Below, piece by piece: positions 1 to 64,000 of a stretch of DNA of 64,000 bases. A model generated the notes under the pieces. It was not told the origin of the DNA and did not search any database. It saw only the letters and a program-made list of their open reading frames with translations. How positions within the stretch are numbered: the first letter of the stretch is position 1; every line of letters begins with the position of its first letter. The translations under genes were made by a program, and so were the position numbers. Source of the stretch: Planctomycetota bacterium (GTDB taxonomy: Bacteria > Planctomycetota > Planctomycetia > Pirellulales > Pirellulaceae); assembly GCA_014238905.1 (NCBI GenBank), contig JABAAE010000012.1, forward strand, positions 104,156 through 168,155. Direction: 5' to 3'.

Positions 1-919
1 CGAGTACCCGGTGATTCTTTTTGGATTTGGGGCTGATTTCGACATTGACGCGGGTGTCACTGCACACGGCACCAACGATGCGAAAGTCGTTCTTTGCTGA
101 AAAGAAAATGCGTTTCTTTTGGACTTCTTCCGATTTGTTTTCAGCTTGAAATCGAACGATGGTTGGACTGACTCGAATCGGGGAAACCACTTCTGTAAAA
201 AAGGAAAGCGGTATGCTGGAAGCCTTCAGATCATTGGTCTTAATGATCACCTGTCCCTGAGAAACACCCGGAGGTGCAGTTTCTTTCAAGGTCGTTGTTA
301 ATTGGTATTTTACTGAGGATCCAGTCCTTTCGATTTCAATTAAATCGGCCGTGAGAAACTTGCTAAAACTGCATACGTCGACAATCTTCCAATTGGGAGA
401 GCCAGCATAGTGAATCAGGGTTGTGATGGATTGAGTTTTGCCTGCTGGCACGTTCGCAAACCGAAGTTCTCCCGGGGAGAATACGATGTCCCGGCGGATA
501 TACGCTGAGACACGTAACTGGATTTCTGCAAATTGGGGTTGGTCGAGAGAAACGGTGATCGTTGCTTCTTTTTTTCCCAGAAAGGAGCGAGTTTTGAGTT
601 CAGCGGCAATCTTGCCTGTACCACCAACGGGTATCACCGGGTCGACGATCGAAGCAAAAGTGCAACCACAACTTGAGCGGACCGAAGCGATGTGAATTGG
701 GCGATCGGTTGGGTTTTTCAACTCGAAAAAATGCACGACTTTAGCGCCTCGAGCGACCGTGCCGAAGTCGTGGGATCGATTGGCAATGCACTTTCGCGTC
801 CAATCCTCGGAAATGACCTGTCCTGCACTGGTCAAGGAGCAAGCAATCACCGTTGCCAGCATCCAGAGCCTCGAGTGCCAAGGGACAGAGTATTTTGATA
901 AGAAATGCATGGGCTGCAT
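1..919 (-). CDS. DUF1573 domain-containing secreted protein; N-terminal ~305 aa, C-terminus lies beyond the window start
   Basis: Reverse-complement of 1..919 reads without a stop from ATG (~917 or ~908): MQPMHFLSKYSVPWHSRLWMLATVIACSLTSAGQ...VVHFFELKNPTDRPIHIASVRSSCGCTFASIVDPV... This has the F.F.N.G......SCGCT hallmark of DUF1573. The ORF track misses it because it runs off the edge. The plus-strand ORFs 438..695 and 692..898 are its antisense. Confidence 0.7.
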   Translation of the reverse strand, partial: MQPMHFLSKYSVPWHSRLWMLATVIACSLTSAGQVISEDWTRKCIANRSHDFGTVARGAKVVHFFELKNPTDRPIHIASVRSSCGCTFASIVDPVIPVGGTGKIAAELKTRSFLGKKEATITVSLDQPQFAEIQLRVSAYIRRDIVFSPGELRFANVPAGKTQSITTLIHYAGSPNWKIVDVCSFSKFLTADLIEIERTGSSVKYQLTTTLKETAPPGVSQGQVIIKTNDLKASSIPLSFFTEVVSPIRVSPTIVRFQAENKSEEVQKKRIFFSAKNDFRIVGAVCSDTRVNVEISPKSKKNHRVL

Positions 920-1666
920 TCTCGCTGGGTAAGGATGTTGCGGTTTTGTTAAAATCGGCATATTTCCTACTCTTTCTCAAACCTATTGAACGCTGAAGTC
1001 CATTTTTCCTTAATTTCAGTAGCCAAACTTGGGGTGAATCCAGTGTTGGGAGTCATTTTCAGCATTTGGGAACGTAAAAACATTTCGAGAAAAAATTTGA
1101 GGATTGCGACGGAGTTGCCCTACCCTTTTTGGGGGAAGGGATCGTGGGTGGTATTTTTTTTCAGTTGGAATCGGAACGGTCGTTGATCCTCGTGAAGGAC
1201 CATCAAGAGCCTATTGGGCGGATTCACCTTTGGTTATCGAAACTGACTTGGTGACCCAAGGCTGAGCTTATCGGGAAAGCCAATAGACGGGCGGCGGCTC
1301 ATCGGGCCCCAAAGGGTGGTCCTTGTCAGGCGGTGATCAACTCGATAATTGATAGTTTGGGCAAGCTGAAATGGAAAAAAGGGTGGTGCATCCATTTTCT
1401 CGGTGCGGCATGAATTGATTTGCGAACCGGTTGCCCCCGGTCAGCAGGCTATTGTAATCTGATAACATGAATTTTCAGTGGGGCGTCGATTGGCGTCTCT
1501 TAAAAGCCTGTAGGCGATGTGCCCATTGGTATTAAAACACCACGGTATTTTGCAGCTTACTTTACGGCTTACTTTGTGGCGTACTGATGGGGTGATACCA
1601 CCATTTGGGTTGCGCTGCATGTGGAATTCATCTTTTGAAAGAACCATCCGAACCGAGAGAGATTCT

Positions 1667-3868
1667 ATGTCATTTCGTCCAGAAAAAATGGAGATTGAGC
1701 GACAACCCAGTGGGTTTTCTAATTGGAGTAGATTGAGGACGAGCTGGTCCCTGATGCTACTGATTGGAGTGGTCGCCGGATTCCAAAACAGAGCCGTCTG
1801 TCAGGACACCTCCAAGGCAAAACTGGATCCGGTTGCCCAAACAAAACAGGTGGCGGTCGACGACGATCCGGATGCTCCCTTTCAGCGTCGATTTGACGTG
1901 CCGGATTTTCCCAAGGGTGTGGAATGGCTCAATACTCGAAAGCCGATCAGCAAGCTTGATCTCAAAGGGAAATTTGTAATTCTGGATTTTTGGACCTATT
2001 GCTGCATCAACTGTATTCACGTTCTCCCGGAGCTTAAGAAGCTTGAAAAGAAATACCCCAACCGATTGGTTGTGATTGGTGTCCATTCAGCCAAATTTGA
2101 AAATGAAAAGGACACCGAGAATATTCGTGAGGCAATCCTGAGATATGAAATCGAACACCCGGTCATCAACGACTTTGACCATAAAGTCTGGGACCAGTTT
2201 TCAGCACGGAGCTGGCCTTCCCTCAGGATGTTGGACCCGGAAGGGAAATTGGTTGCCGGACATTCTGGCGAAATTCGGTTTGAAGATCTTGATGCCTTTC
2301 TGAAGCCGGTTTTGGACTATTACGATAAAAAGGGTCTGCTTGATAAGACACCGCTTCGTTTTGAATTGGAGAGCGCAAAAGAAAAACCGACACCACTTCG
2401 ATTCCCCGGAAAAATTCTAGCAGATGAAAAAGGTAAACGGCTGTTTATTACTGACAGCAACCACAACCGGATCGTTATCACTGACCTTGATGGAAAATTG
2501 ATGGGGACGATTGGCTCGGGACAAATTGGCAACAGCGATGGCGATTTTGATACTGCCGAATTTGACCATCCGCAGGGAACGGTCCTCAACGGCGATCTTC
2601 TGTACGTTTGTGATACGGAAAACCACAATTTGCGGAAAGTCGACCTGGTAAAGAAAACGGTAACTACTATTGCAGGAAGTGGGAGACAGGCTAAACGTGC
2701 ATTTCAACACTTCAACCAAGAAGAAACTGGGTTTTCCCAGTGGAGCGGTGATCCACGCAAAACAGAGTTGAACAGTCCCTGGGCATTGTGGATTCACGGT
2801 ACTGATTTATATATCGCGATGGCTGGGCCGCATCAAATCTGGAAGATGCCGCTGGATGAATCGACGATTGGGCCGTTTGCCGGGAATGCGCGTGAAGATA
2901 TCGTAGACGGGGCATTGTTGCCATCGGAACCCTACGGATTAGGCGCCGCATCTTTTGCTCAGCCAAGTGGACTGGCAAGTGATGGCACCTGGTTATACGT
3001 AGCAGACACCGAAGGAAGTTCCATACGAGCGGTTCCCTTCGAAGGTAACCAACCGGTTAAGACCGTGGTGGGAACAGCGGAACAGCCGAGCGGGCGTTTA
3101 TTCATTTTTGGCGACAAAGACGGACAACGAAAGGATGTTCTCCTGCAACATGCCATTGGAATTGCCTATTCTGATTCTCGGCTTTTCGTTGCCGACACCT
3201 ACAATAACAAGATCAAAATTGTTAACGCGAAAACGGGGGAAACCAGAACTTTGGCGGGGACTGGACAGCCCGGTTCAGATGATTTGCCAGGCACGTTTGA
3301 CGAACCTGCCGGCTTGGCGTTTGCCAACGGCACGCTTTACGTTGCCGATACCAATAACCACCTGATTCGAAAAGTTGATCCCAAATCGGGCAAAGTATCG
3401 ACATTGACCATCGAAGGCCTGCAACCGCCGATTGCTACGCCAAACACCGGTCGCTCCAAAATCCATTACCCCAAGGCCTCCATTGCCAAGGTGACCGGTA
3501 CCGCAAGACCTGAAAAAGGAATGGTGCGATTTTCAGTTCAACTGAACTGGCCCGACGGTTGGAAAACCAACGAGCTGGCACCGATGGGATATTATGTCCA
3601 TTTCCCTGGGGACCAAGGGGTGGTCGATCGATCACAGGTTTCGACCGAAAAAATTAAGTTGACCTCACCCAGCGACCAATTTGATATCTTGCTACCAGTC
3701 AAGGCAGACGGTCAGGACAAGTTGCGTATCGAAATGCCCTTCTTTTATTGCCAAACCGGGGATACCGGTGTTTGCAAATTTGGTCAGGTTGCGTTTGAGA
3801 TTGATCTGACTGTGTCGGGCTCTTCAAAAATGGATCGGGTGCAACTTGAATTCGATGTCACCGACTAG
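1667..3868 (+). CDS. Thioredoxin-like (redoxin, CC-x-x-C) plus NHL-repeat protein, NHLRC2-like architecture, with signal peptide
   Basis: ORF 1517..3868; the likely start is the internal ATG at 1667 (MSFRPEKMEIERQ...SLMLLIGVVAGFQ). Redoxin-like block FVILDFWTYCCINCIHVLPELKKLEKKYPNRLVVIGVHS. Five NHL-type repeats (LFITDSNHNRIVITDLDG, LYVCDTENHNLRKVD, LYVADTEGSSIRAV, LFVADTYNNKIKIVN, LYVADTNNHLIRKVD). Beta-rich C-terminal domain. Confidence 0.75.
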   Translation: MSFRPEKMEIERQPSGFSNWSRLRTSWSLMLLIGVVAGFQNRAVCQDTSKAKLDPVAQTKQVAVDDDPDAPFQRRFDVPDFPKGVEWLNTRKPISKLDLKGKFVILDFWTYCCINCIHVLPELKKLEKKYPNRLVVIGVHSAKFENEKDTENIREAILRYEIEHPVINDFDHKVWDQFSARSWPSLRMLDPEGKLVAGHSGEIRFEDLDAFLKPVLDYYDKKGLLDKTPLRFELESAKEKPTPLRFPGKILADEKGKRLFITDSNHNRIVITDLDGKLMGTIGSGQIGNSDGDFDTAEFDHPQGTVLNGDLLYVCDTENHNLRKVDLVKKTVTTIAGSGRQAKRAFQHFNQEETGFSQWSGDPRKTELNSPWALWIHGTDLYIAMAGPHQIWKMPLDESTIGPFAGNAREDIVDGALLPSEPYGLGAASFAQPSGLASDGTWLYVADTEGSSIRAVPFEGNQPVKTVVGTAEQPSGRLFIFGDKDGQRKDVLLQHAIGIAYSDSRLFVADTYNNKIKIVNAKTGETRTLAGTGQPGSDDLPGTFDEPAGLAFANGTLYVADTNNHLIRKVDPKSGKVSTLTIEGLQPPIATPNTGRSKIHYPKASIAKVTGTARPEKGMVRFSVQLNWPDGWKTNELAPMGYYVHFPGDQGVVDRSQVSTEKIKLTSPSDQFDILLPVKADGQDKLRIEMPFFYCQTGDTGVCKFGQVAFEIDLTVSGSSKMDRVQLEFDVTD

Positions 3869-3898
3869 CCGCGGGAGTTTTGACCAGTCAGCGTCCAA

Positions 3899-3923
3899 CA
3901 TCACTGGGTTGCTACCAGTGATG
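3899..3923. terminator. Candidate bidirectional terminator hairpin between convergent genes
   Basis: catcactgg-gttgcta-ccagtgatg: perfect 9-bp stem with a 7-nt loop, 30 nt after the TAG of the NHL gene and directly downstream of the tag pseudogene on the other strand. It is followed by ttgtctctaaatt. Confidence 0.35.
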
Positions 3924-3929
3924 TTGTCT

Positions 3930-4616
3930 CTAAATTCGCACTGCTGCACGACTCCGGGGCGATCGTTTGTTCGCCTGTGAGGCTGGTCTGGTAGATGGAT
4001 TCGCTTTCTCGGTACTTTCAAACTCATCCCGCATCTCTTTAGCGGACTGGCGGCTGGCACAGACCTCTAAATGATCATTGACCATCCCCATTGCTTGCAT
4101 GAAGGCGTAGGCCGTTGTCGGTCGGAAAAACTTCCAGCCGCGTTTCTTCAAGTCTTTGCTCAGAGCTTGGGAGGTTTTTGTGACGCAGGGAATAGGGGGT
4201 CCTTGTTGGCTTTTGCCAACGTGAGGTTCAGCGAAGGAAGGGGCCCATCGCCAGACATAGGCGGCCAGACTGCCAAATTCATCGACGACTTCGATTGCTC
4301 GACGACTTCGATTGCGCGACGAGCGTTGTTGATGGTCGCCTCGATTTTTCCACGGTGACGAACAATGCCTTGATTCCCGAGGAGGCGGTCAACGTCTTTG
4401 TCGTCGTCAAAACGGGCGATCTCTGCAAAATCAAATTCAGCGAACGCTTTTCGGAAGTTTTCACGCTTACGGAGGATCGTTAGCCAAGAAAGGCCAGACT
4501 GGAAACCCTCGAGACAAATCTCCTCAAAGAGATGGATATCGTCGGCGACGGGGAGGCCCCATTCTTCGTCATGGTAACGCTGGTAGTCCAGATGATCGCT
4601 GCTTCACCAACAGCGA
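3930..4616 (-). pseudogene. tag: DNA-3-methyladenine glycosylase I (Tag), disrupted by several lesions
   Basis: Minus-strand translation gives Tag blocks RYHDEEWGLPVADDIHLFEEICLEGFQSGLSWLTILRKRENFRKAFAEFDFAEIARFDDDKDVDRL, then GNQGIVRHRGKIEATINNARRAIEVV, then YVWRWAPSFAEPHVGKSQQG, then GWKFFRPTTAYAFMQAMGMVNDH. Reading them needs three different frames. Lesions: a 1-bp loss in a cgcctc(c)tcggg run (~4378), a perfect 17-bp tandem duplication tcgacgacttcgattgc x2 (~4270..4303), and TGA two codons after the conserved RCW (~4590). Confidence 0.75.
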
Positions 4617-4727
4617 GTGATCCCATCGAGGGCTGTACGCAAGTACTTCGGGGTCGAAACAGGTATGGCATTACCTTGCCAGCTTGGAGCGATGGCTAAT
4701 CCGCTGGTCTATGATAGCCAAGGTTAC

Positions 4728-5540
4728 CTATTTTTGAGCTGGTGCAGCCTTGGAGGCGTCTTTCTCGAAACTGACAGGAACATTCTTCATCAATTCAAGA
4801 GATCTTGGATTGCTGAAAACTATTTCATCATCATATTCATAAGTTGGCTTTGTGCGGTGGGCCGCCAACGATTTTCGTATCCGGGGAAATCCGATTCGAT
4901 TCCCCGCAAACCTGACACCGTCGTAAATTGTGCCGTGTTGTAAAGGACCAGCTCCCAAGAACCAGGTATCTTTGGCGGTGCTATGGGAAACCAGCGTCCC
5001 CGATTGCCAAATGGGTTGTCTGCTTTCCCGGTAGTAGGCGAAAACACTGATTTTTGCAGCGCTAAACTGCGAACTGTTCTTTGCTAAGGAAATTTCCGGT
5101 AGCAATGGTATTGCTGGTGCATTGGAGACAATAGACGCCGCCGTGCTGATCGCTTGACTGGTTGGAATGCCCACCGTAATCTCATGGCCATCGGTTCCTA
5201 GCGTGCCCACCCGCGGTTCAACAATGATCTCCGCAGATTCTTTAGCGTCCTGAATGAGGCAACCTGCTGCAGTGAGTTGCTGACGAAGACTGCTTATCAC
5301 GTACTGTGAATTGACAAAGCCTGCGGCTTTAACCGGAGCAATAAAGGAGACGTCGAGGAAAACGGTTTGTCCGGCGAGCGGTTCAAAGCTGATCTGACTA
5401 ATCACCCGGTCAACCGAATCTGACATCAGTAATTGCTCAGTAGCAGACCGACTATTGGTCGTACCACAGCCCGACAATACGCTGACCAACGTCGCGATTG
5501 TCAAGAAAACGATCGAATTGAAGTGATTTTTTACGTTCAT
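4728..5540 (-). CDS. Hypothetical lipoprotein
   Basis: ORF 4728..5555; the likely start is MNVKNHFNSIVFLTIATLVSVLSGC (lipobox LSGC). No recognisable catalytic motifs. Confidence 0.55.
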   Translation of the reverse strand: MNVKNHFNSIVFLTIATLVSVLSGCGTTNSRSATEQLLMSDSVDRVISQISFEPLAGQTVFLDVSFIAPVKAAGFVNSQYVISSLRQQLTAAGCLIQDAKESAEIIVEPRVGTLGTDGHEITVGIPTSQAISTAASIVSNAPAIPLLPEISLAKNSSQFSAAKISVFAYYRESRQPIWQSGTLVSHSTAKDTWFLGAGPLQHGTIYDGVRFAGNRIGFPRIRKSLAAHRTKPTYEYDDEIVFSNPRSLELMKNVPVSFEKDASKAAPAQK

Positions 5541-5944
5541 TGCGGCGGGAAGCAATGTCAGGCCACTGCTACGTGGCTACAAGCTGGTGATTCTAAATAA
5601 GTTGAGGCGGTCGGGTTCTGGGTTGCATTGGGGCATTCGGTTTACCCCGATTGGAAGCCTGATAACGGGTCGAACTTCCCGCTCTGGAAGGGGATTTCGG
5701 CATTTTCGTCGGAGGCATTCCTCTGTTCCTATCGGCATTTCAAGTTGAAAATTACCAAGCGACTGGGGAATTCATGCGAAATTCTGAAATTTAGAGGAAT
5801 TACAGGTCATCGGCTTGTTTGAATCGTCATGATTGTCGCGATGCATGCCATTCCGGCCGGATTTTTTTGTTATTCAATTGGTAGAAAAAATGAAATACGG
5901 CACAACTCTTTGTATCCAAAGGGTTTACGGTTATCTTATCAATC

Positions 5945-5973
5945 TTGACGTAAATAGTGACGCCGGTATAATT
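5945..5973 (+). promoter_or_regulatory. Sigma70-like promoter candidate upstream of the response-regulator gene
   Basis: TTGACG, 16-bp spacer, TATAAT (ttgacgtaaatagtgacgccggtataat) in a lower-GC intergenic region about 150 nt upstream of the ATG at 6127. The downstream RBS is ggagaggatggttATG. Confidence 0.35.
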
Positions 5974-6126
5974 CCACCATCTTGGCAATTTTGGTAGTTT
6001 TGACAAACGCGGGGAGTTCCGCTGTTTTGCAAACTACGGTCGCGAATTGATGACCAATTCGCCTCAATGAAAATTGCCACACCTAACTAACCCACCCACT
6101 GGCCGCAAACCATTGCTACGGAGAGG

Positions 6127-6723
6127 ATGGTTATGTCAACCAAAACTGTGTTTACTACCGGCGAGGCTGCAAAAATATGCAAGGTCAGCCAACAGACCAT
6201 CATTCGTTGTTTTGATAATGGTTCCCTGAAAGGATTTCGTGTACCAGGCAGTCGATTCAGACGAATTCCACGCGATCAGTTATTTTCGTTCATGAAGGAC
6301 AATGGCATCCCCACAGATGCGTTGGAGAGTGGCAAGCGGAAAGTCCTGATCGTCGATGATGATCCAGAACTTGTTGAATTGTTGGTTGAGACATTTTCCC
6401 GCGATGGTCGTTTTGAAATTAAAACGGCGAATAACGGCTTTGAAGCCGGTATGTCGGTGAGGGAATTTCGTCCTGATTTGGTCGTACTGGATGTCATGCT
6501 TCCAGATATCAATGGCAAGGAGGTTTGTCAGCGTGTTCGTTCGGACCCCAATATGGACACTGTCAAAATTATCTGTATTTCGGGCATGGTCGAACAGGAT
6601 AAGATCAACGACTTGCGATTAGCAGGAGCAGATGATTTTATGGGGAAACCCTTTGCTGTGGATCTACTTTTGGATCGGGCTTGCGAACTGCTGGATATCG
6701 AAAGGGCGGCGACCGGCACCTAA
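6127..6723 (+). CDS. Response regulator with N-terminal excisionase/MerR-type HTH and C-terminal receiver domain
   Basis: N-terminus TGEAAKICKVSQQTIIRCFDNGSLKGFRVPGSRFRRIPRDQL is an HTH_17-like domain. Receiver motifs are KVLIVDDDPELVELL and DLVVLDVMLPDINGKEV. Confidence 0.8.
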   Translation: MVMSTKTVFTTGEAAKICKVSQQTIIRCFDNGSLKGFRVPGSRFRRIPRDQLFSFMKDNGIPTDALESGKRKVLIVDDDPELVELLVETFSRDGRFEIKTANNGFEAGMSVREFRPDLVVLDVMLPDINGKEVCQRVRSDPNMDTVKIICISGMVEQDKINDLRLAGADDFMGKPFAVDLLLDRACELLDIERAATGT

Positions 6724-6957
6724 TTGGGTGATGGGTTGTGTCTGGACGGTTAATGGGTTCATTGCTATCAGGAAAGAATGCTTGCATCGTTTCCTGATAG
6801 CACGCCATTTAGGATGAGTGATCAGAAGCTCTTGTTCGCCGTTTTGGGAAATCGAAACGGTTCAACGTTGGTGCGTCCCTTTAACGGTCTCTTTTCATTT
6901 TTCGTTTAGCGGGCGAATATTCTTGCCCGTGGTGATTTTTCGGCGTAAACAATTTCG

Positions 6958-8325
6958 ATGCGGTATCTACCTTTTCTTAAACTGAGCAATGGCATCAAAC
7001 AGTTCCCGATGCCGGATCTTTCGATCATTGAATTGGTCGAAGCATTCTGGATTGAAGACCGTGACTTGAGGGATACTTCTTTAGCTCGGATTTTGGTCGA
7101 CTCACCAGCTTTGTTGATTTGGACCGTTTCTCGATTTTTGGAAGAAGTAGCGGACGCTGGTGGGCTCGGTTCGGTGAGTCTTGAGCAACGTCTTTCCGGC
7201 GTTTTGCAGACGCAGCAATCGGCGGTTGTACGCGATAACGCTGAGCCATTGACCTCCGTTGAGAGGTTGAGTTCTGAACCGTTTGCGAGAGTTTCCTGCT
7301 TTTTCAGCCTTCATGATGACTCCGGATTTGATTTCGCAGCTCGGGTGGCGGGACGTCTTTTCCTGATGGAAACGGCCTGTCCAGAAGTTTTTATCCCCGG
7401 AGAAATCAGCAAGCCCTTCTTGGCAGTGACGCAAGCGGATGTCAATCATGAACTGCTTCTTTCTAAATTTGAAGCTACCGATTTCGCCATGTCTGAACAA
7501 TTCAAAAAGCTGAATCACGATTGGCAGATTGAGTTACCTTTCTTCCGATCAGGATTGGGAGGTGTTGATGCTCGCCTGCAAAGGTTGAAGACGTTGGAAT
7601 CCAATTTCCAACATCAATTGGAGACCGAAAAAATTGCGGCCATGCGGCAATTAGCCTACGGGGCCAGTCATGATGTCAACAATCCACTGGCCAACATTTC
7701 AACCCGTGCTCAAGCATTGTTGAGAGATGAGACGGATCCGAAACGGCGACAACGGTTGATGGCTATCGATGCTCAGGCTTTTCGGGCACATGATATGATC
7801 AGTAACCTGATGACTTTTGCCAAACCGCCCAAGCCTCAGTTTTCCAGAGTGCAGCTTCGCCCCCTGGTCGAAAAAGTGGTTTCGCGTCTTTCTTCGATGG
7901 CGGAGGATCAGCAGTCCAGAGTATCCGTTGATGTGGATTACGCCGTGTATTTCGATGTCGACGGTGAACAATTGACTGAAATGCTTTTTGCGACCACACA
8001 GAATTCACTGGAGGCGTTGCGTCAAGGTGGACAGGTAACAATTCGGTGTGATTGGGTACTTGGGCAATCCGAACTGCGGATCAGGATTATCGATGATGGT
8101 CCTGGGATTTCGCCTGAAGTAAGGCGACATGTTTTTGACCCCTTCTTCTCTGGCCGTGAGGCGGGCCGCGGGCTTGGGTTCGGTCTTTCCAAGGTTTGGC
8201 GCCTGATGGAATTGCACCACGGTCAGGTCGTCATCAATAATATCGAGGAGGGAACTTGCGTTGAGCTGGTTTTTCCCGTTGAGCAGGATCAAGTTTCTTC
8301 TGCAGGTATCGAAAAGACGGCCTAG
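6958..8325 (+). CDS. Sensor histidine kinase, apparently soluble (no obvious TM helix)
   Basis: H-box AYGASHDVNNPLANISTRAQAL. HATPase_c motifs IIDDGPGISPEVRRHVFDPFFSGREAGRGLGFGLS. It lies directly downstream of the response regulator. Confidence 0.8.
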   Translation: MRYLPFLKLSNGIKQFPMPDLSIIELVEAFWIEDRDLRDTSLARILVDSPALLIWTVSRFLEEVADAGGLGSVSLEQRLSGVLQTQQSAVVRDNAEPLTSVERLSSEPFARVSCFFSLHDDSGFDFAARVAGRLFLMETACPEVFIPGEISKPFLAVTQADVNHELLLSKFEATDFAMSEQFKKLNHDWQIELPFFRSGLGGVDARLQRLKTLESNFQHQLETEKIAAMRQLAYGASHDVNNPLANISTRAQALLRDETDPKRRQRLMAIDAQAFRAHDMISNLMTFAKPPKPQFSRVQLRPLVEKVVSRLSSMAEDQQSRVSVDVDYAVYFDVDGEQLTEMLFATTQNSLEALRQGGQVTIRCDWVLGQSELRIRIIDDGPGISPEVRRHVFDPFFSGREAGRGLGFGLSKVWRLMELHHGQVVINNIEEGTCVELVFPVEQDQVSSAGIEKTA

Positions 8326-8402
8326 TCAGGCCGTCTTGTGAATCCATCCTTTGCAGCGATAAACTGTGTTGTTGTTATCCGTTTCGTTCCGGGGCGTCAG
8401 CC

Positions 8403-9317
8403 ATGATAAAATTAGGAAGTCGTTCCAGTAAGCTGGCGAGGTGGCAGGCCGAACATGTTCAGACCGAACTCAGTAAAAAAAACATCGAAGTAGAAATCGT
8501 CTTTATGACCACCGAAGGGGATCAGTCGGTGGCTTCCCTGAAAGAGTTTGGAGGGGTCGGTGCCTTTACCAAAGGGATCCAGCAGTCCATCCTGAATGGG
8601 GAAATCGATTTTGCTGTCCATAGTCTAAAAGATCTCCCTACCGACCCTGTTGAGGGTTTGGTGTTGGCATCTGTTCCCTTACGCGAGGATCCGGCGGATG
8701 TTTTGATATGCAACGGATTTTCCTGTACCTCAGATCTTCCAGCAGGAGCACGAATTGGAACGGGTAGTTTAAGACGACAGGCTCAACTGCTGTACCATCG
8801 ACCGGATTTGAAAGTGATGGACATCCGTGGAAATGTTGATACCCGATTAAAGAAATTGGATGCTGGAGAGTTTGACGCTCTTGTGTTGGCCAAAGCAGGC
8901 TTAACTCGATTGAAGTTGGTGGACCGTATCACCGAAGAATTTGGACTAGAGTGGATGTTGCCGGCAATTGGTCAGGGAGCCCTCGGTTTGGAGTCGCGTG
9001 TCGACGATCAACCAACACGGATGGTGCTCGACCAGATTTGTGACCAGCAATCACTATTAGAGGTCACCGCAGAGCGGGCCTTGTTGCGACATCTTCGAGC
9101 CGGTTGCCTCGCTCCGGTGGGCGCTCATGGGCGAGCTCAATCCGATGGGGAGCTTTCACTTGACGCTGTCGTGTTGAGCCAGGATGGATCTCAAAGAGTT
9201 GAGATTCAGGGCCAACAACGCATGGGGACCGATTCGCTTCAGACCGCAAAAGAGATGGGGAGGCGTCTTGGCCAGCAATTGATCGATAAAGGTGCCGATG
9301 TTCTCCTCCGCCGGTGA
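8403..9317 (+). CDS. hemC: Hydroxymethylbilane synthase (porphobilinogen deaminase)
   Basis: MIKLGSRSSKLARWQAEHV...TTEGDQ...ARIGTGSLRRQAQLL...LAPVGAHG are typical HemC motifs. The TGA stop is at 9315..9317. Confidence 0.9.
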   Translation: MIKLGSRSSKLARWQAEHVQTELSKKNIEVEIVFMTTEGDQSVASLKEFGGVGAFTKGIQQSILNGEIDFAVHSLKDLPTDPVEGLVLASVPLREDPADVLICNGFSCTSDLPAGARIGTGSLRRQAQLLYHRPDLKVMDIRGNVDTRLKKLDAGEFDALVLAKAGLTRLKLVDRITEEFGLEWMLPAIGQGALGLESRVDDQPTRMVLDQICDQQSLLEVTAERALLRHLRAGCLAPVGAHGRAQSDGELSLDAVVLSQDGSQRVEIQGQQRMGTDSLQTAKEMGRRLGQQLIDKGADVLLRR

Positions 9318-9384
9318 CCTACTTGCCGGTGACCTACTTGACGGTGACCTACTTGACGGTGACCTACTTGACGGTGACCTACTT
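9310..9384. repeat. 15-bp tandem repeat x5 (unit [a/c]cggtgacctacttg) beginning on the hemC stop codon
   Basis: ccggtgacctacttg x2 then acggtgacctacttg x3, then a partial copy, all contiguous. The hemC TGA is inside copy 1. Every copy carries an in-frame TGA, so the hemC frame reads R*PTC R*PT* ... Antisense ORFs 9156..9434 and 9239..9424 (RSPSS and VGHRQ repeats) are artefacts of this array. Confidence 0.85.
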
Positions 9385-9574
9385 GACGGGGATCGCCACT
9401 TTGCTGAATCAGATGGGCTTGCATTGCCTCTCATCGTTTACCCAGTAACCGGGACCGTGGCTCGCTGAAATAACAATGATGGGAGGTTGAGACTGGTGTG
9501 GGGCGCCCGGATACGCCCTCTGGCTGACCGAACTGAATTGGATTCGAATCAATCAGCAATCGGTGCCAAATCTG

Positions 9575-12100
9575 CTATTTGTTTTTTTTTCGACTTGATG
9601 GACTGAAGCTAGATTGACTTGACTGAGGTTTGCCAGATTTTTTCTTGGTGCTGAATTTCTTCTTTGCCCCAAAACTGCCCGGTTTTGAAAAGTTTTTCTT
9701 CTTGGGTGATCCGGTCGATTTTTGAAACTTGTTTTTTTGCTCGGACGTCTTTGGGTTAAAACCCTTTTCTTTAGCTGGTGCAACACCTGACTCAGCAGTT
9801 CCCTCCCCGCGATGCTTGAAATCTCTCCCTTTGTTACGTTGATTGGAAAGATTGTCTGATTTGGGAAAAGAGGAACGCTTTTGTTGGTCGTTTTTCTTGT
9901 TGCCCATGCGGCTGGCAGGGCGACGGTCCCTGCTATTACGGTCCCTGCTATTACGGTCCCTGCTATTACGATCGCTGCTATGACGATCGCTGCTATGACG
10001 ATCGCTTTCAGTCAGTTTGGAGATGTTCAGAGAGCGACCGGAAACGGTGACGCCTTTGAGGTGATCGATCGCACTTTGGGAAATGTCTAATGGGAGATCT
10101 ACCGTGCTGTAGCGATCAAATATTTTGATTTTTCCTATCGCTTCGTTGCCAATTCCAGCTTCGTTGGTGATCGCACCGACAATATTTCCGGGCTGGACCC
10201 GGTCCTGATTACCGATTTCAATTCGATAGGATTCGAACTGTGAATTGGATCTTGCAAATCGTCTGGCAGCTGACGATTCCGATTTGCGACCACCATGTCG
10301 CTGTTGACCATGGCCGCCTTTTCTACCTCGAACACTTTCTCGTGAGTTGTGCTCGGAGAAATCCGGTAGCTTCAACTCCTCGCGAACCAACATCGACGTT
10401 TGCCCGTTTGCCATGACTGCCAAGGCGGCGGCGATATTTTCCATGGGTACATCATTTTCATTTTCATAGTGTTCGATGATGGTCCGGAATTTTTCGATTT
10501 CTCGGCTGCCTAACGATTCACTGATTTTCTCGTGAAACCGAGTCACTCGGCTCTTGTTGATCGCGCGGTTATTTGGCACCGCGTAGCGTTCGATAGACTG
10601 CCGCGTCCCTTTTTCGATTTCGTTTAGCACCGTTTTTTCTCTAGGGTGCAGGAATAATATCGCCTCGCCATTGCGTCCGGCACGACCTGTTCTGCCGATA
10701 CGGTGGACATAACTTTCTACATCATGTGGCAAATCGTAGTTGACGACGTGGCTGATTCTTTCTACATCCAGGCCTCTCGCAGCCACATCGGTGGCAACGA
10801 TGACATCGATTTTCCCACGCCGGAGGTTTTCGACGATTTTTTCACGTTGTTTTTGTGGGACATCGCCGTTAAGTGCTGCTGTCGTCAGGCCGGTTTCCGT
10901 TGCCACAAAGTCTGCAAGGGGTTCGGTCGTGCTTCGCATCTTTACAAAAATGAGAACCCCTTCAGTTGGTTCGGCCTCCAGAATCCTGGATAACGCAGCC
11001 TGTTTTTGATGGGGAGATGCGATCACATACCTTTGATTAATCGTCGACGCCGTCGTTCGTTTTTTGTCGATAGTGATCTGCGCGGGGTCGTGAAGGTGTT
11101 TCGAGGCAATGGCTCGGATTTGATTCGGCAAGGTTGCCGAGAAAAATGCCATTTGGCGTTGTTTTGGAGCTTGGGTAAGTACCCAGTCGACGTCTTCAGC
11201 AAAACCCATCCTCAGCATCTCGTCCGCCTCGTCCAGAACAAGGCAAACCAGACCCTCTAGATTCATGGTTTTGCGTCTTAAATGGTCCATGACTCGTCCA
11301 GGCGTTCCCACAACGACATGAGCACCTCGATTGAGTTGTTTGAATTGAACGTGGTAGTCCTGTCCACCGTAAATGGCTGCGACCCGTAAGCCCTTTAAAT
11401 ATTTTGCGTAAGATTCAAAGCTCTCGGCGACTTGAATGGCAAGTTCCCGTGTTGGGACCAGAACAAGGACTTGGGTTCGTTTATTGTGAAGGTCGACTCG
11501 GTCCAAAAGTGGTAACGCAAAGGCGGCCGTTTTCCCCGTTCCTGTTTGGGCTTGGCCGAGCACGTCTTTTCCGGCGAGGATGAGGGGGATGGTTTTGGAT
11601 TGAATTGGCGTTGGCGTGGTGTATCCCGCTTCGTCGATTGATGCAACAAGTTGATCCGTCAGTCCCAACTGGGCAAACTTGTTGACTGGTTGGCCGCTAC
11701 GTGAGCGGTCCCCGGAATCCTCAGTCTTAGATTCTTCGGCAGTGCTTGTGATGCCCTGATTGTTTTCCTGATCTTCTACAAGATCAGAGCCTTCGGCCGG
11801 CGCCGATTCACTTTCGTCTGCGCTTGAGATGGAGGGGCTGCAGGGATCAGGTTGTCCCGATTCGTTGTCCAGGCCGGTAGATTCTTCGGCAGTGCTTGTG
11901 ATGCCCTGATTGTTTTCCTGATCTTTTACAAGATCAGAGCCTTCGGCCGGCGCCGATCCACTTTCGTCTGCGCTTGAGATGGAGGGGCTGCAGGGATCAG
12001 GTTGTCCCGGTTCGTTGTCCAGACCAGTAGATTCGGCAGAGTTCGAGTGAATGGAAACGTCAGATTTGGGCGAGGTTTCCATGGCTTCAGCTTGCGACAT
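9575..12100 (-). CDS. DEAD-box ATP-dependent RNA helicase (DeaD/CsdA-like) with repetitive acidic N-terminal extension and SDR/Lys-rich C-terminal tail
   Basis: Q-motif through motif VI: TPTPIQSKTIP, AQTGTGKTAAF, PTRELA, VLDEADEMLRMGF, SAT, HRIGRTGRAGRNG. A DbpA-type RNA-binding region follows (GKIKIFDRYSTVDLP). The tail reads SDRHSSDRHSSDRNSRDRNSRDRNSRDRRP then ...KKKFSTKKKSGKP. Confidence 0.9.
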   Translation of the reverse strand: MSQAEAMETSPKSDVSIHSNSAESTGLDNEPGQPDPCSPSISSADESGSAPAEGSDLVKDQENNQGITSTAEESTGLDNESGQPDPCSPSISSADESESAPAEGSDLVEDQENNQGITSTAEESKTEDSGDRSRSGQPVNKFAQLGLTDQLVASIDEAGYTTPTPIQSKTIPLILAGKDVLGQAQTGTGKTAAFALPLLDRVDLHNKRTQVLVLVPTRELAIQVAESFESYAKYLKGLRVAAIYGGQDYHVQFKQLNRGAHVVVGTPGRVMDHLRRKTMNLEGLVCLVLDEADEMLRMGFAEDVDWVLTQAPKQRQMAFFSATLPNQIRAIASKHLHDPAQITIDKKRTTASTINQRYVIASPHQKQAALSRILEAEPTEGVLIFVKMRSTTEPLADFVATETGLTTAALNGDVPQKQREKIVENLRRGKIDVIVATDVAARGLDVERISHVVNYDLPHDVESYVHRIGRTGRAGRNGEAILFLHPREKTVLNEIEKGTRQSIERYAVPNNRAINKSRVTRFHEKISESLGSREIEKFRTIIEHYENENDVPMENIAAALAVMANGQTSMLVREELKLPDFSEHNSRESVRGRKGGHGQQRHGGRKSESSAARRFARSNSQFESYRIEIGNQDRVQPGNIVGAITNEAGIGNEAIGKIKIFDRYSTVDLPLDISQSAIDHLKGVTVSGRSLNISKLTESDRHSSDRHSSDRNSRDRNSRDRNSRDRRPASRMGNKKNDQQKRSSFPKSDNLSNQRNKGRDFKHRGEGTAESGVAPAKEKGFNPKTSEQKNKFQKSTGSPKKKNFSKPGSFGAKKKFSTKKKSGKPQSSQSSFSPSSRKKNK
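9933..10007. repeat. 15-bp in-frame tandem repeats x5 inside the helicase 3' region (acggtccctgctatt x3, acgatcgctgctatg x2)
   Basis: Contiguous copies. On the coding (minus) strand they encode the SDRHS/SDRNS/RDRNS pentapeptide repeats. Confidence 0.8.
11729..12028. repeat. 150-bp in-frame tandem duplication in the helicase 5' region
   Basis: Two near-identical 150-bp copies (3-4 mismatches) encode the 50-aa unit ESTGLDNE(P/S)GQPDPCSPSISSADES(G/E)SAPAEGSDLV(K/E)DQENNQGITSTAE twice. Confidence 0.8.
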
Positions 12101-13059
12101 GTTGGTTATTACAATTAGTTTGTTTTAATCAGTTTGTTTTTTTATGGCGTGGTTGGCAGGATCCAAGGTGCTTCTATTCACCACGGCGATTTGGCGAAGA
12201 CCGGCTCTTGACTGTTTCTACGTCGGTTCGTCAAGAGTCTCAGCAAGTAGCAAATTGAGTTGGGGCCGTTTTGACTGCTCCGTCGTTGGAATGGACTTGG
12301 CATTTGCCAAGCTGGTTTCCTGCAGGAAAAAGAGAAATCAATTGAGCCGAATTCAGAAGAGGGATCCAGCCTGCGGATGAACATGGCAACTAAAGTATTC
12401 AATACCCGTAATGGCATGTTACGACGCACCGGCATGATTGAGCCAACAATCACTCGTCGGAGTCTAATCCAGTTCTGCCATGGCGACGAGGGGTAAAACC
12501 GAACGAATTGCAATTCGGACGGATTTCCTTCCCCGCCTATTCAGTTCAGTTGTTACGGTCGCATGATTGTGAGTGTCGGGATGAAATCGGTGTGGCCCGG
12601 GGCAAATCTCCGGATCAGCGCGTTAGCGGACGTTGATCTGCCGGAATAGGCGGTTTTGGGTGGCTGACACGTCGGTTTTCCGGTTGTCAGTCCAATGTGC
12701 CCTCTGCGGTTGCTAGGCCGGAGGCAGGTTAGACGACCTGCTTTGCCAATCATGGTTGTTTCTTGGATATTTGGCCCAGTTCCTGATGACACCGGCCAAT
12801 ACCTCGTATTCCGCATGATCCGACCATGCATTGAATCAGGGGTGTCTCGATGATGGGCGGGGCTGATCTCTTTTATCCGACACGTTCTGATTCTTTCGGG
12901 TTTGGAATCGCGGGGGACATCGGTGATTTGGTACTGTGCAAGAAACATGCTTAAAATGGAGGTCGTGTCTTTTGTCTCTTGCTTGCAATGAGCAATGAAA
13001 GGTTGCTGCCACCCGTTTCAATTAACCCGATATTCTTTCCCTTCTGTTAAAGGACCGTC

Positions 13060-14346
13060 ATGAGCGATCTAGCCGACCGACGTCATTTTCTAGCTGCCAG
13101 TGCCGCTGGAACGATGATAGCATCCGGTTTTCATACCAGTACCGCCACCGCGTCGTCATCGTCCCCCAATGAGAATCTGGTTTGCGGTGTCATGGGAGTC
13201 AATGGACGGGGCAGTTCGTTGGCAAAGGGTTTTTCCCGCCAAAAAAATGTAACGGTTTCTCATGTCTGTGATGTGGATTCCCGGGCAGTATTAAAAGGTA
13301 AGTCTGCCGTGCAATCGGTCACGGGGAAAGTGCCTGTAGGATCGGCTGATTTTAGAAGCCTGTTGGACGAGAAATCCATTGATATTCTGATCGTTGCTGC
13401 TCCTAATCACTGGCATGGACCAGCATCGATGCTCGCGATGCAAGCTGGAAAACACGTTTACGTTGAGAAGCCCTGTTCGCACACTCCCAGGGAGGGTGAA
13501 TTGATGGTGGAAAATTCTGAGAAATACAAAAGGGTTTGTACCATGGGTAGCCAGCGGCGGAGCACGGCGGGGCATCGGGCTGCCATCAAGAAAATCCACG
13601 ATGGTGAAATCGGAAAAGTGCTGTATGCAAAATGCTGGTATGCCAACCGCAGAGGACCGATTGGAAAGGGCAAAAAAGTGCAGGTTCCAGACTGGCTTGA
13701 CTTTGAGTTGTGGCAGGGACCTTGTACGGAAAAACCTTATAAAGACAACTTAGTGCATTACAATTGGCATTGGCATTGGCATTGGGGGAACGGGGAGCTT
13801 GGGAATAACGGTGTGCACGCAATCGACGTGGCCCGGTGGGGAATGCAGGTTGATTATCCAACACGAGTTGTCTCTGCTGGTGGCCGATATCGATTTGATG
13901 ACGATCAGGAAACCGCTGATACCCATCTGACCAGTTTTGAATTTGGCGATCGGTTACTGGTTTGGGAGGGCGTGAGTTGGTCGCCCAAGGGCAATGAGGG
14001 CACCGCTTTCGGGATTGCTTTCCATGGGGATAAAGGATCGCTTTATCTGTATGACAACAAATACGAGATTTATGATATGCAGCGAAAACTGGTTCTCGAA
14101 GAGCCTTTTTCTTTCAGTGATGATCCACACTTTGATGATTTCCTGGGCTGCATTCGAAATGGAGGTAAACCGAATGCGACCATTGAGGAAGCGCACAAGA
14201 GTACACTGTTGTGCCATCTGGGAAACATTGCTCATCGATCAGGGAAAGCCATCCAGACGGACCCTGCCAATGGCAGGATGAAGAACGGTGAATTGCAAAA
14301 ATTCTGGACCAAAGAATATCGGGATGGATGGGAGCCAACCACTTGA
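13060..14346 (+). CDS. Gfo/Idh/MocA family oxidoreductase with twin-arginine (Tat) signal
   Basis: Tat signal: RRHFLAASAAGTMIASG. Rossmann block VCGVMGVNGRGSSLAKGF. Core motifs EKPCSHT and HYNWHWHWHWGNGELGNNGVHAIDVARW. Confidence 0.85.
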   Translation: MSDLADRRHFLAASAAGTMIASGFHTSTATASSSSPNENLVCGVMGVNGRGSSLAKGFSRQKNVTVSHVCDVDSRAVLKGKSAVQSVTGKVPVGSADFRSLLDEKSIDILIVAAPNHWHGPASMLAMQAGKHVYVEKPCSHTPREGELMVENSEKYKRVCTMGSQRRSTAGHRAAIKKIHDGEIGKVLYAKCWYANRRGPIGKGKKVQVPDWLDFELWQGPCTEKPYKDNLVHYNWHWHWHWGNGELGNNGVHAIDVARWGMQVDYPTRVVSAGGRYRFDDDQETADTHLTSFEFGDRLLVWEGVSWSPKGNEGTAFGIAFHGDKGSLYLYDNKYEIYDMQRKLVLEEPFSFSDDPHFDDFLGCIRNGGKPNATIEEAHKSTLLCHLGNIAHRSGKAIQTDPANGRMKNGELQKFWTKEYRDGWEPTT

Positions 14347-14404
14347 ATTGTATTGGATTCAATCCAATGCGATAGGTTAAATGAACGGATTTCTTGATCA
14401 CCAA

Positions 14405-14442
14405 CGCCTGAGGAATATCATGCCGCCTGAGGAGTATCATGC
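14405..14442. repeat. 19-bp tandem duplication (cgcctgagga[a/g]tatcatgc x2) in the convergent intergenic region
   Basis: Two contiguous copies with one mismatch, about 60 nt after the Gfo/Idh/MocA stop. Just upstream at 14352..14368 sits a 7-bp stem with a 3-nt loop, attggat-tca-atccaat. Confidence 0.6.
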
Positions 14443-14513
14443 AGGAAATGGGATGAAGTCATTCTCCTGACCTTATTGGGTACTGACGCTCAAAAGCTCG
14501 CTTTTTCAATAGA

Positions 14514-15143
14514 TTACTGAAGGCTTGGAGTGGGCTGTTTTTCTGCCAGGTCTTTGAGTTTCAGCAGGTCGCTTTCAAGCTTGAGCCGGATTTGCTTGTC
14601 AAGAAAGGCAGCCGAGATTCTGGAAAGACCCTTAAACCTGACTTGGAAAGTTTGCGCAACCACGATGGTATTGCTGGACAACCCGTCGTCGTTTTTGAAA
14701 CTAAGCTGGAAGTTGTTGGTCGCATCAAAAAGATCACATTGCATTGAGAGTTGGAGTTCCCGCCCCTGCTGAATGTTGGTGACTTCATTCTGAATGTCAA
14801 AAACAGTTTGGCTCTCCTTGTCGTTGATGGTTGTCTTGAATCTAACGCCAAGTGTGGCGCTCCCTGGCTTACCGATGGACTCAATCTGTGAAACACCGGT
14901 GACCCATTTTTTTAACGAATCCGGCTGTGTAATCAATTCAAAAATCGTTTCACGAGAGGCGTCTATTTCCTGGGTGACTAAAAATTCTTTTTGTCCTCCA
15001 CCGATCGCAAACAGAATCCCCACAGTACTGAAAAACAGGAGATTGATCACCAGCATGATTTTCAAGAGAAGGAACCACCATAGTTTTTGCTGCAGATGAT
15101 TGACCCGTTTGGTCTCAGAATCAATCTCTCTAAAACCGGTCAT
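14514..15143 (-). CDS. Hypothetical membrane-anchored protein (single N-terminal TM; possibly SRPBCC-like fold)
   Basis: N-terminal hydrophobic stretch LWWFLLLKIMLVINLLFFSTVGILFAIGGG, then a ~150-aa mixed alpha/beta region. It sits 10 nt after the upstream gene on the same strand (operon with tkt and the sugar-phosphate isomerase). Confidence 0.45.
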   Translation of the reverse strand: MTGFREIDSETKRVNHLQQKLWWFLLLKIMLVINLLFFSTVGILFAIGGGQKEFLVTQEIDASRETIFELITQPDSLKKWVTGVSQIESIGKPGSATLGVRFKTTINDKESQTVFDIQNEVTNIQQGRELQLSMQCDLFDATNNFQLSFKNDDGLSSNTIVVAQTFQVRFKGLSRISAAFLDKQIRLKLESDLLKLKDLAEKQPTPSLQ

Positions 15144-15152
15144 GACACACCT

Positions 15153-15995
15153 TTACCCAATTTTTTGTTTGATTTCATTCAGCAGGCTGACTGCACTACC
15201 AATTTCCAATTTTTGCCGATCAGGATCTTGGGGAATCTCTCTTTCAATGGTAAGCGGTCCCTCATAGCCTAACTGGTCCAGAGTTCTCAAGTAGTTTTCC
15301 ATGCCCACGTCTCCATCGCCCAGTGCTACTTCGGCACCCCACTCCTGTCCTGGGTTATCTGCCCACTTCCCGTCTTTGCAATGCACACTGCGTACATATT
15401 GACCAATTTTCTGCAGGGCTTCGATGGGTTCGCCAGTACCGTAGAGAATCATGTTGGCAGGATCAAAATTGACAAATAGATTGTCTCGTTCTACATCGGT
15501 AAGAAATTGCAATAATCCCTCGGCCGTTTCCTGACCTGTTTCCAGATGGAGTGCCTGTTGGTTGGTTTTGCAATGATCGCAAAGATCCCGCGTTACCGCC
15601 AGAATTTCCTGATAAAGGGGGCTGCTTGTCTCATGTGGAACAAAACCCAAATGCAGGGCAACAACGTCACAATGGAGAAGCCTAGCGAAATCTGAAATTT
15701 CCTTCATTTCGGTTGTGCGTTGAGCGCGAGTCGATTCGGGAATGAGTCCCACCGTTTCGACGACCGTTGGAATATCGGCATAGCTTTCGCCTTCAAAGCC
15801 ACCGAATACGGCGGTCAGTGTAATGTTATACGTCGATAGTTTTTGCAAAAACAACTTGGCATTTTCGGCTGTTCTGGACTCTTTCGCCGGGGCATGAAGT
15901 TGGATGGTTGGAATATTCAGATCATTGGCAACCTCCAGTTTGACACCCAGTCCCGCATCGATACTTGCAAAGACGCCTATTGGCCATTTTTCCAT
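15153..15995 (-). CDS. Sugar phosphate isomerase/epimerase (xylose-isomerase-like TIM barrel)
   Basis: The full-length pattern of the AP-endonuclease-2/xylose-isomerase-like TIM family: ...LHLGFVPHE..., ...NFDPANM..., ...HCKD..., EGPLTIERE. Confidence 0.75.
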   Translation of the reverse strand: MEKWPIGVFASIDAGLGVKLEVANDLNIPTIQLHAPAKESRTAENAKLFLQKLSTYNITLTAVFGGFEGESYADIPTVVETVGLIPESTRAQRTTEMKEISDFARLLHCDVVALHLGFVPHETSSPLYQEILAVTRDLCDHCKTNQQALHLETGQETAEGLLQFLTDVERDNLFVNFDPANMILYGTGEPIEALQKIGQYVRSVHCKDGKWADNPGQEWGAEVALGDGDVGMENYLRTLDQLGYEGPLTIEREIPQDPDRQKLEIGSAVSLLNEIKQKIG

Positions 15996-16055
15996 GATAA
16001 TCCTCTGAAAAAGTTGTGTGTTGAATGGTTTGGATTTTTGACTGAAGCGTCAAAT

Positions 16056-18113
16056 TCAGCTCTTGGCGGCGTGGACGACATTATCGACGGTGATGCCGAA
16101 GTGTTGATAAACTTCTTTATAGGGTGCTGAGGCACCAAATGAATTCATGCCCACGAAGTGGCCTGAAGATCCAATGTACTTGTCCCAACCCATTCGGATT
16201 CCTGCTTCAACTGCGACTCTGCGTAAAACCGATGGTGGAAGAACCTCTTCCTGATAGGATTTTTCCTGTTCGTCAAACAGTTCCCAGCATGGCATGCTGA
16301 CGACACGGGCCGCAATGCCATCGGCGGCAAGCCGATGGTAGGCGTCGACGCAAAGTGACAATTCGCTACCGGTACCAATCAGGATGACTTCCGGGACGTC
16401 TTGGGAATCGATGAGTACGTAGCCACCTTTCGCACATTGTTCGGCAGAGCCGTAGGATGACCGGTCATACGTCGGCACATTTTGCCGGGTTAAAATCATC
16501 GCCGTAGGACGATTCGAGTTTTGCAGCGCCGTTTGGTAACATTGTGCCACTTCGTTGGCATCACCGGGCCGCATTACCAGCAATCCCGGAATGGACCGTG
16601 CCGCTGCCAAATGTTCGACCGGTTGGTGGGTCGGTCCATCTTCCCCAACTCCAATGGAGTCGTGCGTCAGAACGTAGGTGACTCCAAGCCCCATAAGGCT
16701 GCTCAGCCGCATCGCGCCCCGCATATAATCGGTGAAGACGAAAAAAGTGGCTCCGTAAGGCCGGATCCCACAAAGAGCCATTCCGTTGCAGGCTGCTGCC
16801 ATAGCATGTTCGCGAATACCAAAGTGGAAGTTACGACCACCATAGTTGGACGGTCCAAACTCGCCTGCCCCTTCATGATTGATTAACGTCTTGGTCGACG
16901 GGGCCAAGTCGGCAGAGCCTCCAATGAACCATGGAATAACAGGGCCGAAGCTATTGAGTGTTTTGCCGGATGAATTTCGGGTTGCCATGCCGCTTTCCAG
17001 ATCAGTTGGAAATGTCGGCAGGCTGGATTCCCAATCGTCAGGAAGATTTCCTGACCAGATTTGCTGCAATTGTAACGCCAGATCGGGATGCTCGGCTTCA
17101 TAAGCGGCGAAGTCTGACTGCCATTGTGAGAAGGCGTCGGCTCCCCGCGAGCCCATCTTCTCGGCAAAGTGCGCGGGAACCTCAGCGGGGACCTTGAATT
17201 TTTCATCGGGCCAGCCATAGGCCTGCTTGGTGAGTTTGATTTCATCTTCGCCCAGCGGCGCGCCATGGGCATCATGGCTGTTGGCTTTGTTAGGTGAGCC
17301 AAAACCAATAATGCTTTTTAGGATAACGAGAGTTGGCTTGTCGCTGGTCGCCTTAAATTCGTCGAGAGCATTTTTGATCGCGATGAGATCATTTGCATCT
17401 TCGACGGTGATGGTATGCCAGCCCATCCCCTGGAACTTGGTGGCAATATCTTCACTGAATGCCAAATCCGTATTACCTTCGATGGTGATGTTGTTGTCGT
17501 CGTAAATCCAACACAGATTATCCAGTTTCAAGTGGCCTGCCATCGATGCCGCTTCACAACCAATTCCCTCCATCAGGTCGCCATCGCTGCAAAGTGCATA
17601 GGTATTAAAACCGAAAATCTCATGTTGTGGCTTGTTATATCGATCTTCAAACCACTTGGCAGCAATCGCCATACCCACGCTGTTTGAGATACCCTGTCCC
17701 AACGGTCCGGTTGTGGTTTCAATTCCTTCCGCTTCTCCAAATTCTGGGTGGCCAGCGCAGGGGCTGTGCAGTTGGCGGAAATTCTTGATGTCATCGAGAT
17801 CAATGGATAACTCGTCTGTCGGTTCACCTGATGAGTCCACTTTCCTGATTCCAGCCAGGTGAATCATCGAGTAGAGCAACATCGATGCGTGCCCGCAGGA
17901 TAGGACAAACCGGTCTCGGGCAGGCCAGTGGGGGTGAGCTGGATCGTATTGGAGAGCTTCCTGCCAGACTGAGTAGGCAACTGGAGCCAGAGCCATCGGT
18001 GTTCCGGGGTGTCCACTATTTGCCGCCTGGACCCCATCCATGGAGAGGGTCCGAATCGTGTTGATGGCCAGTGTTTCAATGCTTGCAGTCTCTGTCGTCA
18101 TACAATAATCCAA
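16056..18113 (-). CDS. tkt: Transketolase
   Basis: ANSGHPGTPMALAPVAYSVW is the ThDP-binding region. Typical length of 685 aa. GDG and HDSIGVGEDGPTHQPVE motifs are present. Confidence 0.9.
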   Translation of the reverse strand: MDYCMTTETASIETLAINTIRTLSMDGVQAANSGHPGTPMALAPVAYSVWQEALQYDPAHPHWPARDRFVLSCGHASMLLYSMIHLAGIRKVDSSGEPTDELSIDLDDIKNFRQLHSPCAGHPEFGEAEGIETTTGPLGQGISNSVGMAIAAKWFEDRYNKPQHEIFGFNTYALCSDGDLMEGIGCEAASMAGHLKLDNLCWIYDDNNITIEGNTDLAFSEDIATKFQGMGWHTITVEDANDLIAIKNALDEFKATSDKPTLVILKSIIGFGSPNKANSHDAHGAPLGEDEIKLTKQAYGWPDEKFKVPAEVPAHFAEKMGSRGADAFSQWQSDFAAYEAEHPDLALQLQQIWSGNLPDDWESSLPTFPTDLESGMATRNSSGKTLNSFGPVIPWFIGGSADLAPSTKTLINHEGAGEFGPSNYGGRNFHFGIREHAMAAACNGMALCGIRPYGATFFVFTDYMRGAMRLSSLMGLGVTYVLTHDSIGVGEDGPTHQPVEHLAAARSIPGLLVMRPGDANEVAQCYQTALQNSNRPTAMILTRQNVPTYDRSSYGSAEQCAKGGYVLIDSQDVPEVILIGTGSELSLCVDAYHRLAADGIAARVVSMPCWELFDEQEKSYQEEVLPPSVLRRVAVEAGIRMGWDKYIGSSGHFVGMNSFGASAPYKEVYQHFGITVDNVVHAAKS

Positions 18114-18436
18114 ATTGAATATAAATAATTTGTGTTCAAAGTCCTGTCTGTGCCATCGTTAAGGGCGACCAGAATCCCGCTGAACTTTTTTTTAAGCATA
18201 ATCCCTCATTAGAAAGTGACGCCGCCGAACCGGCAATACGGGAATCGGAGTAGGATTGGCTTGGCGAGGCGATCTTGCGGTTTGCGGGGGTCGCTGGCAT
18301 GCCGGGAACCGGCGATGAATTGCTATGGCGATGTTTTCGGCGTAAATTAAACTGTAGATCCAAGGTGTTGTCGCATGGCATTGGGTCATGGCTGATTTCC
18401 AATCCAGTTGATTCTCAGGTGTTTCCGGTATTACTT

Positions 18437-19492
18437 ATGTCAAAGAAAACACAGTTTTTTTGTCTGTTTCTGCTATGGGCGGTTCTTCCCGGCGCATTTT
18501 CTGAATTAGCTGCCCAAAGAGTTGATGATCCCAAGGAAGCTGAACCGGATAAGCTGGTTGATGCCAGGACACGAAAAGCGATCGAGCGTGGTTTGAAGTT
18601 TCTCGTGCGTAAACAGATCAAAACGGGGAACCTCAAGGGTGCGATGGGGCAGGGCGGATACGCCGGTGGTGTGGCAACCTGTGGACTCAGTGGCTTGGCA
18701 TTTATGTGTAATGGCAGTGCTCCCGGCGAGGGAAAGTATGGTGATGAAATTGATCGTTGCGTTGAGTTTATGATCAAGTCAACCAACGAGACGGGATACG
18801 TCTCCACCAACGCTGGGTCGGAGAATATGTATGGACATGGTTTCGCAACTTTATTCATGGCACAGGCATATGGAATGAGCCCCAAGAAAGAGCTGGGTGA
18901 AAAACTGAGGAAGTCCATCAAGCTAATTGTTGACATTCAGAATGCGCAAGGTGGTTGGCGTTACCGCCCTGTAAAAAGTGATGCCGATTTATCGATCACC
19001 ATCTGCCAAATTATGGCATTGCGTGCTGCCCGCGATGCTGGAATCAACGTTCCGGATGAAACGCGTAAAAAATGTATTGAGTATGTCAAGAAGAGCCAGG
19101 CGGCTGATGGTGGTTTTCGGTATACGATGGGTGGGGGCCATACCAGTTTTCCACTGACGGCGGCAGGAGTTGTGTCTCTATACAGTGCAGGGATTTACGA
19201 AGGGGAGGCGATCGACAAGGCGCTTAAGTATATCGAGAGGTACCGGCCAGGATCGGGATCCGTTGCCAATAGCAGTTACTTTTTTTATGCTCATTACTAT
19301 GCCTGCCAGGCAATGTGGCATGCTGGTGGGGATCGCTGGAAAAATTGGTATCCTGCGATCCGAAATCATCTTTTGAATCAGCAGCAGGGTGACGGATCCT
19401 GGAGCGGTCCACACAGCAACGAATTTGCCACTGCAATGGCCTGTATTATTCTCCAGATACCCTACAATTATCTGCCGGTATTTTCACCCTAG
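18437..19492 (+). CDS. Prenyltransferase/squalene-oxidase-repeat (terpenoid-cyclase-fold) secreted protein
   Basis: ORF 18275..19492; the likely start is MSKKTQFFCLFLLWAVLPGAFS (signal peptide). Repeated QxxxGGW-type units: NAQGGWRY, QAADGGFRY, QQGDGSWSG. Confidence 0.7.
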   Translation: MSKKTQFFCLFLLWAVLPGAFSELAAQRVDDPKEAEPDKLVDARTRKAIERGLKFLVRKQIKTGNLKGAMGQGGYAGGVATCGLSGLAFMCNGSAPGEGKYGDEIDRCVEFMIKSTNETGYVSTNAGSENMYGHGFATLFMAQAYGMSPKKELGEKLRKSIKLIVDIQNAQGGWRYRPVKSDADLSITICQIMALRAARDAGINVPDETRKKCIEYVKKSQAADGGFRYTMGGGHTSFPLTAAGVVSLYSAGIYEGEAIDKALKYIERYRPGSGSVANSSYFFYAHYYACQAMWHAGGDRWKNWYPAIRNHLLNQQQGDGSWSGPHSNEFATAMACIILQIPYNYLPVFSP

Positions 19493-19640
19493 TCGTCGAT
19501 CGAGTTGCGGGTGTTCACATCAGCTTCTTGCGTCTGGTGTTGTCGCTTGCAGCGTAGCACTCATGATCTGCATGGTTGTGCGGTGATCGTGGGGTATTTG
19601 GAACTGCCATCGCTGGCTGGATCGCCTGAGCAGCTATCGG

Positions 19641-20138
19641 CTACCGACGCCGGATGGTTCTCTCGATCTGGCGATTGACGTCGGCGCGTTTCAGGGCTTC
19701 TCTTTTGTCGTGAGACTTTTTGCCCTTGCAGACCCCCAGAAGCAGTTTCGCAATTCCCCGGCTGTTAAAGTAGAGCTTCAACGGTACCAGGGTATAGCCT
19801 TTTTCTCTTGCCCTGGCGGTGAGTTTCTCAAGTTGCCGTTTTTGCACGAGTAATTTCCGAGGCCGTCGTGGCTCATGATTCCAGATGGTTGCCTGTTGGA
19901 TTTCGGGGATGTCGCAGCCGAGCAACCAGAGTTCCCCTTTCTGGATTCTGCCATAGGCCTCCTGAATCGAGACTTTGCCTTCCCGCATGCTCTTGACTTC
20001 GCTTCCGCGGAGCACGATGCCGCATTCGATCTGTTCCAGCGTCAGGTATTTATGTTGGGCTCGACGATTTTCGGAAATCGGACGTTCACCTTTGTTTTGC
20101 TGGGTGGCGTCTTTTTTTTCTTTCTTGTTTTTTGACAT
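19641..20138 (-). CDS. smpB: SsrA-binding protein
   Basis: ISENRRAQHKYLTLEQIECGIVLRGSEVKSMREGKVSIQEAYGRIQKGELWLLGCDI...KLYFNSRGIAKLLLGVCKGKKSHDKRE is full-length SmpB. Confidence 0.85.
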   Translation of the reverse strand: MSKNKKEKKDATQQNKGERPISENRRAQHKYLTLEQIECGIVLRGSEVKSMREGKVSIQEAYGRIQKGELWLLGCDIPEIQQATIWNHEPRRPRKLLVQKRQLEKLTARAREKGYTLVPLKLYFNSRGIAKLLLGVCKGKKSHDKREALKRADVNRQIERTIRRR

Positions 20139-20479
20139 CTGATTTTCTGTTGACCTGACGAGCCAAATGGCGGTTAATCCCGAGGATGGGTGATCCGCGG
20201 GATTGATTTCTTAAATCGCTATTTTGGTGATTCCTTCACCCAATTGACGCCGCCAAGCCATTCTTAACGGAATCGTCCGATATACTTTGCTTGACGCCAA
20301 CTTCCGCGACAATGGGTAGAATCCGAATACACCGAAACTGGTGCAGACTCATTCGATCGTCCACATTCAGGTCAGTCCTATACCCTATCGACGCTTAACC
20401 TATCATAAAGGCATAATCATGGAGGAATACCATGATCATCGAGGCAACCCTCAAAACTCCTTGACCGAATGAATAATAA

Positions 20480-21403
20480 GTGAACGAAAATAGCTCGCCT
20501 CTTTTACCGATTTTGAATCAAATTGAACCCGCTGTCGATTCCTCGCCAGTCAAACGGCTACCCCGTTGGCTGAAACGAGAGGTTCCCAAAGGGAACGCCA
20601 ATCATTTTACGTCGAGCTTGCTGGAAGAACTGAATTTGGAGACCGTGTGTGACAACGCCAAGTGTCCCAACCGCATGGAGTGCTACTCACAAAAAACAGC
20701 AACGTTTATGATTTTGGGCAATGTTTGCACTCGGCCTTGTGGATTTTGCGCTGTTAAAAGAGGTCGGCCTGAGGATCTACAGATTGATGAACCGGCGCGG
20801 CTCGCCGAAGCCGCTGTTCGACTTGGTCTCAAACATGTCGTCATTACATCGGTGACTCGCGATGATTTGGCGGATGGCGGAGCGGATCATTACGTGCAAT
20901 GTATTGAGGCGGTTCGACAACGCACCGATGCCAGTATTGAGGTTCTTACGCCTGATTTTATTGGCATGGAAGATGCCTTGAATCGAGTGATTGACGCGAA
21001 GCCGGACGTTTTTAATCACAATACCGAAACCGTTCCGCGACTATACCGCCGGGTGAGGGGCCCCAAGTCTGAGTACGATTGGACGTTAGGACTACTGGAG
21101 AAAATAAAGAAGAGGGACCCCACGATCAAAACCAAGAGTGGCTTGATGTTGGGATTAGGAGAATCCGCTCAGGAGGTCTTGGATGTTTTGGCAGATCTGC
21201 GGAAAGTAGAGTGTGATTTCTTAACTTTGGGCCAGTACTTACAACCCAGTGAAACTCGCTATTTGCCCGTCGTCCGTTACATTCCGCCAGATGAATTTGA
21301 TCAGTGGGCCCAACGGGGTGAATCTCTTGGATTCAAGAAGGTTGCCAGTGGGCCTTTTGTACGTAGTAGCTATCACGCCCGGGATATGGCGGAAAGTTTT
21401 TAG
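20480..21403 (+). CDS. lipA: Lipoyl synthase
   Basis: CDNAKCPNRMECYSQKTATFMILGNVCTRPCGFCAV contains both Cys clusters of LipA, followed by a radical-SAM core. Confidence 0.9.
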   Translation: MNENSSPLLPILNQIEPAVDSSPVKRLPRWLKREVPKGNANHFTSSLLEELNLETVCDNAKCPNRMECYSQKTATFMILGNVCTRPCGFCAVKRGRPEDLQIDEPARLAEAAVRLGLKHVVITSVTRDDLADGGADHYVQCIEAVRQRTDASIEVLTPDFIGMEDALNRVIDAKPDVFNHNTETVPRLYRRVRGPKSEYDWTLGLLEKIKKRDPTIKTKSGLMLGLGESAQEVLDVLADLRKVECDFLTLGQYLQPSETRYLPVVRYIPPDEFDQWAQRGESLGFKKVASGPFVRSSYHARDMAESF

Positions 21404-21544
21404 ATAATCGCCTGCAAATCATGGTCATATGGCTTGTCGAGCCTTGATTTCATTAGCTGAATGCGCTACCGTCGGGAGTGACAAAGGTTGACCAGAGGAA
21501 TTGTTCTACAGAAGATATTGTCCGTTTGAGCTTGGGATTTTGAA

Positions 21545-21576
21545 CCGCTACGGTAACGTGGCGGTTTTTTGTTTTG
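21545..21576 (+). terminator. Intrinsic terminator candidate (8-bp stem, GUAA tetraloop, U-tract)
   Basis: ccgctacg-gtaa-cgtggcgg followed by ttttttgttttg. It lies about 140 nt after the lipA stop and only about 25 nt before the argF ATG at 21599. Confidence 0.5.
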
Positions 21577-21598
21577 ATGGCCTTGGGCCGAGTTTAAC

Positions 21599-22528
21599 AT
21601 GAAGCACCTACTAACACTTTTGGACTACTCGGCGGATGACATCCGCCACATCATCGAAATCTCCTTGCAATTGAAATCCGATCTAAAATCCTCGGATACT
21701 CGGGAGCCGCTTCTGAATCGCCGTGTTGCGGCGATGATCTTTGAGAAACCCTCGTTGCGAACACGGGTCAGTTTTGAATCCGGAATGCAGCATTTGGGAG
21801 GTAGTTTTCTCTATTTATCGGGAAACGATGTCGGCTGGGGTGGTCAGCGGGAAGTGATCAAGGATTTCAGTCGGGTCCTGAGCAGTTATGTCGACCTGAT
21901 TGTTTGTCGGGCAAAATCCCACCAGAGCGTCGTCGAGTTGGCGGAATACTCTAGCTGTCCGGTGATCAATGCTCTAACGGATCTGTATCATCCGTGCCAG
22001 GCACTCGCCGATGTTCTGACGGTGATGGACGATGGGGTTGATTTAAGCCAGCAGAAAATCGCATTTATTGGTGATGCAAATAATGTCTCTCGGAGCTTGG
22101 CGATTATTTGCGCTAAGTTGGGAATCGCGTTTTCTATCGGGGCGCCCTCCGGCTATCAGTTTGAGCCGGATTTTTATGCAAGCCTACGGGCCGAAATGCC
22201 CGCTGCGGAATTGTCACAAACGACTGATCCGAAAAAGGCCGTCGCTGACGCGTCATTTGTCTACACCGACGTTTGGACCAGCATGGGGCAGGAATCTGAA
22301 CAGGCTCAACGCAAAGCCGCTTTTGACGGATATCAGGTTAATGCTGACCTGATGGCTGCTGCGAGGCGTGACGCAAAGTTCTTACATTGCTTGCCGGCGA
22401 TTCGAGGGCAAGAGGTGACTGACGAGGTCATGGATTCGCCTCATAGCCTGGTGATTCAGCAGGCCGAAAACCGGATGCATGTCCAGAAGGGATTGATGAC
22501 ATGGCTTTTGGGGAAAGACGATGTGTAG
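21599..22528 (+). CDS. argF: Ornithine carbamoyltransferase
   Basis: SLRTRVSFE (STRTR motif), HPCQALAD (HPxQ) and HCLPAIRGQEVTDEV (HCLP) are all present. Confidence 0.85.
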   Translation: MKHLLTLLDYSADDIRHIIEISLQLKSDLKSSDTREPLLNRRVAAMIFEKPSLRTRVSFESGMQHLGGSFLYLSGNDVGWGGQREVIKDFSRVLSSYVDLIVCRAKSHQSVVELAEYSSCPVINALTDLYHPCQALADVLTVMDDGVDLSQQKIAFIGDANNVSRSLAIICAKLGIAFSIGAPSGYQFEPDFYASLRAEMPAAELSQTTDPKKAVADASFVYTDVWTSMGQESEQAQRKAAFDGYQVNADLMAAARRDAKFLHCLPAIRGQEVTDEVMDSPHSLVIQQAENRMHVQKGLMTWLLGKDDV

Positions 22529-22669
22529 CGGTCGATGGTGTCATGCCAAAATAAAATGAAGTGTATTGCCGTTAGGGGAAAATCTGGCAGGGTCCGCAGC
22601 ACGTCATCTGGGCAGGACTGGATTGTTGTGGGAACATTGCATCCTTGAGAAAATTAAAAAAACAAGACT

Positions 22670-23404
22670 GTGAAGCGAGTGCGCATGATGAGGAAAAGTA
22701 ACGAAATTCGTCCAGTAAAAATTAAACGAAAATACACCAACAAGTCTGCCGGTAGTGTCCTTTATCAGTGCGGTGAGACCGTCGTGTTGTGCACCGCTAC
22801 GGTTGACAATGACCTGCCTCCTTGGATGCGTGATCAGGAGAAGGGTTGGATCACGGCGGAGTACAACATGCTCCCCAGTAGCACCAGTCCGCGTAAGCGA
22901 CGTGATAGAGGAGGCAAGGTTGATGGGAGGACGACCGAAATTCAGCGTTTGATTGGCCGTAGCCTGCGCGCGGTTGCTGATTTGGAGGCGTTGGGAGCCA
23001 GGCAGATCAATGTGGATTGTGATGTGCTTCAAGCTGACGGGGGAACGCGGACGGCATCAATAACCGGTGCGTTCATCGCCATGGTGGATGCGATCCATTC
23101 AGTGAAAAAAGAGTTGCCTGATCCCAAACGGTATCCACTCAGAGACAACGTAGCGGCGATCAGCGTTGGGATTGTTGCGGGGAAACCGACGCTGGATTTG
23201 GACTATGAGGGAGATTTTGCGGCTTCGGTAGACATGAACGTCGTGATGACCGGTTCTGATCAGTATGTTGAAATTCAGGGAACCGGTGAAGAAGATGTTT
23301 TTTCAGAAGAACAGCTTGCTTCCCTTTTGCGTTTGGGCAAAAAAGGTGTGCGTGGATTGACGCAGATTCAAAAACAGTCTCTCGGCCGGGTCTGGCCATT
23401 CTAG
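22670..23404 (+). CDS. rph: Ribonuclease PH
   Basis: IRPVKIKRKYTNKSAGSVLYQCGETVVLCTATV...RKRRDRGGKVDGRTTEIQRLIGRSLR is full-length RNase PH. The start may be one of the internal Met at 22676/22685. Confidence 0.85.
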   Translation: MKRVRMMRKSNEIRPVKIKRKYTNKSAGSVLYQCGETVVLCTATVDNDLPPWMRDQEKGWITAEYNMLPSSTSPRKRRDRGGKVDGRTTEIQRLIGRSLRAVADLEALGARQINVDCDVLQADGGTRTASITGAFIAMVDAIHSVKKELPDPKRYPLRDNVAAISVGIVAGKPTLDLDYEGDFAASVDMNVVMTGSDQYVEIQGTGEEDVFSEEQLASLLRLGKKGVRGLTQIQKQSLGRVWPF

Positions 23405-23431
23405 AAATCGGGCTATTGATCGATTATTTCT

Positions 23432-23468
23432 GAAAAAATGCGTTTATTTCCAGCTTTTGCATTTTTTC
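23432..23468. promoter_or_regulatory. AT-rich 10-bp inverted repeat between rph and the thioredoxin-like gene
   Basis: gaaaaaatgc-(17 nt)-gcattttttc. The arms are perfect reverse complements. No U-tract follows, so it is more likely an operator or UP-type element than a terminator. Confidence 0.25.
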
Positions 23469-23585
23469 ATGTCGACAATCGGACAACAGAATCAGTTACC
23501 CAAAGCGGTGGAGGGATGGTAGGCTGTGTCTTATCGGTGAACCAGACGCTTCGGTTAATCAATGTTTTACCAGGGAACGACGGAA

Positions 23586-24602
23586 ATGCAGAAATCTCCC
23601 AAGCGACTTGCGTTGCTTTTTATTGTTTTGGCTGGCGTCGGGTTGGTCGTTTGCAGTACGGCGGACTTCCGAAACAGGCTCACCGGCGATGATACTCCTA
23701 AAATGATTTGGTATGGAACATTAGAGGGCGGATTGGCGGAAGCGAAGCGATCCGATCGTCCAATTCTGCTCATTTCTGCTGCCCCACAATGTCAAGCTGT
23801 TTCGGGAGTTTGGTGACCTGGCAAACAAAAAATGGACAGTAGTTACTGGACCAACCAAGAGGTGATCAAGGCGAGCCGCGATTTTGTTTGCATTCGTTTA
23901 GCAACCTATGAAGATAAGAAAGAGGTTGAGTTTCTGAAGGGGATCTTTCGAGGGCGATCTGGAGAACTGGAAAACACAACGTTTGTCATCCTGGATTCCG
24001 ATGGGAAGAAACGGCTCTCCCGAAGCGGTCGTTCACCGGATTTCGCTTTTCGCGGCGCCAATGCATTTGTCACCGGTTTAAACAAGATTGCCAAAGAAAA
24101 AAATAGCGCTGAAAAGAGATTTTCTGATGCCAACTTACCTTTGATAAAGAATGTCGACTTGGCCTTGAATGTGGCTTCGTGTGACCAAATTCAATTAGTC
24201 GTTGTGGTTGGCGAAAATGAACAGAAAATGAATGAGCTTGCTGAAAAGGCTGCTCCCTTGGCTTGGAATGAAAAGGTAGGCGGACAGTTTCTATTTGCCA
24301 AGACCTGTGATCCCAAAGAACTCTTGCCTATTAACGGAAAGCCGCCGGTAAATGGTTTGATCGTGGTCGAGCCTGGGCAGTTTGGTATGACTGGAAAGAT
24401 TGTTGAGTCTTTTGGAGAAAATATTGAATTTGATCGGTTCGTTGAAAAACTGGCGGAACATTCGGCGACGTATGAGGTTTTGAAAGACTATCGTCAGCAC
24501 GTCCAAGCCGGTATTCAACTGGGAATCAAATGGGAATCTGAAACGCCTGTGACGGATCAAGGATCGTTGCGAGCGGTAGAGAGGTCACGCGGCGGGCGGT
24601 AA
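23586..24602 (+). CDS. Periplasmic thioredoxin-like protein interrupted by one in-frame TGA (23814..23816): candidate selenoprotein, or disrupted gene
   Basis: ORFs 23562..23816 and 23832..24602 are in the same frame with 15 nt between them. The likely start is the ATG at 23586 (MQKSPKRLALLFIVLAGVGLVVCS). Read-through gives ...IWYGTLEGGLAEAKRSDRPILLISAAPQCQAVSGVW-TGA-PGKQKMDSSYWTNQEVIKASRDFVCIRLATYEDKKEVEF... The pattern of N-terminal W..LEeAl.eAK...kPILL, then Cys region, then ..EV.....FV.I.L is thioredoxin_7/DUF255-like. Confidence 0.5.
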
Positions 24603-24762
24603 TTCGAGGTGGATTTTTTTCGGAATCCTCCTCTCGGTGATACCGATTGTTTTCTAACGTTACTGGATTAAAGAGACGGTTACGGAAATAAAGAAGGCGT
24701 CAAAGGATTAATTGGAAGTTGGGTCAGTCTCAAGGTTTGGGCAGTTTTCTAAAGGAAATAAA

Positions 24763-25746
24763 ATGAAATTAAGTTGGATGGTTTTTTGCTTGGTCTTTTC
24801 CTTAGCGGCCGCGGATTCAATTCTTGCTCAGCCTGGTGGCCCGGGTGGTCCTGGTCAGCAAGGTGGCCGCGGTGGACCTGGTTTTGGTGGTCAAGGTGGT
24901 GCCGGTGGTCAGCAGCGTGGTGGTCAGCAGCGTGGCGGTCAGCAGCGTGGCGGTCAGCAGCGTGGCGGTCAGCGTGGACCCGGTGGTCCTGGTTTTGGCG
25001 GCCCCGGGGGTCCTGGTTTTGGTGGTCCCGGTGGTCAAGGTGGTCGCGGTTTTGGCGGTCCCGGTGGTCAAGGTGGTCAAGGTGGTTTTCGCCCCTCGCC
25101 CAGCGTATTAATGGGAGCATTGGATGCGAATCAGGACGGTCAAATCTCCAAAGATGAGCTGAGAAACGCAGCGGCTGCCTTGGCAAAGCTTGACAAGAAT
25201 AGAGATGGAATGTTGACCGCCGAAGAATTAGTTCCAGCTGGTATGCAGGCCGGTGGTGGTCGCGGTGGTCCTGGTCGCGGTGGTCCTGGCGGCGGTGGTC
25301 CTGGTGGTCCTGGCGGCGGTGGTCCTGGTGCTGGAGGTCAAGGCGGAGCCGGTGGGCAGTTTGACGCACAGCAAATGGTCGACCGTTTTTTTGCGAATAT
25401 GGACAAAAATAATGACGGAAAATTGAGTAAAGGTGAAGTGCCCGAACGGATGGCAAACATGATCGGTCAAAATGACGCCAATAAGGATGGCCTTGTGGAT
25501 AAAAAGGAAATGATGGCTGGGCTTGCAAAAATGGCAGGTGGTCGCGGTGGTCCTGGTGGTCAAGGTGGTCGCGGTGGCGGACCAGGTGGCGGTGCTGGTG
25601 GTCAAGGTGGTCGCGGTGGCGGACCTGGGGGCGGACCTGGGGGCGGTGCTGGTGGTCAAGGTGGTCGCGGTGGCGGACCTGGTGGAGCCGGAGCCGGAGG
25701 CGGTGGCGGTAAAGGCGGCGGTGTGCGAAGACCCAATTTTGGGTAG
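24763..25746 (+). CDS. Secreted glycine-rich protein with four EF-hand calcium-binding loops
   Basis: ORF 24712..25746; the likely start is the ATG at 24763 (MKLSWMVFCLVFSLAAADSILA; RBS aaaggaaataaaATG). EF-hand loops: DANQDGQISKDE, DKNRDGMLTAEE, DKNNDGKLSKGE, DANKDGLVDKKE. The spacers are GGPGGQGGRGG/GGQQRGGQQRG low-complexity tracts. Confidence 0.75.
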   Translation: MKLSWMVFCLVFSLAAADSILAQPGGPGGPGQQGGRGGPGFGGQGGAGGQQRGGQQRGGQQRGGQQRGGQRGPGGPGFGGPGGPGFGGPGGQGGRGFGGPGGQGGQGGFRPSPSVLMGALDANQDGQISKDELRNAAAALAKLDKNRDGMLTAEELVPAGMQAGGGRGGPGRGGPGGGGPGGPGGGGPGAGGQGGAGGQFDAQQMVDRFFANMDKNNDGKLSKGEVPERMANMIGQNDANKDGLVDKKEMMAGLAKMAGGRGGPGGQGGRGGGPGGGAGGQGGRGGGPGGGPGGGAGGQGGRGGGPGGAGAGGGGGKGGGVRRPNFG

Positions 25747-25807
25747 TTTTGAGAATCTGAATTGGGATTCCCTTTTGAATCTGATTTGCACAGACCTTAA
25801 GAATTTA

Positions 25808-25840
25808 CGTCCCGGTTTTTCGGCCGGGGCGTTTTTTATT
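25808..25840 (+). terminator. Intrinsic terminator candidate after the EF-hand gene
   Basis: cgtcccgg-tttttcgg-ccggggcg (8-bp stem with one G-U pair) followed by ttttttatt, about 60 nt after the stop. Confidence 0.55.
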
Positions 25841-25880
25841 AACCGGCTAGATGAATGGGAATGAAGGTTGGTAAAGGGAT

Positions 25881-27044
25881 TTGAAATCACTTTGGGGCAA
25901 TGGGAATGCCACTGATTTCCAACCGAGACTAGATGCGAAGATCACATTTGCGGAAAAAAAGATAATGGGTGCGGTCACCGAGAATGCTGACAATCAAAAA
26001 AACGGGGTAGGTTTTGTGCTACCGAAAATCAAGCCACTCCAAATTGGTGACTTGGTGGTGGACCCGCCTGTCCTGCAGGCCCCGATGGCGGGTTTTACCA
26101 ATTTTGCTTTCCGACAAATTGTAAGAGAGTTTGGTGGAGTTGGACTTCAAGCGACCGAAATGGTGAATGCTCGTGGCTTCGTTTGGCTTGACGAGCACGA
26201 GGCCGAACATCCGGATCGTTTGTGGGGCATCAAGGACGAACCTCGTCCCTTGGCCGTTCAAATTTGGGACAACCAACCTGATACCATGGCCAAAGTGGCT
26301 GGCCGTTTGGTGGAAGAATATCAAGTAAGTGTTGTTGATATCAATTTTGGTTGCCCGGTTAAACAGGTGACTCAACGGGCTCACAGCGGGTCGTATCTTC
26401 TCAAGTATCCTGACCGGATGTTTGATATTATTTCCCGTGTCGTCGCTGCTGCCGCTCCCACTCCGGTGACGGCCAAGATTCGACTTGGGTGTACTCGAGA
26501 CAACGCGAATGCTATTGAGGTTGCACAAGTCGTTGAATCGGCTGGAGCGGCGGCGTTGACCGTTCATGGCCGTACCGCGCAGGATTTTTTTAAAGGCAAT
26601 GCGGATTGGGAACAGATTTCGCGGATCAAACCGTATCTAAAGAAAATCCCCCTAATTGGAAATGGCGATCTCTCCACGCCGGAACAGGTTTTGGAGGCTT
26701 TCCGGAAATATGATGTTGACGGTGTGATGATCGCCCGCGCTTGTCTGGGGAAGCCTTGGCTTTTTCATCAAGCTGAAGCCCTTTTACGGGGCAACCCGGT
26801 TCCTCCAGATCCCTCGCTGGAGCAACAGAAAGCTTGCATGCTACACCACTATGATTTAGTGGTACGGCGATTCGGAGTGGAAAAGGGGACGCTTTTGATG
26901 CGTAAGTACGCCTGCTGTTATGCTCAGGGGCGATATGGGGCTCGTCATTTCCGAACCCATGTTGCCAAGGTGACATCCCCGAGTGAATTTAGTGATGTCG
27001 TGGAGAAGTATTTTCCCACCGAACCAACTGGCGTAAGAGGCTAG
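25881..27044 (+). CDS. tRNA-dihydrouridine synthase (Dus family)
   Basis: LQAPMAGFTNFAFRQIVREFGGVG...VDINFGCPVKQVTQRAHSGSYLLKYPD...KIRLG... are Dus motifs with the conserved Cys and the FMN-binding TIM barrel. The true start may be internal (MGAVTEN, ~25965). Confidence 0.8.
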   Translation: MKSLWGNGNATDFQPRLDAKITFAEKKIMGAVTENADNQKNGVGFVLPKIKPLQIGDLVVDPPVLQAPMAGFTNFAFRQIVREFGGVGLQATEMVNARGFVWLDEHEAEHPDRLWGIKDEPRPLAVQIWDNQPDTMAKVAGRLVEEYQVSVVDINFGCPVKQVTQRAHSGSYLLKYPDRMFDIISRVVAAAAPTPVTAKIRLGCTRDNANAIEVAQVVESAGAAALTVHGRTAQDFFKGNADWEQISRIKPYLKKIPLIGNGDLSTPEQVLEAFRKYDVDGVMIARACLGKPWLFHQAEALLRGNPVPPDPSLEQQKACMLHHYDLVVRRFGVEKGTLLMRKYACCYAQGRYGARHFRTHVAKVTSPSEFSDVVEKYFPTEPTGVRG

Positions 27045-27138
27045 ATTGAGTGGCGATGGGTTGCTGTGAATCCTTGGCATAAAAATTGGGATGAATCGTC
27101 TCGTTTTGTTTGTCAGGCCTTCGGAGTCTACCGGACGA

Positions 27139-27465
27139 TTAATCCTGAGTTGGCAGTAATTCAAACTGAGTCACTTTGAAACGACCATCGATGATTTCAC
27201 CGGATACCTCAGCGTTTCTAACGCAATTGCATAATCCATTCTCGTGATGCGCATCGCCGTGGTCATCGATACCCGATCCGTCGACAAAATAGGATTTTTC
27301 TCCTAGGCGTATCGCCAAATCACAGCCGTCCCCATCCATACCGAATTGGCACTGCCCGCATGAGGCTTGTACCATGATGACGCGTTCTTGAGGCGATTCC
27401 TGCTGGTGGGGCATGGGGTCGGTGTTGCAGCCGGCCTGTAAGATCAGTATCGCACTGATCATCAT
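27139..27465 (-). CDS. Small Cys/His-rich lipoprotein (metal-binding?)
   Basis: ORF 27139..27531; the likely start is MMISAILILQAGC (lipobox). The mature part reads SCGQCQFGMDGDGCDLAIRLGEKSYFVDGSGIDDHGDAHHENGLCNCVR, with 6 Cys plus a His cluster. Confidence 0.5.
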   Translation of the reverse strand: MMISAILILQAGCNTDPMPHQQESPQERVIMVQASCGQCQFGMDGDGCDLAIRLGEKSYFVDGSGIDDHGDAHHENGLCNCVRNAEVSGEIIDGRFKVTQFELLPTQD

Positions 27466-28276
27466 TAGTTTCGAAAAATGGTAGGCCGCCAAGTGTGACT
27501 CGGCAAGGTGATGGATGTCTCGAGATGTCATTGGGCACCTTGTCTCAAAAGGGCAAGCACTGGAATTGGCAAGGAATCAAAATTGAATTTCCGTCCTCGA
27601 CGTTTTCCATTAAACACAATTGACCACTGCAATTCCACAAAGAAACCAATGGGGTCATCAATTTCCCATTGAGTACCGATTCGATGGTTCGAGGCAACTG
27701 ATGTGATTTGGGCCTCACCGGAAAGATGGCTAATTCCAGCTTTTGATTGAACGAGGAGTTGCCAATGAATCGATTGGCTGTGGTTCTCATAGCCTTTGCC
27801 CTGCTTTCGGCCGAGGATGTGTGCGCTCCGGAAAAGTTGGCGAAATCCAAACCGCTGCAATGGTGAACGAAAACAGCGAAGGGGCCCTTTTTCTGATATC
27901 TCCGGCGGATCCATCGAAACCGGCGGCTTGGCTGGGGACCGGAATTAGCTTTTACCTGGCAAGTATCAAATTCGGATCTTCCGGGATACCAAAAACAAAA
28001 TCGCGGCTTCGGCGGCTGGCATACTGGATAAAGAAGATCTGGTAGGGTGTGTCGTCACACAGGCTCAATGGGGAACCGGATTTCCCAATGCTGAAATCAT
28101 TTCGGCAAGTGATCTCGCGAAGTGACTTTTGATTCTGGCCGGGTAGCGGTATGCGTCCCTAACGGTTTTTGTTTTTCCAGTGATAGTCGGTTGCTCGAGT
28201 CACCTGCCGAATCGCGTCGACCGGGTTTGGACAGGTGTCCTCATACCCTATGCTGCTCGGTGGTGACAGTTCCTTG

Positions 28277-28945
28277 TTACTTCGACAGTAACTCAGCCTG
28301 CTGCACCAAAGCTTCGATTTCGTAATCGGCATCTAGTTTGGATTCCGGACCTTTAAACCTGATGATCCCCTTCGCGTCGATCAGCATCGCATACCCGGCT
28401 GCGTCGAGTTCAAGCGTGTCTGCGATATCAGGTATTCCTTGATCCTCGCGACTGGAGAATGATCTCCAGGAGACTTCGTATTTTTTTTCCATGGATGCAA
28501 CATCTCCACCATCCTCGCCCATGTTGACACCAAGTATGACGAAAGGACGACCTTTGTACTTCTTAACGAGCGACCGCTCGTGTGGAATACTGTCCACGCA
28601 AGTCGTTCACCAACTGGCCCAAGTGTCGAGCAATATGACTTTGCCCTTATAGTCAGCCAGTGAGAATGTTGTGTTTTGGGCATCGCTTCCAGAAACATCA
28701 GGTAACCTTTGGCCGGGTAAGTTGCCCTCCGGCGTCGTTGCAGCGTCGAGTTCGCCAAACGGTAATTTCGATACTATTTGCTGGCTGGCTGGGTCTTTGG
28801 TTGCCAAGCTTTTTTTTTGCCCCTTGTCTTCTCCACTGCCGCAACCGTTGAACCCAAGAGCTGTGATGATGGCAATGCCGTACACCAAGGGTCCCATCCG
28901 TCTAAAGAAGTACCAGGAAGTTTCATGGTTGTGGTTGTTGATCAT
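28277..28945 (-). CDS. TlpA/ResA-like thiol:disulfide oxidoreductase lipoprotein with TGA at the active-site position (W-A-S-W-U-T-T-C): candidate selenoprotein
   Basis: ORFs 28607..29071 and 28277..28597 share a frame. The codon at 28607..28609 is TGA, and three codons later the second ORF begins. Joined: ...FSLADYKGKVILLDTWASW-TGA-TTCVDSIPHERSLVKKYKGRPFVILGVNMGEDGGD... This matches the WCxxC...P(+8)...KY...LGVN spacing of the TlpA/ResA/CcmG family. The likely start is the ATG at ~28945 (MINNHNHETSWYFFRRMGPLVYGIAIITALGFNGC). Confidence 0.7.
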
Positions 28946-29168
28946 GGCGTTCCGGTGTTGATTAAGGTTGAACGGTAGCGAGCCTGACGCTGGTAGCAGA
29001 AACCAGGATCTATTCGAAATCGCACCCTGGATCTTCGGCCCTTTTCGGCGATGGGCGGCAACGCACCACACCCCTAGCGTTATCTATGATACGGTTGAAC
29101 ACTTAACAATCCAATATCGTTCGCATCATTGTCTAACCACTTTGGAAATATCAAGGATCGGCTACCGC

Positions 29169-29708
29169 ATGCAAAACCACGGACCTTGGAAAATATTACA
29201 TACCGATTCGGTTTACCGTGATCCTTACGTGGAAGTGACCAGGGATGATGTCATCCGTCCGGATGGAAAACCCGGTACCCATGTCAAAGTATTTATGAAG
29301 CCGGGGGTTTCCGTTCTTGCGATGGATGCTCAAAAAAACGTCTACCTGACCCACGAGTTCCACTATGCCATCGGCCGCTATTCGACCGAATTGGCAAGTG
29401 GTGGAATCGAGAAGGGTGAATCGGCTCTTTCTACCGCTCAACGCGAATTGCGCGAAGAATTAGGGATTGTCGCCAACGACTGGCTGGATCTTGGGAGCGT
29501 CCATCCGTTCACGACTATTATTGAATCCCCAACCCAATTATATCTGGCAACGGATCTTACCTTTACCGAAAGTGCACCCGAGGGTACCGAGCTGATTGAT
29601 TGTGTTAAGATGAAACTCTCGGAGGCTATTGACAAAGTGCTTGCTGGAGAAATTTTTCATGCACCCAGTTGTGTGGCGATTTTAAAATCGGCGACGCTAG
29701 TCAAGTGA
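29169..29708 (+). CDS. NUDIX hydrolase (ADP-ribose pyrophosphatase-like)
   Basis: ORF 28968..29708; the likely start is the internal ATG at 29169 (MQNHGPWKIL). This avoids overlap with the divergent TlpA-like gene. Nudix box GGIEKGESALSTAQRELREELGI. Confidence 0.75.
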   Translation: MQNHGPWKILHTDSVYRDPYVEVTRDDVIRPDGKPGTHVKVFMKPGVSVLAMDAQKNVYLTHEFHYAIGRYSTELASGGIEKGESALSTAQRELREELGIVANDWLDLGSVHPFTTIIESPTQLYLATDLTFTESAPEGTELIDCVKMKLSEAIDKVLAGEIFHAPSCVAILKSATLVK

Positions 29709-30008
29709 AACCCATCTGCTTTGATGGATAGTCATTGCCCGGTGACTTCTCAGCCGGGAATCGCCTTGTTAGAGCGTATGAGTCATGGTGGCGGTTGCAT
29801 TCTAAAGTTGCAATTACCGTCGTCTTCGGTACTAATTGGCCGAAGGGGTAATGTCCCGAAAATGCAACCAATGGAATGTGCCTCCGGTGAGACTTTGCTA
29901 ATCGGTTTTGGATAATCAGGAAAAGGAAATTTTCCCAATATTTTCCTTTGTGAGTCGAATACCATCATTATGAGTCAGACCGTCAGGGTCCTGTCAGGAG
30001 AAACTAAC

Positions 30009-30677
30009 ATGCAAATCGTATTCGAATGGTTTCAACCCATCAATTTGCCCGCGACGGTCCTTTTGATCCTGTGCCTTTTTTACTGGCTATTGGTCATCTC
30101 CGGAGTTTTGGGCATGGAATTATTTGATCTGGATGTCAATTTGGACACCAGCATCGATGGTTCCATGGACGTTGCTGACATAAGTGGCGCTGGCTTGATA
30201 TCCCGTGTGTTCCACTTTCTTCATATTGGGGATGTCCCCTTTATGATCGTTTTTTCAATTTTTTCGTTGTTTTTCTGGTTGTTCACTAATGTCGTTAATC
30301 ATACTTGGAATGCAAATCACGATTGGCTGATTGGGTTGATTGTGTTCGTGACGGCTATGGTCGGAGCGCTTGGGGGTACGAAGTTGATCCTCCAGCCCTT
30401 CCTGGGTTTTTTCAGGAGTTTTGACCATCGCGTCAAAAAAATGAATGAACATGTAGGTGAAAGCTGCATTGTGGATACGGCAGATGTTTCTGACAAATTT
30501 GGTGAAGGGCGGATTCAGACCGGCGAGTCACCAGTGATTATTCAAATCCGCAACCCGAATCGCTTCAAATTCGTTCGCGGTGATTCAGCGGAACTGGTTC
30601 GTTTTGACCAACGAGGTGGTTTTTTTGAGGTCCGCCCGATTGGCGAGAAAATGGATCCCGAGACGCAATCATCTTAG
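30009..30677 (+). CDS. NfeD-like/YqiJ-like membrane protein (OB-fold C-terminus), first gene of flotillin operon
   Basis: ORF 29970..30677; the likely start is the ATG at 30009 (caggagaaactaacATG). Three TM segments, then C-terminal OB-fold GESCIVDTADVSDKFGEGRIQTGESPVIIQIRNPNRFKFVRGDSAELVRFDQRGGFFEVRP, as in E. coli YqiJ. Confidence 0.7.
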   Translation: MQIVFEWFQPINLPATVLLILCLFYWLLVISGVLGMELFDLDVNLDTSIDGSMDVADISGAGLISRVFHFLHIGDVPFMIVFSIFSLFFWLFTNVVNHTWNANHDWLIGLIVFVTAMVGALGGTKLILQPFLGFFRSFDHRVKKMNEHVGESCIVDTADVSDKFGEGRIQTGESPVIIQIRNPNRFKFVRGDSAELVRFDQRGGFFEVRPIGEKMDPETQSS

Positions 30678-30745
30678 AGAGTAACGTCATCACACATCTT
30701 AGAGAGTAACGTCATCACACATCTTAGAGAGTAACGTCATCACAA
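30670..30745. repeat. 25-bp tandem repeat x3 (atcttagagagtaacgtcatcacac) beginning on the stop codon of the NfeD-like gene
   Basis: Three contiguous copies: two perfect, then one 24-nt copy with a degenerate tail. The TAG stop (30675..30677) lies inside copy 1. Confidence 0.85.
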
Positions 30746-30907
30746 AGAGTAATGTTGGAGACCGGGAACTTGGTGGCCAGTCGAAATATTCGGATTGACC
30801 ATCCTAATCCGAATTTCCCGTCTATTTTATTGAAAACTGACGGTGTTCTGCCCTGCAATTAAAAAATATGGCGCATAGTTTAACATCAAACCATTGGAGA
30901 TATTAAT

Positions 30908-33094
30908 ATGCCATCAATACCGAGTTTTCTTCTTGGACAAGGTGACGCGGGTCTAGCAAATGTGTCGGGATCCCTGATTCCGCCATGGGTCATGTACACG
31001 CTGACGACGATTGCCATCTTGGTCGTTCTGACATTCGGTATTCTTGCGTTGTACGCGTATTTCTTCAAAAAGGTGGCTCCCGGAACCGCATTGGTGATTA
31101 CCGGTCGAGGAAAGATGGATGTGACGTTCACAGGTAAAATTGTGATCCCCATTTTTCACCGCTATGAAATCATGGACATATCTGTCAAACGAATCGAGAT
31201 CGATCGGAGTGGAACGGACGGTCTGATCTGTCAAGACAATATTCGGGCGGATATCAAGGTTGCCTTCTTTTTGCGAGTCAACAACAAGATCGAAGCGGTG
31301 TTGGATGTAGCTCAGAGCTTGGGCTGTCAGCGGGCATCTCACCAGGATGCACTGGAAAGTCTCTTTGAACCAAAGTTCTCGGAAGCATTGAAATCGGTTG
31401 GTAAACAATTCGACTTTGTGGATCTGTATAACTCGCGAGAGACGTTTCGTGATGAGATCAAAAAAGTCATTGGTCAAGATCTTAATGGATTTTTTCTTGA
31501 CGATGTTTCCATCGACTATCTGGAGCAAACGTCTTTGGAATTGTTGGATCCCAACAACGTACTCGATGCAGAGGGTATTAAGAAAATTACTGATTTGACC
31601 GCCCAGGAGCAGGTGCGAGCAAACTTTATCCGCAGGGAAAAGGAAAAAACGATCACCAAGCAGGATGTAGAAGCTCGGGAAGCGATTCTGGAGTTGGAAA
31701 AGCAGCAAAAAGAGGCAGAGGAAAAGCAACAGAGAGAGATCAGCGAAATCAAATCTCGTCAACGATCGGAGGCGGAGATCGTTTCGCAGCAGGAACGGCA
31801 ACGAAGTGAAACGGCCAGGATTTCGGCGGAAGAAGAGATCTTTGTGGCCGAAGAAAACAAGCAACGATCAGTCATTGTTGCGGAAAAGAGCAAGGTTCGG
31901 ACGGATCAGGTCGAGACCGAACGAGTCGAAAAAGACCGTTTGCTTGAGGTTACCGAACGGGAGAGGGTCGTTTCCCTTGCCGATATCGACAAAGACAAGG
32001 CGATCGAAGTTGAAAAGAAGCACATACAGGATGTCATTCGCGAGCGGGTAATGGTCGAGCGAGCGGTCGTCGAAGAAGAGGAAAAAATCAAGGACACAAA
32101 GGAATTCGCATTTGCTGACCGATCGAAGCAGGTTGCGGTGACCAAGGCAACTGAAGAAGCCGAACAACGATTGGTGAAAGAAGTTCAGGCAGCCGAGGCA
32201 GAGAAGCAATCGGCGACCAAACAAGCGGAGACCGTCGTGATCAATGCCGAAGCGGATCGATCTGCATCGGAAAAGAAGGCTGACGCCAAAAAAATGTTGG
32301 CTGATGCGAGTCGGGTGGAAGTCGCGTCTACGGGCTTGGCTGAAGCGGAAGTCTTGCAAAGCAAAGCCGAGGCGGAGGCTCGCGGTGATGAAGCGAAGGC
32401 AACGGCGTTGCAGAAAGTGGGTCTGGCCGAGGCCACAGTACTCCAGAAAAAACACGAAGCCGAGGCAAAAGGTCAGGAAGCCTTGGCAACCGCAACGGAG
32501 AAAACCGGAACCGCAGAAGCGACGGTCCTGGAATTGAAATTCTCGGCGGATGCCAAGGGAATCACTCAAAAGGCTGAAGCCATGAAGCTGTTTGATGGAG
32601 TTGGAAGGGAACATGAAGAGTTCAAGATCCAGCTGAACAAAGAGAAAGATATCGAATTGGCCGCAATCGATGTTCAAAAAGACATCGCTGAAGCTCAGGC
32701 AGAGCTGGTTGGCGAGGCATTGAAAACCGCGAAAATCGACATCGTCGGTGGAGACAACAAGTTCTTTAACAGTTTGGTTGGCTCGATTACCGCAGGTAAG
32801 CAGGTGGACCGTCTGGTTGGAAATAGCGAAGTGCTGGGTGATGTTAAGGAGACATTTTTTAACGGGAACCCTGATTTCTTCAAGTCGCAGCTGCAGGAGT
32901 TTGTTGATCTGTTCGGCGTCAGTTCAGATGATCTGAAAAATCTCACGATTGCAGGATTGATCGGTAACATGTTGAGCCAGTCCAGCAACGATGTTGGAAT
33001 GATTGGGCAGCTTCAAAAAATGCTGAATAATGCGACCCAAATGGGCATCGCCAATAACTCAGCGAGCAGCCTGAATCTTGGTCCAAAGAAGTAA
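30908..33094 (+). CDS. Flotillin family protein (SPFH/band-7 domain plus long coiled coil; YqiK-like)
   Basis: N-terminal TM, then SPFH block TALVITGRGKMDVTFTGKIVIPIFHRYEIMDISVKRIEIDRSGTDGLICQDNIRADIKVAFFLRV. A ~350-aa E/A/K/Q-rich coiled coil follows, then a C-terminal globular tail. RBS ggagatattaatATG. The antisense ORFs 30953..31864 and 31868..32677 are codon-bias artefacts. Confidence 0.85.
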   Translation: MPSIPSFLLGQGDAGLANVSGSLIPPWVMYTLTTIAILVVLTFGILALYAYFFKKVAPGTALVITGRGKMDVTFTGKIVIPIFHRYEIMDISVKRIEIDRSGTDGLICQDNIRADIKVAFFLRVNNKIEAVLDVAQSLGCQRASHQDALESLFEPKFSEALKSVGKQFDFVDLYNSRETFRDEIKKVIGQDLNGFFLDDVSIDYLEQTSLELLDPNNVLDAEGIKKITDLTAQEQVRANFIRREKEKTITKQDVEAREAILELEKQQKEAEEKQQREISEIKSRQRSEAEIVSQQERQRSETARISAEEEIFVAEENKQRSVIVAEKSKVRTDQVETERVEKDRLLEVTERERVVSLADIDKDKAIEVEKKHIQDVIRERVMVERAVVEEEEKIKDTKEFAFADRSKQVAVTKATEEAEQRLVKEVQAAEAEKQSATKQAETVVINAEADRSASEKKADAKKMLADASRVEVASTGLAEAEVLQSKAEAEARGDEAKATALQKVGLAEATVLQKKHEAEAKGQEALATATEKTGTAEATVLELKFSADAKGITQKAEAMKLFDGVGREHEEFKIQLNKEKDIELAAIDVQKDIAEAQAELVGEALKTAKIDIVGGDNKFFNSLVGSITAGKQVDRLVGNSEVLGDVKETFFNGNPDFFKSQLQEFVDLFGVSSDDLKNLTIAGLIGNMLSQSSNDVGMIGQLQKMLNNATQMGIANNSASSLNLGPKK

Positions 33095-33231
33095 TGATGT
33101 TTGGGATGCCGGCTGGTTGATCCAAATCAGCCCGGCGATGTCCATCCTGTCTCCGGCAGGATTCGAAACAAGGGTGATTTGGCCCAGGCGTTTCGACGAT
33201 GTGAGTTCAATCCAATTTCTTTGAATTACCA

Positions 33232-36200
33232 ATGGCTGAAGACCCTGAACAATCTGCTGAATCCGCTGAGCCGCAACTCGAGCGATCTACCTACGAAATC
33301 ATTCGTAACAGGTTGCAAAGTCATGCTCAGGAGCTTCGTTCTCGCTTGGGACGATTGAACGATGAGCGGCGAGAGGTCTTTGGTTCGATAGAGACCAAGC
33401 TCGTGGAAACCGCTCGTATTACCACCGACCATAATTGCGTTCCTCGCGACATGGTGCCCATTGGCGATCGGTTTATTTTCGGATTCAATGTTCTGATTGG
33501 CTTAAGGTCCGAAATTAACCTTAATGACGTCTTCGCCGTCCAGAAATTTGAGAATCAAAGCTTTCATCCCGAAGATCTGACTCTCCTGAACCAGGACAGC
33601 CTGCGTCATGATTTCAAGGAGATTTACAAGTATTACAAAACAACTACGTTCGCCAAATTTCATGTAATAGCGCCAAATGTCTACATGGTTTTCAAGGTGG
33701 GCAAGTCGGCACGCGACGTCAAAGCCCTGAAATTCCTGATGGACGGCGACCAGTTAACCTATCTCGATAATCGGAATGATCACGAGGTGGTTTTTCCACC
33801 GAAGCACGGTTTTCAATGGACCAGGACTCGCCGGGATTTGCACCGAAGTGGTCAACATCCTCACATCTCCGTGGATGATAGGGTTTTTGTGGAAACGATC
33901 GGTGGGGATCTAACCGTCAAGGTCGAAGATAACACTGAAGCTGGCACAGGGATTTATTCGGAACCGGTCGATGATCCCGACCAAACGTTGGACGATGCTG
34001 AGATTTTTTATGCGATCGTCGGAAATATCATTTTGCTTAAGATCCGGCCCTTCAAAGAAGAAGTTTTTCGATACCTTGTTTTCAATGAAAAAACCCAATC
34101 GGTGACGCGACTGGATACGATTGAAAATTCCTGTGTGTTATTGCCAGAAGACCACGGTCTTATTTTTTCCAACGGTTATTATCTGCAAACCGGCGAGTGG
34201 AAGATTTTCGAGAGTGACATCAGGGATCTGGTTTTCGAAAAACGGATTGCTTCTCCCAACGGTGAGGACTACCTCTACGTTTTTTACAATCAGGATTCAG
34301 GCGATTATGTCATCCTTCCCTACAATATGATTGAGCAGCAGGTGCTCACTCCTATCGTCTGCAATGGTTATTCACTTTTTGATGACGGGCATCTTGCGTT
34401 TTTCAAATCGGAGGGTAATCCACAAAAGCACCATGCAATGCAAATCTGGCAAACGCCGTTTGTGGGGCAGGATTTTGAAGCAACAACACAATCCGATAGC
34501 TATCTTTTCAAGCTGGGGAACAAGGATGTCGTCAGGGCGATGTCCGAATGCCATGAAATCATAGGACTGATTGAAAAAGACGATTCCTATGCCAATCTTT
34601 ATGTTGACCTTGTCAAGAAAACCACGGACGTCCTGGATTCCTATTTTTGGATTTCAAACAAAGAGACTTTTGATCTCGGGGAGACACTTGAGGAAATCAA
34701 GGCGGCTGCTGTTGCGGCAGTTGATGAATTCGACAAGGTCGTGCGGGTACGGAAAAATACCAATACCCGGTTTGCAGAGTCGTCTGGCAAGGTTGGCAAA
34801 GTGCTGTCGTCGGCTGCCAGTCGTATGTTTCGACACATTGACGAATTTGTTGATTCCCTTGCCGAGTTGCGTGTTGTCCGCGGAGAGGTCATCTCGTTAC
34901 GCGAACTGAAATATGTTGATCTGGCTGCTGTTGACCGGCTTGAAAAAGATGTCGAAGAGAACACTTCCAGGATCTCCAAGCGGTGTGTTGATTTTTTGTT
35001 GCGTGAGGATTCGCTTGCACCTTATGTCGCCCGTGTTCAATCCCAGCGGGAAGCGGTTGAGGCCTTGGAGAAGGTCACCACTGCCAAAAAGCTTGACGAA
35101 GAAATTTCTGCCGGTTCGACAGAGCTGGAGATGTTGATTGATATTGTCAGTAATTTGGATATTGATGATGCGACGCAACGCACGCGGATTATCGACAGTA
35201 TCTCGACCATTTACTCCCAGCTTAACCAGGCTCGCGCCTCACTGAAGAAAAAGACCACCGAGTTGCTCTCTGTTGAGGGAATTGCCGAATTCAACTCGCA
35301 GATCAAGTTACTTAGCCAGGCGGTTGTCAACTATCTTGATGTTTGTGACACACCGGAGCGGTGTGACGAGTACCTCACCAAGATGATGGTGCAAATCGAA
35401 GAGTTAGAAGGGCGATTTGCAGAGTTTGATGAATTTATCATCCAGCTGTCGGAAAAACGAGAAGAGGTTTACCAGGCTTTCGACACCCGGAAAATTGGAC
35501 TGGTCGAATCTCGAAACAAACGGGCAGCGGCGTTGATGAGCGCCTGTGATCGTATTCTCAGCGGGATCAAGACCCGGGTTAGTAACTTCGACTCGGTGAA
35601 CGAGATCAACAGCTACTTTGCCGCTGATTTGATGATCGAAAAAGTCCGGGATATTATTGAGCAATTGAAGGAACTTGACGACAACGTCAAGGTGGACGAT
35701 ATCCAGAGCCGATTGAAATCGACTCGAGAAGATGCGGTTCGCCAATTAAAAGACAAACAGGAATTGTTTGTCGACGGTGAAAACGTCATCAAGTTTGGAA
35801 AACACAAGTTTTCTGTAAATATCCAGACGCTCGATCTGACGACCGTTCTCAAGGATGGTGAACTCTTTTTTCACCTGACCGGCACAGATTTTATGGAGGC
35901 GGTTACCGACGAATCCCTATTGGCTACCCGAGACGTTTGGGACCAGGAGATCGTCTCAGAAAACTCCAGTGTTTATCGGGGAGAGTACCTCGCTTATCAA
36001 CTCCTGAAAAGCATAGAGGCCAAGGGGCCTGCTGCGGCCAAGGAGGTCTTGGGTTTGGAATCCGAATCGCTGACCGATTACGTTCAGAAATTTATGGCTC
36101 CCCGATACGCTGAGGGGTATGTAAAAGGCGTTCAGGATCACGATGCGGCTCTGATTCTTTACCAATTACTCGACTTGAAAGCCAGCATCGGTTTGCTTCG

Positions 36201-38694
36201 TTACCATGTTGATGCAAGGTCGCTGGCCACTTTGTTTTGGCTCGACTTGCGGCATGAAAACAGGAAAATGCAAGACGCTATTCTTGCCAGAATCAAGGCC
36301 CATGGAGCGATTGGGAAGCTATTTGAGGCATCCAAAGGTCGATCGACTCATGTTGCTCAACTAGATTCATTGATAGGTGAATTTTCAAAAAAGGTGGACT
36401 GCTTTGAAAACGCATTGTCGACTCAGGCGGCCAATTTTCTATACGATCTATTGTCGGATTCAGGAAAGTTTTTTGTTGCTTCGGGAACGAATGAACTGGT
36501 CAAGTCATTTTTAGGGAAATTGAAGCGACGAAATTACGAAGCTGATTTCGAAAAACTGGTTTCAGAGATCAAGACCAGTCGGATTGATCAATTCCTGTTA
36601 GTCCGGGATTGGATCGCATCATTCATCATGCAGTTGGGCGAGGAATCGGATAGGGAGTTTGTGAACGAGGCGGCCGTCATGATCATGAGCCCCAACGAAC
36701 CCCAGGTTCTTCCCGGAAATGCCACTCGGATGCTGACTGGTCTGTTGGGCAATCACCCGGTTGCTCAGGTGAAGGAATACTCACTCGATTTCAACAATTT
36801 TGTGCTTCGATTGGAAAACTACGAGAAGACAGTGGTTCCCTCGTACAACCAGTACATCGGTCTGAAGAAAAGAATTGTTGCGGACAAAAGAGAGTTACTG
36901 CGGTTGGAGGAATTCAAGCCGCGGGTGTTGACATCCTTTGTCAGGAATAAACTCATTGACGAGGTCTACTTGCCGATGGTAGGGGACAATCTCGCCAAAC
37001 AAATCGGTGTGATCGGTGATCAAAAACGGACCGATCTGATGGGCTTATTGCTTCTGATTTCTCCACCCGGTTATGGTAAGACCACGTTGATGGAATATAT
37101 TGCCAACCGCCTGGGCATTACCTTTATGAAAATAAATGGCCCGGCTATTGGGCATCAGGTGACTTCTCTGGATCCAGACGAGGCTCCAAACGCCAGCGCC
37201 CGAGAAGAAGTGATCAAATTGAATTTGTCACTTGAGATGGGTGACAATGTAATGATTTACCTTGACGATATCCAGCATTGTAATCCGGAGTTTTTGCAGA
37301 AGTTTATTTCGCTCTGCGATGGTTCACGACGCATCGAGGGTGTTTATAAGGGCAAGACCCGTACCTATGATCTCCGGGGCCGCAAGGTGGCTGTGGTGAT
37401 GGCTGGGAATCCCTATACCGAAAGCGGCGAGAAATTCCAGATTCCGGATATGCTTTCCAATCGTGCGGATACCTACAATCTCGGCGATGTGATTGGTGAT
37501 AGTGCTGCTAGTTTTGAGCTGAGTTACCTGGAAAATTGTTTGACCTCCAATGCCAGTCTTGGGGTGCTTCATTCCCGAAGTCGGAATGATATTTACAGCA
37601 TCATTCACATGGCGGAGCAGGACGAACCCCAAGGAGAGGGTTTGGAGGGTAATTATTCTGTTGAGGAGATCAACGAGTTGGTCGCAGTGATGAAGAAACT
37701 GCTGGTCATTCGAGATGTGCTATTGAAAGTCAACCAGCAGTATATTGCCTCGGCCGCTCAGGCAGACGAGTATCGTACCGAACCCGCTTTCAAGCTGCAG
37801 GGATCCTATCGCGATATGAATAAGCTGGCTGAAAAAGTAGTTCCAGTCATGAATGATAAAGAACTCGATACTCTGATCTTCTCGCACTTTGAGAATCAAG
37901 CCCAAACCCTGACGACCGGCGCCGAAGCGAACCTCTTGAAATTCAAGGAGCTCATCGATGACTTCTCCGAAGAAGAAGAGGTGCGATGGAACGATATCAA
38001 AAGAACGTTCAAACGTAATTTGCTGCTGGGTTCGGCGGGATCAGGCGATGACAAGTTTAGTCTGGTGATCGCCCAATTAACTACATTCAGCGAGGGCCTT
38101 GCTGAGATCAAGAATACGCTTGATTATGGCGTAGCGGCGATTGGCGGCGGAAAAAAGAAAAAGAACGAGCCCACCTATCTGGAAAAAGTTGTCACCGAAC
38201 AGGCAGGGAATGCAATGCAGCATCTGGCTGAATTCAACCAGACGCTAACGGCAATCAAGGATGTCCTTTCCAATGTTTCGGACTTGGAAAATTTGAATCG
38301 GATTGCCGGCAGTTTGGATGTTGTCAAGGAGGCCTCGTCCTACCAGATCGACGAATCCAAGGCGATCAAGCTCGGCAAAAGGCCTTACAAAATAAGTGTC
38401 GTCAACAAGATTCCCACGGCCTTTCTAGATGTCATTTCGGCGCAGTTCACGGTTCTTCAGTCCTGGGTAGAACCAATGGCGAAATTGCAAACGCTCGATG
38501 CCGACCAATTTCGCCGGGCTGTTGAGGCGACTTTCGAACGGTACAAAGAGCTTGTCCAACAGGTCGGGGATCTTTCTTCCAGTCCTCCAGACAATGATGC
38601 CAAGGTCGATCCCCCTCTTCCCAAGACAAAGGATTCCACCGAGGGCTCAGATGACAATTCTCTGCCGGGTGGTGTTTTCTTTCCCGAAGATTAG
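33232..38694 (+). CDS. Giant (1820 aa) uncharacterised protein with a MoxR/AAA_5-type ATPase core; third gene of the flotillin operon
   Basis: A single uninterrupted ORF that starts 137 nt after the flotillin stop. Beta-rich N-terminal ~450 aa, then a ~800-aa predicted helical/coiled region. The AAA_5-like core has Walker A LLLISPPGYGKTT (~37045), Walker B VMIYLDDIQH, a sensor/NP motif VAVVMAGNPYTESGEKFQIPDMLSNRADTYNLGD, then ~380 aa helical C-terminal with an acidic tail. No vWA/MIDAS motif seen. Confidence 0.8.
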   Translation: MAEDPEQSAESAEPQLERSTYEIIRNRLQSHAQELRSRLGRLNDERREVFGSIETKLVETARITTDHNCVPRDMVPIGDRFIFGFNVLIGLRSEINLNDVFAVQKFENQSFHPEDLTLLNQDSLRHDFKEIYKYYKTTTFAKFHVIAPNVYMVFKVGKSARDVKALKFLMDGDQLTYLDNRNDHEVVFPPKHGFQWTRTRRDLHRSGQHPHISVDDRVFVETIGGDLTVKVEDNTEAGTGIYSEPVDDPDQTLDDAEIFYAIVGNIILLKIRPFKEEVFRYLVFNEKTQSVTRLDTIENSCVLLPEDHGLIFSNGYYLQTGEWKIFESDIRDLVFEKRIASPNGEDYLYVFYNQDSGDYVILPYNMIEQQVLTPIVCNGYSLFDDGHLAFFKSEGNPQKHHAMQIWQTPFVGQDFEATTQSDSYLFKLGNKDVVRAMSECHEIIGLIEKDDSYANLYVDLVKKTTDVLDSYFWISNKETFDLGETLEEIKAAAVAAVDEFDKVVRVRKNTNTRFAESSGKVGKVLSSAASRMFRHIDEFVDSLAELRVVRGEVISLRELKYVDLAAVDRLEKDVEENTSRISKRCVDFLLREDSLAPYVARVQSQREAVEALEKVTTAKKLDEEISAGSTELEMLIDIVSNLDIDDATQRTRIIDSISTIYSQLNQARASLKKKTTELLSVEGIAEFNSQIKLLSQAVVNYLDVCDTPERCDEYLTKMMVQIEELEGRFAEFDEFIIQLSEKREEVYQAFDTRKIGLVESRNKRAAALMSACDRILSGIKTRVSNFDSVNEINSYFAADLMIEKVRDIIEQLKELDDNVKVDDIQSRLKSTREDAVRQLKDKQELFVDGENVIKFGKHKFSVNIQTLDLTTVLKDGELFFHLTGTDFMEAVTDESLLATRDVWDQEIVSENSSVYRGEYLAYQLLKSIEAKGPAAAKEVLGLESESLTDYVQKFMAPRYAEGYVKGVQDHDAALILYQLLDLKASIGLLRYHVDARSLATLFWLDLRHENRKMQDAILARIKAHGAIGKLFEASKGRSTHVAQLDSLIGEFSKKVDCFENALSTQAANFLYDLLSDSGKFFVASGTNELVKSFLGKLKRRNYEADFEKLVSEIKTSRIDQFLLVRDWIASFIMQLGEESDREFVNEAAVMIMSPNEPQVLPGNATRMLTGLLGNHPVAQVKEYSLDFNNFVLRLENYEKTVVPSYNQYIGLKKRIVADKRELLRLEEFKPRVLTSFVRNKLIDEVYLPMVGDNLAKQIGVIGDQKRTDLMGLLLLISPPGYGKTTLMEYIANRLGITFMKINGPAIGHQVTSLDPDEAPNASAREEVIKLNLSLEMGDNVMIYLDDIQHCNPEFLQKFISLCDGSRRIEGVYKGKTRTYDLRGRKVAVVMAGNPYTESGEKFQIPDMLSNRADTYNLGDVIGDSAASFELSYLENCLTSNASLGVLHSRSRNDIYSIIHMAEQDEPQGEGLEGNYSVEEINELVAVMKKLLVIRDVLLKVNQQYIASAAQADEYRTEPAFKLQGSYRDMNKLAEKVVPVMNDKELDTLIFSHFENQAQTLTTGAEANLLKFKELIDDFSEEEEVRWNDIKRTFKRNLLLGSAGSGDDKFSLVIAQLTTFSEGLAEIKNTLDYGVAAIGGGKKKKNEPTYLEKVVTEQAGNAMQHLAEFNQTLTAIKDVLSNVSDLENLNRIAGSLDVVKEASSYQIDESKAIKLGKRPYKISVVNKIPTAFLDVISAQFTVLQSWVEPMAKLQTLDADQFRRAVEATFERYKELVQQVGDLSSSPPDNDAKVDPPLPKTKDSTEGSDDNSLPGGVFFPED

Positions 38695-39004
38695 TCGTTC
38701 GGTTAAGAGGAAGGGTGCTGCTTAGCGAGAACTGATGCAGCATGGCCGGTCGTATGGGTTGCCAACGGTTAAAAACGGTACGACTGCTACAGTATTCCGT
38801 TTTTCGCCTCGGCTAACGGAATTCATTGGAAAACCTGCACGGAATTTTCAGGCAAACACTTAGAAAATAGGTAACCTATTCGAGGAATGATTGGATAGGA
38901 ACCACTCCTTGCAGGAAATTTTCCGTACGGGAAGAATAAGGTTCGATCTCGATTTTGTCTTGCGAATGGAATTGCGACTTTCAAGGTTTGAAGTGAGCAG
39001 TACC

Positions 39005-39667
39005 ATGTCAACAAGTTCTAAATATGGATGGGCGATCGGCCTGATCATGATCGGACTCGTACTGGCGATGCCATTTCGCAAAGCGGGCAGTCAATCGCTG
39101 GAGCCTCAAGGGGAAATGGCAGCAGGCCCATCTTCAGCGCCTTCGATGGATTCAACTTCGCCCTCAATTGAGGATGCAAAACTGGATTCAAAATCGCTTT
39201 TGCCAAATAGTCCTCCTTCGGTCAGTGTTATCGATCTCGAGGAAAAGTCGAATCCTGTCGTGGAACCCCCATCACTTTCGATGCCTGATTCATTTCAGAC
39301 CAAGCCGACGGTGGAGATTGTTCAAAGCGACCAAGCCGCTTCGCTACGATCGGTTGATTTTTCCAATGCCATGCCCAACCGTTCCATTCCGAATTCAGTC
39401 GGGCCTTACCGGATGAAAAAGGTTCCAGCTTCTAGATTTCTGCCGGCCAGTCAATCCTCAGGGACTGCCGTTATCTCCAATGCCAGCCAATCTAGGAATG
39501 TCATTCAGTATCGGCTTCGCGACGGTGATACATTGCGGTCTATCGCCGCCCGCTATCTGGGCAACTCAAATCGTTACGAGGAAATCTTGGCTGATAATCG
39601 GCACATTCTCACTAACGGGGAAGGTTTTCTTCCCATCGGGCAATACATCACCATCATCGCCCAGTAA
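39005..39667 (+). CDS. LysM domain membrane protein
   Basis: ORF 38891..39667; the likely start is MSTSSKYGWAIGLIMIGLVLAMPF (TM). A Pro/Ser-rich linker follows. C-terminal LysM: IQYRLRDGDTLRSIAARYLGNSNRYEEILADNRHIL. Confidence 0.7.
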   Translation: MSTSSKYGWAIGLIMIGLVLAMPFRKAGSQSLEPQGEMAAGPSSAPSMDSTSPSIEDAKLDSKSLLPNSPPSVSVIDLEEKSNPVVEPPSLSMPDSFQTKPTVEIVQSDQAASLRSVDFSNAMPNRSIPNSVGPYRMKKVPASRFLPASQSSGTAVISNASQSRNVIQYRLRDGDTLRSIAARYLGNSNRYEEILADNRHILTNGEGFLPIGQYITIIAQ

Positions 39668-39934
39668 GTACTCAGTAAATACCCAAGGGTCCTCTTGGCC
39701 ATTCTCGCCAAAATGTTTTCTCCGCGGTCTTCCACTTTGATGATGCGTTGAAGGCCGAGACCGGTGTTCACCCTTTGAGTCACTCGAAGGACCCACGCGG
39801 TCTTGGAACCAAATGAGGTTGTTAAATCGTCACGCTGTTTCAGGGATTGGTCTCAACATCGACCAGTTGCCAGGGATTGGAAGGTTTTTGAAGAGACAAT
39901 CTTGGTAAATGTCTTGATGCCAACGAGAACAAAC

Positions 39935-40753
39935 TCAAGGATTTCGACCGAGTATCCGGTCAACGAAAGATTCGAATTCTTCATCAAATTCCACGGTCCA
40001 GGAGTCGTTGTGGCCGCCCTCCTCTGCGAGCAGGAAATGTTTTAAGTGGTTGGGAGTGGCAGCGCTATTAAAGAGTCGCTGCGCGAATTCGGCGGGGACT
40101 AACCGGTCAGCAGACCCGTGTGATTGAAGCAGGGGGCCGCGAAATTTTTTCAATGAACTTGCAGAGTCAAATCGATTGCGAAGTATCCAGTCGATGGGTA
40201 ACCATCGGTAATGATATTTTGCAACGTCTAGCATTGATGAAAATGTATTCTCCAACACCAGCCCTCCAACCGGTTGTTGTGCGGCAAGTTGGGCCGCTAC
40301 CGCTCCACCTAAGCTTCGTCCGTAAAGGATAATGTGAGCGGGTAAAATGCTTTGAGCGATAAGGAAATCATAAGCGGCCAGTCCATCCTTGATCAGGCCA
40401 CATTCGTTTGGGGATCCTTCACTTTCACCATACCCCCGATAATCATAAGCAAGGACATTGACTCGCATTCGGTCCCCGAGATTGGCAATAAATGTTTCCA
40501 CGCGGTTTAACCAAACCCCGTTTCCATGGCAGTACAAAATGGTCCCATCCGCTTCAGCGGGGCGATAAAAAAGACCGCGAATCCGAATGTTGTCGCTTGT
40601 CGTTAATGAGAGCAGTTTCATGTTGCTGTCATTGGGGGCTAACGTCACATCCCGTTTGCCTCGATTGGGATAGATTAGCCTCGGTTCGGCGATGACCGCG
40701 GCAACCAGAACAAGAGAATACGCGATGCAAATCCAGACGATAAAAGAAAACAT
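39935..40753 (-). CDS. Alpha/beta-fold hydrolase with N-terminal TM anchor
   Basis: MFSFIVWICIAYSLVLVAAVIA (TM). Nucleophile elbow YGRSLGG. Predicted triad Asp/His region HGSADRLV...GGHND. Confidence 0.75.
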   Translation of the reverse strand: MFSFIVWICIAYSLVLVAAVIAEPRLIYPNRGKRDVTLAPNDSNMKLLSLTTSDNIRIRGLFYRPAEADGTILYCHGNGVWLNRVETFIANLGDRMRVNVLAYDYRGYGESEGSPNECGLIKDGLAAYDFLIAQSILPAHIILYGRSLGGAVAAQLAAQQPVGGLVLENTFSSMLDVAKYHYRWLPIDWILRNRFDSASSLKKFRGPLLQSHGSADRLVPAEFAQRLFNSAATPNHLKHFLLAEEGGHNDSWTVEFDEEFESFVDRILGRNP

Positions 40754-40924
40754 GGCGCGAAAAATTCGATGTTAAAAAAACTGAAGGTAGTGGCCCGCAG
40801 TGGAATTTTACGATCAGGAGATCGGTCGTGCATCGTAATCAAATAAAAGTTCAGCTTGGCTCACAGGTAACATCTGGCAGGAAAGGCGAAACCGGTTTCC
40901 CTCATCGGTCCAAATGGCATCCGC

Positions 40925-41695
40925 CTATCCCAGCAGGTCGTCCAGAGATCCTGCTTTTTTGGACGGTGCTACTCCGAATTCGGAAATGATGTTCTTTCGC
41001 GAGGCCGATTTAAGGATGTTTTCTGCCAGACGAAGGTCTTCCTGAGTCGTGATTTTCAAATTGCTGGTGGAACATTGCACAATGTCGACCGGGTGGCCAT
41101 AGGCTTCGACGACTTGCGAATCATCGGTGGCCTGTCCTTTGAAATCAGCATAGGCTCGCAGAAGCAGGTGCTTTTCAAAGGCCTGCGGCGTTTGCGCCTG
41201 CCACAGTCTTTCCCGGGAGATGGTCTCCATGATCTGGGGTTTTGTCGGATCGGCTCGCTTCACTGTTCCGACGATTGGCGAAGCAAGGATTGCTGCGCCT
41301 GATGATTGAGCTTGATCGAATACCTCATCAGTCGAGTTTTCTCTCAGGCAGGGCCGAGCCGCATCATGAATGGCGACGTGGTCGCATTCGGCTGAGACTC
41401 TGGAAAGTGCATTTCGAACGGAATCGGCCCTCTCCTTACCGCCAATGACGAGAGTCAAATCCATGACGGCAATGTTGGCGTTGAATTTCATGCGGAAATA
41501 CTCTTCATCATCGGGGGCGATGACGATGATGATTTGACCAACGTCCTTTCGCTCTGCGAACTGCTGCGCCGAATAAAGCCAAACAGCCTGATTTTTGATT
41601 AACGCATACGGCTTTTTTAAATGGGTTTTTCCAAAGCGGGAGCTCGCCCCGGCAGCCGGGATAATGACCGAAAAATTTGCCATAGAACAACTCAA
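40925..41695 (-). CDS. ispD: 2-C-methyl-D-erythritol 4-phosphate cytidylyltransferase
   Basis: FSVIIPAAGASSRFG...KKPYALIKNQAVWLYS... (P-loop-like IspD N-terminus) and ...VAIHDAARPC... IspD motifs. Confidence 0.85.
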   Translation of the reverse strand: MSCSMANFSVIIPAAGASSRFGKTHLKKPYALIKNQAVWLYSAQQFAERKDVGQIIIVIAPDDEEYFRMKFNANIAVMDLTLVIGGKERADSVRNALSRVSAECDHVAIHDAARPCLRENSTDEVFDQAQSSGAAILASPIVGTVKRADPTKPQIMETISRERLWQAQTPQAFEKHLLLRAYADFKGQATDDSQVVEAYGHPVDIVQCSTSNLKITTQEDLRLAENILKSASRKNIISEFGVAPSKKAGSLDDLLG

Positions 41696-41741
41696 TCTAT
41701 TGATAGTAAATGGTAGATCCAGGAACGAATCAGAACATAAC

Positions 41742-43184
41742 CTATGCCAGGACCGGTTTTACCACATTTCCATGGACATCGGTCAATCGATACCAGCGAC
41801 CCTGATGTTTGTAGGTGAGTCTTTCGTGGTCAATTCCCAAAAGGTGGAGGATCGTAGCGTGGAGATCATGCACATGAACTCCGCGGTCGGTGACATTGTA
41901 ACCATAGGCATCCGTTTGCCCGTAGGAAAGACCCGGTTTGACTCCGCCCCCGGCCATCCAGATTGAAAAACAACGAGGGTGATGGTCGCGTCCAAAGTTA
42001 GCGCCCAGTTTTCCTTGACAATAATTTGTCCGACCAAATTCCCCTCCCCAGATGACCAAAGTGTCATCCAGCAAGCCGCGTTGTTTCAAGTCCTTCAAGA
42101 GAGCGGCCGAAGGTTGGTCCGTTTCCTTGCATTGCCCTCGAATTCCCCCTGGGAGTCCGCCATGCTGGTCCCATCCTGGGTGGTATAATTGAATGAAACG
42201 CACGCCGCGTTCGGCAAGACGCCTGGCGAGCAAGCAGTTGGCGGCGAACGAACCAGGTTTTTCGACGTCTGGTCCGTAATCCTTGAGAACATGTTCGGGT
42301 TCGTCCGAAAAATTGGTGGTCTGTGGAATCGAAGTTTGCATTCGAAAAGCCAATTCGTATTGGGCGATGCGATCTTCGATGGCTGGGTCAAAAGAATTCG
42401 CCAGCTGATGTTGGTGTAGCGATCTTAAGGAGTTGAGCATTTCTCTCCGACTTTTCGTTGATACACCAGCCGGGTTGTTCAGGTAAAGAACCGGGTCCCT
42501 GTCCGCCCGAAATCGGACCCCTTGGAATCTGGATGCCAAGAATCCGGCTCCCCATAATCTTGAAACAAGCGGTTGCCCACCTTTGTTTTTGGTGACCATG
42601 ACCACAAAAGAGGGCATGTTCTCGTTTTCGGACCCAAGACCATAGTTGAGCCAAGACCCCATGCTGGGTCGTCCCGGAAATTGTGACCCTGTTTGCATGT
42701 GCGTTACTGCCGGGCCATGGTTGATGGCTTCAGTGTGTAATGATTTGATAATGCAAAGATCGTCTGCCTGCTGGGCAAGATGAGGAAGGATTTCACTGAT
42801 TTGCTGTCCGCTCTGTCCCACTTTTGAAAATTGAAACGGTGTACCCACCAAAGGTAGACTCGACTGATTACCGGACATGCCCGTTAGGCGTTGTCCTTTA
42901 CGAATACTCTCGGGCAGTTCTTTTCCATTGTCCTTGATTAACTGTGATTTGTAATCGAAAAGATCAAGTTGGGATGGTCCACCACTTTGGAATAGAAAAA
43001 TAACCCGTTTTGCTTTCGCTGGATGGTGGAGTTTTCGTTTGGAATCGGTATTTCCCCAACTCTCGGACTGAAGCAGATGAGCAAGTGCAGTGGTCCCCAT
43101 GCCCATGCCGAAACGGGACAACCACTGGCGGCGGTCCAACTCGGAGGGTGACTCAAAACCGGTGCAATTTTTATTCAGGTTCAT
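41742..43184 (-). CDS. DUF1501 domain protein (sulfatase-like), Tat signal
   Basis: RRQWLSRFGMGMGTTALAHLL is the Tat motif. The body is sulfatase/phosphodiesterase-like DUF1501. It lies directly downstream of the PSCyt/DUF1553 gene on the same strand, the classic Planctomycetes pair. Confidence 0.85.
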   Translation of the reverse strand: MNLNKNCTGFESPSELDRRQWLSRFGMGMGTTALAHLLQSESWGNTDSKRKLHHPAKAKRVIFLFQSGGPSQLDLFDYKSQLIKDNGKELPESIRKGQRLTGMSGNQSSLPLVGTPFQFSKVGQSGQQISEILPHLAQQADDLCIIKSLHTEAINHGPAVTHMQTGSQFPGRPSMGSWLNYGLGSENENMPSFVVMVTKNKGGQPLVSRLWGAGFLASRFQGVRFRADRDPVLYLNNPAGVSTKSRREMLNSLRSLHQHQLANSFDPAIEDRIAQYELAFRMQTSIPQTTNFSDEPEHVLKDYGPDVEKPGSFAANCLLARRLAERGVRFIQLYHPGWDQHGGLPGGIRGQCKETDQPSAALLKDLKQRGLLDDTLVIWGGEFGRTNYCQGKLGANFGRDHHPRCFSIWMAGGGVKPGLSYGQTDAYGYNVTDRGVHVHDLHATILHLLGIDHERLTYKHQGRWYRLTDVHGNVVKPVLA

Positions 43185-43237
43185 AATTTTGGTTTACCGA
43201 TTGTGTTGATTCTTTAATTGTTGATGACTTATCAATC

Positions 43238-46200
43238 TCAGCGCCGCATGATGCATTCATCAAAATTCATGACGGTCTGAATTACCGTTGCCAATGCGGC
43301 GACAGCTGCAGGATCGAGTTGCGAATTAAATGGTCTTCCGCCCACGGAAACAAACTTTTTGGCGGCTTCGAGATTTTCAGAGAAATATTTTTTTTGCGTT
43401 CTCAACAGGGTCGTCAAGATTTTCTTTTCCTTGGCATCTGGGTAACGACTTGTAGATCGCCGAAAGGCTATGGTAATGGGATCTTGCGGATGTTTCTGAA
43501 TTAACTCTTCTGCCAAGACACGAGCAGCCTCGACAAACTGTGGATCATTTAAAAGCACGAAGGCCTGCAGCGGTGTCGCTGTTCGTTCTCTTTTAACGGT
43601 GCAGATTTCCCGTTTGGCAGCATCAAGGGTCATCATCACTGGCGAGGGGCCTGTCCGTTTCCAGTAGGTGTAAACGCTGCGGCGATAAAGTCCCTCGCCT
43701 TTGTCAGGGCCAAGCGGCTTAAAGCTGAGTGCCAGATCATACGGTTTCGCTCCCCCACCGCCCTGCCTCGGGGACAGAAGGCCACTGATCGCCAGCGCGT
43801 TGTCCCTGAGCATCTCCGCTGGTAGACGATAGCTAGAAGCTCTGGCTAACCATGTATTCTGGGGATCTCGTTCAATTAAATCAGGAGTCAGAATGGAATC
43901 CTGTTGATAGGTGGCGGACATCACCAACTGTTTTAAGAGTCTTTTCAGATTCCAGTTGTTGTCGGCGAAATCTGTCGCAATCCAGTCGAGTAACTCCGGA
44001 TGGGTCGGTGGCTGCCCCTGCGATCCAAAATCCTCTGGCGTACGAACCAGGCCATCTCCAAAAAGCATTTGCCAGTACCGATTTACCGTGACCCGGGAGG
44101 TGAGTGGGTTTTCGGGTCCTACCAGCCAGCGAGCCAGTTCCAAGCGGTTTTTTGGGATCTGTTTTGATGAGAATACTGCGGGGATTCCCGGGAAGACTTC
44201 TTCCTTGGGTTGCTGGTAGGAACCACGATGTAAGCGATAAGTGGGCCTCCGTTGTTTTCGATCATTCATCACCATGATCTCGACGATGCCGTCAACCTGT
44301 TGGCTCCGTTGTTTTCTAAGAACTCCCAGCTGCTTTCTGATTTCAAGGTGAGTTGAAGAGACGTGGATCTGAAAAAACTCTTGCCATTTATTTTTTAAGC
44401 GGTCGGGCAAATCAGCTAGGTGGATTTTTTTTGCTTTTTGAAATGAATCGGTTTTGACAAGATTCTCTATTTCCAGACCGCTTAGTTCTCGATCAAAAAC
44501 CTTGAATTCATCTATTTTTCCATCTGTAAAACCACGGTCTCGAAAACGCTCTCCGATGGCGATGTTGTTTCCCCCACCGCCGGTGATGTTCTTGTAAAGA
44601 TGGTCGCGAATCACTTCGCTAGTCAACGCTTGCCCATCCAGAAAAAGTTCCAGACCGGATGCCCGGCTGGACCCGTCGTAGGTCACTGAGACGTGTATCC
44701 ATTTTTTTAATGGAATCTCTTTCCGGGATCGTATCCGAATTGCATTACCGGGCCAGAAATGAATTAATGAAAAACTTAGTTTGCCGTCTTCAATCAGAAG
44801 TTGATATCCTCGGCTGGCAGCATCGGTCCAGGCTCTTGATCGGTGAAAGACAACGGCACGGTCTTTCTTGTCAGCGGTATTCATCCAGAAACCGAAGGAA
44901 AAGGGCTGGTTGCGAGTGAAGTTTCCCGTTTTCAAGGCGATGGCATCGTCTCCACTCAATTGCACTCCCTTTCCTACAGGTCCCGTCACCGACAGATTAG
45001 CGCCACCTTTAAAATCTTCAAAATTTCTATATTCGATGGGTGCGCTAGGCTGGATATTTTCTTTTTGAGTGAACCAATTGCTGAAGGCCGTCGCATCGAT
45101 TTCAAGGGCGGCAAGCTCGGTTTCCTTGGCTTGGATGGTTGATTCCAGCAGGGCTAATTTCTGTTTTTGATCACCGGAGGACATCAACAATGTCGGAGTG
45201 GGGGTGGAGTTGGTGAAATAAGAATATAAACCAGCTTCATCGATATTATTGAAATACGAAAATAGCTGGTAATATTCGGATTGGGTGATCGGATCAAATT
45301 TGTGGTCATGACAACGAGCGCACTCGATTGTCAGTCCGAGGAAAGCGGTGGCAAAGGTATGATTTCGGTCGGCAACATATTCCACCCGGAATTCTTCCGG
45401 TACGCTACCACCTTCGACTTTTTGCGGGTGGAGCCGATTGAATGCGGTTGCCAAGATCTGTTGATCGGTAGCATTGGGCAGCATGTCACCGGCCAACTGG
45501 TGGATGATAAACTGGTCGTAAGGAAGGTTGGAGTTAAAGGACTTGACGACCCAATCTCGCCATGGCCAGACGTGTCTTCCGCGATCGACCTGATAGCCAA
45601 ATGAATCTGAATAACGGGCAACGTCCAGCCACTGGCTGGTTAGCCTTTCACCGAGACCCTCGCGGGCGAGTAGACCATCGACCAGTTTTTCATAAGCGTC
45701 CGGCGACTCGTCAGCCAAAAAACGATCGACCTCTTGATCGGTCGGAGGCAGTCCCAATAAGTCAAATGTCAAGCGTCGAATTAACCTCTCTTTGCTCGCC
45801 GGTCGGTTGGGTTTGACTCCAAGGGTTTCCAGCTTCTGTAGAACAAAACGATCGATTTCGTTCCGGCACCAATCCAAGTGCTCAACAGGAGGTAAAGGTA
45901 CTTTTCCTGGCTTCAAAAACGACCAGTGTTTTTCGTATGGGCTGTCGGCGAGCAACCATTTGCCGATCAGCTGTTTTTCGTCGCTGGAGAGGGATAGTTT
46001 TGAATTTGGCGGTGGCATCATGAAATCTGGATCGTCGCTGTTGATGCGTTGCCAGAGTTTTATTTCCTCAAGGGAGCTCCCTTGGAGTTGTTTTTTTGCC
46101 AGGTCCCGTTGGTCGAGACGCAGGTCGCTTTCGCGGGCGTTTTCATCCGGGCCATGGCATTGAAAACAGCGGTCAGAAATCAGTGGGCGTATATCGCGGT

Positions 46201-46405
46201 TAAAGTGGACGTTGTCGTTGGGGCCAGTAAGAGGTTTACCCTCTTGAGGCGAGCTGCCATGAGTCAGACTTGCCGCAAGGCAGACCCAGAGAAAAACAGG
46301 GAACTGGAAAAGAGACTCAGGGTAATTGAAACGCAAATTCCCTGTTCGTCTCATGGTGACCTTGGCGGATGAACCACTAATTAACAAAAGGCAGCATCTT
46401 GTCAT
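43238..46405 (-). CDS. PSCyt/DUF1549/DUF1553 protein (Planctomycete cytochrome-c-domain family)
   Basis: Haem-binding CFQCHGP within [30 protein letters not shown] is a PSCyt domain. Long DUF1549 and DUF1553 body, 1055 aa. Confidence 0.85.
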   Translation of the reverse strand: [1055 protein letters not shown]

Positions 46406-46585
46406 TGTTTTGTGTCAGGTTTATTGGACGAAAAATGGGTGGACTTCTTTTTGAATTCCGAAAAAACACGGGGATCCGCCATGGATGAACCCTTAAGATT
46501 CTGGCCGACCGAAAGTGCTTTCAATTTGCATTCGCTATGTTATCATCTCTGGTCAGCCGTCAAAAATCAACTTTTGGAATGTTAG

Positions 46586-47386
46586 ATGAATACACGTCCT
46601 ACTGGCAAAGTGTCCTACGACAATCAAGGTCGAGTGGTGGTCGTGACGGGTGGTTCCAGTGGAATTGGACACTCCATCTGCCAACAGTTTTCCAATTCGG
46701 GGGCCACGGTCTATTGTTTTGATGTGCAGCGACCGGTCCTCGATCCAGAGGGAGATCGAGATAATTCGATCCGCTTCATTTCTACTGACGTTGGCGAAGA
46801 GGATCAATGCCGGGATTCTGTTGAAAAAGTGTTCCGCGAAGAAGGGGGAATCGATGTTCTGGTCAACAATGCTGTGATACAGCCAGTCGATTCCTACGTA
46901 CCGGTCGACCAGCTTGACGGTGATCTTTGGACGAAAATGCTAAAGGTGAATGTTTCGGGCTACACGTTTATGGCGAAACATGTGATCCCCAAGATGAAAT
47001 TTCAGGGAAGTGGTGTGGTTGTGAATATGGCCAGTGCGCAAGCTCATCGCTCGGCTCGCGAGGTTCCAGCCTACGGTCCCGCGAAAGCAGCGAATCTTTT
47101 GCAGGCAAAGCAGTGGGCGATCGAATATGCCAGATATGGTATTCGAGTGGTATCGATTTCGCCGGGAGCAATTGATACTCCGCTGGTTCGGGCCAGTTTG
47201 AACTTGCAAGGTGGTGAAGCTGAGTTAGCAAATCGGCATCCGTTGGGGCGACTAGGGACCCCTCTGGAGATTGCTTCGGCGGTACTGTGGATCTCAAGCG
47301 TTTCAGCATCTTTTGTGACCGCTGAAGATTTAGCGGTGGACGGTGGTTTAGGTGGCTACGCTGCCTTTGCAGAGCCCTATGAATAA
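46586..47386 (+). CDS. SDR family oxidoreductase
   Basis: TGGSSGIGHSICQQF (TGxxxGIG), NNA, and YGPAKAA (YxxxK catalytic motif). Confidence 0.85.
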   Translation: MNTRPTGKVSYDNQGRVVVVTGGSSGIGHSICQQFSNSGATVYCFDVQRPVLDPEGDRDNSIRFISTDVGEEDQCRDSVEKVFREEGGIDVLVNNAVIQPVDSYVPVDQLDGDLWTKMLKVNVSGYTFMAKHVIPKMKFQGSGVVVNMASAQAHRSAREVPAYGPAKAANLLQAKQWAIEYARYGIRVVSISPGAIDTPLVRASLNLQGGEAELANRHPLGRLGTPLEIASAVLWISSVSASFVTAEDLAVDGGLGGYAAFAEPYE

Positions 47387-47465
47387 ATCGCTATGAATAA
47401 ATCGCTATGAATAAATCGCTATGAATCAAACGCTATGAATCAAACGCTATGAATCAAACGCTATG
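47377..47465. repeat. 14-bp tandem repeat x6 (ctatgaataaatcg x3 then ctatgaatcaaacg x3, plus a partial copy) beginning on the SDR stop codon
   Basis: Contiguous copies. The SDR TAA (47384..47386) is inside copy 1. Sub-type A copies each carry TAA; sub-type B copies differ by ataaat to atcaaa. Confidence 0.85.
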
Positions 47466-48036
47466 CCTGATTTTGTCTAAATTGAAATGAGGCCGATAAA
47501 ATCATCAGCCCCAATTCTTTTCCGGGTCCGATGGAGGGAATTCTTTTTTTCACCGATATCACCAATAACGAGTTTTAATGGAATTATTTCGAAAAACCTT
47601 GTCGATCCACGGATGATGGCATCAGTTAAGATCCTTAAATGAATGCAGGGAAATTTCGTTTGTTGCGAATTTAACTGCTTGAAAAAAATCGTCTCTGGAT
47701 GACAATATATGAAATTGATCGACATCGTTGATACACGCCTCTCCCGTGCTGATGTCGTCCCCCCTACGCTGATGTCGTCCCCGCCTCGTTCATGTCGTCC
47801 CTTTTTAGTTAAATGACCTGAACCGATGTCCCGATTCAGGCGTGTTGCGCCTCTCCGATATATCTAAACATGCGAAAAGACTCATAGCGAAACAAGTGAA
47901 TAATCGCTGATTAAATTCGACAAAATGGATTAGGGAATTGATTTGTATGCGGTTAGTCACTTTGGTTGGTATTAAAGATGGAGTCGATGATCCCACTCCT
48001 GATCGCACTCTCTAAGACGAATAAGTGAAATAAGTT

Positions 48037-48285
48037 ATGGAATTGGAAGTGATGGCCTCAGAAAGCGAAACGGATTCTAGTACTGACGAGCCGTCGCGAC
48101 GACGTAAACGGGGATATCGTAAGCTCTATTGCGGCAGTTGCTGGCGGGACAGCATGCATGTTCCGTTGGTAAGAAACAAAACCATGGTCGTTTTGTTGTC
48201 GGTGATCACATTCGGCCTGTTTCTTTATTTTCGGACGTTCAAATGCCGTGTCTGCGGCCACGAACGGAGTTCAGGTGGAGATTGA
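48037..48285 (+). CDS. Small zinc-ribbon membrane protein (speculative)
   Basis: 82-aa ORF: an acidic N-terminus, CGSC ... a TM helix (MVVLLSVITFGLFLYF) ... CRVCGH, giving two CxxC pairs flanking one TM helix. Confidence 0.35.
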   Translation: MELEVMASESETDSSTDEPSRRRKRGYRKLYCGSCWRDSMHVPLVRNKTMVVLLSVITFGLFLYFRTFKCRVCGHERSSGGD

Positions 48286-48304
48286 AGCTTACCTGCGAGT
48301 TTTT

Positions 48305-50227
48305 TTAAAGAGAATCTTCTGGATTCCACCAGTCTGATTCCCAGATTGATTGGTAGGCGCCGATTGCCTCAAAGTACTCGACCAGTCTTACAAAGAAATC
48401 ACTCGACGATAGCGTCGCCGAATCACCGATGACGATTAGTTTTCGTTTGGCTCGTGTCAATGCTACATTCATTCTCCGCTCATCACTCAAAAAACCGATT
48501 TCGCCATTCGGGTTGCTTCTAGTCAATGAGATGACTACCGCTTCGTTTTCTCTTCCCTGGAAGCCATCGACTGTGTCAATTTCGATGGCTTGATTCGGAT
48601 TGATTGATCTCAGTAATCGCCCCTGAGCAGCATAGGGTGCGATAACGGATATCTTCTCTGGCTGAAGTCCAGATGCCATGAGGTGGTTGCAGAATCTAAC
48701 AACAAGATTGGCTTCATTTGGATTCCGCTTGCTTTCACCGTCGGGCTCCAGTTCCTCTTGCCAGCCCGTTCCCGCGGTATCGATAAACGTGACGGGATGA
48801 TCCGTCAGGGAATTTCCTTCAACACCCGGCAGGTCCGCCAATACATGAGTTTGAACGGAGGCGTGTCCGACGAGTCGACCCTTGTAAAATCTGCGGGACG
48901 AAAAATCCATGATTTGATCATGCATACGGTATTGGGTTTCCAGGAGCTCTGTACATGGTTCGCCAAGGAGTTGATGTAGACGTTCTAGCAGGCTTAAACC
49001 AAAACCCTCTTGGGCCGCTGTCTCGGAGATAATGGTTGGCGGTAGTTGGCAGTGATCACCCGCCAGCACCACTCTTTGAGAATGGGCAATCGGTTGCCAA
49101 CATCCGGGTTCGACGCACTGGCAGGCTTCATCGATAATGCAGAGGTCAAAGAAATGTTCGGCAAGGACTCTCGTGTCGAACGCGGTGGTTGCACAGATGC
49201 AGTCAGCCCGTTCAATGATATGGTCAATCGCTTGCAATTCCAGCAACCGAATGGATGATTTTAAATGCTTGGCTTCTTGGCGAAGGCTACGCCTCATTCC
49301 CGGCGCTGGACGAGCGCGGGTATGACGGTCTGCCTGATGGTGAAGCGAGTCGATTTCCCGTTGCATTTCACGAATGATGGAACTGTTTTCATGTTGGGAA
49401 ACAAGTTGGTCCAATGAGGTATCTCTTAGTTTTTCGTCGACACGTGCCGAATGGCCCAGGCGTACAATATTTTGTTTTTTGTTGGTCAGTTTTTCAACGA
49501 GATTATCAACCGCTGTATTGCTGGGAGCGCAGGCCAGGACTTTTTCCCCCCTGCGAACACATTGAATAATTAGTTCGACGACGGTGGTTGTTTTTCCCGT
49601 ACCGGGCGGTCCATGAATGATGGCGACATCTTTCGCCCCCAGGGCTCGATTTACGGCAGCTTGTTGCGATGGATTAAGATCGGTTTCGAATGATAATTTC
49701 TCGGTCGGTGGCTGGAATCTTGTCGGTCGGTGGCCAAAAAACATGTCCCGTAGGCGGCCGAGTCGCCCCGTGGCCAATTTGACCTGGGCGATGGCTTGGA
49801 GATGGCGTCGATGGGTGATGTCATTTCCGGCAAGGTCGATGCGAAATCGACTTCCAGCTGGAATTTCTGCAAGGGCTACCTGAATGGAGCGAGTGCCTCT
49901 TTTTGAAACGACGCCCTGTTTTGATTCGGTAATTTGCATTGACTTTCTGTCGGACACCGATGACATCACGATGGGTGAGCCGACCTTGAGGCGAGTCCAC
50001 GGCAGGCCTAATTCCTGGTTTGATTTTGCAAGCGTTACCAAGAGCCGATCCCCCATCCCCTTGTCCTGGTCGATGACGACAAGATCAAGGATCGCTTCGC
50101 CGCTTTTTTCGATTAGCGTCGGATTTCTTCTTTTTTGTCGTTCAAACAAGCGTTTTTTTTCGGCTTCCATCTCCATTTTGATCCAGCGGGTAAAGCGGTC
50201 AAAGTGCTCGTCGGACTGGGAAGGCAA
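48305..50227 (-). CDS. Superfamily-1B (Upf1/IGHMBP2/DNA2-like) helicase
   Basis: Walker A IHGPPGTGKTTTVVE. Motif II IIDEACQ. Motif III VLAGDHCQLPP. C-terminal VDGFQGRENEAVVISLTRSN...MNVALTRAKRKL. N-terminal ~200-aa beta-barrel-like region. Confidence 0.8.
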   Translation of the reverse strand: MPSQSDEHFDRFTRWIKMEMEAEKKRLFERQKRRNPTLIEKSGEAILDLVVIDQDKGMGDRLLVTLAKSNQELGLPWTRLKVGSPIVMSSVSDRKSMQITESKQGVVSKRGTRSIQVALAEIPAGSRFRIDLAGNDITHRRHLQAIAQVKLATGRLGRLRDMFFGHRPTRFQPPTEKLSFETDLNPSQQAAVNRALGAKDVAIIHGPPGTGKTTTVVELIIQCVRRGEKVLACAPSNTAVDNLVEKLTNKKQNIVRLGHSARVDEKLRDTSLDQLVSQHENSSIIREMQREIDSLHHQADRHTRARPAPGMRRSLRQEAKHLKSSIRLLELQAIDHIIERADCICATTAFDTRVLAEHFFDLCIIDEACQCVEPGCWQPIAHSQRVVLAGDHCQLPPTIISETAAQEGFGLSLLERLHQLLGEPCTELLETQYRMHDQIMDFSSRRFYKGRLVGHASVQTHVLADLPGVEGNSLTDHPVTFIDTAGTGWQEELEPDGESKRNPNEANLVVRFCNHLMASGLQPEKISVIAPYAAQGRLLRSINPNQAIEIDTVDGFQGRENEAVVISLTRSNPNGEIGFLSDERRMNVALTRAKRKLIVIGDSATLSSSDFFVRLVEYFEAIGAYQSIWESDWWNPEDSL

Positions 50228-50632
50228 AGAATTATTCTCGCTATTGAATTTGAGGTGCGTTATCGCTAAGTGATAGAGAGGATCACGCCATTAGTGACAA
50301 GTTGATCGAAAACCTGGACGGTATTATATTACTCCAGCCACTCCCCAAGACTTGCAGGGGCCGTCCCACGTAGTGAAGATAGAGACTGTACAAGAGAGTC
50401 TTTTGCGAAAAATCTGACAAGGGTGTTGTGGAGTTGGAAGCGGAATTAAAGGGAATGCGTCATCCGAACAAAGAGACCAAAAAGAGGTCGCTTGAATGAC
50501 CGCCATCCTCTCGCAGATCGCACTTAGCATCAATAACGGCTGCATTTTGTGTACGCTCGATGAACCGACTCGCTGGCCGCTGCAGTCAGGCACAACCGGC
50601 GGTCACCGACAACCAATCGAAGGGGACCAGCG

Positions 50633-53600
50633 ATGACCGACCCGTTTCAACCTGATCACTTCGAAGATCCGCAACCGGAGCGAGATAATCAGGCGGAACA
50701 AGGCAGCGGTGGGCGCAGCGAAGAAGGCGTCGATACGGCTGCTGAACTGCCGGTGGTTGCCCCTGATAGCGTAGCGGACTCGGATCTCTTTGCGACGATG
50801 CCTGCGACTGTCCAAGAGAGGCAGGAGGTGGTCCTGAAAAAGGACTTTGTCCCCGGCTACGATTTACTGGGGGAACTCGGCCGTGGTGGGATGGGGGTGG
50901 TCTACCAGGCGCGGGATCAAAAACTCAAGCGGATTGTCGCTTTGAAAATGATCCTCGGTGGTGTCCATGCCTCCAAGGAGGACATGCAGCGATTCCAAAC
51001 CGAGGCAGAGGCGGTTGCCAAATTGCAGCACCCCAACATCGTGCAGATCTTTGAAGTGGGGGAGTATCAAGGGAATCCCTACATCTCATTGGAGTACCAG
51101 CAAGGTGGGGGGCTGGATCAGAAAATCGCCGGCACACCGCAGAATATCGAGGAATCGGCCGAGTTGATTGAGACCGTTTCTCTGGCGATGCACGTCGCTC
51201 ACCAGCAGGAGATTATCCACCGCGATTTAAAACCGGCCAATATTTTGCTTTCCAGTGAAGGTGAGCCCAAGATCACCGACTTTGGTCTGGCCAAGCGGAT
51301 GGACGATGACAGCAACCAGACCAAAACCGGGGCGGTGATGGGGACGCCCAGCTACATGCCTCCCGAGCAGGCTTCCAGCAGCATCGAGACCTTGGGACCG
51401 GCAGCTGATACGTATGCTTTGGGAGCGATCCTTTATCACCTGCTGACCGGACGGCCACCATTCAAAGCGGAGACGCATTTGGACACCCTGATGCAGGTCA
51501 TCAATGACGATCCTGTTCCCCCCAGACGTCTCAACAGCAATGTACCGGTGGACCTGGAGACGATTTGCCTGAAGTGTTTGCAAAAGGATATCAAGCGGCG
51601 TTATGCCACCGCGGCGGCCTTGGCCGAAGACTTGCGGCGTTTTCGGGGGGGGGAGCCGATCGCCGGTCGACCGGTCTCGGCGCTGGAACGGGGCTGGAAG
51701 TGGGCACGCCGTCGTCCGGCAATCGCCGGAATGATCAGCGTGAGTATCGTGGCGGCAGTGGCGCTGGTAGTTGGCGGGCTCTGGTACAACGCACGGTTGG
51801 TCGAGGAAAGGAACGTGGCCCAATGGCAGAGACGACTGGCCGAATCTCGCGAGTCCGAGGCCAGGCTGGCCCAGTCCAACGAGGCCGCGCAGCGCAAACT
51901 GGCCGAAACCCGCGAAGCGGAGGCCAGGCTGGCCCAGGCGAACGAAGCCCAACAGCGAAAATTGGCGGAAGAGCAGAAAGAGGCAGCGGACCGGAATTTC
52001 AAGCTGGCTCGGGACGCGGTGGATGAACTGACCACGATCAGCCAGGGCGAGCTCTTCAACCTCCCACGAATGGAACCCGTTCGAAGGGAACTTCTGCAAA
52101 AAGCAAGGGCTTTTTATGAGACTTTTGTCACACAAGAAACGGATGACCCAAAACTATTAGTAGAGCTTGGAGATGCACACCTGCGACTTGGGAATATCCA
52201 TAGGAAGCTGGGCGATATACCAGCCGCAAAATCAGAACACGAAAAAGCGATCACGGTTTATAGCCAACTGGTGAAAAATCACAACGATGTGCCGCTTTAT
52301 GCATTAGATCTGGCAAATTCCTATAACAATTTGGCCCTGGTAAATAGAACGGGTGGGCATGCGGAAAAGGCGATTGAGCTCTATAGCAAGTCCATCCTGA
52401 TTAAAAAACAGCTGGTGAAAGATCACCCTGAGGTGGCCAAGTATGCAGACGACTTGGCACGTTCCTATAACAATCAGGCCTTGGCACAGACAGACCTTGG
52501 ACAAACGGACAAGGCGATAGAGCTCACCAACAAGGCCATCCCGATTAGAGAACAACTGGTGAGACAACATCCGGATGTGCCGAAGTACGCATTAGGGTTG
52601 GCAAATTCCTACAACAATCAGGCCCTGGCACAGATGGCCTGTGGGCAAGCGGAAAAGGCGATTGCGTTCTTCGACAAGGCCATCCTGATTCAAACGAATT
52701 TCCCGGACGTGCCGGGTACTGGGTTAGATCTGGCAAATTCCTATAACAATCTGGCCTTGGCACAGTCAGTCCTTGGGCAAACAGGAAAGGCGATTGAGCT
52801 CTATAGCAAGTCCGTCCTCATTAAAGAACAGTTGGTGAAGGATCACCCGGACGTGCCGAAGTATGTATTAAATCTGGTCAATTCCTATAACAACCTGGCC
52901 TTGGCACAGATGGCCAGCGGGCAAACCGATCAGGCGATGGAACTCACCAACAAGACCATCCTGATCAAAGAGGAGTTGGTGAAAGACTACCCGGATGTGC
53001 CGAAGTATGCATCGGTCCTGGCAGATAGTTACTATAACTTGGCCGCCGCTCAAATGGCCCATGAGCAACAGGATCAGGCAGTTGAGCTTATCAACAAGGC
53101 CATCCTGATACAAAAGCAACTGGTCAAAGATCACCCGGACGTGCCCGGTTATGCATCAAAGCTGATAGCTTCCTGCCACAACTTGGCCGTTGCGTTGAGC
53201 GATCTTGGACAAACGAATGAGGCGATTGAACTCTATAGAAATGGCATCGATCTTGCCGAACAGTTGGTGAAAGATCACCCGAATGTACCAAGTTATGCAT
53301 TAGGCTTGGCCGCTTCCTACAACAACTTGGCTCTTGAGGAGAGAACGCGCGGGCAAATGGAACAAGCGGTTCAGTTCATCAACAGATCCATCCTGATTCA
53401 AGAACAGCTGGTGAAAGATCACCCGGATTTGCCAAGGTGCGCAGCCGAACTGGCACGTTCGTACAAGAACATGGCGGTGACAAAGAGGGTCCTGAGGCAG
53501 ACCGATGAGGTGATTGAGTTTGCTAACAAGGCCATCGTGATTAGAGAGCAATTGATCAAAGATCATCCGAGTGTGCGGGAGTATGCGGCTGACTTGGCAG

Positions 53601-54139
53601 GCTCCTACCACAGTTTGGCGGTTACACATAAGGCCCTTGGTCAAACGGAAGAAGCGATTGAGCTCTACAACAAGTCCATCCTGATTAAAGAACAACTGGT
53701 GAAAGATCATCCGAATACGCCGAAGTACACAGCCGATTTAGCGCGGACTTACTACAGTCTGGTTGGTGCTCAGATGGCCGGCGGGAAAACGGATCATGTC
53801 GGGGCGGCAGAAATGGGAGAAAAATTGGTCCAGCTGAAATTCCCAGACGACCAATCCGTTCAACGGTCACGTCACCTCTATAACGCCGCCTGCCTGTTGT
53901 CCCTGGCCTTGGGCGCTGCGGCCAGGGACGAGGACCTGACAGAAGCCGATCGGATGACGCTTGTGGAAAAATACGCAGTGCGATCGATGGAGTTACTGAC
54001 CGAGGCACGTAATGCCGGATGGTTCCAGAGGGCCAGAAACATCGCTCACGCGAAGGCGACCGACACCGATCTCGACCCGCTCCGTAACCGCGCCGACTTC
54101 AAACAATTTCTCAAAGATTTGGAGTCGGACAAAAAGTAG
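50633..54139 (+). CDS. Ser/Thr protein kinase with TM segment and a C-terminal array of ~15 TPR units
   Basis: Kinase subdomains LGRGGMGVVYQA, VALKMI, HRDLKPANILL, DFGLAK, GTPSYMPPE. TM AIAGMISVSIVAAVALVVGGLWY. Coiled RLAESRESEARLAQSNEAAQRKLAE. Recurrent TPR units (...LANSYNNLALAQ...KAIELY.KS.LI.EQLVKDHPDVP.Y). The many antisense ORFs inside this gene are artefacts. Confidence 0.85.
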   Translation: MTDPFQPDHFEDPQPERDNQAEQGSGGRSEEGVDTAAELPVVAPDSVADSDLFATMPATVQERQEVVLKKDFVPGYDLLGELGRGGMGVVYQARDQKLKRIVALKMILGGVHASKEDMQRFQTEAEAVAKLQHPNIVQIFEVGEYQGNPYISLEYQQGGGLDQKIAGTPQNIEESAELIETVSLAMHVAHQQEIIHRDLKPANILLSSEGEPKITDFGLAKRMDDDSNQTKTGAVMGTPSYMPPEQASSSIETLGPAADTYALGAILYHLLTGRPPFKAETHLDTLMQVINDDPVPPRRLNSNVPVDLETICLKCLQKDIKRRYATAAALAEDLRRFRGGEPIAGRPVSALERGWKWARRRPAIAGMISVSIVAAVALVVGGLWYNARLVEERNVAQWQRRLAESRESEARLAQSNEAAQRKLAETREAEARLAQANEAQQRKLAEEQKEAADRNFKLARDAVDELTTISQGELFNLPRMEPVRRELLQKARAFYETFVTQETDDPKLLVELGDAHLRLGNIHRKLGDIPAAKSEHEKAITVYSQLVKNHNDVPLYALDLANSYNNLALVNRTGGHAEKAIELYSKSILIKKQLVKDHPEVAKYADDLARSYNNQALAQTDLGQTDKAIELTNKAIPIREQLVRQHPDVPKYALGLANSYNNQALAQMACGQAEKAIAFFDKAILIQTNFPDVPGTGLDLANSYNNLALAQSVLGQTGKAIELYSKSVLIKEQLVKDHPDVPKYVLNLVNSYNNLALAQMASGQTDQAMELTNKTILIKEELVKDYPDVPKYASVLADSYYNLAAAQMAHEQQDQAVELINKAILIQKQLVKDHPDVPGYASKLIASCHNLAVALSDLGQTNEAIELYRNGIDLAEQLVKDHPNVPSYALGLAASYNNLALEERTRGQMEQAVQFINRSILIQEQLVKDHPDLPRCAAELARSYKNMAVTKRVLRQTDEVIEFANKAIVIREQLIKDHPSVREYAADLAGSYHSLAVTHKALGQTEEAIELYNKSILIKEQLVKDHPNTPKYTADLARTYYSLVGAQMAGGKTDHVGAAEMGEKLVQLKFPDDQSVQRSRHLYNAACLLSLALGAAARDEDLTEADRMTLVEKYAVRSMELLTEARNAGWFQRARNIAHAKATDTDLDPLRNRADFKQFLKDLESDKK

Positions 54140-54389
54140 TCCGCCAGACGGGCGGGGCCCTGTTTTCTGCCTAAAGCCATTCGGTGGGGAGGCGTCTTCT
54201 CATCCTGTTGAACTGGAGGTCAAGGGAGTCGATTGTGCTGACGTAGAGGTGAATTCGAAACTCTACTGGGTGGCCGGTTATTAATTTGTCGTCATAATCA
54301 TGCTGTCGTTGCTATTCAGGAGCGATTCCCGCTTTGGTGCTTTCGGGTGCCTATCTGGCGGGTGGAGAGGTCCGCTTCGGAGGTCAATA

Positions 54390-54944
54390 ATGCTTGAGAA
54401 TTTACCACTTGTTGGTCAAAAAATACTGATGTTTACCGGAGAGGTCTACGAGGACCTGGAATTGTGGTACCCCAAATATCGATTGATAGAGGCAGGAGCG
54501 GAGGTCGTGGTCGCCGGTGAAGAGGTGAAAAAACTCTACTCCGGGAAAAACGGTTATCCCTGCGTTTCGGACGATGCGGTTGAAAATCTGACGGTCGATG
54601 GCTTTGATGGACTGGTGGTGCCAGGGGGATTCATGCCGGATCGACTCCGCCGTAATCGTCACGTCCTGGAACTGGTACGTGGGTTCGCCGAAAGTAAAAA
54701 ATGCGTCGCAGCGGTTTGCCATGGAGGGTGGATTCCCATATCCGCAGGGGTTTATCATGGCGTTCGGGTAACCGGATCCCCTGGAATCAAGGACGATTTA
54801 GTAAATGCCGGTGCGATTTGGCAGGATGCTGAAGTGGTGGTTGATCGACATTTCGTCAGTAGTCGCAAACCTGATGATCTGCCCGCGTTTTGTCGGGAAA
54901 TCATCCGACTGATGTCTCGCGATGTGGCAAAGGAGAAGCGGTGA
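54390..54944 (+). CDS. DJ-1/PfpI family protein
   Basis: ORF 54300..54944; the likely start is the ATG at 54390 (ggaggtcaataATG). Nucleophile-elbow Cys in KCVAAVCHGGWI. Also GFDGLVVPGG. Confidence 0.8.
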   Translation: MLENLPLVGQKILMFTGEVYEDLELWYPKYRLIEAGAEVVVAGEEVKKLYSGKNGYPCVSDDAVENLTVDGFDGLVVPGGFMPDRLRRNRHVLELVRGFAESKKCVAAVCHGGWIPISAGVYHGVRVTGSPGIKDDLVNAGAIWQDAEVVVDRHFVSSRKPDDLPAFCREIIRLMSRDVAKEKR

Positions 54945-55127
54945 CTTGACTGAATGGGTCGCTGCATGATTCTGATCGCCAGCAGCGATGCGATTCCTTT
55001 TCCCGTGATGAAAAACGTGTAAAATCGGTATTTAGGGAACCAAGACTGTGGTGCGGGTCGTTCCAGGTCCTTTTGTATCGATCCAAAGATCTCACCATTA
55101 AAACCTCCAAATAAACAAGGAAGAAGA

Positions 55128-55520
55128 ATGAGCGACGGAAAAGTCCGGGGAAAAGTTCACTTGATTGAAGCCACGAAAACCTACGGACAAAAGGGTTTTC
55201 GGAAAAGGCTCGTCGTTTTGGAGCAACAAAAAGGACGTTTTGAGAATTTTATTCCGATTGAATTTATTCAGGACGATTGTGATAGCGTCGACGAAATGAA
55301 CGTCGGTGATGAGGTTGAGGTATCTTATCGGCTGAGTGGACGCCGGTGGCAAAAAGATGGTCAAAGCGAGGCCCGCTTTTTCCTGAATCTCGAAGCGACT
55401 GATTTTCAGATTGGTTCACCTGCGACGACCTCGTCGCCTTCAGGTGGTGCCGCCATGGCCGATCCCAATGCCGCTCTAAACGAGGCTGCATCGGTTGATG
55501 ACGATGACATTCCTTTTTGA
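55128..55520 (+). CDS. DUF3127-like OB-fold protein (hypothetical)
   Basis: MSDGKVRGKVHLIEATKTYGQKGFRKRLVVLEQQKGRFENFIPIEF...VGDEVEVSYRLSGRRWQ...ARFFLNLEA matches the DUF3127 pattern as I recall it. Purine-rich RBS. Confidence 0.55.
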   Translation: MSDGKVRGKVHLIEATKTYGQKGFRKRLVVLEQQKGRFENFIPIEFIQDDCDSVDEMNVGDEVEVSYRLSGRRWQKDGQSEARFFLNLEATDFQIGSPATTSSPSGGAAMADPNAALNEAASVDDDDIPF

Positions 55521-55646
55521 TTGGTTTTGCCAGGGCGTTCGCTTTTTCGAAGAGGACGTAACGGTCTTGGTTACCATAGCCCTCTTAAAAACAGAATTAG
55601 AAGAGCGGTCCCATCGCGTGTCTAGCGTCGGGAAAGCAACGGTTTT

Positions 55647-58600
55647 ATGAAAATATCGGCAAAAGCAATTGAACGACCCAGGATTGTCATTATTGCGTGC
55701 ATCCTCGTTTTTGTGATTTCATGCTGGGCCGGCTTGCTGATACCGGTGCAGCGGGCTCCAGCGATTAGCAAAGCGGTTGTCATGGTCACGGTACCCTTTC
55801 CGGGCGCCGAACCCAACGAGGTTGAGCAACAGGTCACTCGAAAAATAGAGGATCGTCTTCAACGGTTGGATAACGTCGAGTTCATTTCCTCAACCAGCAT
55901 GAGAGGTGTTGCGGTCATTCAGGTCGTTTTCCTCGACGGAGAGGATTCTGAGGCGGCTCGAATCAAAGTAAAGGACATTGTCGACGAGGCCCGTGGCGAG
56001 CTTCCACAGGGCCGTCGAGTGATTCCCGGCGTCAATAGGATCGATTTTGATAACACTCCACTGATCCTGGTCAACCTCATGGCGCCCGATGAATTCGACG
56101 AGGCTGCCCTGAGAAAGATTGCCGAGGAAGTCCGAGACGAGATCGACCCGGTTGCTGGAGTTTCCGGAACGCAAGTTTTTGGAGGTCGAGAACGAGAGGT
56201 CCATGTTGATGTCAATCTGGACTTAGCGGCCGAGCATGGACTGACGCTACCGGATGTTCAGGCGGCACTGAGACAGTTTCATGCAGAACGACCGGGGGGG
56301 TCCCTGGACACAGGATCATTTGACCCGCAAATTATTTCGGAAACCAAGTTTCGAACCACCGAAGATGTCGGTAACACGATAGTCCAGGAGAGCGATGGCA
56401 GGGTCATTCGAGTTCGTGACTTGGCGAAAATATCGGATACCTACGAGAGAATCAAGAATGTTTCCTACCTGGATGGCCAAAATTGCGCCACGATTATGGT
56501 GTACAAGGAGGCTGATATCAACACTTTGGCCGCCGTGCAGGCCATCGCCCGAAAAGTGGAGGAATTGGAACCCAAGTATCCCACCATTCAATTTACGACC
56601 ACACGCGATACTTCTGAAGAAATCCAGTTGATGTTTCGAGTACTGGGTTCCAGTTTTATTTTTGGAGCGTTGTTAATCGTGGTGATACTCGGGTGGACGA
56701 TGGGTTTGCGGATAGCGACTTTGGTGCTGCTGGCGATCCCCTTCAGTTCAGGTGTCGGGTTGGCCTGCTTGTATTGGATCGATGTCCCCCTTTCCAATAT
56801 GGTGGTTTTTTCTTTCATTCTGGTCGTCGGTATGGTGGTCGATGGAGCCATTATCGTTGCGGAAAATATCCATCGGCATATTGAACGAGGGCTGCCTCCT
56901 GACGAGGCTGCGAAAATCGGCATCGAAGAAGTCGGAATGCCGGTGATAATGGCAGATTTGACGACAATTGCGGCCTATTTGCCGATGCTATTGGTGCCCG
57001 GAATCTTGGGGGATTTCATGAGCGTCATGCCAATTGTGGTCAGCGTGTCCTTGCTCGGTTCGGTGCTGGTGGATCATTTTGTTATTCCCGCAATAGCGGC
57101 CCGCTGGTATCGCCAAAAAGAGCCCACCCGTCCCGAGTTATCATCGTCATCCAACACAACCCGAGAAGCCAATCACCCTCAGCCGGGTAACGCCCAGGAC
57201 CCATCGGTCGTTCTGGGTGATTTTCGACCGGCAGGATGGGGGACCAACGCCTATCGGAGAGTCCTTAACTGGGGAATGGACTACGATTGGGCAGTTGGGA
57301 TTTGCGGGCTGCTTGCGATCACATGGGCCGTCGTGATGGCGGGTAAAATCGGCACGGATTTCTTTCCGCAGGGAGATGTCGGTCAGATCGAAGTCAAGTA
57401 CGAATTGCCATTGGGAAGTAGCTTGCATCAAACGGTCGCTGCTTCGAAGGTCATTACGGATTCCATTGCCGAACTCAAATTGGATCGTGCTCAAGATGGG
57501 GAGCCCGAGGTTCGGCATTACGTCTCGGCGATTGGTTCGACGGAGGGGCTGGCCAGTCGTCTGGAAAATGATCCAACGGTGGGACCCGAATTTGGGACGA
57601 TTATGGTGCAATTAATCTCTCCTCTTGATCGGGTCCGACATGAGACGGAGGTGATCGAGGATCTTAGGCGTCGCATCGACTCCAGAATGCACAAGGTGCC
57701 CGGCATGTCCTATAAGCTGGAACGGGTAGAAGAAGGACCGCCCGGTGGATTTGATGTTGCGATTCGGCTCGAGTCGGATGACCACAGGGAATTGGGTCGT
57801 GTTGGGCAGCTACTGATGGATCAGTTGGAAAACATTCCACATACATTAGATATCGGGATGGATTACCGACCTGAAAATCCCGCCATCGCCTATCAGCCGA
57901 ACGAATTTGTCCTGCCTTTTTACAATATCAGTGAGGCGGACATTAATAATTCCATCTACACGGCGGTCAATGGTGACGATTCCATTGTTTTATCGATCGA
58001 TGATGAGGATGTACCCCTGAGGGTCCAAGCTTCCGCTGAATTCAGAAAAACTCGATCCGAGTTGGGTCGAATGAGGATTCGAGGTCGCGATGGAAAGATG
58101 GCATCGATCGCGGAGCTCTGCGATGTCAAACGTATTCAGGGTGTCTACGCCGTCAACCGTTACGATCTAAAACCTGCTGTGACCGTACGGTGTAATCTCG
58201 ACAAAACAGAATTGTCCAGTGAAGAGGTCTTTGACCTTTTGCGGCAGGAAGTGTTTCCAGGGATCGGCTTTATGCCCGACCGGCAAATGAATGATTTTTC
58301 GGTGCTTGGTTTTGATCTCACTTCGTTGATAGAGGCGGTGGGCTTCAGTTTTGATGAAACTCCAGTCCGGTTTAGCGGATTGGATGGATCCGAGGTTTCT
58401 GGTGTCCGAGCGAAATTCACTGGGGAAAACGAGGAATTCCAAAAAAGTTTTGCCTCTTTGCAACTGAGTATGTTGATCGCAGTGGTCCTGATATTCGCCA
58501 TACTTGTCTTGCAATTCAATTCATTTCGCCAAGCCTGTATTGTCATCATGACGGTTCCGTTTAGCTTCATTGGGGTAATTGCTGGAAGCTATGTCTGCGG

Positions 58601-58931
58601 ATTCCCATTTAGTCTTGCCACATTCATCGGACTGGTTAGTTTGGCCGGCGTGGTGGTTAATGACGCCATCGTTGTGATGGATTTTATCAACCAGGCGAGG
58701 CGTCGCGGTCTTTCCAAACGGGATGCGATATTGGAAGCCGGTGCTAATCGCCTGCGACCGGTTCTTTTAACCACCATCACCACGATTGGCGGCCTTTTGC
58801 CCTTGTTTCTCAACCTGACTGGTGGAGCCGAGTTTTGGCAACCCCTTTGCGGTGCTGTCGTCTTTGGTTTGGCATTTGCGACGGTGTTGACACTTTTGGT
58901 CGTCCCAGTGGCCTGCTGGCGTCTGTATTGA
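55647..58931 (+). CDS. Efflux RND transporter permease subunit (AcrB-like)
   Basis: 1094 aa. Twelve predicted TM segments in the 1 + 5 ... 1 + 5 arrangement with two large periplasmic loops. Typical RND motifs such as ...VVDGAIIVAENIHRH... and ...VVNDAIVVMDFINQ... Confidence 0.85.
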   Translation: MKISAKAIERPRIVIIACILVFVISCWAGLLIPVQRAPAISKAVVMVTVPFPGAEPNEVEQQVTRKIEDRLQRLDNVEFISSTSMRGVAVIQVVFLDGEDSEAARIKVKDIVDEARGELPQGRRVIPGVNRIDFDNTPLILVNLMAPDEFDEAALRKIAEEVRDEIDPVAGVSGTQVFGGREREVHVDVNLDLAAEHGLTLPDVQAALRQFHAERPGGSLDTGSFDPQIISETKFRTTEDVGNTIVQESDGRVIRVRDLAKISDTYERIKNVSYLDGQNCATIMVYKEADINTLAAVQAIARKVEELEPKYPTIQFTTTRDTSEEIQLMFRVLGSSFIFGALLIVVILGWTMGLRIATLVLLAIPFSSGVGLACLYWIDVPLSNMVVFSFILVVGMVVDGAIIVAENIHRHIERGLPPDEAAKIGIEEVGMPVIMADLTTIAAYLPMLLVPGILGDFMSVMPIVVSVSLLGSVLVDHFVIPAIAARWYRQKEPTRPELSSSSNTTREANHPQPGNAQDPSVVLGDFRPAGWGTNAYRRVLNWGMDYDWAVGICGLLAITWAVVMAGKIGTDFFPQGDVGQIEVKYELPLGSSLHQTVAASKVITDSIAELKLDRAQDGEPEVRHYVSAIGSTEGLASRLENDPTVGPEFGTIMVQLISPLDRVRHETEVIEDLRRRIDSRMHKVPGMSYKLERVEEGPPGGFDVAIRLESDDHRELGRVGQLLMDQLENIPHTLDIGMDYRPENPAIAYQPNEFVLPFYNISEADINNSIYTAVNGDDSIVLSIDDEDVPLRVQASAEFRKTRSELGRMRIRGRDGKMASIAELCDVKRIQGVYAVNRYDLKPAVTVRCNLDKTELSSEEVFDLLRQEVFPGIGFMPDRQMNDFSVLGFDLTSLIEAVGFSFDETPVRFSGLDGSEVSGVRAKFTGENEEFQKSFASLQLSMLIAVVLIFAILVLQFNSFRQACIVIMTVPFSFIGVIAGSYVCGFPFSLATFIGLVSLAGVVVNDAIVVMDFINQARRRGLSKRDAILEAGANRLRPVLLTTITTIGGLLPLFLNLTGGAEFWQPLCGAVVFGLAFATVLTLLVVPVACWRLY

Positions 58932-59136
58932 GTGAGATTCAGTAATCCGCCTGTATGTCAATTTGTAAGGGGTTTTCCCAAACAAAACAGGGGCCTAGCG
59001 TCCATCGAACCTGCCAACATCCTTTCCTTCCCCATTCATTTTGAGAAATATCATCGTTCGGCACTTGCTAAATTTTTGATGAACTTGATACTAGGGGGAA
59101 TTTTGTTTTTTGCTCGGATACGGAGGGTCTATTTAA

Positions 59137-62100
59137 GTGCCGAAGCGCGACGACATTCAAAAAATTCTTCTAATCGGGTCTGGACCAATAATCATTGGTC
59201 AAGCGTGTGAATTCGATTATTCCGGGACCCAAGCCTGTAAAGCCCTCCGTGAAGAGGGATACGAGGTCGTTCTGGTCAATTCCAATCCGGCGACGATCAT
59301 GACTGATCCCGAAACGGCCGAACGCACGTATATCGAGCCATTGACGTGGGAGGTGGTCGAAAAAGTGATCCAGCGTGAGCGACCGGATGCGTTGCTGCCG
59401 ACGCTTGGTGGCCAGACAGGATTGAATCTCGCGATGGAGCTCCAGCAACACGGAGTGCTGGAAAAATACGACGTAGAAATGATCGGTGCTAACGCTGATG
59501 TGATTGCCAAGGCCGAGGAACGGGAGCAGTTCAAAGCCGCGATGGGCAAAATTGGGCTGGATGTTTGCCTTGGTGAAACGGTGAAAGACATCGAACATGC
59601 TCGAAACGTGGTCAAGGCAATTGGTCTGCCGTGTGTTGTTCGCCCCAGCTTTACAATGGGGGGAAGTGGATCTGCGATCGCTTACAATCGCGATGAATTT
59701 GATACTCTTGTCCAGCGAGGACTTGATCAGTCTCCGGTTACCGAGGTTCTGATCGAAGAGTCGATTATCGGGTGGAAAGAATACGAGATGGAGGTCATGC
59801 GTGACCTCGATGATAACGTGGTCATAATCTGTTCCATCGAAAACTTTGATGCGATGGGCGTGCACACAGGAGATTCAATTACCGTCGCGCCGGCGCAGAC
59901 GTTAACGGACAAGGAGTATCAGCGAATGCGGGATGCGAGTCTCGCTGTCATCAGAGAAATTGGTGTTGAAACCGGTGGGTCGAACATTCAATTCGCCATC
60001 CAACCGGAAACCGGTCGGATGATCGTAATCGAGATGAATCCTCGGGTCAGCCGCTCGAGCGCGCTGGCGTCCAAAGCGACTGGTTTTCCTATTGCCAAGA
60101 TCGCTGCAAAACTGGCTGTTGGTTACCGATTGTGGGAGCTGCCCAATGATATAACCCAAAAAACGAAAGCCTGTTTTGAGCCTACGATCGACTACGTGGT
60201 TACCAAGGTGCCGAGATTTGCATTCGAGAAATTCCCGGAGGCTGACAATACACTGATGACGCAAATGAAAAGCGTCGGTGAGACCATGGCGATCGGTCGA
60301 ACATTCAAGGAGTCGTTTCAAAAAGCACTCCGTGGACTGGAGGTTGGATCATTTGGTTTTGGTTGTGACAACAAGGATCTTTGGTATTCCGATGAAAAAC
60401 CCTCCAGCGATGACATTCGAGCCAAACTTGCACGGCCCAATGATGAGCGAGTTTGGTTTTTGAGGTACGCCTATCTATCGGGTATGTCACTCGAGGATAT
60501 CTATGGATTGACTTCGATTGATCCCTGGTTTCTCCACCAGTTAAAGGAGATCATCGCCATGGAAAATGAGTTGCGATCTATCGACAGTCTTTCCAATGTT
60601 CCTGATGATCTGCTCCGCAAAGCCAAACAATTCGGATTTGCGGATCGTCAGTTGGCGACGATCTGGGGGGTGAGTGACCTGGAGGTTCGCGAGGATCGGG
60701 TAAGTCGTGGCATCGTTGCGACTTTCAAGTCGGTCGATACGTGCGCGGCCGAATTTGAGGCCTACACGCCCTACTATTACTCGACTTACGAGGATGAAGA
60801 TGAAACGCCGCCCAAGGATGTTCGTCAAAAACGGATCATGATCCTGGGAGGGGGCCCCAACCGTATTGGGCAGGGGATTGAGTTTGACTACTGCTGCTGC
60901 CATGCCAGTTTTGCGTTACGTGAACTGGGAATCCAATCGGTGATGGTGAATTCCAATCCGGAGACGGTTAGTACTGACTACGACACAAGTGATTTGTTGT
61001 TTTTTGAACCGCTAACCGCTGAGGATGTTCTTAATATTTGCGATCGGATACAACCTGACGGTGTGATCGTACAGTTTGGTGGTCAGACGCCGTTGAACCT
61101 GGCCCGTGCCCTGGAAACAGCTGGTGTCAATATTATTGGAACCAGTGTAGACACGATTGAAGCTGCTGAGGATCGTGAAAAGTTCCAGAAAATCCTCGAT
61201 CGACTAGGATTGAAACAGCCTGCCAACGGAATTGCCCGGACTATGAACCAGGCGCGTGAAGAAGCTCGGAAAATTGGTTTTCCAGCCTTGGTAAGGCCGA
61301 GCTTTGTTTTAGGTGGGCGGGCGATGGAAATCTGTTATGACAAGGCTCAATTTGAAAGATTCGTAGCCGAGGCGTTTGTCGTCGCACAGGGGCAACCGGT
61401 GCTGATAGACCGATTTTTGGAGGACGCCGTCGAAGTGGATGTGGACGCAATCAGTGATGGCACCGAAGTGATTGTTGCGGGTGTGATGGAGCATATTGAG
61501 GAAGCCGGTGTCCACAGCGGCGATTCCGCTTGTGCGATCCCTCCGTACAGTCTTCCGGGACCCGTTGTCGCGGAAATCAAAAAGGCAACGCATATGCTGG
61601 CCCATGAGCTACGCGTGATTGGGTTGATGAATATCCAGTTTGCTGTCAAAAAAGATTCAGAAGGAAAGCCGGTTGTTTATGTCCTTGAGGTCAATCCCAG
61701 AGCCAGTCGGACTTCACCCTTTGTTGCCAAGGCGACCGGTCTTCCTATCGCCAGAATCGCGGCCAAGGTAATGACAGGAATGACACTGAAAGAACTTGGC
61801 ATCGAATCTGACCCCATTCCGGCTCACGTTTCAGTCAAGGAAAGTGTCTTTCCATTTCGGAAATTTGTGGGAGTGGACATCGTATTGGGGCCGGAAATGC
61901 GAAGTACCGGTGAAGTCATGGGGGTGAGTCGCCGATTCTCGGTAGCGTTTGCGAAATCACAACTGGGTGCCGGTATTATTCTGCCCAAGTCGGGGAACGT
62001 TTTTGTGAGTGTTAGCCAGCGGCACAAAGACCGGGTGGCTGAGCTGGCCAAGAGACTTCATGCCATGGGATACAAGTTATTAGCCACTAGTGGCACAGCG

Positions 62101-62412
62101 AATCGGCTCACCGAAGTTGGTGTACCGGTCGAAACCGTTAAGAAGCTCGCCGAAGGTAATCCCAACCTGATTGATTATCTGAAAAACGAACAGGTGGCTT
62201 TAATTCTCAACACGCCCAATGGAAAAGGAGCCCGCACCGATGAGGGCCGCATCCGGGCAACCGCTGTTCAGCATGGTGTGCCTTGTATCACGACTATTCA
62301 GGCAGCAGAAGCTGCAGTGACTGCGATGGAGGCCATGCGTGAGGAGGAATTTGAAGTGTTATCGTTGCAGGAACGGTTTGCCCAGCATGTTGACAACAAG
62401 GTCCCGAGCTAG
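59137..62412 (+). CDS. carB: Carbamoyl-phosphate synthase large subunit
   Basis: [49 protein letters not shown]. Duplicated ATP-grasp halves (second half [25 protein letters not shown]). MGS-like C-terminus. Confidence 0.95.
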
Positions 62413-62516
62413 GAATCGCTTCCTTTGGTTTCAAGGCGCTTTTTAGCTAAACCACTTTTTGCTGAACCGCTGGTTTCAGGTGCTTTTATTTCAATCACCT
62501 GTTTTTCATTAGCGTG

Positions 62517-62540
62517 GGAACGGCGATCCGTTCTTTTTTA
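62517..62540 (+). terminator. Intrinsic terminator candidate downstream of carB
   Basis: gaacgg-cgat-ccgttc followed by ttttttatt, about 105 nt after the stop. A weaker hairpin plus T-rich tract (ctgaa-ccgctggt-ttcag gtgcttttatttc) lies at ~62459..62492. Confidence 0.5.
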
Positions 62541-62618
62541 TTGGCTGTTTTGTATTAGCGGTAGGTTCGTCCGTTTGCTCTTTTGTAATCGCATTCAGCC
62601 GGGGTGCTTCGCGGTGTT

Positions 62619-62671
62619 GCAAGAAATCGCACTTTGTCGCAAGAAATCGCACTTTGTCGCAAGAAATCGCA
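62619..62671. repeat. 20-bp tandem repeat x2.6 (gcaagaaatcgcactttgtc) in the carB-downstream intergenic region
   Basis: Two perfect contiguous copies plus a 13-nt partial copy. A 9-bp inverted repeat acgagttgc...gcaactcgt follows at ~62676..62716. Confidence 0.7.
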
Positions 62672-62898
62672 ATAGCAACGAGTTGCGAGAATTGCTGTTT
62701 TCGTCGTGCAACTCGTGCGACTCTTCGCGAGCCCCTGCGTGCAGGTACTGCTTCGGATTCTGCTTCGCCTCATTTGAAAACTGCTGTTTCCCGAGGGTCC
62801 CTGCCCCTGTTCGAGTCCTCTCCGGTACGCGACCCCGAAATCGCGACGTGCGAATCGATACATTAATTCGCTCATTTTAACCAGCTTAGTCGCCGTTG

Positions 62899-64000
62899 TT
62901 ACTGGCCAATCCTGGCTTCCTTCAATTGAAACGGCCGATCGACGGGGACGTTTTCAAATGATTGCAGTTTTCCGTCGGGCCACCTGACGGTTAATTCATC
63001 AACGACTGTAGCGTTGCCGATACCAATCAAGAGTTGAGCGGGGGACAAACCCATGCAGCCGTTGGCTGGAAACAGATCGCGAATAATCTTCCTCGGGCCC
63101 ACCTTTAAAGTGACTCGTGACCCAATTGCGGGCCGATTGGATTTGGTTCCTTCCAGCTCGATCGAGAGAAATCGATTCGTTCTGGGGAATTGATTGGAGA
63201 ATAATCTCAGGCTCCCACCGCCTGCCGAACCGACCAATAGATCGGGGTACCCATCCTGATCGAAATCGGCCCCGACGGCACTGCGACTGTCAGAGTCGAT
63301 ATCGACGTCTGATGCGAATGAAACATCGAAAAATTTGTGGCCGTCGATGTTTAAATAAAATTTGTTGCGCTCATAGGCGCTCAGGTTTTCGCCTGCCTTG
63401 GTGATGGCGAACGGGTTGGTGGCCCAGAATTCACCAGCAGCATGATCAATATCTCCCAGGGGTTGGATTTCACAGGTTCGATCGGTTGGCCGTGACACGA
63501 CGGCACGCCAGAGACACGTTCAGCCATCCGGTTTTTCACGATCGAAGCTCATGAAGCCGGTGGTCGCATAGAGATCCAGGAGTCCGTCACCGTTGAAGTC
63601 ACACATGATCGGGGCAAATGCCCAGCCCACCTCATTGACGCCGGCCTGATCGGTCACGTCCACATAACGGTTGTCACCGTCGGTTTTTCGATAGAGCCGG
63701 TTTCCTGCACAGGAGCCTTGTATTTGTGGGAAAATATCCTTGGGGTAATCTTCATCCCCGACATGAGAAATGATCCGCCTTCCCATTTTGGAATACATAT
63801 TGGCGACATAAATTTCGGTAGTTCCGTCATTATCCAGATCGCCAGTAGCAACACCCATGCTGGTTGCAAAATCGGCTGCACCGCATACCTCGGAAATGTC
63901 TTCGAATGTTCCATCTCCTTGATTGCGTAACACCAGATTTTTTGCGAAATCGTTGGCGACATAGAGATCGGGGTAATGGTCATCATCAAAATAAAGCCAA
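62899..64000 (-). CDS. ASPIC/UnbV plus FG-GAP/VCBS-repeat protein (CRTAC1-like), N-terminus beyond window end; contains one in-frame TGA (63520..63522)
   Basis: ORFs 63520..63933 and 62899..63498 are in the same frame. Joined: ...DFNGDGLLDLYATTGFMSFDREKPDG-TGA-TCLWRAVVSRPTDRTCEIQPLGDIDH... The upstream part has FG-GAP loops DLDNDGTTEIYVAN and DFNGDGLLDLY. The downstream part has FDQDGYPDLLVG and the ASPIC/UnbV C-terminus ...LTVRWPDGKLQSFENVPVDRPFQL. Confidence 0.55.

Follow-up and report, generated by a model that had tools for sequence, protein, structure and literature searches.

The window, by which we mean the whole 64-kb stretch of planctomycete DNA that was analysed, contains two forward-strand ORFs, 23562..23816 and 23832..24602, that share a reading frame and, as the earlier note had pointed out, are separated by nothing more than a TGA and five sense codons (P-G-K-Q-K). 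Our translation of the joined product, ...RPILLISAAPQCQAVSGVW-[TGA]-PGKQKMDSSYWTNQEVIKASRDFVCIRLATYED..., agrees with the one given there. Reading the TGA as a putative selenocysteine (Sec) codon yields one continuous coding sequence, with the following features (window coordinates and strand):

23586..24602, +: predicted full-length selenoprotein coding sequence of 338 codons including Sec, in a single frame, with a TAA stop at 24600..24602
23562, +: alternative ATG of the same coding sequence
23586..23660, +: signal-peptide-like N-terminal segment, MQKSPKRLALLFIVLAGVGLVVCST..., with a charged n-region ahead of a hydrophobic stretch
23709..23927, +: divergent Thioredoxin_7-type catalytic domain (Pfam PF13899), spanning the TGA
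23790..23792, +: invariant Cys (TGT), 8 codons upstream of the Sec position (C-x7-U)
23814..23816, +: TGA, the predicted Sec codon, aligned to the catalytic Cys of AGR2; a homologue with TGC (Cys) is known
23834..23852, +: SECIS-like hairpin, GGACAGUAGUUACUGGACC, with covariation across the family and frozen synonymous sites
24138..24470, +: second thioredoxin-like domain, beta-alpha-beta-alpha-beta-beta-alpha, without a redox motif
24471..24599, +: conserved C-terminal helical tail, H..H...G...G..W.[ST]E.P.TD..., its helices predicted in a structure model
24712..25746, +: neighbouring gene for a secreted protein with several EF-hand motifs

Full-length members of the family have a median length of 346 aa and share one architecture: a signal peptide, a Sec-containing Trx_7 'a'-type domain, a non-catalytic Trx-like 'b'-type domain and a tail. 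A signal-peptide-like N-terminus, scored as a 12-aa window with a mean Kyte-Doolittle hydropathy of at least 1.8 located before the catalytic domain, lies upstream of the TGA in 73 of 76 full-length members. The earlier note had likened the layout of the first domain to Thioredoxin_7, and a domain of this type does span the TGA: PF13899 scores 22.1 bits (E=1.6e-4) on the whole window protein and 26.9 bits on the window domain alone, against a gathering threshold of 27, and it matches 24 of 24 family members at E<0.01 (best 5e-7). The second domain, covered together with the tail by a structure model of the 256 aa that follow the TGA, resembles the non-catalytic b-type domains of PDI; invariant residues of the tail are H223, G231, W234, P239 and D242 (alignment A1). 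The large number of invariant charged and polar residues (D, R, T-Y-E, E-N-T) is more in keeping with a specific enzyme than with a general thioredoxin, and the function of the protein would probably lie in periplasmic redox chemistry, acting on thiol-disulfides or peroxides.

Sequence and profile searches of the PDB returned weak matches (E about 0.1), all of Thioredoxin_7 type: AGR2, AGR3, TXNDC12/ERp18, p19 and a disulphide isomerase. All the alignments shown pair the Sec, after an 8-residue gap, with the catalytic Cys of the AGR2 motif C-P-H-S; they put the redox residue at the N-terminal end of helix alpha-1, following strand beta-1, and that strand is encoded upstream of the TGA. As had been proposed from the sequence of the window, the TGA thus occupies the position of the first (nucleophilic) active-site Cys, and no resolving Cys follows it (U-P-G-K, compared with C-P-H-S in AGR2). 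Position +3 is Lys in 99% of loci, which leaves no CxxC, UxxC or CxxS partner. The sole conserved Cys nearby is the one at -8, present in 100% of the 80 loci described below with both Cys codons in use, and situated in a family-specific 8-residue insertion relative to AGR2. This Cys(-8) is a candidate resolving residue that could form a selenenylsulfide with Sec. Neither this Cys nor the existence of an entire family had been recognised in the earlier note.

We scanned species-representative genomes and translated related DNA in frame upstream of the annotated start, which gave 80 loci with a locatable site (79 related genomic loci and the window). The orthologue alignment advocated in the earlier note gave a uniform answer: all 80 loci have the TGA at the same position, embedded in the invariant peptide PILL.SAAP[QH]C-x7-U-PGK[QR].(M)D. 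The relatives, from 80 independent assemblies, are 38-63% identical to the window at the protein level, and in all 80 loci the sequence continues in frame 0 without indels and with fixed spacing. Synonymous variation is accompanied by strong purifying selection on each side of the TGA. Upstream of it, Pro at -10 and Gly at -3 are 100% conserved while four codons are used for each, which indicates that the N-terminal part is translated in frame 0. A second match to the pattern C-x7-*-PG[KY], found in two loci (L045 and L077), lies in a non-coding frame and is due to chance.

The carriers are nearly all Planctomycetota MAGs (Pirellulaceae, Mariniblastus, Aureliella, Isosphaeraceae, Gemmatales and others), and complete genomes with the gene include OZ253677.1 (Mariniblastus sp.) and OY829846.1 (Aureliella sp.). 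Three loci come from MAGs labelled Armatimonadota (L066), Burkholderiales (L079) and 'bacterium' (L080), and one database match, P0354, is labelled Actinomycetota. Family members outside Planctomycetota-labelled bins could reflect binning contamination or horizontal transfer.

The earlier note had also described a 'weak hairpin', CAGU-AGUU-ACUG (23837..23848), downstream of the TGA; this proves to be the apical part of the larger stem at 23834..23852, a SECIS-like element conserved throughout the family. In its family form the hairpin comprises 7 bp, starts 17 nt 3' of the TGA and has the consensus GGACAGG-AGUUU-CCUGUCC; the stem is recovered by RNAalifold. By pair count, 96.5% of cells are paired in this register as compared to 30-57% in slid registers, compensatory changes occur in 5 of the 7 pairs (both sides changed in 29 cells), and no more than 2 of 500 shuffles reach the observed value on any of five measures, with none doing so on three. 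Through these compensatory changes, residues encoded by both arms are replaced (D-R...L-S gives way to D-Q...W-S, for example), so protein constraint alone would not yield the covariation. Moreover, third-position entropy collapses over codons +7 to +12, where synonymous sites are frozen: Arg is encoded by AGG in 46 of 51 loci and Ser by AGT in 75 of 75, although elsewhere in the gene CGN and TCN do serve for Arg and Ser.

We scored the hairpins with a published bSECIS model (PMC13188914), which specifies a loop of 3-9 nt, a stem of at least 4 bp, a G in the first two loop positions and an MFE of -7.5 kcal/mol or lower. The SECIS search that the earlier note had called for succeeded at the level of the family, where 77 of the 80 loci display all four properties at a spacing of 24-25 nt (median family MFE -10.8 kcal/mol), and failed for the window, where Rfam at gathering thresholds has no match, a result that we do not count against a SECIS, and where the hairpin, at -5.7 kcal/mol the weakest of the 80, displays three of the four properties and misses the -7.5 threshold. 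The window copy pairs in a shifted register, in which CAGU/ACUG form the upper stem around an AGUU loop and GG(A)/(GA)CC the lower stem; beneath the upper stem, an A.A mismatch and a bulged G interrupt the pairing. The low stability of this copy arises because the window has ACC (Thr) where most loci have UCC (Ser). Taken alone, this hairpin is indistinguishable in stability from shuffled sequence, so it is the family, not the window copy, that carries the case for a SECIS.

The conserved TGA, the Thioredoxin_7 domain that spans it and the SECIS-like hairpin support the Sec reading of the TGA that the earlier note had entertained. We conclude that 23586..24602 is very probably one gene, encoding a secreted (periplasmic) two-domain thioredoxin-fold selenoprotein in which UGA 23814 is recoded to Sec. 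On these sequence grounds we would expect selenium actually to be incorporated at UGA 23814.

Non-Sec forms of the protein were sought with a site-spanning profile in which U was replaced by C, taking the best 120 matches of each search. Among the matches listed, four proteins read through the site (P0265, P0266, P0267 and P0268). One of these, P0266 (locus L081), has Cys (TGC) and is the sole Cys form among the matches listed; its hairpin has been lost, and the residues at the hairpin position are IDNGWLL as compared to the usual MDRSFLS. Judged by its sequence, a Cys form without the hairpin is the classic Sec/Cys pattern. The locus (L081:791-1180, from JGI 3300043529) is on a 1.2-kb contig that ends inside the gene. 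P0265 (L082) has Arg, encoded by CGA, one base off TGA, next to a perfect hairpin; since the gene is truncated after 141 aa despite that hairpin, it is likely to be a recent decay product or pseudogene, or else an assembly or sequence error. It occupies L082:4001-4426 in GCA_019751515.1, a Gemmataceae MAG, and adjoins a gene on the opposite strand. P0268 is a second Arg form, and P0267 is scrambled at the site. Among the matches listed, the non-Sec forms thus amount to one Cys and two Arg, set against ~830 clusters of N-terminal stubs.

None of the genes selA, selB, selC and selD was found in the 64-kb window, in which ARAGORN finds no tRNA and hence no tRNA-Sec, and a Pfam scan of ten large window ORFs detected no SelA, SelB or SelD. 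The confinement of the search for Sec machinery to the window, the two database variants with Arg (CGA or similar) and the weakness of the window hairpin leave some room for a UGA that is read through as a near-cognate Trp, Cys or Arg codon with stimulation by the hairpin, or a hairpin that regulates termination to give two isoforms. We regard this explanation, which survives best among the alternatives to Sec, as improbable: the UGA stands where the fold has its catalytic Cys, 77 of 80 loci have a hairpin whose geometry and G-containing loop fit a SelB-type bSECIS, the hairpin is gone from the Cys form, one of the Arg forms is a truncated gene, and a candidate gene for a selenoprotein of the standard UxxC type is also present in the window. 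Reassignment of TGA throughout the genome is ruled out, since TGA is the normal stop of 7 of the 30 long ORFs in the window, hemC and transketolase among them.

The UxxC gene, a second selenoprotein candidate, encodes an exported TlpA/ResA-like redoxin on the reverse strand (28945..28277), with a TGA at 28609..28607 in the context ...ILLDTWASW-U-TTC..., NCBIfam matches to TlpA (5.7e-13) and ResA (1.5e-12), and a hairpin, GUGGA-CAGUAU-UCCAC, that begins 9 nt past the UGA. It provides indirect support for Sec decoding by the organism, and complete selA/B/C/D sets occur in a Rhodopirellula-related strain, Gemmata and Isosphaera (PMC4807772). The hairpins of the TlpA/ResA-like gene and the main gene have the 8-mer GGACAGUA in common. 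Since the earlier note called the main gene a second Sec candidate, the TlpA/ResA-like gene is probably the first one it had in mind.

Other genes of the window also deserve mention. An FG-GAP/UnbV_ASPIC gene on the reverse strand (62899..64000), which extends past the window end, has an in-frame TGA at 63522..63520 (KPDG-U-TCLW) with Pfam domains on either side; no convincing hairpin was found at that TGA (z = +1.3). The gene matches ASPIC/UnbV FG-GAP proteins that were named as selenoprotein candidates for planctomycetes P1 and P2, with Gly at the corresponding position of the closest NCBI match (Kim et al. 2016, PMC4807772, S9 Table), and it adds to the indirect support for Sec decoding by the organism. 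At 1517..3868 (+) lies a gene for a large exported-type redox protein with a Thioredoxin_8/AhpC-TSA domain and NHL repeats. Neighbourhood clustering over the 80 loci revealed no conserved redox partner or operon; the sole recurrent neighbour, encoded immediately downstream in 17 of the 80 loci, the window among them, is the secreted EF-hand protein, which is rich in Gly, Arg and Gln and may be a functional partner or may simply reflect lineage synteny.

Current databases hold the family in pieces. A homology search with the joined protein gave 434 clusters, the best 120 of which are all of ~256 aa, comprise the post-TGA part only and start with 'MD.S[FY]'; when 1.84 billion cluster representatives were searched exhaustively with a profile, 613 matched, the best 150 all from residue 1 or very close to it. 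Conversely, a profile of the N-terminal part alone gave 827 clusters, the best 120 being stubs of 41-77 aa in which the match ends just before the TGA position. Together, these N-terminal stubs and C-terminal fragments indicate that gene callers split the entire family at one place. P0001, which is near-identical to the window protein, is named 'thioredoxin family protein' by NCBI and annotated with 256 aa.

If the TGA were a true stop, the locus would give two products, a secreted peptide of ~80 aa and a cytoplasmic protein of 256 aa from the ATG at 23832. Current gene callers and the NCBI annotation of P0001 adopt precisely this arrangement, the databases contain hundreds of the corresponding stubs and fragments, and the window does have an ATG 5 codons past the TGA, but in 15 of 80 loci Thr, Asn, Gln or His replaces this 'start' Met at +6, and the ten or more codons that follow in these 15 include no start codon in frame, so that the downstream ORF cannot be an independent gene. 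Nor does a true stop accord with the remaining evidence, as it would split the Thioredoxin_7 domain, including beta-1 and the active site, would make a 256-aa product without a signal peptide and first strand, and would leave a covarying, conserved hairpin without a role, all in the face of a frame and spacing that are fixed in 80 of 80 loci. We consider two separate products very unlikely.

A frameshifted, mis-sequenced or decaying pseudogene, including the two compensating indels that the earlier note had weighed because the +1-frame peptide KLFREFGDLANKKW looked like a thioredoxin helix, is scarcely credible even though the +1 frame is open over a short stretch in 77 of 80 loci and the relative L082 looks decayed (CGA at the site, truncation after 141 aa), for 80 independent assemblies at 38-63% identity to the window agree on one continuous, conserved, indel-free frame 0 under strong purifying selection either side of the TGA, the a6 run suspected earlier is not an indel site, and the +1-frame peptide, at a column identity of 0.61 compared with 0.78 in frame 0, is conserved no better than nucleotide conservation alone would predict.

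For the single recoded gene, then, we propose the following mechanism. SelB and Sec-tRNA would recognise the SelB-type hairpin inside the coding sequence and Sec would be inserted at UGA 23814, after which the protein would be exported to the periplasm. There, Sec could make the nucleophilic attack on an oxidised substrate such as a disulfide or peroxide, Cys(-8) could resolve the intermediate as an intramolecular selenenylsulfide, and a periplasmic reductant would recycle the latter. By analogy with PDI a-b architectures, binding of the substrate or of a partner is probably the task of the second thioredoxin-like domain and the tail.

Curated selenoprotein models in NCBIfam release 20 yielded no match above cutoff: the top match, the Trx7/PDZ (seleno)protein NF041199, scores 11.6 bits against a cutoff of 300, NF045694 (TsoB) scores 10.5 bits against 805, and there is no other at E<=10. 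A 2026 inventory of 119 prokaryotic selenoprotein families and subfamilies includes no W-U-P-G-K or C-x7-U family and has Thioredoxin_7 only as Trx7/PDZ with CxxU. Neither the family nor Planctomycetes are mentioned in the GOS, ISME 2016, deep-Sep and BSepDB papers, which cover the literature in part, so that an earlier description is possible. The missing NCBIfam match and the absence from the inventory and these papers make it probable that the family is uncatalogued. The deep-Sep authors themselves state that methods needing Cys homologues may miss selenoproteins without them, and a family with almost no Cys forms fits this blind spot. Taken together, we somewhat favour the view that this is an undescribed, near-exclusively Sec-containing family, largely of Planctomycetota, with a new C-x7-U-P-G-K active site on an AGR2-like Thioredoxin_7 domain joined to a non-catalytic thioredoxin-like domain, and, as part of the same view and with the same modest preference, that the SECIS hairpin also dictates the M-D-R-S-F-L-S of the helix adjoining the active site.

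These findings correct a systematic mis-annotation, in which halves of one gene stand as separate database entries in hundreds of cases and the product annotated as 'thioredoxin family protein' is missing its signal peptide, first strand and catalytic residue. They add a widespread family to the planctomycete selenoproteome and bear on how selenium use is estimated for marine and sediment communities. If Cys forms are indeed nearly absent, this would mean that there is a periplasmic chemistry in which Cys cannot substitute, and would explain why discovery methods based on Sec/Cys pairs missed the family, a concrete case of the blind spot in pipelines that require Cys homologues. Families that almost never swap Sec for Cys are rare and are useful for learning what Sec can do that Cys cannot; in addition, a SECIS hairpin that tightly overlaps the codons next to the active site shows cleanly how an RNA element can constrain the sequence of a protein.

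How does the family compare with known systems? GPx-type selenoproteins carry one Sec, placed at the N-terminal end of helix alpha-1 in a thioredoxin fold, and take their resolving Cys from elsewhere, not from a CxxC. The likeness is a mechanistic analogy only: Pfam and NCBIfam gave no GPx sequence match, and the GPx catalytic tetrad was not identified. NF041199 is likewise bacterial and Thioredoxin_7-like, but has its Sec second, in CxxU, whereas in our family the Sec comes first and no PDZ domain was detected. TlpA/ResA-like and Prx-like UxxC selenoproteins resemble the family in that they are exported thioredoxin-fold proteins, use Sec as the first, nucleophilic residue and have a bSECIS within the gene; they differ in having the resolving Cys at +3 and abundant Cys homologues, as against U-P-G-K, Cys at -8 and almost no such homologues, and the family belongs to a different thioredoxin subfamily.

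The best, though weak, PDB matches are to AGR2, AGR3 and TXNDC12 (ERp18), eukaryotic members of the PDI family of Thioredoxin_7 type that have the same fold. With its single-Cys motif C-P-H-S, AGR2, like our family, has no second Cys of the CxxC type, and both are secreted or located in an exported compartment. In contrast to AGR2, the family has Sec in place of Cys, Lys in place of Ser at +3 and an 8-residue insertion with an extra conserved Cys, adds a second thioredoxin-like domain and a C-terminal tail, and is bacterial, largely from Planctomycetota. At E about 0.1, the sequence tie to the AGR2 group is one of fold or family level, not of orthology. The gene therefore probably represents an uncatalogued new family of a well-known kind, the bacterial thioredoxin-fold selenoproteins with an intragenic SECIS, and what is unusual in it is the active-site layout, the near-obligate Sec, the distribution largely within one phylum and the two-domain architecture.

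Follow-up and report, generated by a model that had tools for sequence, protein, structure and literature searches.

Two ORFs form one gene with an in-frame TGA

Two neighbouring ORFs on the minus strand of the window (the whole 64-kb stretch of planctomycete DNA that was analysed) were found to be one gene, and re-annotation of the pair as such was confirmed. Judging from the sequence, this single gene very probably encodes an exported, probably lipid-anchored TlpA/ResA-like thiol:disulfide oxidoreductase with selenocysteine (Sec) in place of the nucleophilic Cys (W-A-S-W-U-T-T-C). A preliminary description had called the product a probable selenoprotein, and this reading was supported by a TGA at the Cys column, a hairpin linked to the TGA, frozen synonymous sites and the use of TGA as a stop elsewhere.

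As described earlier, direct reading of the sequence placed the ORFs at 28607..29071 and 28277..28597 (minus strand) in a common frame with a single TGA (28607-28609) between them. The minus strand at this site reads CTC GAC ACT TGG GCC AGT TGG TGA ACG ACT TGC GTG GAC AGT ATT CCA CAC GAG CGG TCG CTC GTT, and its translation across the stop is LLDTWASW*TTCVDSIPHERSLV, so that the motif at the in-frame stop is W-A-S-W-[TGA]-T-T-C. The whole selenoprotein gene was mapped to 28277..28945 of the minus strand (222 codons, from ATG 28945 to TAA 28277-28279). Its UGA is codon 113 (28607..28609, minus strand), assigned as Sec, the U of U-T-T-C, from column conservation and structure alignment. The resolving Cys of the UxxC is TGC codon 116 (28598..28600, minus strand), which was invariant among close relatives.

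The gene had previously been given the limits 28277-29071. The GTG at 29071, however, is only the start of the longest possible ORF, and the ORF beginning at it overlaps a divergent NUDIX gene. The likely start codon is ATG 28945, giving the N-terminus MINNHNHETSWYFFRRMGPLVYGIAIITALGFNGC, as suggested by a signal-peptide layout common to two of the related loci (L002 and L005). Both gene halves were conserved with L001-L003 and L005. The closest four database proteins were C-terminal fragments, all starting at the same GTG, and their contigs carried TGG TGA ... TGC. Two ORFs appear here and in every relative because gene callers take UGA as a stop.

Predicted redoxin domain and active site

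A thioredoxin-fold Redoxin/TlpA-like domain was located at residues 77-203 (28337..28717, minus strand) from Pfam and PDB matches. The Pfam scan was done on the product with Cys placed at the stop; PF08534 (Redoxin) matched at 4.4e-16 with 59.4 bits (cut-off 26.6) and PF00578 (AhpC-TSA) at 7.3e-12 with 45.8 bits (cut-off 26), and each match spanned both halves of the gene. PDB matches included 4k9z, 1jfu (TlpA) and 1st9 (ResA), and also DsbE structures. The TGA column corresponded to the first Cys of W-C-x-x-C in the solved TlpA/ResA/DsbE structures, which bore out the earlier placement of the TGA on the N-terminal active-site Cys. The W-C-x-x-C active site, at the start of helix alpha1, was present as W-A-S-W-U-T-T-C, with U replacing the first Cys. 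A peroxiredoxin motif (P-x-x-x-T/S-x-x-C/U) was absent, the residue three positions before U being Ala (L-D-T-W-A-S-W-U).

As seen in the alignment only, the cis-Pro loop of TlpA/ResA/CcmG-like proteins was lacking in the window and its four closest relatives: the cis-Pro column read A-A-G-Y in the window, L001-L003 and L005, versus G-W-P-T in about 47 other Sec members. PDB profile matches for this subclade mostly ended after the N-terminal half of the fold. The cis-Pro in the thioredoxin family is thought to stop active-site thiolates binding metals. Because Gly stands at the cis-Pro position in the window's subclade, the chemistry of these proteins may differ from that of TlpA and ResA.

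Putative export signal

A putative signal peptide with a lipoprotein-type Cys (residues 1-35, ...RRMGPLVYGIAIITALGFNGC; 28841..28945, minus strand) was read directly from the sequence. The N-terminus comprised a charged n-region, a hydrophobic core and a Cys; this layout was kept in L002 and L005, in which the corresponding position reads ...LFGITSVIGC and ...SLLLGGC, respectively. This layout agrees with the lipoprotein-type signal of the preliminary description, but the lipobox, F-N-G-C, was atypical. As this lipobox is non-canonical, lipidation can only be presumed.

Conservation of the TGA among related loci

Among 164 related loci (L001-L164), the codon at the TGA column was TGA in 52, TGC/TGT in 111 and CGA in one. 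All TGA loci with a taxonomic label belonged to Planctomycetota. The 111 Cys-containing homologues placed TGC/TGT exactly at this column, as had been anticipated. A random nonsense codon had been thought a coincidence, and the retention of TGA at the same codon by 52 relatives made it unlikely. In L100 and L101 a second TGA replaced TGC at codon 116, giving UxxU. The single CGA (Arg) was at L004, where the hairpin described below was intact.

Downstream of the TGA, comparison of the window with close relatives gave pN of 0.19-0.27 versus saturated pS of 0.7-1.0; the frame 3' of the TGA is under purifying selection. Elsewhere in the window TGA ended 8 of 34 Pfam-supported genes (e.g. hemC, tkt, NUDIX, RND and DJ-1), in keeping with the earlier estimate of about a quarter of the genes. 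Since TGA is an ordinary stop in these eight, there is no genome-wide UGA reassignment.

A candidate SECIS hairpin downstream of the UGA

A hairpin, ACGAGC-GGUC-GCUCGU, which encodes (H)ERSLV, was found at 28566..28581 (minus strand). Published criteria for a bacterial SECIS (PMC13188914 Fig. 2) are a loop of 3-9 nt, a stem of 4-16 bp, a G in the first two loop positions, a distance of 16-37 nt from the UGA and an MFE <= -7.5 kcal/mol. The hairpin lay within all of these limits, with a GGUC loop of 4 nt, a 6-bp stem, 31 nt from UGA to loop and -8.5 kcal/mol (z = -3.0).

The GGUC-loop hairpin 31 nt after the UGA occurred in 47 of the 52 TGA loci versus one of the 111 Cys loci (Fisher 5e-34, although the shared phylogeny of the loci makes such p-values overstate independence). 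In 46 distinct genes the hairpin was encoded by Arg CGG, Ser TCG, Leu CTC and Glu GAG, each in 46/46; elsewhere in these genes CGG made up 11% of Arg, TCG 16% of Ser, CTC 36% of Leu and GAG 53% of Glu codons. In the five close sequences of the window's subclade (the window, L001-L003 and L005), 8/10 codons at +3..+14 were frozen, compared with 3/53 elsewhere (p = 1.7e-6), and pS at +3..+14 was 0.22-0.31 versus 0.7-1.0 elsewhere.

Changes in the stem consisted of one compensatory change of G-C to A-U (L102) and four changes of C-G to U-G. A covariation test of the hairpin yielded one compensatory pair and did not exceed the shuffle controls; covariation is thin because the hairpin hardly varies. 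No second copy was detected in the window by covariance-model and pattern searches. An Rfam scan of the window gave no curated RNA family, and a permissive scan of 28480-28680 gave noise only. At the DNA level the signature TGA-N27-CACGAGCGGTCGCTCGTG was near-invariant. The peptide H-E-R-S-L-V owes its existence to the hairpin and persists as a fossil in L008 (a Sec-to-Cys revertant) and in the CGA variant L004.

Another hairpin, GUGGA-CAGUAU-UCCAC, was present in the predicted fold at 28582..28597 (minus strand), between the UGA and the GGUC hairpin. It was specific to the window's subclade, and its codons (+3 to +9) were synonymously frozen in the five close sequences. It is possibly an accessory structure. 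As the main SECIS it was rejected, having a spacing of 14 nt and its G third in the loop and not being kept across the wider family. A long fold pairing UGA-proximal bases with CGAG of the GGUC hairpin was also discarded, as its pairs were lost in relatives.

Sec machinery and neighbouring genes

No tRNA-Sec, selA, selB or selD was found within the 64-kb window, and ARAGORN detected no tRNA-Sec in the window or in the flanks of the 164 loci. The best match of the window in a genome collection had 62% identity; a 2.65-kb Logan contig of run ERR3341554 matched the window end (62704-64000) at 99.85% identity. Several planctomycetes carry complete selA/B/C/D sets together with split redoxin selenoprotein candidates (PMC4807772).

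Clustering of neighbours around 53 Sec loci revealed no recurrent partner gene, and was dominated by spurious ORFs in high-GC MAGs. The divergent NUDIX gene was the sole neighbour syntenic with the window and was conserved in the window's subclade. No metal-handling genes were found near the locus.

A second conserved in-frame TGA of the window, with its own hairpin, was observed in an FG-GAP/ASPIC gene (63520-63522); this gene was counted among the points for the selenocysteine reading. Its unsplit homologues carry Ser, Glu, Asp, Ala, Val or Leu at the position of the TGA, and not Cys. Besides it, a scan of the window for same-frame ORF pairs split by TGA returned only out-of-frame or antisense artefacts. 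One such candidate, the TGA at 31868-31870, was rejected as it lay antisense to a plus-strand Glu/Lys/Ala-rich gene without a Pfam match.

Proposed decoding and function

The GGUC hairpin would act as a bacterial SECIS: it may bind SelB.GTP.Sec-tRNA(Sec) and so bring Sec to the UGA, for which RF2 would compete. The resulting 222-residue precursor would leave the cytoplasm via the Sec translocon and stay anchored at the periplasmic side of the membrane. There the U113/C116 pair could cycle between selenenylsulfide and selenol/thiol, reducing periplasmic substrates. A membrane electron carrier of the CcdA/DsbD type might in turn restore the reduced pair, as is established for TlpA, ResA and CcmG.

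Alternative explanations

The TGA might be a chance nonsense change that struck an ordinary CxxC redoxin at its active-site codon, i.e. a pseudogene or a sequencing error. One change from TGT/TGC to TGA would suffice, and the window alone is compatible with it, but TGA stood at the same codon in 52 independent contigs that differ in sample and lineage, the downstream frame was under purifying selection with synonymous sites saturated, and a dedicated hairpin co-occurred with the TGA. This leaves a pseudogene or error with hardly any probability, and we regard it as effectively refuted. It is also extremely improbable that two genes are translated separately, as an N-terminal lipoprotein fragment ending at the TGA and a C-terminal protein restarting at GTG. 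Such a division would break the thioredoxin fold after strand beta1 and before the active-site helix, and would put W-x-x-W and x-x-C on different chains. Gene callers did predict two genes in every relative, and in the window's subclade a GTG lies 9 nt (three codons) after the TGA; the wider family, however, has CGG (Arg) at the GTG position and no start codon, a single stop, with no shift of frame, lay between the ORFs in every case, and each of the Cys homologues is one continuous chain. A standard amino acid (Trp, Cys, Gly or Arg) could be inserted at UGA by reassignment, which is known in some bacterial lineages, or by near-cognate suppression, and the CGA (Arg) of L004 beside an intact hairpin would agree with this. 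We consider such insertion highly unlikely, since TGA terminates 8/34 well-supported window genes at their normal ends, the site aligns with the catalytic Cys as a classic Sec/Cys pair, and the hairpin, itself conserved, agrees with the model of a bacterial SECIS. Moreover, the UxxU of L100 and L101 fits a UxxC/UxxU selenoprotein family (PMC13188914).

In a further reading the protein does contain Sec but does not reduce disulfides in the manner of TlpA and ResA; it could instead be a peroxidase, or bind a metal or a selenium species. The replacement of G-W-P-T of the ~47 other Sec members by A-A-G-Y in the subclade speaks for it, as do the PDB profile matches, most of which do not reach beyond the N-terminal half of the fold. 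On the other side, the loss of cis-Pro was seen by alignment only, the protein is otherwise typically TlpA-like in its W-x-x-W-U-x-x-C motif, its domain and its putative export signal, the peroxiredoxin Thr is absent (Ala there) and no metal-handling neighbours were found. A function other than disulfide reduction therefore seems unlikely, although it is not negligible. With a similarly small chance, the subclade may be a functionally distinct periplasmic selenoprotein that binds metal or selenium/sulfur species or traps mixed selenenylsulfides, a proposal drawn from the lipoprotein signal, the UxxC, the Gly in place of cis-Pro, the second frozen hairpin and the conserved divergent NUDIX neighbour.

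Implications

The gene has been called as two truncated ORFs, as have at least 52 of its relatives in public Planctomycetota assemblies and metagenomes, and all are therefore missing when functions or selenoproteomes are counted. As a simple and specific marker, the signature TGA-N27-CACGAGCGGTCGCTCGTG could recover the whole clade. The clade is an example of the constraint that a SECIS within the coding region places on a protein. It also contributes a probable exported selenoprotein to Planctomycetota, in which the use of selenium has been little studied. What is known of Sec decoding and of thioredoxin-fold chemistry is unchanged by this locus.

Comparison with known systems

Predicted families of UxxC TlpA/Prx-like selenoproteins are already established (PMC13188914 Table 1; PMC1088965), so the locus adds a member and not a new kind. 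Among the nearest classes are the Prx-like thiol:disulfide oxidoreductase selenoproteins (PF00578, UxxC/UxxU, type member WP_010940744.1; PMC13188914, PMC9312934, PMC1794560), whose naming rule (PMC9312934) is a PF00578 domain plus a UxxC or UxxU motif. Here PF00578 scored above the gathering score, with UxxC in the window and UxxU in L100 and L101. The likeness, by domain and motif, extends to the AhpC-TSA/Redoxin domain, Sec as the first residue of UxxC and a bacterial-type SECIS inside the CDS. Catalogued members, however, come mainly from Deltaproteobacteria and marine metagenomes; the clade here belongs to Planctomycetota, and its candidate SECIS, which codes for H-E-R-S-L-V, has a sequence of its own.

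A published list for planctomycete P1 already contains split selenoprotein candidates described as "thiol-disulfide isomerase-like thioredoxin" (PMC4807772, S9 Table). These, and the Sargasso Sea thiol-disulfide isomerase-like selenoprotein (cd02966, PMC1088965), resemble the gene here in a TlpA-like fold, UxxC and annotation as two genes. The P1 candidates come from the same phylum and are likened by description; no SECIS was reported for them by bSECISearch (PMC4807772), in contrast to the clear hairpin at this locus. The ResA-like WAxxUGC selenoprotein family (NF041054; "UGC-containing TlpA family" in PMC13188914) shares the TlpA/ResA-like fold and Sec after W-A-x-x, but membership was rejected: the motif here is U-T-T-C rather than U-G-C, and the score was 33.8 bits versus a cut-off of 300.

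TlpA (Bradyrhizobium, 1jfu/4txo), ResA (Bacillus subtilis, 1st9) and CcmG/DsbE, which are membrane-anchored or exported thioredoxin-fold reductases, gave the best PDB matches and have the W-C-x-x-C site at the TGA. Unlike the protein here, they carry Cys and not Sec, and they have the cis-Pro loop that appears to be lost in the window's subclade. No NCBIfam model reached its cut-off (e.g. TlpA NF047696, 49.1 versus 230 bits; ResA NF002854, 47.7 versus 170 bits), and the protein is therefore orthologous neither to TlpA, ResA or DsbE nor to the WAxxUGC family.

The apical loop of the Escherichia coli fdhF SECIS reads GGUC. The loop here lies 31 nt after the UGA, compared with about 18 nt in fdhF, and the hairpin here is without the bulged U; in both, a hairpin within the CDS just 3' of the UGA presents a small apical GGUC loop.

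Frame, start and domain of the redoxin gene

The preliminary description had joined two minus-strand ORFs across one TGA, and reading of the sequence confirmed a single frame (29071–28277) with only one TGA, at 28607–28609. The local minus-strand DNA was TGG GCC AGT TGG TGA ACG ACT TGC GTG GAC (W-A-S-W-*-T-T-C-V-D). The sole change needed was to the start: GTG 29071 overlaps a divergent NUDIX gene, and the likely start is ATG 28945. The resulting 222-residue product, with Cys put at the stop, matched two Pfam models over residues 77–203, Redoxin (4.4e-16) and AhpC-TSA (7.3e-12), both matches running across the stop. Its best solved-structure relatives were TlpA, ResA, DsbE and unnamed "thiol-disulfide oxidoreductases", and the WA(S/T)WC-x-x-C motif of the PDB homologues aligned the TGA with the first Cys, as had been proposed. 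At the N terminus, a signal-like segment with Cys as its last residue was kept in two related loci of the same subclade (L002 and L005). TGA proved to be a normal stop in this genome, again as described earlier, terminating 8 of the 34 Pfam-supported genes in the window (hemC, tkt, NUDIX, RND, DJ-1, GFO oxidoreductase, alpha/beta hydrolase and a PSCyt protein).

The NUDIX hydrolase gene (28968–29708, plus strand) was the only syntenic neighbour found among the window, L002 and the contig of a database protein (P0004), the divergent arrangement being kept in L002 (69% identity) and on the P0004 contig. About 750 nt downstream of the redoxin gene, on the same strand, was a DUF6370 gene for a small Cys-rich lipoprotein-like protein (27139–27531, minus strand; CGQCQF...C...C.C); no clear gene lay between the two, and the DUF6370 gene was not syntenic in L002.

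Codon 113 in related loci

The four closest proteins in a collection of 5.8 billion (60–72% identity) were all C-terminal fragments of 122–133 residues starting MDGIPHERSLV. On their contigs the upstream ORF ended 9 nt before the fragment, and these fragment starts are the same artificial split as in the window. Three contigs with DNA read TGG TGA GGC AGx TGC GTG GAT GGA ATT CCA CAC GAG CGG TCG CTC GTT. Scans of genome and metagenome contigs gave 160 further loci, and the codon at residue 113 was called by local tblastn in the total of 164: TGA in 52, TGC in 76, TGT in 35 and CGA in one. The expectation that Cys-containing orthologues would carry Cys in the TGA column was thus borne out by 111 of the 164 loci. 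The TGA loci were the nearest relatives of the window gene, and those with a taxon label came only from Planctomycetota (Pirellulaceae, Gemmataceae, Isosphaeraceae and Planctomycetaceae); loci of other phyla all had Cys. This distribution is the classic Sec/Cys pattern, and it excludes a sequencing error as well as a private nonsense mutation. On the 3′ side of the UGA, pN was 0.19–0.27 with pS saturated, the mark of purifying selection on the protein, indicating that the frame is translated.

A GGUC hairpin downstream of the UGA

At 27 nt 3′ of the TGA, nearly all TGA loci contained CAC GAG CGG TCG CTC GTG, which forms a perfect hairpin (CACGAGC-GGUC-GCUCGUG). The window form of this putative SECIS was ACGAGC-GGUC-GCUCGU (28566–28581, minus strand), with z = -3.0 against shuffles when folded alone. 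It agreed on every point with the bacterial SECIS model of PMC13188914 (Fig. 2): an apical loop of 4 nt (model 3–9 nt), an upper stem of 6 bp (4–16 bp), GG in the first two loop positions, where a G is required, a UGA-to-loop spacing of 31 nt (16–37 nt) and a minimum free energy of -8.5 kcal/mol (at most -7.5 kcal/mol). Scored as present when a GGUC loop closed by 5 bp or more of stem stood at exactly the same offset from the UGA codon, the hairpin was found in 47/52 TGA loci but in 1/111 Cys loci, namely L008 (Fisher 5e-34, which overstates independence, the loci being related).

Codon usage over the hairpin was frozen. Among the window gene and its four closest relatives, pS was 0.7–1.0 (saturated) everywhere but in codons +1 to +14 after the UGA (0.22–0.31). 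At codons +3 to +14, the five sequences all shared a single codon at eight of the 10 amino-acid-invariant degenerate positions; elsewhere they did so at 3 of 53 (p = 1.7e-6). At H-E-R-S-L-V, the 46 distinct Sec genes that have this peptide invariably used CGG for Arg, TCG for Ser, CTC for Leu and GAG for Glu, while elsewhere in these genes CGG made up 11% of Arg, TCG 16% of Ser, CTC 36% of Leu and GAG 53% of Glu codons; HERSLV was entirely absent from Cys homologues. Such frozen synonymous codons indicate that the RNA, not the peptide, is the constrained object. This is a stronger argument for the hairpin than covariation, which was scarce because the hairpin hardly varies: in L102 a G-C pair had become A-U, a double change that also replaces Leu by Phe, and C-G was exchanged for U-G four times, a signal that did not exceed shuffle controls.

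A second hairpin directly 3′ of the UGA (GUGGA-CAGUAU-UCCAC, 28582–28597, minus strand) was conserved in the window's subclade only and lay outside the SECIS model; it is possibly an accessory element. A scan of the window with Rfam matched no family, and a covariance model from 37 family sequences found no further copy of the GGUC hairpin in the window.

Variants within the Sec clade

Two metagenomic loci had two active-site TGAs, with one GGUC hairpin, that of the family, serving both: L100 (85–99, TTC TGA GGC GGC TGA CGG, F-U-G-G-U-R) and L101 (329–343, U-L-Q-U), both therefore UxxU. The Sec codon was CGA (Arg) in L004 (1913–1915) and TGT (Cys) in L008 (10106–10108), the full CACGAGCGGTCGCTCGT hairpin being kept in both; they look like recent Sec losses with a fossil SECIS, and the Arg variant would be devoid of the catalytic nucleophile. 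One contig (L014) carried tandem Sec paralogues, at 601–651 and ~966 nt downstream (hairpin 1596–1609), both with W-TGA-G-P-C and a GGUC hairpin. TGA members lacking the GGUC hairpin were L018 and L020 (HQRALV) and L098 and L122 (HEKALV/HEKELV). L018 and L020 had a strong 7-bp hairpin directly 3′ of the UGA (UGUGUGGG-CGAGUU-CCCACAC), and the fold of L122 was weak (z = -0.1) and of another kind. Replacement of the SECIS may have occurred within the family. In L001 (2–214), the apparent C terminus of a further redoxin domain (...ITWRSFWNGPQGTRGPISTKWNVRGWPTIYVIDAKG) was in frame upstream of the Sec domain; this is a protein with tandem domains or else an assembly chimera.

A second candidate gene and the Sec machinery

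An FG-GAP/VCBS + UnbV_ASPIC gene (minus strand, stop at 62899, running off the window end at 64000) contained an in-frame TGA at 63520–63522 (...FDREKPDG-TGA-TCLWRAVV...), followed after 20 nt by a hairpin (GCCGU-CGUGUC-ACGGC) with G and U at loop positions 2–3. The best 120 of its 2,645 homologues (E <= 1e-20), from Planctomycetota and Verrucomicrobiota, were all split at the same point. Their N-terminal fragments were mostly of 570–640 residues (shorter ones being partial), the four sequences read ending ...KPDG, and the C-terminal ones of ~205–215 residues. Three contigs kept CCG GAY GGC TGA ACG TGY, and in one of them a stem pair was changed from C-G to U-A in a compensatory way. Unsplit homologues (790–844 residues) had Ser, Glu, Asp, Ala, Val or Leu, not Cys, at the TGA position, and several retained a Cys two residues further on. 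From these sequence features, the gene is a second candidate selenoprotein gene. Such a family was absent from the family table of a 2026 review and from NCBIfam, and appeared among the papers found only as the "ASPIC UnbV; FG-Gap" candidate given for planctomycete P1 (PMC4807772, S9 Table); this lead may exceed the redoxin finding in novelty. Another same-frame ORF pair (351 and 304 codons; 30953–32923, minus strand, TGA 31868–31870) was rejected as an artefact, since it is antisense to a Glu/Lys/Ala-rich gene that lacks a Pfam match (30908–33094, plus strand).

No tRNA, selA, selB or selD was detected within the 64-kb window, whose gene content was that of an ordinary planctomycete chromosome (PSCyt1/PSCyt2/PSD1, DUF1501, hemC, tkt, carB and similar). 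That the organism has the Sec-insertion machinery is an inference with two supports. PMC4807772 (main text and S9 Table) reports complete gene sets for the planctomycete strains P1 and P2, Gemmata obscuriglobus and Isosphaera pallida, together with split selenoprotein candidates in P1 ("thiol-disulfide isomerase-like thioredoxin", peroxiredoxin and AhpC/TSA), and the same window holds a second in-frame TGA that is likewise conserved and followed by a hairpin. A 2.65-kb metagenome contig (L165, Logan run ERR3341554) was 99.85% identical over 1354–2650 to window 62704–64000, indicating that this run contains the source organism or else a strain very near to it, which is a route to its full genome.

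Proposed function and relation to known selenoproteins

By analogy with bacterial Sec insertion, SelB.GTP.Sec-tRNA(Sec) would bind the GGUC hairpin and decode the UGA. As for TlpA, ResA and CcmG, the precursor would be exported and probably lipid-anchored; U113/C116 would cycle between selenenylsulfide and selenol/thiol, reducing periplasmic targets, with electrons supplied via a CcdA/DsbD-type carrier. No gene for such a carrier or for a substrate was adjacent to the redoxin gene.

The thioredoxin-fold cis-Pro motif G-W-P-T was present in ~47 Sec members of a 56-sequence family alignment. The window gene (28370–28390; ...LELDAAGYAMLIDAKG) and L001, L002, L003 and L005 had A-A-G-Y in this column, with Gly for Pro, and PDB profile matches of this subclade mostly stopped past the N-terminal half of the fold, the C-terminal half diverging from solved TlpA/ResA. 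These two features leave a small chance that the subclade would do something other than TlpA-style disulfide reduction. In contrast to the redoxin gene, a 783-aa thioredoxin-like protein of the same window (1517–3868, plus strand; Thioredoxin_8/AhpC-TSA and NHL repeats) had ordinary Cys (FWTYCCINC) and kept the cis-Pro (SWPSL).

The product failed the NCBIfam cut-offs for TlpA, ResA and DsbE orthologues. It scored 33.8 bits against a cut-off of 300 bits for the WAxxUGC family, from which its motif also differs. The Thr expected three positions ahead of the active site is lacking, so the product is not a peroxiredoxin either. Selenoproteome reviews name families by domain and Sec motif. By this rule the gene falls in one or both of two predicted families, one being "Prx-like thiol:disulfide oxidoreductase" (PF00578; UxxC, UxxU), and both were predicted long ago (PMC13188914, Table 1; PMC9312934; PMC1794560; PMC1088965). 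The redoxin gene thus belongs to a large, well-defined Planctomycetota clade of a kind of selenoprotein that is already known.

Follow-up and report, generated by a model that had tools for sequence, protein, structure and literature searches.

Gene-neighbourhood comparison supports the view that the gene for a giant soluble ATPase is a conserved partner of the YqiJ-like/flotillin gene pair, and it is experimentally uncharacterised in the literature searched. The window (the whole 64-kb stretch of planctomycete DNA that was analysed) carries three co-oriented open reading frames encoding a YqiJ/NfeD-like membrane protein, a divergent flotillin and the giant protein. A first-pass annotation had given the same positions and had taken the first two genes for a YqiJ-like and YqiK-like pair, which the ORFs and profile comparison confirm.

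29970..30677, + strand: YqiJ/YuaF-type short NfeD membrane protein, 235 aa (ORF; Pfam YqiJ_N; hhalign against E. coli YqiJ)
30908..33094, + strand: divergent YqiK-type flotillin (SPFH), 728 aa (ORF; hhalign against E. coli YqiK)
33095..33231, + strand: spacer between the flotillin and giant genes, 137 nt
33232..38694, + strand: giant soluble protein, 1820 aa, NCBI name "DNA repair ATPase" (ORF; Pfam; AF2)

Whether a homologue of the giant gene recurs beside flotillin/NfeD genes elsewhere had been proposed as the check on the original reading, and the result was positive. Among 64 loci that have 3.5 kb or more of DNA upstream, drawn from eight phyla (Planctomycetota, Bacteroidota, Verrucomicrobiota, Kiritimatiellota, Desulfobacterota, Omnitrophota, Bacillota and Fibrobacterota), a flotillin homologue lies directly upstream of the giant gene on the same strand in 60, and a YqiJ-like gene is also present, in the equivalent position, in 58. 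The remaining four have no flotillin within 10 kb upstream. This adjacency far exceeds chance, and because the flanking genes vary from locus to locus, the trio moves as one block. The YqiJ/flotillin junction is generally short (median 13 nt, with overlap in 15/57 loci; 230 nt in the window). The flotillin/giant junction is looser, with a median spacer of ~120 nt over 60 loci and unrelated genes inserted in 21 of them, although the two genes overlap in two Clostridia loci. The giant gene could therefore have its own promoter, and given how often unrelated genes intervene, coupling at the transcript level is not obligatory. The 137-nt gap noted at first pass is confirmed, but the junction is looser than that reading assumed. 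A terminator scan of the 137-nt spacer found no site, as the first reading had it. Its RNA could form two hairpins, both without a U-tract, at an ordinary folding energy (z = -1.34), and its promoter-like count equals the shuffle expectation, an equality that carries no information either way. The spacer sequence is kept in a 99%-identical MAG only, not in more distant loci.

The arrangement had been thought undescribed, but it is in print. Ravi et al. (mSystems 2024, PMC11237479; bioRxiv 2020.09.24.301986) report the order YqiJ/YuaF, Band-7/flotillin, "beta-propeller + coiled-coil + AAA+ ATPase" within CesT/Tir-PspA operons, together with a widespread PspA-free "abbreviated" form, and they name the N-terminal domain of the giant protein a beta-propeller. 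The three families, their order and their orientation are identical to those in the window. Homologues of the giant protein were found in 20 Bacteroidota loci with the long form, consisting of CesT_Tir_1 (E 4e-54), PspA (E 6.5e-35), YqiJ-like, flotillin and giant genes with an adjoining divergent HTH regulator, in agreement with the published operon string of Dokdonia donghaensis. In contrast, the window holds the abbreviated three-gene form, with no PspA, CesT/Tir or divergent HTH regulator gene found in its 64 kb, and its giant protein has an extra C-terminal tail of ~200 aa. The published description uses neither the Pfam name DUF3686 nor motif analysis, both of which are given here, nor experiments. 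PspA was counted upstream in the 20 Bacteroidota loci, downstream on the opposite strand in another locus (L014) and as one weak match (L059); in a Phycisphaerae locus a weak PspA-like ORF lies immediately downstream of the giant gene. Since flotillin, at 60/64 loci, is a tighter partner than PspA, the flotillin platform would be the primary site of action. No experimental study of the three-gene unit, and no interaction, localisation or expression data for any member, were found in the literature searched.

The two shorter proteins were divided into the following parts.

30036..30395, + strand: membrane part of the YqiJ-like protein (Kyte-Doolittle scan; aligned to the YqiJ N-terminal domain)
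30447..30644, + strand: its C-terminal soluble OB-like (NfeD-type) part, ~aa 160-225 (hhalign to E. coli YqiJ, C-terminal part)
30971..31078, + strand: single N-terminal hydrophobic anchor of the flotillin, aa 22-57 (hydropathy scan)
31016..32269, + strand: SPFH domain and E/A/K-rich coiled coil, aa 37-454 (hhalign columns against YqiK)
32270..33091, + strand: C-terminal third of the flotillin, aa 455-728 (conserved columns in the family profile, A2)

The first protein matches Pfam YqiJ_N (E 3.3e-6), and its homologue profile (A6) aligns with E. coli YqiJ over 182 columns (hhalign probability 97%, E 7e-11) that take in both the membrane part and the OB-like part. Its hydrophobic segments span aa 23-54, 80-110 and 117-142, with an acidic, D-rich loop behind the first. 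E. coli YqiJ carries Pfam YqiJ_OB in this C-terminal part, but a Pfam search did not call an OB domain directly in the window protein. The flotillin profile (A2) aligns with E. coli YqiK over 394 columns at 33% identity (probability 100%, E 1.7e-40), covering the transmembrane segment, SPFH domain and coiled coil; aa 235-560 are 18% E, 16% A and 12% K. In direct searches the flotillin itself matched no Pfam model at E<=0.01, Band_7 and Flot included, and NCBIfam FloT at 1e-4 only; Band_7 was found in 2/26 homologues and in a fragment from the N-terminus of the copy in the 99%-identical MAG. Because a KK pair follows the anchor, the positive-inside rule would place the bulk of the flotillin in the cytoplasm. 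Gene order and the layout of membrane anchor, SPFH domain and EA-rich coiled coil are shared with the homologous pairs of a short NfeD and an SPFH2 flotillin, E. coli yqiJ-yqiK and B. subtilis yuaF-floT (Hinderhofer et al. 2009, PMC2636767), but E. coli has no third gene, sibD/ibsD following yqiK. At 728 aa the flotillin is also longer than YqiK (553 aa), and its C-terminal third, conserved within its own subfamily, could not be matched to the Flot domain of YqiK (no Pfam Flot; hhalign probability 20% to YqiK aa 400-553). One might speculate that this third is a docking surface.

The giant protein has more than 5387 homologues at E<=1e-5 and reads, from the N-terminus, as a helix, DUF3686, long helices, a small beta domain, a helical domain, the AAA+ module, a further helical domain and a variable tail.

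33331..34647, + strand: DUF3686 domain, aa 34-472 (Pfam E 4e-188)
34501..35751, + strand: long-helix or coiled-coil-like region, aa 424-840 (AF2 helices of up to 58 residues)
35008-35259, + strand: DUF7902, aa 593-676 (Pfam E 8e-28)
36292..36831, + strand: poorly conserved helical linker, aa 1021-1200 (20-26% identity over 75 full-length homologues)
36904..37671, + strand: AAA+ ATPase module, aa 1225-1480 (Pfam; one module only)
37060..37086, + strand: Walker A SPPGYGKTT, aa 1277-1285 (invariant in 28 sequences from several phyla and in set A1)
37249..37278, + strand: Walker B VMIYLDDIQH, aa 1340-1349 (Asp-Asp instead of the usual Asp-Glu)
37402..37470, + strand: Sensor-1 region, from AGNPY (aa 1391-1395) to the invariant Arg in SNRAD, R1411 (invariant columns)
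38092..38691, + strand: lineage-specific C-terminal tail, aa 1621-1820 (alignment occupancy 0.07-0.51 and identity <=12% over 75 homologues)

The protein had been described as built around its ATPase, but of its 1820 residues only ~250 belong to the AAA+ module, and no recognisable unit is larger than DUF3686 at the N-terminus. This domain had gone unrecognised in the first-pass annotation. It has 768 representatives at E<=1e-3, and in the full-length ones (~1600-1930 aa) among the best 150 of these it lies close to the N-terminus. Both structure models are of low confidence (mean pLDDT 58.8 and 63.5). AF2 renders the region all-beta, with strands in paired repeats at aa 57-391 predicted at low to moderate confidence. 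Foldseek returned weak beta-propeller matches (CyRPA, prolyl oligopeptidase, Ctf4 and the clathrin terminal domain, all E>=6e-3), so the modelled fold is consistent with a beta-propeller-like domain. Over the 75 homologues, identity is 47-59% at aa 424-840 and 60-82% in the AAA+ module beside the divergent linker. Most non-planctomycete homologues, for example from Bacteroidota and Bacillota, match only up to about residue 1630; the tail beyond terminates in a Pro/acidic-rich stretch, and pLDDT is below 50 over most of it. A hydropathy scan found no hydrophobic segment in the giant protein, in contrast to its two partners, which both have membrane anchors.

Conflict systems often have large multi-domain NTPases with beta-propellers. 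A membrane-associated sensor plus effector with a large NTPase, as in anti-phage or other conflict, is nevertheless the most improbable of the readings considered, even with toxin-antitoxin-like or transposase-like genes lying between flotillin and giant gene in some Bacteroidota loci. PADLOC matches IetA at the level of Walker A only (E>=2e-4, ~30 residues), Pfam recognised no nuclease, protease, pore-former or other effector domain, and the genes around the module in the window have housekeeping roles (Dus, IspD, NUDIX, short-chain dehydrogenase). Identity across phyla of ~50% over 1600 aa, and ~80% within the AAA+ module, is also unlike fast-evolving defence genes.

Within the AAA+ module, the invariance of the motifs together with the ~80% identity across phyla implies a functional nucleotide site. 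No variation is seen in the Walker B residues D1345, D1346, I, Q and H. The usual catalytic Glu is missing from every member examined, and vigorous ATP hydrolysis is therefore not assured. As for the clade, the Pfam models AAA and AAA_5 score alike in 28/28 members tested; the AAA_5 match covers the whole domain, and the AAA match only positions 1-70 of a 131-position profile. The stretch from Walker A to beta2 is closest in sequence to unfoldases of the p97/VCP, Rix7 and FtsH type. The MoxR-family proteins NorQ and CbbQ are among the top structural matches, both weakly. The Sensor-1 region may resemble the MoxR 'NPxExxG...LPxAxxDRF' motif. Of the earlier label "MoxR/AAA_5", then, AAA_5-like is defensible, but MoxR is not established: AAA_3 matches 11/28 members, each weakly, alignment to the E. 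coli MoxR protein RavA reaches a probability of 21%, neither the window nor any of the conserved neighbour clusters has a VWA partner, and Walker B is DD, not DE. The protein is also five to six times MoxR length. Since these matches point to no single AAA+ clade, membership of the family does not reveal a threading or remodelling mechanism.

The NCBI family name and the Pfam text for DUF3686 ("ATPase involved in DNA repair") suggest an activity independent of the flotillin pair, with adjacency reflecting shared regulation or history. The module does align with RuvB (hhalign probability 96%), and the four loci without a nearby flotillin and the genes within the junction would fit independent action. 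The RuvB match, however, runs only from Walker A to Walker B and consists of generic P-loop elements, neither Pfam nor NCBIfam revealed a DNA-binding or nuclease domain, and the name has neither use nor support in the searched literature. Moreover, neighbours in the extended operon are membrane-stress rather than repair genes, and without a functional link it is difficult to account for adjacency at 94% of loci in eight phyla, given that their flanks vary. We consider such independence very improbable.

A rather unlikely account, though one to be weighed seriously, is that the flotillin and YqiJ-like proteins form a cage corralling damaged or unfolded membrane proteins, which the giant ATPase extracts, unfolds or passes on, the scaffold itself not being a substrate. 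Neighbourhood conservation fits this as well as it fits our main model, and the unfoldase-like Walker A-to-beta2 stretch also speaks for it. FtsH is a zinc protease of the classical-AAA kind, anchored in the membrane, and the HflK/C cage lies in the periplasm. From the literature, SPFH scaffolds are known to organise AAA+ enzymes, HflK/C-FtsH being an example, and the present system would be a non-proteolytic counterpart; the working analogy is that of an SPFH scaffold and an AAA+ ATPase at the inner membrane. In S. aureus, FloA-NfeD is reported to stabilise unfolded proteins without ATP (PMC11222466), which leaves room for an ATP-dependent partner. Unlike FtsH, however, the giant protein has no anchor or protease domain, is six times larger in its non-ATPase parts and does not fall clearly into any one AAA+ clade. 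The classical-AAA match does not extend into the second half of the domain, an aromatic pore-loop motif of the classical kind is not evident in the alignment of 28 sequences, and the PspA-operon link suits polymer remodelling at least equally.

We therefore tentatively favour, at a little short of an even chance, a membrane-stress module at the cytoplasmic face in which the ATPase would remodel flotillin/PspA-type assemblies or the clients that these hold. The three genes would form one functional module at the inner membrane, where the YqiJ-like protein, with its three membrane segments and OB-like domain, and the N-terminally anchored flotillin would build an oligomeric SPFH platform. QmcA-YbbJ, another SPFH-NfeD pair, makes a cytoplasmic cage, as cited in PMC13086221. 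The 1820-aa protein may be recruited by physical interaction with this platform, probably through its DUF3686 domain and long helices, and its AAA+ module, presumably as a ring, could drive ATP-dependent assembly, remodelling or recycling of membrane-bound polymers. Candidates are the flotillin scaffold and, where encoded, PspA. A role in envelope or membrane stress protection and repair is likely, since the window is the abbreviated form of an operon that in Bacteroidota includes a CesT/Tir-like chaperone and PspA. Vps4/ESCRT-III offers the polymer-recycling analogy: PspA belongs to the ESCRT-III superfamily, and in the extended operons, too, a dedicated AAA+ gene is linked to a membrane-remodelling polymer. 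In contrast to Vps4, no MIT domain was found in the giant protein, classical-AAA similarity is confined to the N-terminal half of the module, and PspA is absent at the window locus. In B. subtilis, SPFH proteins bring PspA to the membrane (PMC8581546).

The first-pass annotation had proposed a three-gene operon in the window, and all three co-oriented reading frames were confirmed on the forward strand:

29970–30677, forward strand: YqiJ-like protein, 235 aa
30908–33094, forward strand: flotillin, 728 aa
33232–38694, forward strand: giant protein, 1820 aa

The spacers are 230 nt (YqiJ-like/flotillin) and 137 nt (flotillin/giant). The YqiJ-like protein matches Pfam YqiJ_N above the curated cut-off (E 3.3e-6), and its three hydrophobic segments in a hydropathy scan fit a multi-pass N-terminal membrane domain. 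A profile built from 26 homologues aligned with E. coli YqiJ at an hhalign probability of 97% (E 7e-11, 182 columns), and the alignment extends through the C-terminal soluble part of E. coli YqiJ; in the window protein itself, Pfam YqiJ_OB was undetected at E≤0.01. Identifying the flotillin was harder. The window protein had no Pfam match at 0.01, with Band_7 failing on it and on 24 of its 26 homologues (the other 2 of 26 matched), and a PDB sequence search returned nothing useful. Its identity was settled only by comparing the family profile with E. coli YqiK; this gave an hhalign probability of 100% (E 1.7e-40, 33% identity, 394 columns) over an alignment that starts at the membrane anchor/TM segment, crosses the SPFH domain, and reaches into the Glu/Ala-rich coiled coil. 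There is one hydrophobic segment, at residues 22–57 ahead of the SPFH domain, and residues 235–560 (E 18%, A 16%, K 12%) align with the coiled coil of YqiK and weakly with that of QmcA. Judged from these alignments, the second gene encodes a true flotillin of the YqiK type, though a divergent one. The ∼270 residues at its C-terminal end are conserved inside the subfamily and show no detectable similarity to the ‘Flot’ domain of YqiK. The ‘Flot’ domain (PF15975), on which E. coli YqiK itself scores 6e-41, had no Pfam match in the window protein, and the flotillin profile aligned with YqiK residues 400–553 at an hhalign probability of 20%, a comparison in which the single-sequence target limits sensitivity.

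The neighbourhood of the giant gene was scanned with one genome per species, yielding at least 565 confirmed relatives, from which 80 loci were kept. These are distributed over Planctomycetota, Bacteroidota, Verrucomicrobiota, Kiritimatiellota, Desulfobacterota, Omnitrophota, Bacillota (Clostridia), and Fibrobacterota. Adjacency was counted in those 64 loci whose upstream sequence spans 3.5 kb or more. A flotillin homologue lies directly upstream of the giant gene on the same strand in 60/64, and a YqiJ-like gene is also present in 58/64, placed directly upstream of the SPFH gene as it is in the window. The gene-neighbourhood conservation test proposed in the first-pass annotation thus came out positive. 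Genes flanking the triad vary from locus to locus. The YqiJ-like/flotillin junction is tight (median 13 nt, with overlap in 15 of 57 loci), and the flotillin/giant junction is looser (median about 122 nt), exceeding 400 nt in 21 of 60 loci, where it holds unrelated small genes. As read from their N-terminal sequences, the inserted genes encode lipoproteins, an IS200/RAYT-like transposase, toxin-antitoxin-like proteins, and small TM proteins; examples from Bacteroidota and Verrucomicrobiota loci are L043 6802–7251, L035 9522–9941, L060 9410–9963, and L019 8085–9383. The junction seems to tolerate insertions. The Bacteroidota gaps were also inspected for a conserved fourth gene, and the idea was rejected, the contents being unrelated small genes.

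Four loci (L012, L026, L045, and L079, from a Desulfobacteraceae, a Cytophagaceae, a Bacteroidia, and a Pirellula host) carry the giant gene with neither flotillin nor YqiJ-like gene within 10 kb upstream. In L012, L026, and L079 the giant gene lies at about position 10000, in L045 at about 7660; the genes upstream of it have nothing in common with the other loci. Three further loci have flotillin and giant genes and no detectable YqiJ-like gene (L075 7634–9952, L076 328–2760, and L019 5910–7955). In L075 and L076, from Verrucomicrobiales and Pedosphaera MAGs, the flotillin is longer (772–810 aa) and more divergent (E about 1e-100 versus about 1e-200 elsewhere). The E. coli yqiJK pair, on the other hand, lacks the third gene, so the flotillin pair also occurs without the giant.

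The giant protein is predicted to have the following parts:

residues 34–472: DUF3686 (Pfam E 4e-188)
residues 593–676: DUF7902 (Pfam)
residues about 1225–1480: a single AAA+ module

A hydropathy scan of the giant protein found no hydrophobic segment, so that a soluble ATPase is encoded beside two membrane-anchored partners. AlphaFold models of residues 1–1160 (mean pLDDT 63.5) and 1150–1820 (58.8) were built on shallow alignments (10–15 sequences, 58–67% identity), and because of their low confidence they were used for secondary structure only, with fold searches taken as indicative only. The predicted order is an N-terminal helix, an all-beta region of paired strands (residues 57–391), very long helices (424–840), a small beta unit (853–890), a helical domain, the AAA+ alpha/beta core, and more helices. 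Foldseek matches of the DUF3686 beta region in this low-confidence model were weak and all to beta-propellers. Among 75 full-length homologues, identity is 36–63% over residues 1–1020, 20–26% over 1021–1200, and ∼80% in the AAA+ core, and residues 1621–1820 are lineage-specific (occupancy 0.07–0.5). An exhaustive search with residues 1–480 gave only 768 representatives after clustering at 50%. The full-length proteins among the 150 best matches listed are about 1600–1930 aa long and carry the domain close to the N-terminus, and on that sample DUF3686 is essentially restricted to the giant architecture. Pfam and NCBI describe the family as “DNA repair ATPase”. A role in DNA repair finds little support. 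No paper in the literature searched backs the name, and searches on DUF3686/PF12458, or on “DNA repair ATPase” with flotillin, returned no papers. Searches on a bacterial flotillin with an AAA+ ATPase operon likewise returned none, and no experimental work on the giant family was found in the literature searched.

The nucleotide site is invariant. In 28 giant homologues from several phyla, Walker A reads SPPGYGKTT, Walker B reads hhYhDDIQH, with Asp-Asp in place of Asp-Glu, and the AGNPY sensor-1 region and the Arg in NRAD do not vary. With its Asp-Asp Walker B, the enzyme may turn out to be a slow ATPase that acts like a switch, not a processive motor. Pfam AAA_5 matches all 28 members over profile positions 2–127 of 139 (best E 4e-9). 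Pfam AAA (PF00004) also matches 28/28 with similar E-values, yet over profile positions 1–70 of 131 only. The description of the module as AAA_5-type is defensible as a likeness; AAA_5 covers the whole domain, with PF00004 scoring equally. The accompanying MoxR label is unproven: AAA_3, the model for MoxR proper, matches 11/28 members weakly (all E≥0.059), and hhalign probability to RavA is 21%. In the fold searches, NorQ and CbbQ of the MoxR family were among the best matches, though weak ones. A VWA-domain partner was absent from the eleven window neighbours scanned and from the three conserved neighbour clusters scanned, which are PspA, CesT/Tir, and the HTH regulator. Other hhalign comparisons of the module gave 96% for E. 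coli RuvB and 92% for FtsH, and all of them, RavA included, cover partial, generic regions. PDB profile searches found p97/VCP, Rix7, NSF, and RuvB, but over just the 36–74 residues that link Walker A with Walker B. For the classical AAA clade (FtsH, p97, Vps4), no match extended across the whole domain and its second region of homology; the PDB and FtsH alignments cover 36–40 residues around Walker A. A role in defence has little support: matches of the three proteins in PADLOC-DB 2.0 were to IetA alone (E≥2e-4), over ∼30 residues around Walker A, and since they do not go beyond the Walker-A level this reading was rejected.

The first-pass annotation had taken the arrangement to be undescribed, a claim that fails against the literature. 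Ravi et al. (mSystems 2024, PMC11237479; bioRxiv 2020.09.24.301986) report operons joining CesT/Tir-PspA with three other genes, already give the gene order, and tabulate the gene string for Dokdonia donghaensis. One of the three genes encodes a 3TM protein typified by YqiJ/YuaF, and the giant family is described as “beta-propeller + coiled coil + AAA+”. The window has the same order on one strand, YqiJ/YuaF followed by Band-7/flotillin and a large AAA+ protein, and its third protein has the published make-up of beta-propeller repeats, coiled coil, and C-terminal AAA+, with the propeller taken from the low-confidence model; a propeller fold predicted for DUF3686 agrees with the published description. 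The long form of the operon was recovered independently in 20 Bacteroidota loci, in the order divergent HTH regulator (18/20), PspA (PF04012, 6.5e-35), YqiJ-like gene, flotillin, and giant, with CesT_Tir_1 (PF22550, 4e-54) preceding PspA in 16/20. This places the window giant protein in the family of Ravi et al. When profiles from the Bacteroidota proteins were run against a six-frame translation of the 64-kb window, neither PspA nor CesT was found, so the locus has the abbreviated form. It is a Pirellulaceae member, in this form, of a kind of operon already in print. Popp et al. 2022 (PMC9239133) link PspA also with band-7/FloT and NfeD proteins. A precedent for a connection between SPFH proteins and PspA comes from B. 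subtilis, in which PspA depends on the SPFH protein YdjI to reach the membrane (PMC8581546). In locus L059, from Phycisphaerae bacterium SG8_4, a 227-aa ORF just 3′ of the giant gene (4766–5449) weakly matches the Bacteroidota PspA profile (E 2e-4); here PspA may be linked to the giant gene a second time, independently, within the Planctomycetota.

How might these proteins work together? The positive-inside rule at the flotillin anchor, and analogy with the QmcA-YbbJ assembly, referred to as a cytoplasmic cage in a passage of PMC13086221, suggest that the flotillin and the YqiJ-like protein would assemble into a cytoplasm-facing SPFH-NfeD platform. With its propeller and helical parts the giant protein would attach to that platform, and it would spend ATP to remodel membrane-bound assemblies, with PspA an additional polymer that it would handle where present. 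PspA is almost wholly confined to Bacteroidota loci and flotillin is a near-universal partner, so the flotillin scaffold is favoured as the primary site of action. In the main alternative, the giant would process clients at the flotillin platform, much as in HflK/C-FtsH; the ATP-independent holdase activity of S. aureus FloA-NfeD (PMC11222466) suggests it. Carried to its full extent, the remodeling model would make the DUF3686 giant a dedicated ATP-driven assembly/disassembly factor of the flotillin cage, with PspA an accessory client in some phyla, and a new AAA+ branch with a switch-like cycle; we consider this combination rather unlikely. If it held, the giant would be the first known enzyme recycling an SPFH scaffold, in a role comparable to that of Vps4 for ESCRT-III or NSF for SNAREs, and the invariant Asp-Asp Walker B together with the clade position would be what sets the new branch apart.

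A very large ATPase beside one flotillin subfamily in eight phyla offers a concrete handle on bacterial flotillin function and assembly control. On this association, an energy-consuming step would be expected at the flotillin platform, and the platform is tied genetically to PspA (ESCRT-III-like) membrane repair. It has been in print since 2020–2024 in a few sentences, and the family name “DNA repair ATPase” persists. Added here are the quantified link, the joining of the family to DUF3686/DUF7902, and a map of its conserved and variable parts, including the unusual Walker B. A specialist in the comparative genomics of the PSP system would not be surprised, and the locus is among the more concrete leads on bacterial flotillin assemblies.

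Around the triad in the window lie ordinary genes, either housekeeping or typical of planctomycetes (Dus, NUDIX, IspD, a short-chain dehydrogenase, and a DUF1501 + PSCyt/PSD1 pair). Genes noted in the surroundings are:

24712–25746: 344-aa protein with several EF-hand motifs, upstream
28968–29708: NUDIX hydrolase gene upstream of the triad, a long ORF with a TTG start, 246 aa
38891–39667, co-oriented with and downstream of the giant gene: 258-aa protein with a weak C-terminal LysM match
41742–46405, reverse strand: gene pair of DUF1501 and PSCyt1/PSCyt2/PSD1 (with Laminin_G_3), Planctomycete-cytochrome-C families, in keeping with an assignment to Pirellulaceae

Both LysM scores of the 258-aa protein (Pfam E 1e-3; NCBIfam LysM protein 2e-6) are below cut-off, and its gene was rejected as a fourth operon member because it is not kept beside the giant gene in other loci. 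No tRNA genes, and no Rfam families at the gathering threshold, were found in the whole 64-kb window (1–64000). Synteny of the NUDIX gene is kept in the two nearest relatives, whose copies are called with NDPSase_N + NUDIX, and not in distant loci; those copies are called at 179–184 aa, and the 246-aa window ORF has probably been given too early a start. Database searches place the giant protein closest to one from a Pirellulaceae MAG (99% identical), with planctomycetes next, so the window comes from a Pirellulaceae planctomycete. A search for a conserved element in the 137-nt spacer found that conservation stops at this near-identical MAG. A perfect tandem repeat of CATCTTAGAGAGTAACGTCATCACA (25 bp × 3.0, window 30670–30744) starts 5 nt ahead of the TAG codon that ends the YqiJ-like gene and accounts for 50 nt of the long 230-nt spacer at a junction whose median elsewhere is 13 nt. 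The contig of the near-identical MAG has one copy of the unit with one mismatch, and the three copies reflect a recent change in copy number or else an artefact of assembly. In that MAG (L084 2660–4846; GCA_029242285.1, JAQWUE010000551.1), the flotillin is called as two ORFs of 407 aa (Band_7 match) and 318 aa. The split is a frameshift or assembly error of that MAG, and the window copy is intact at 728 aa.
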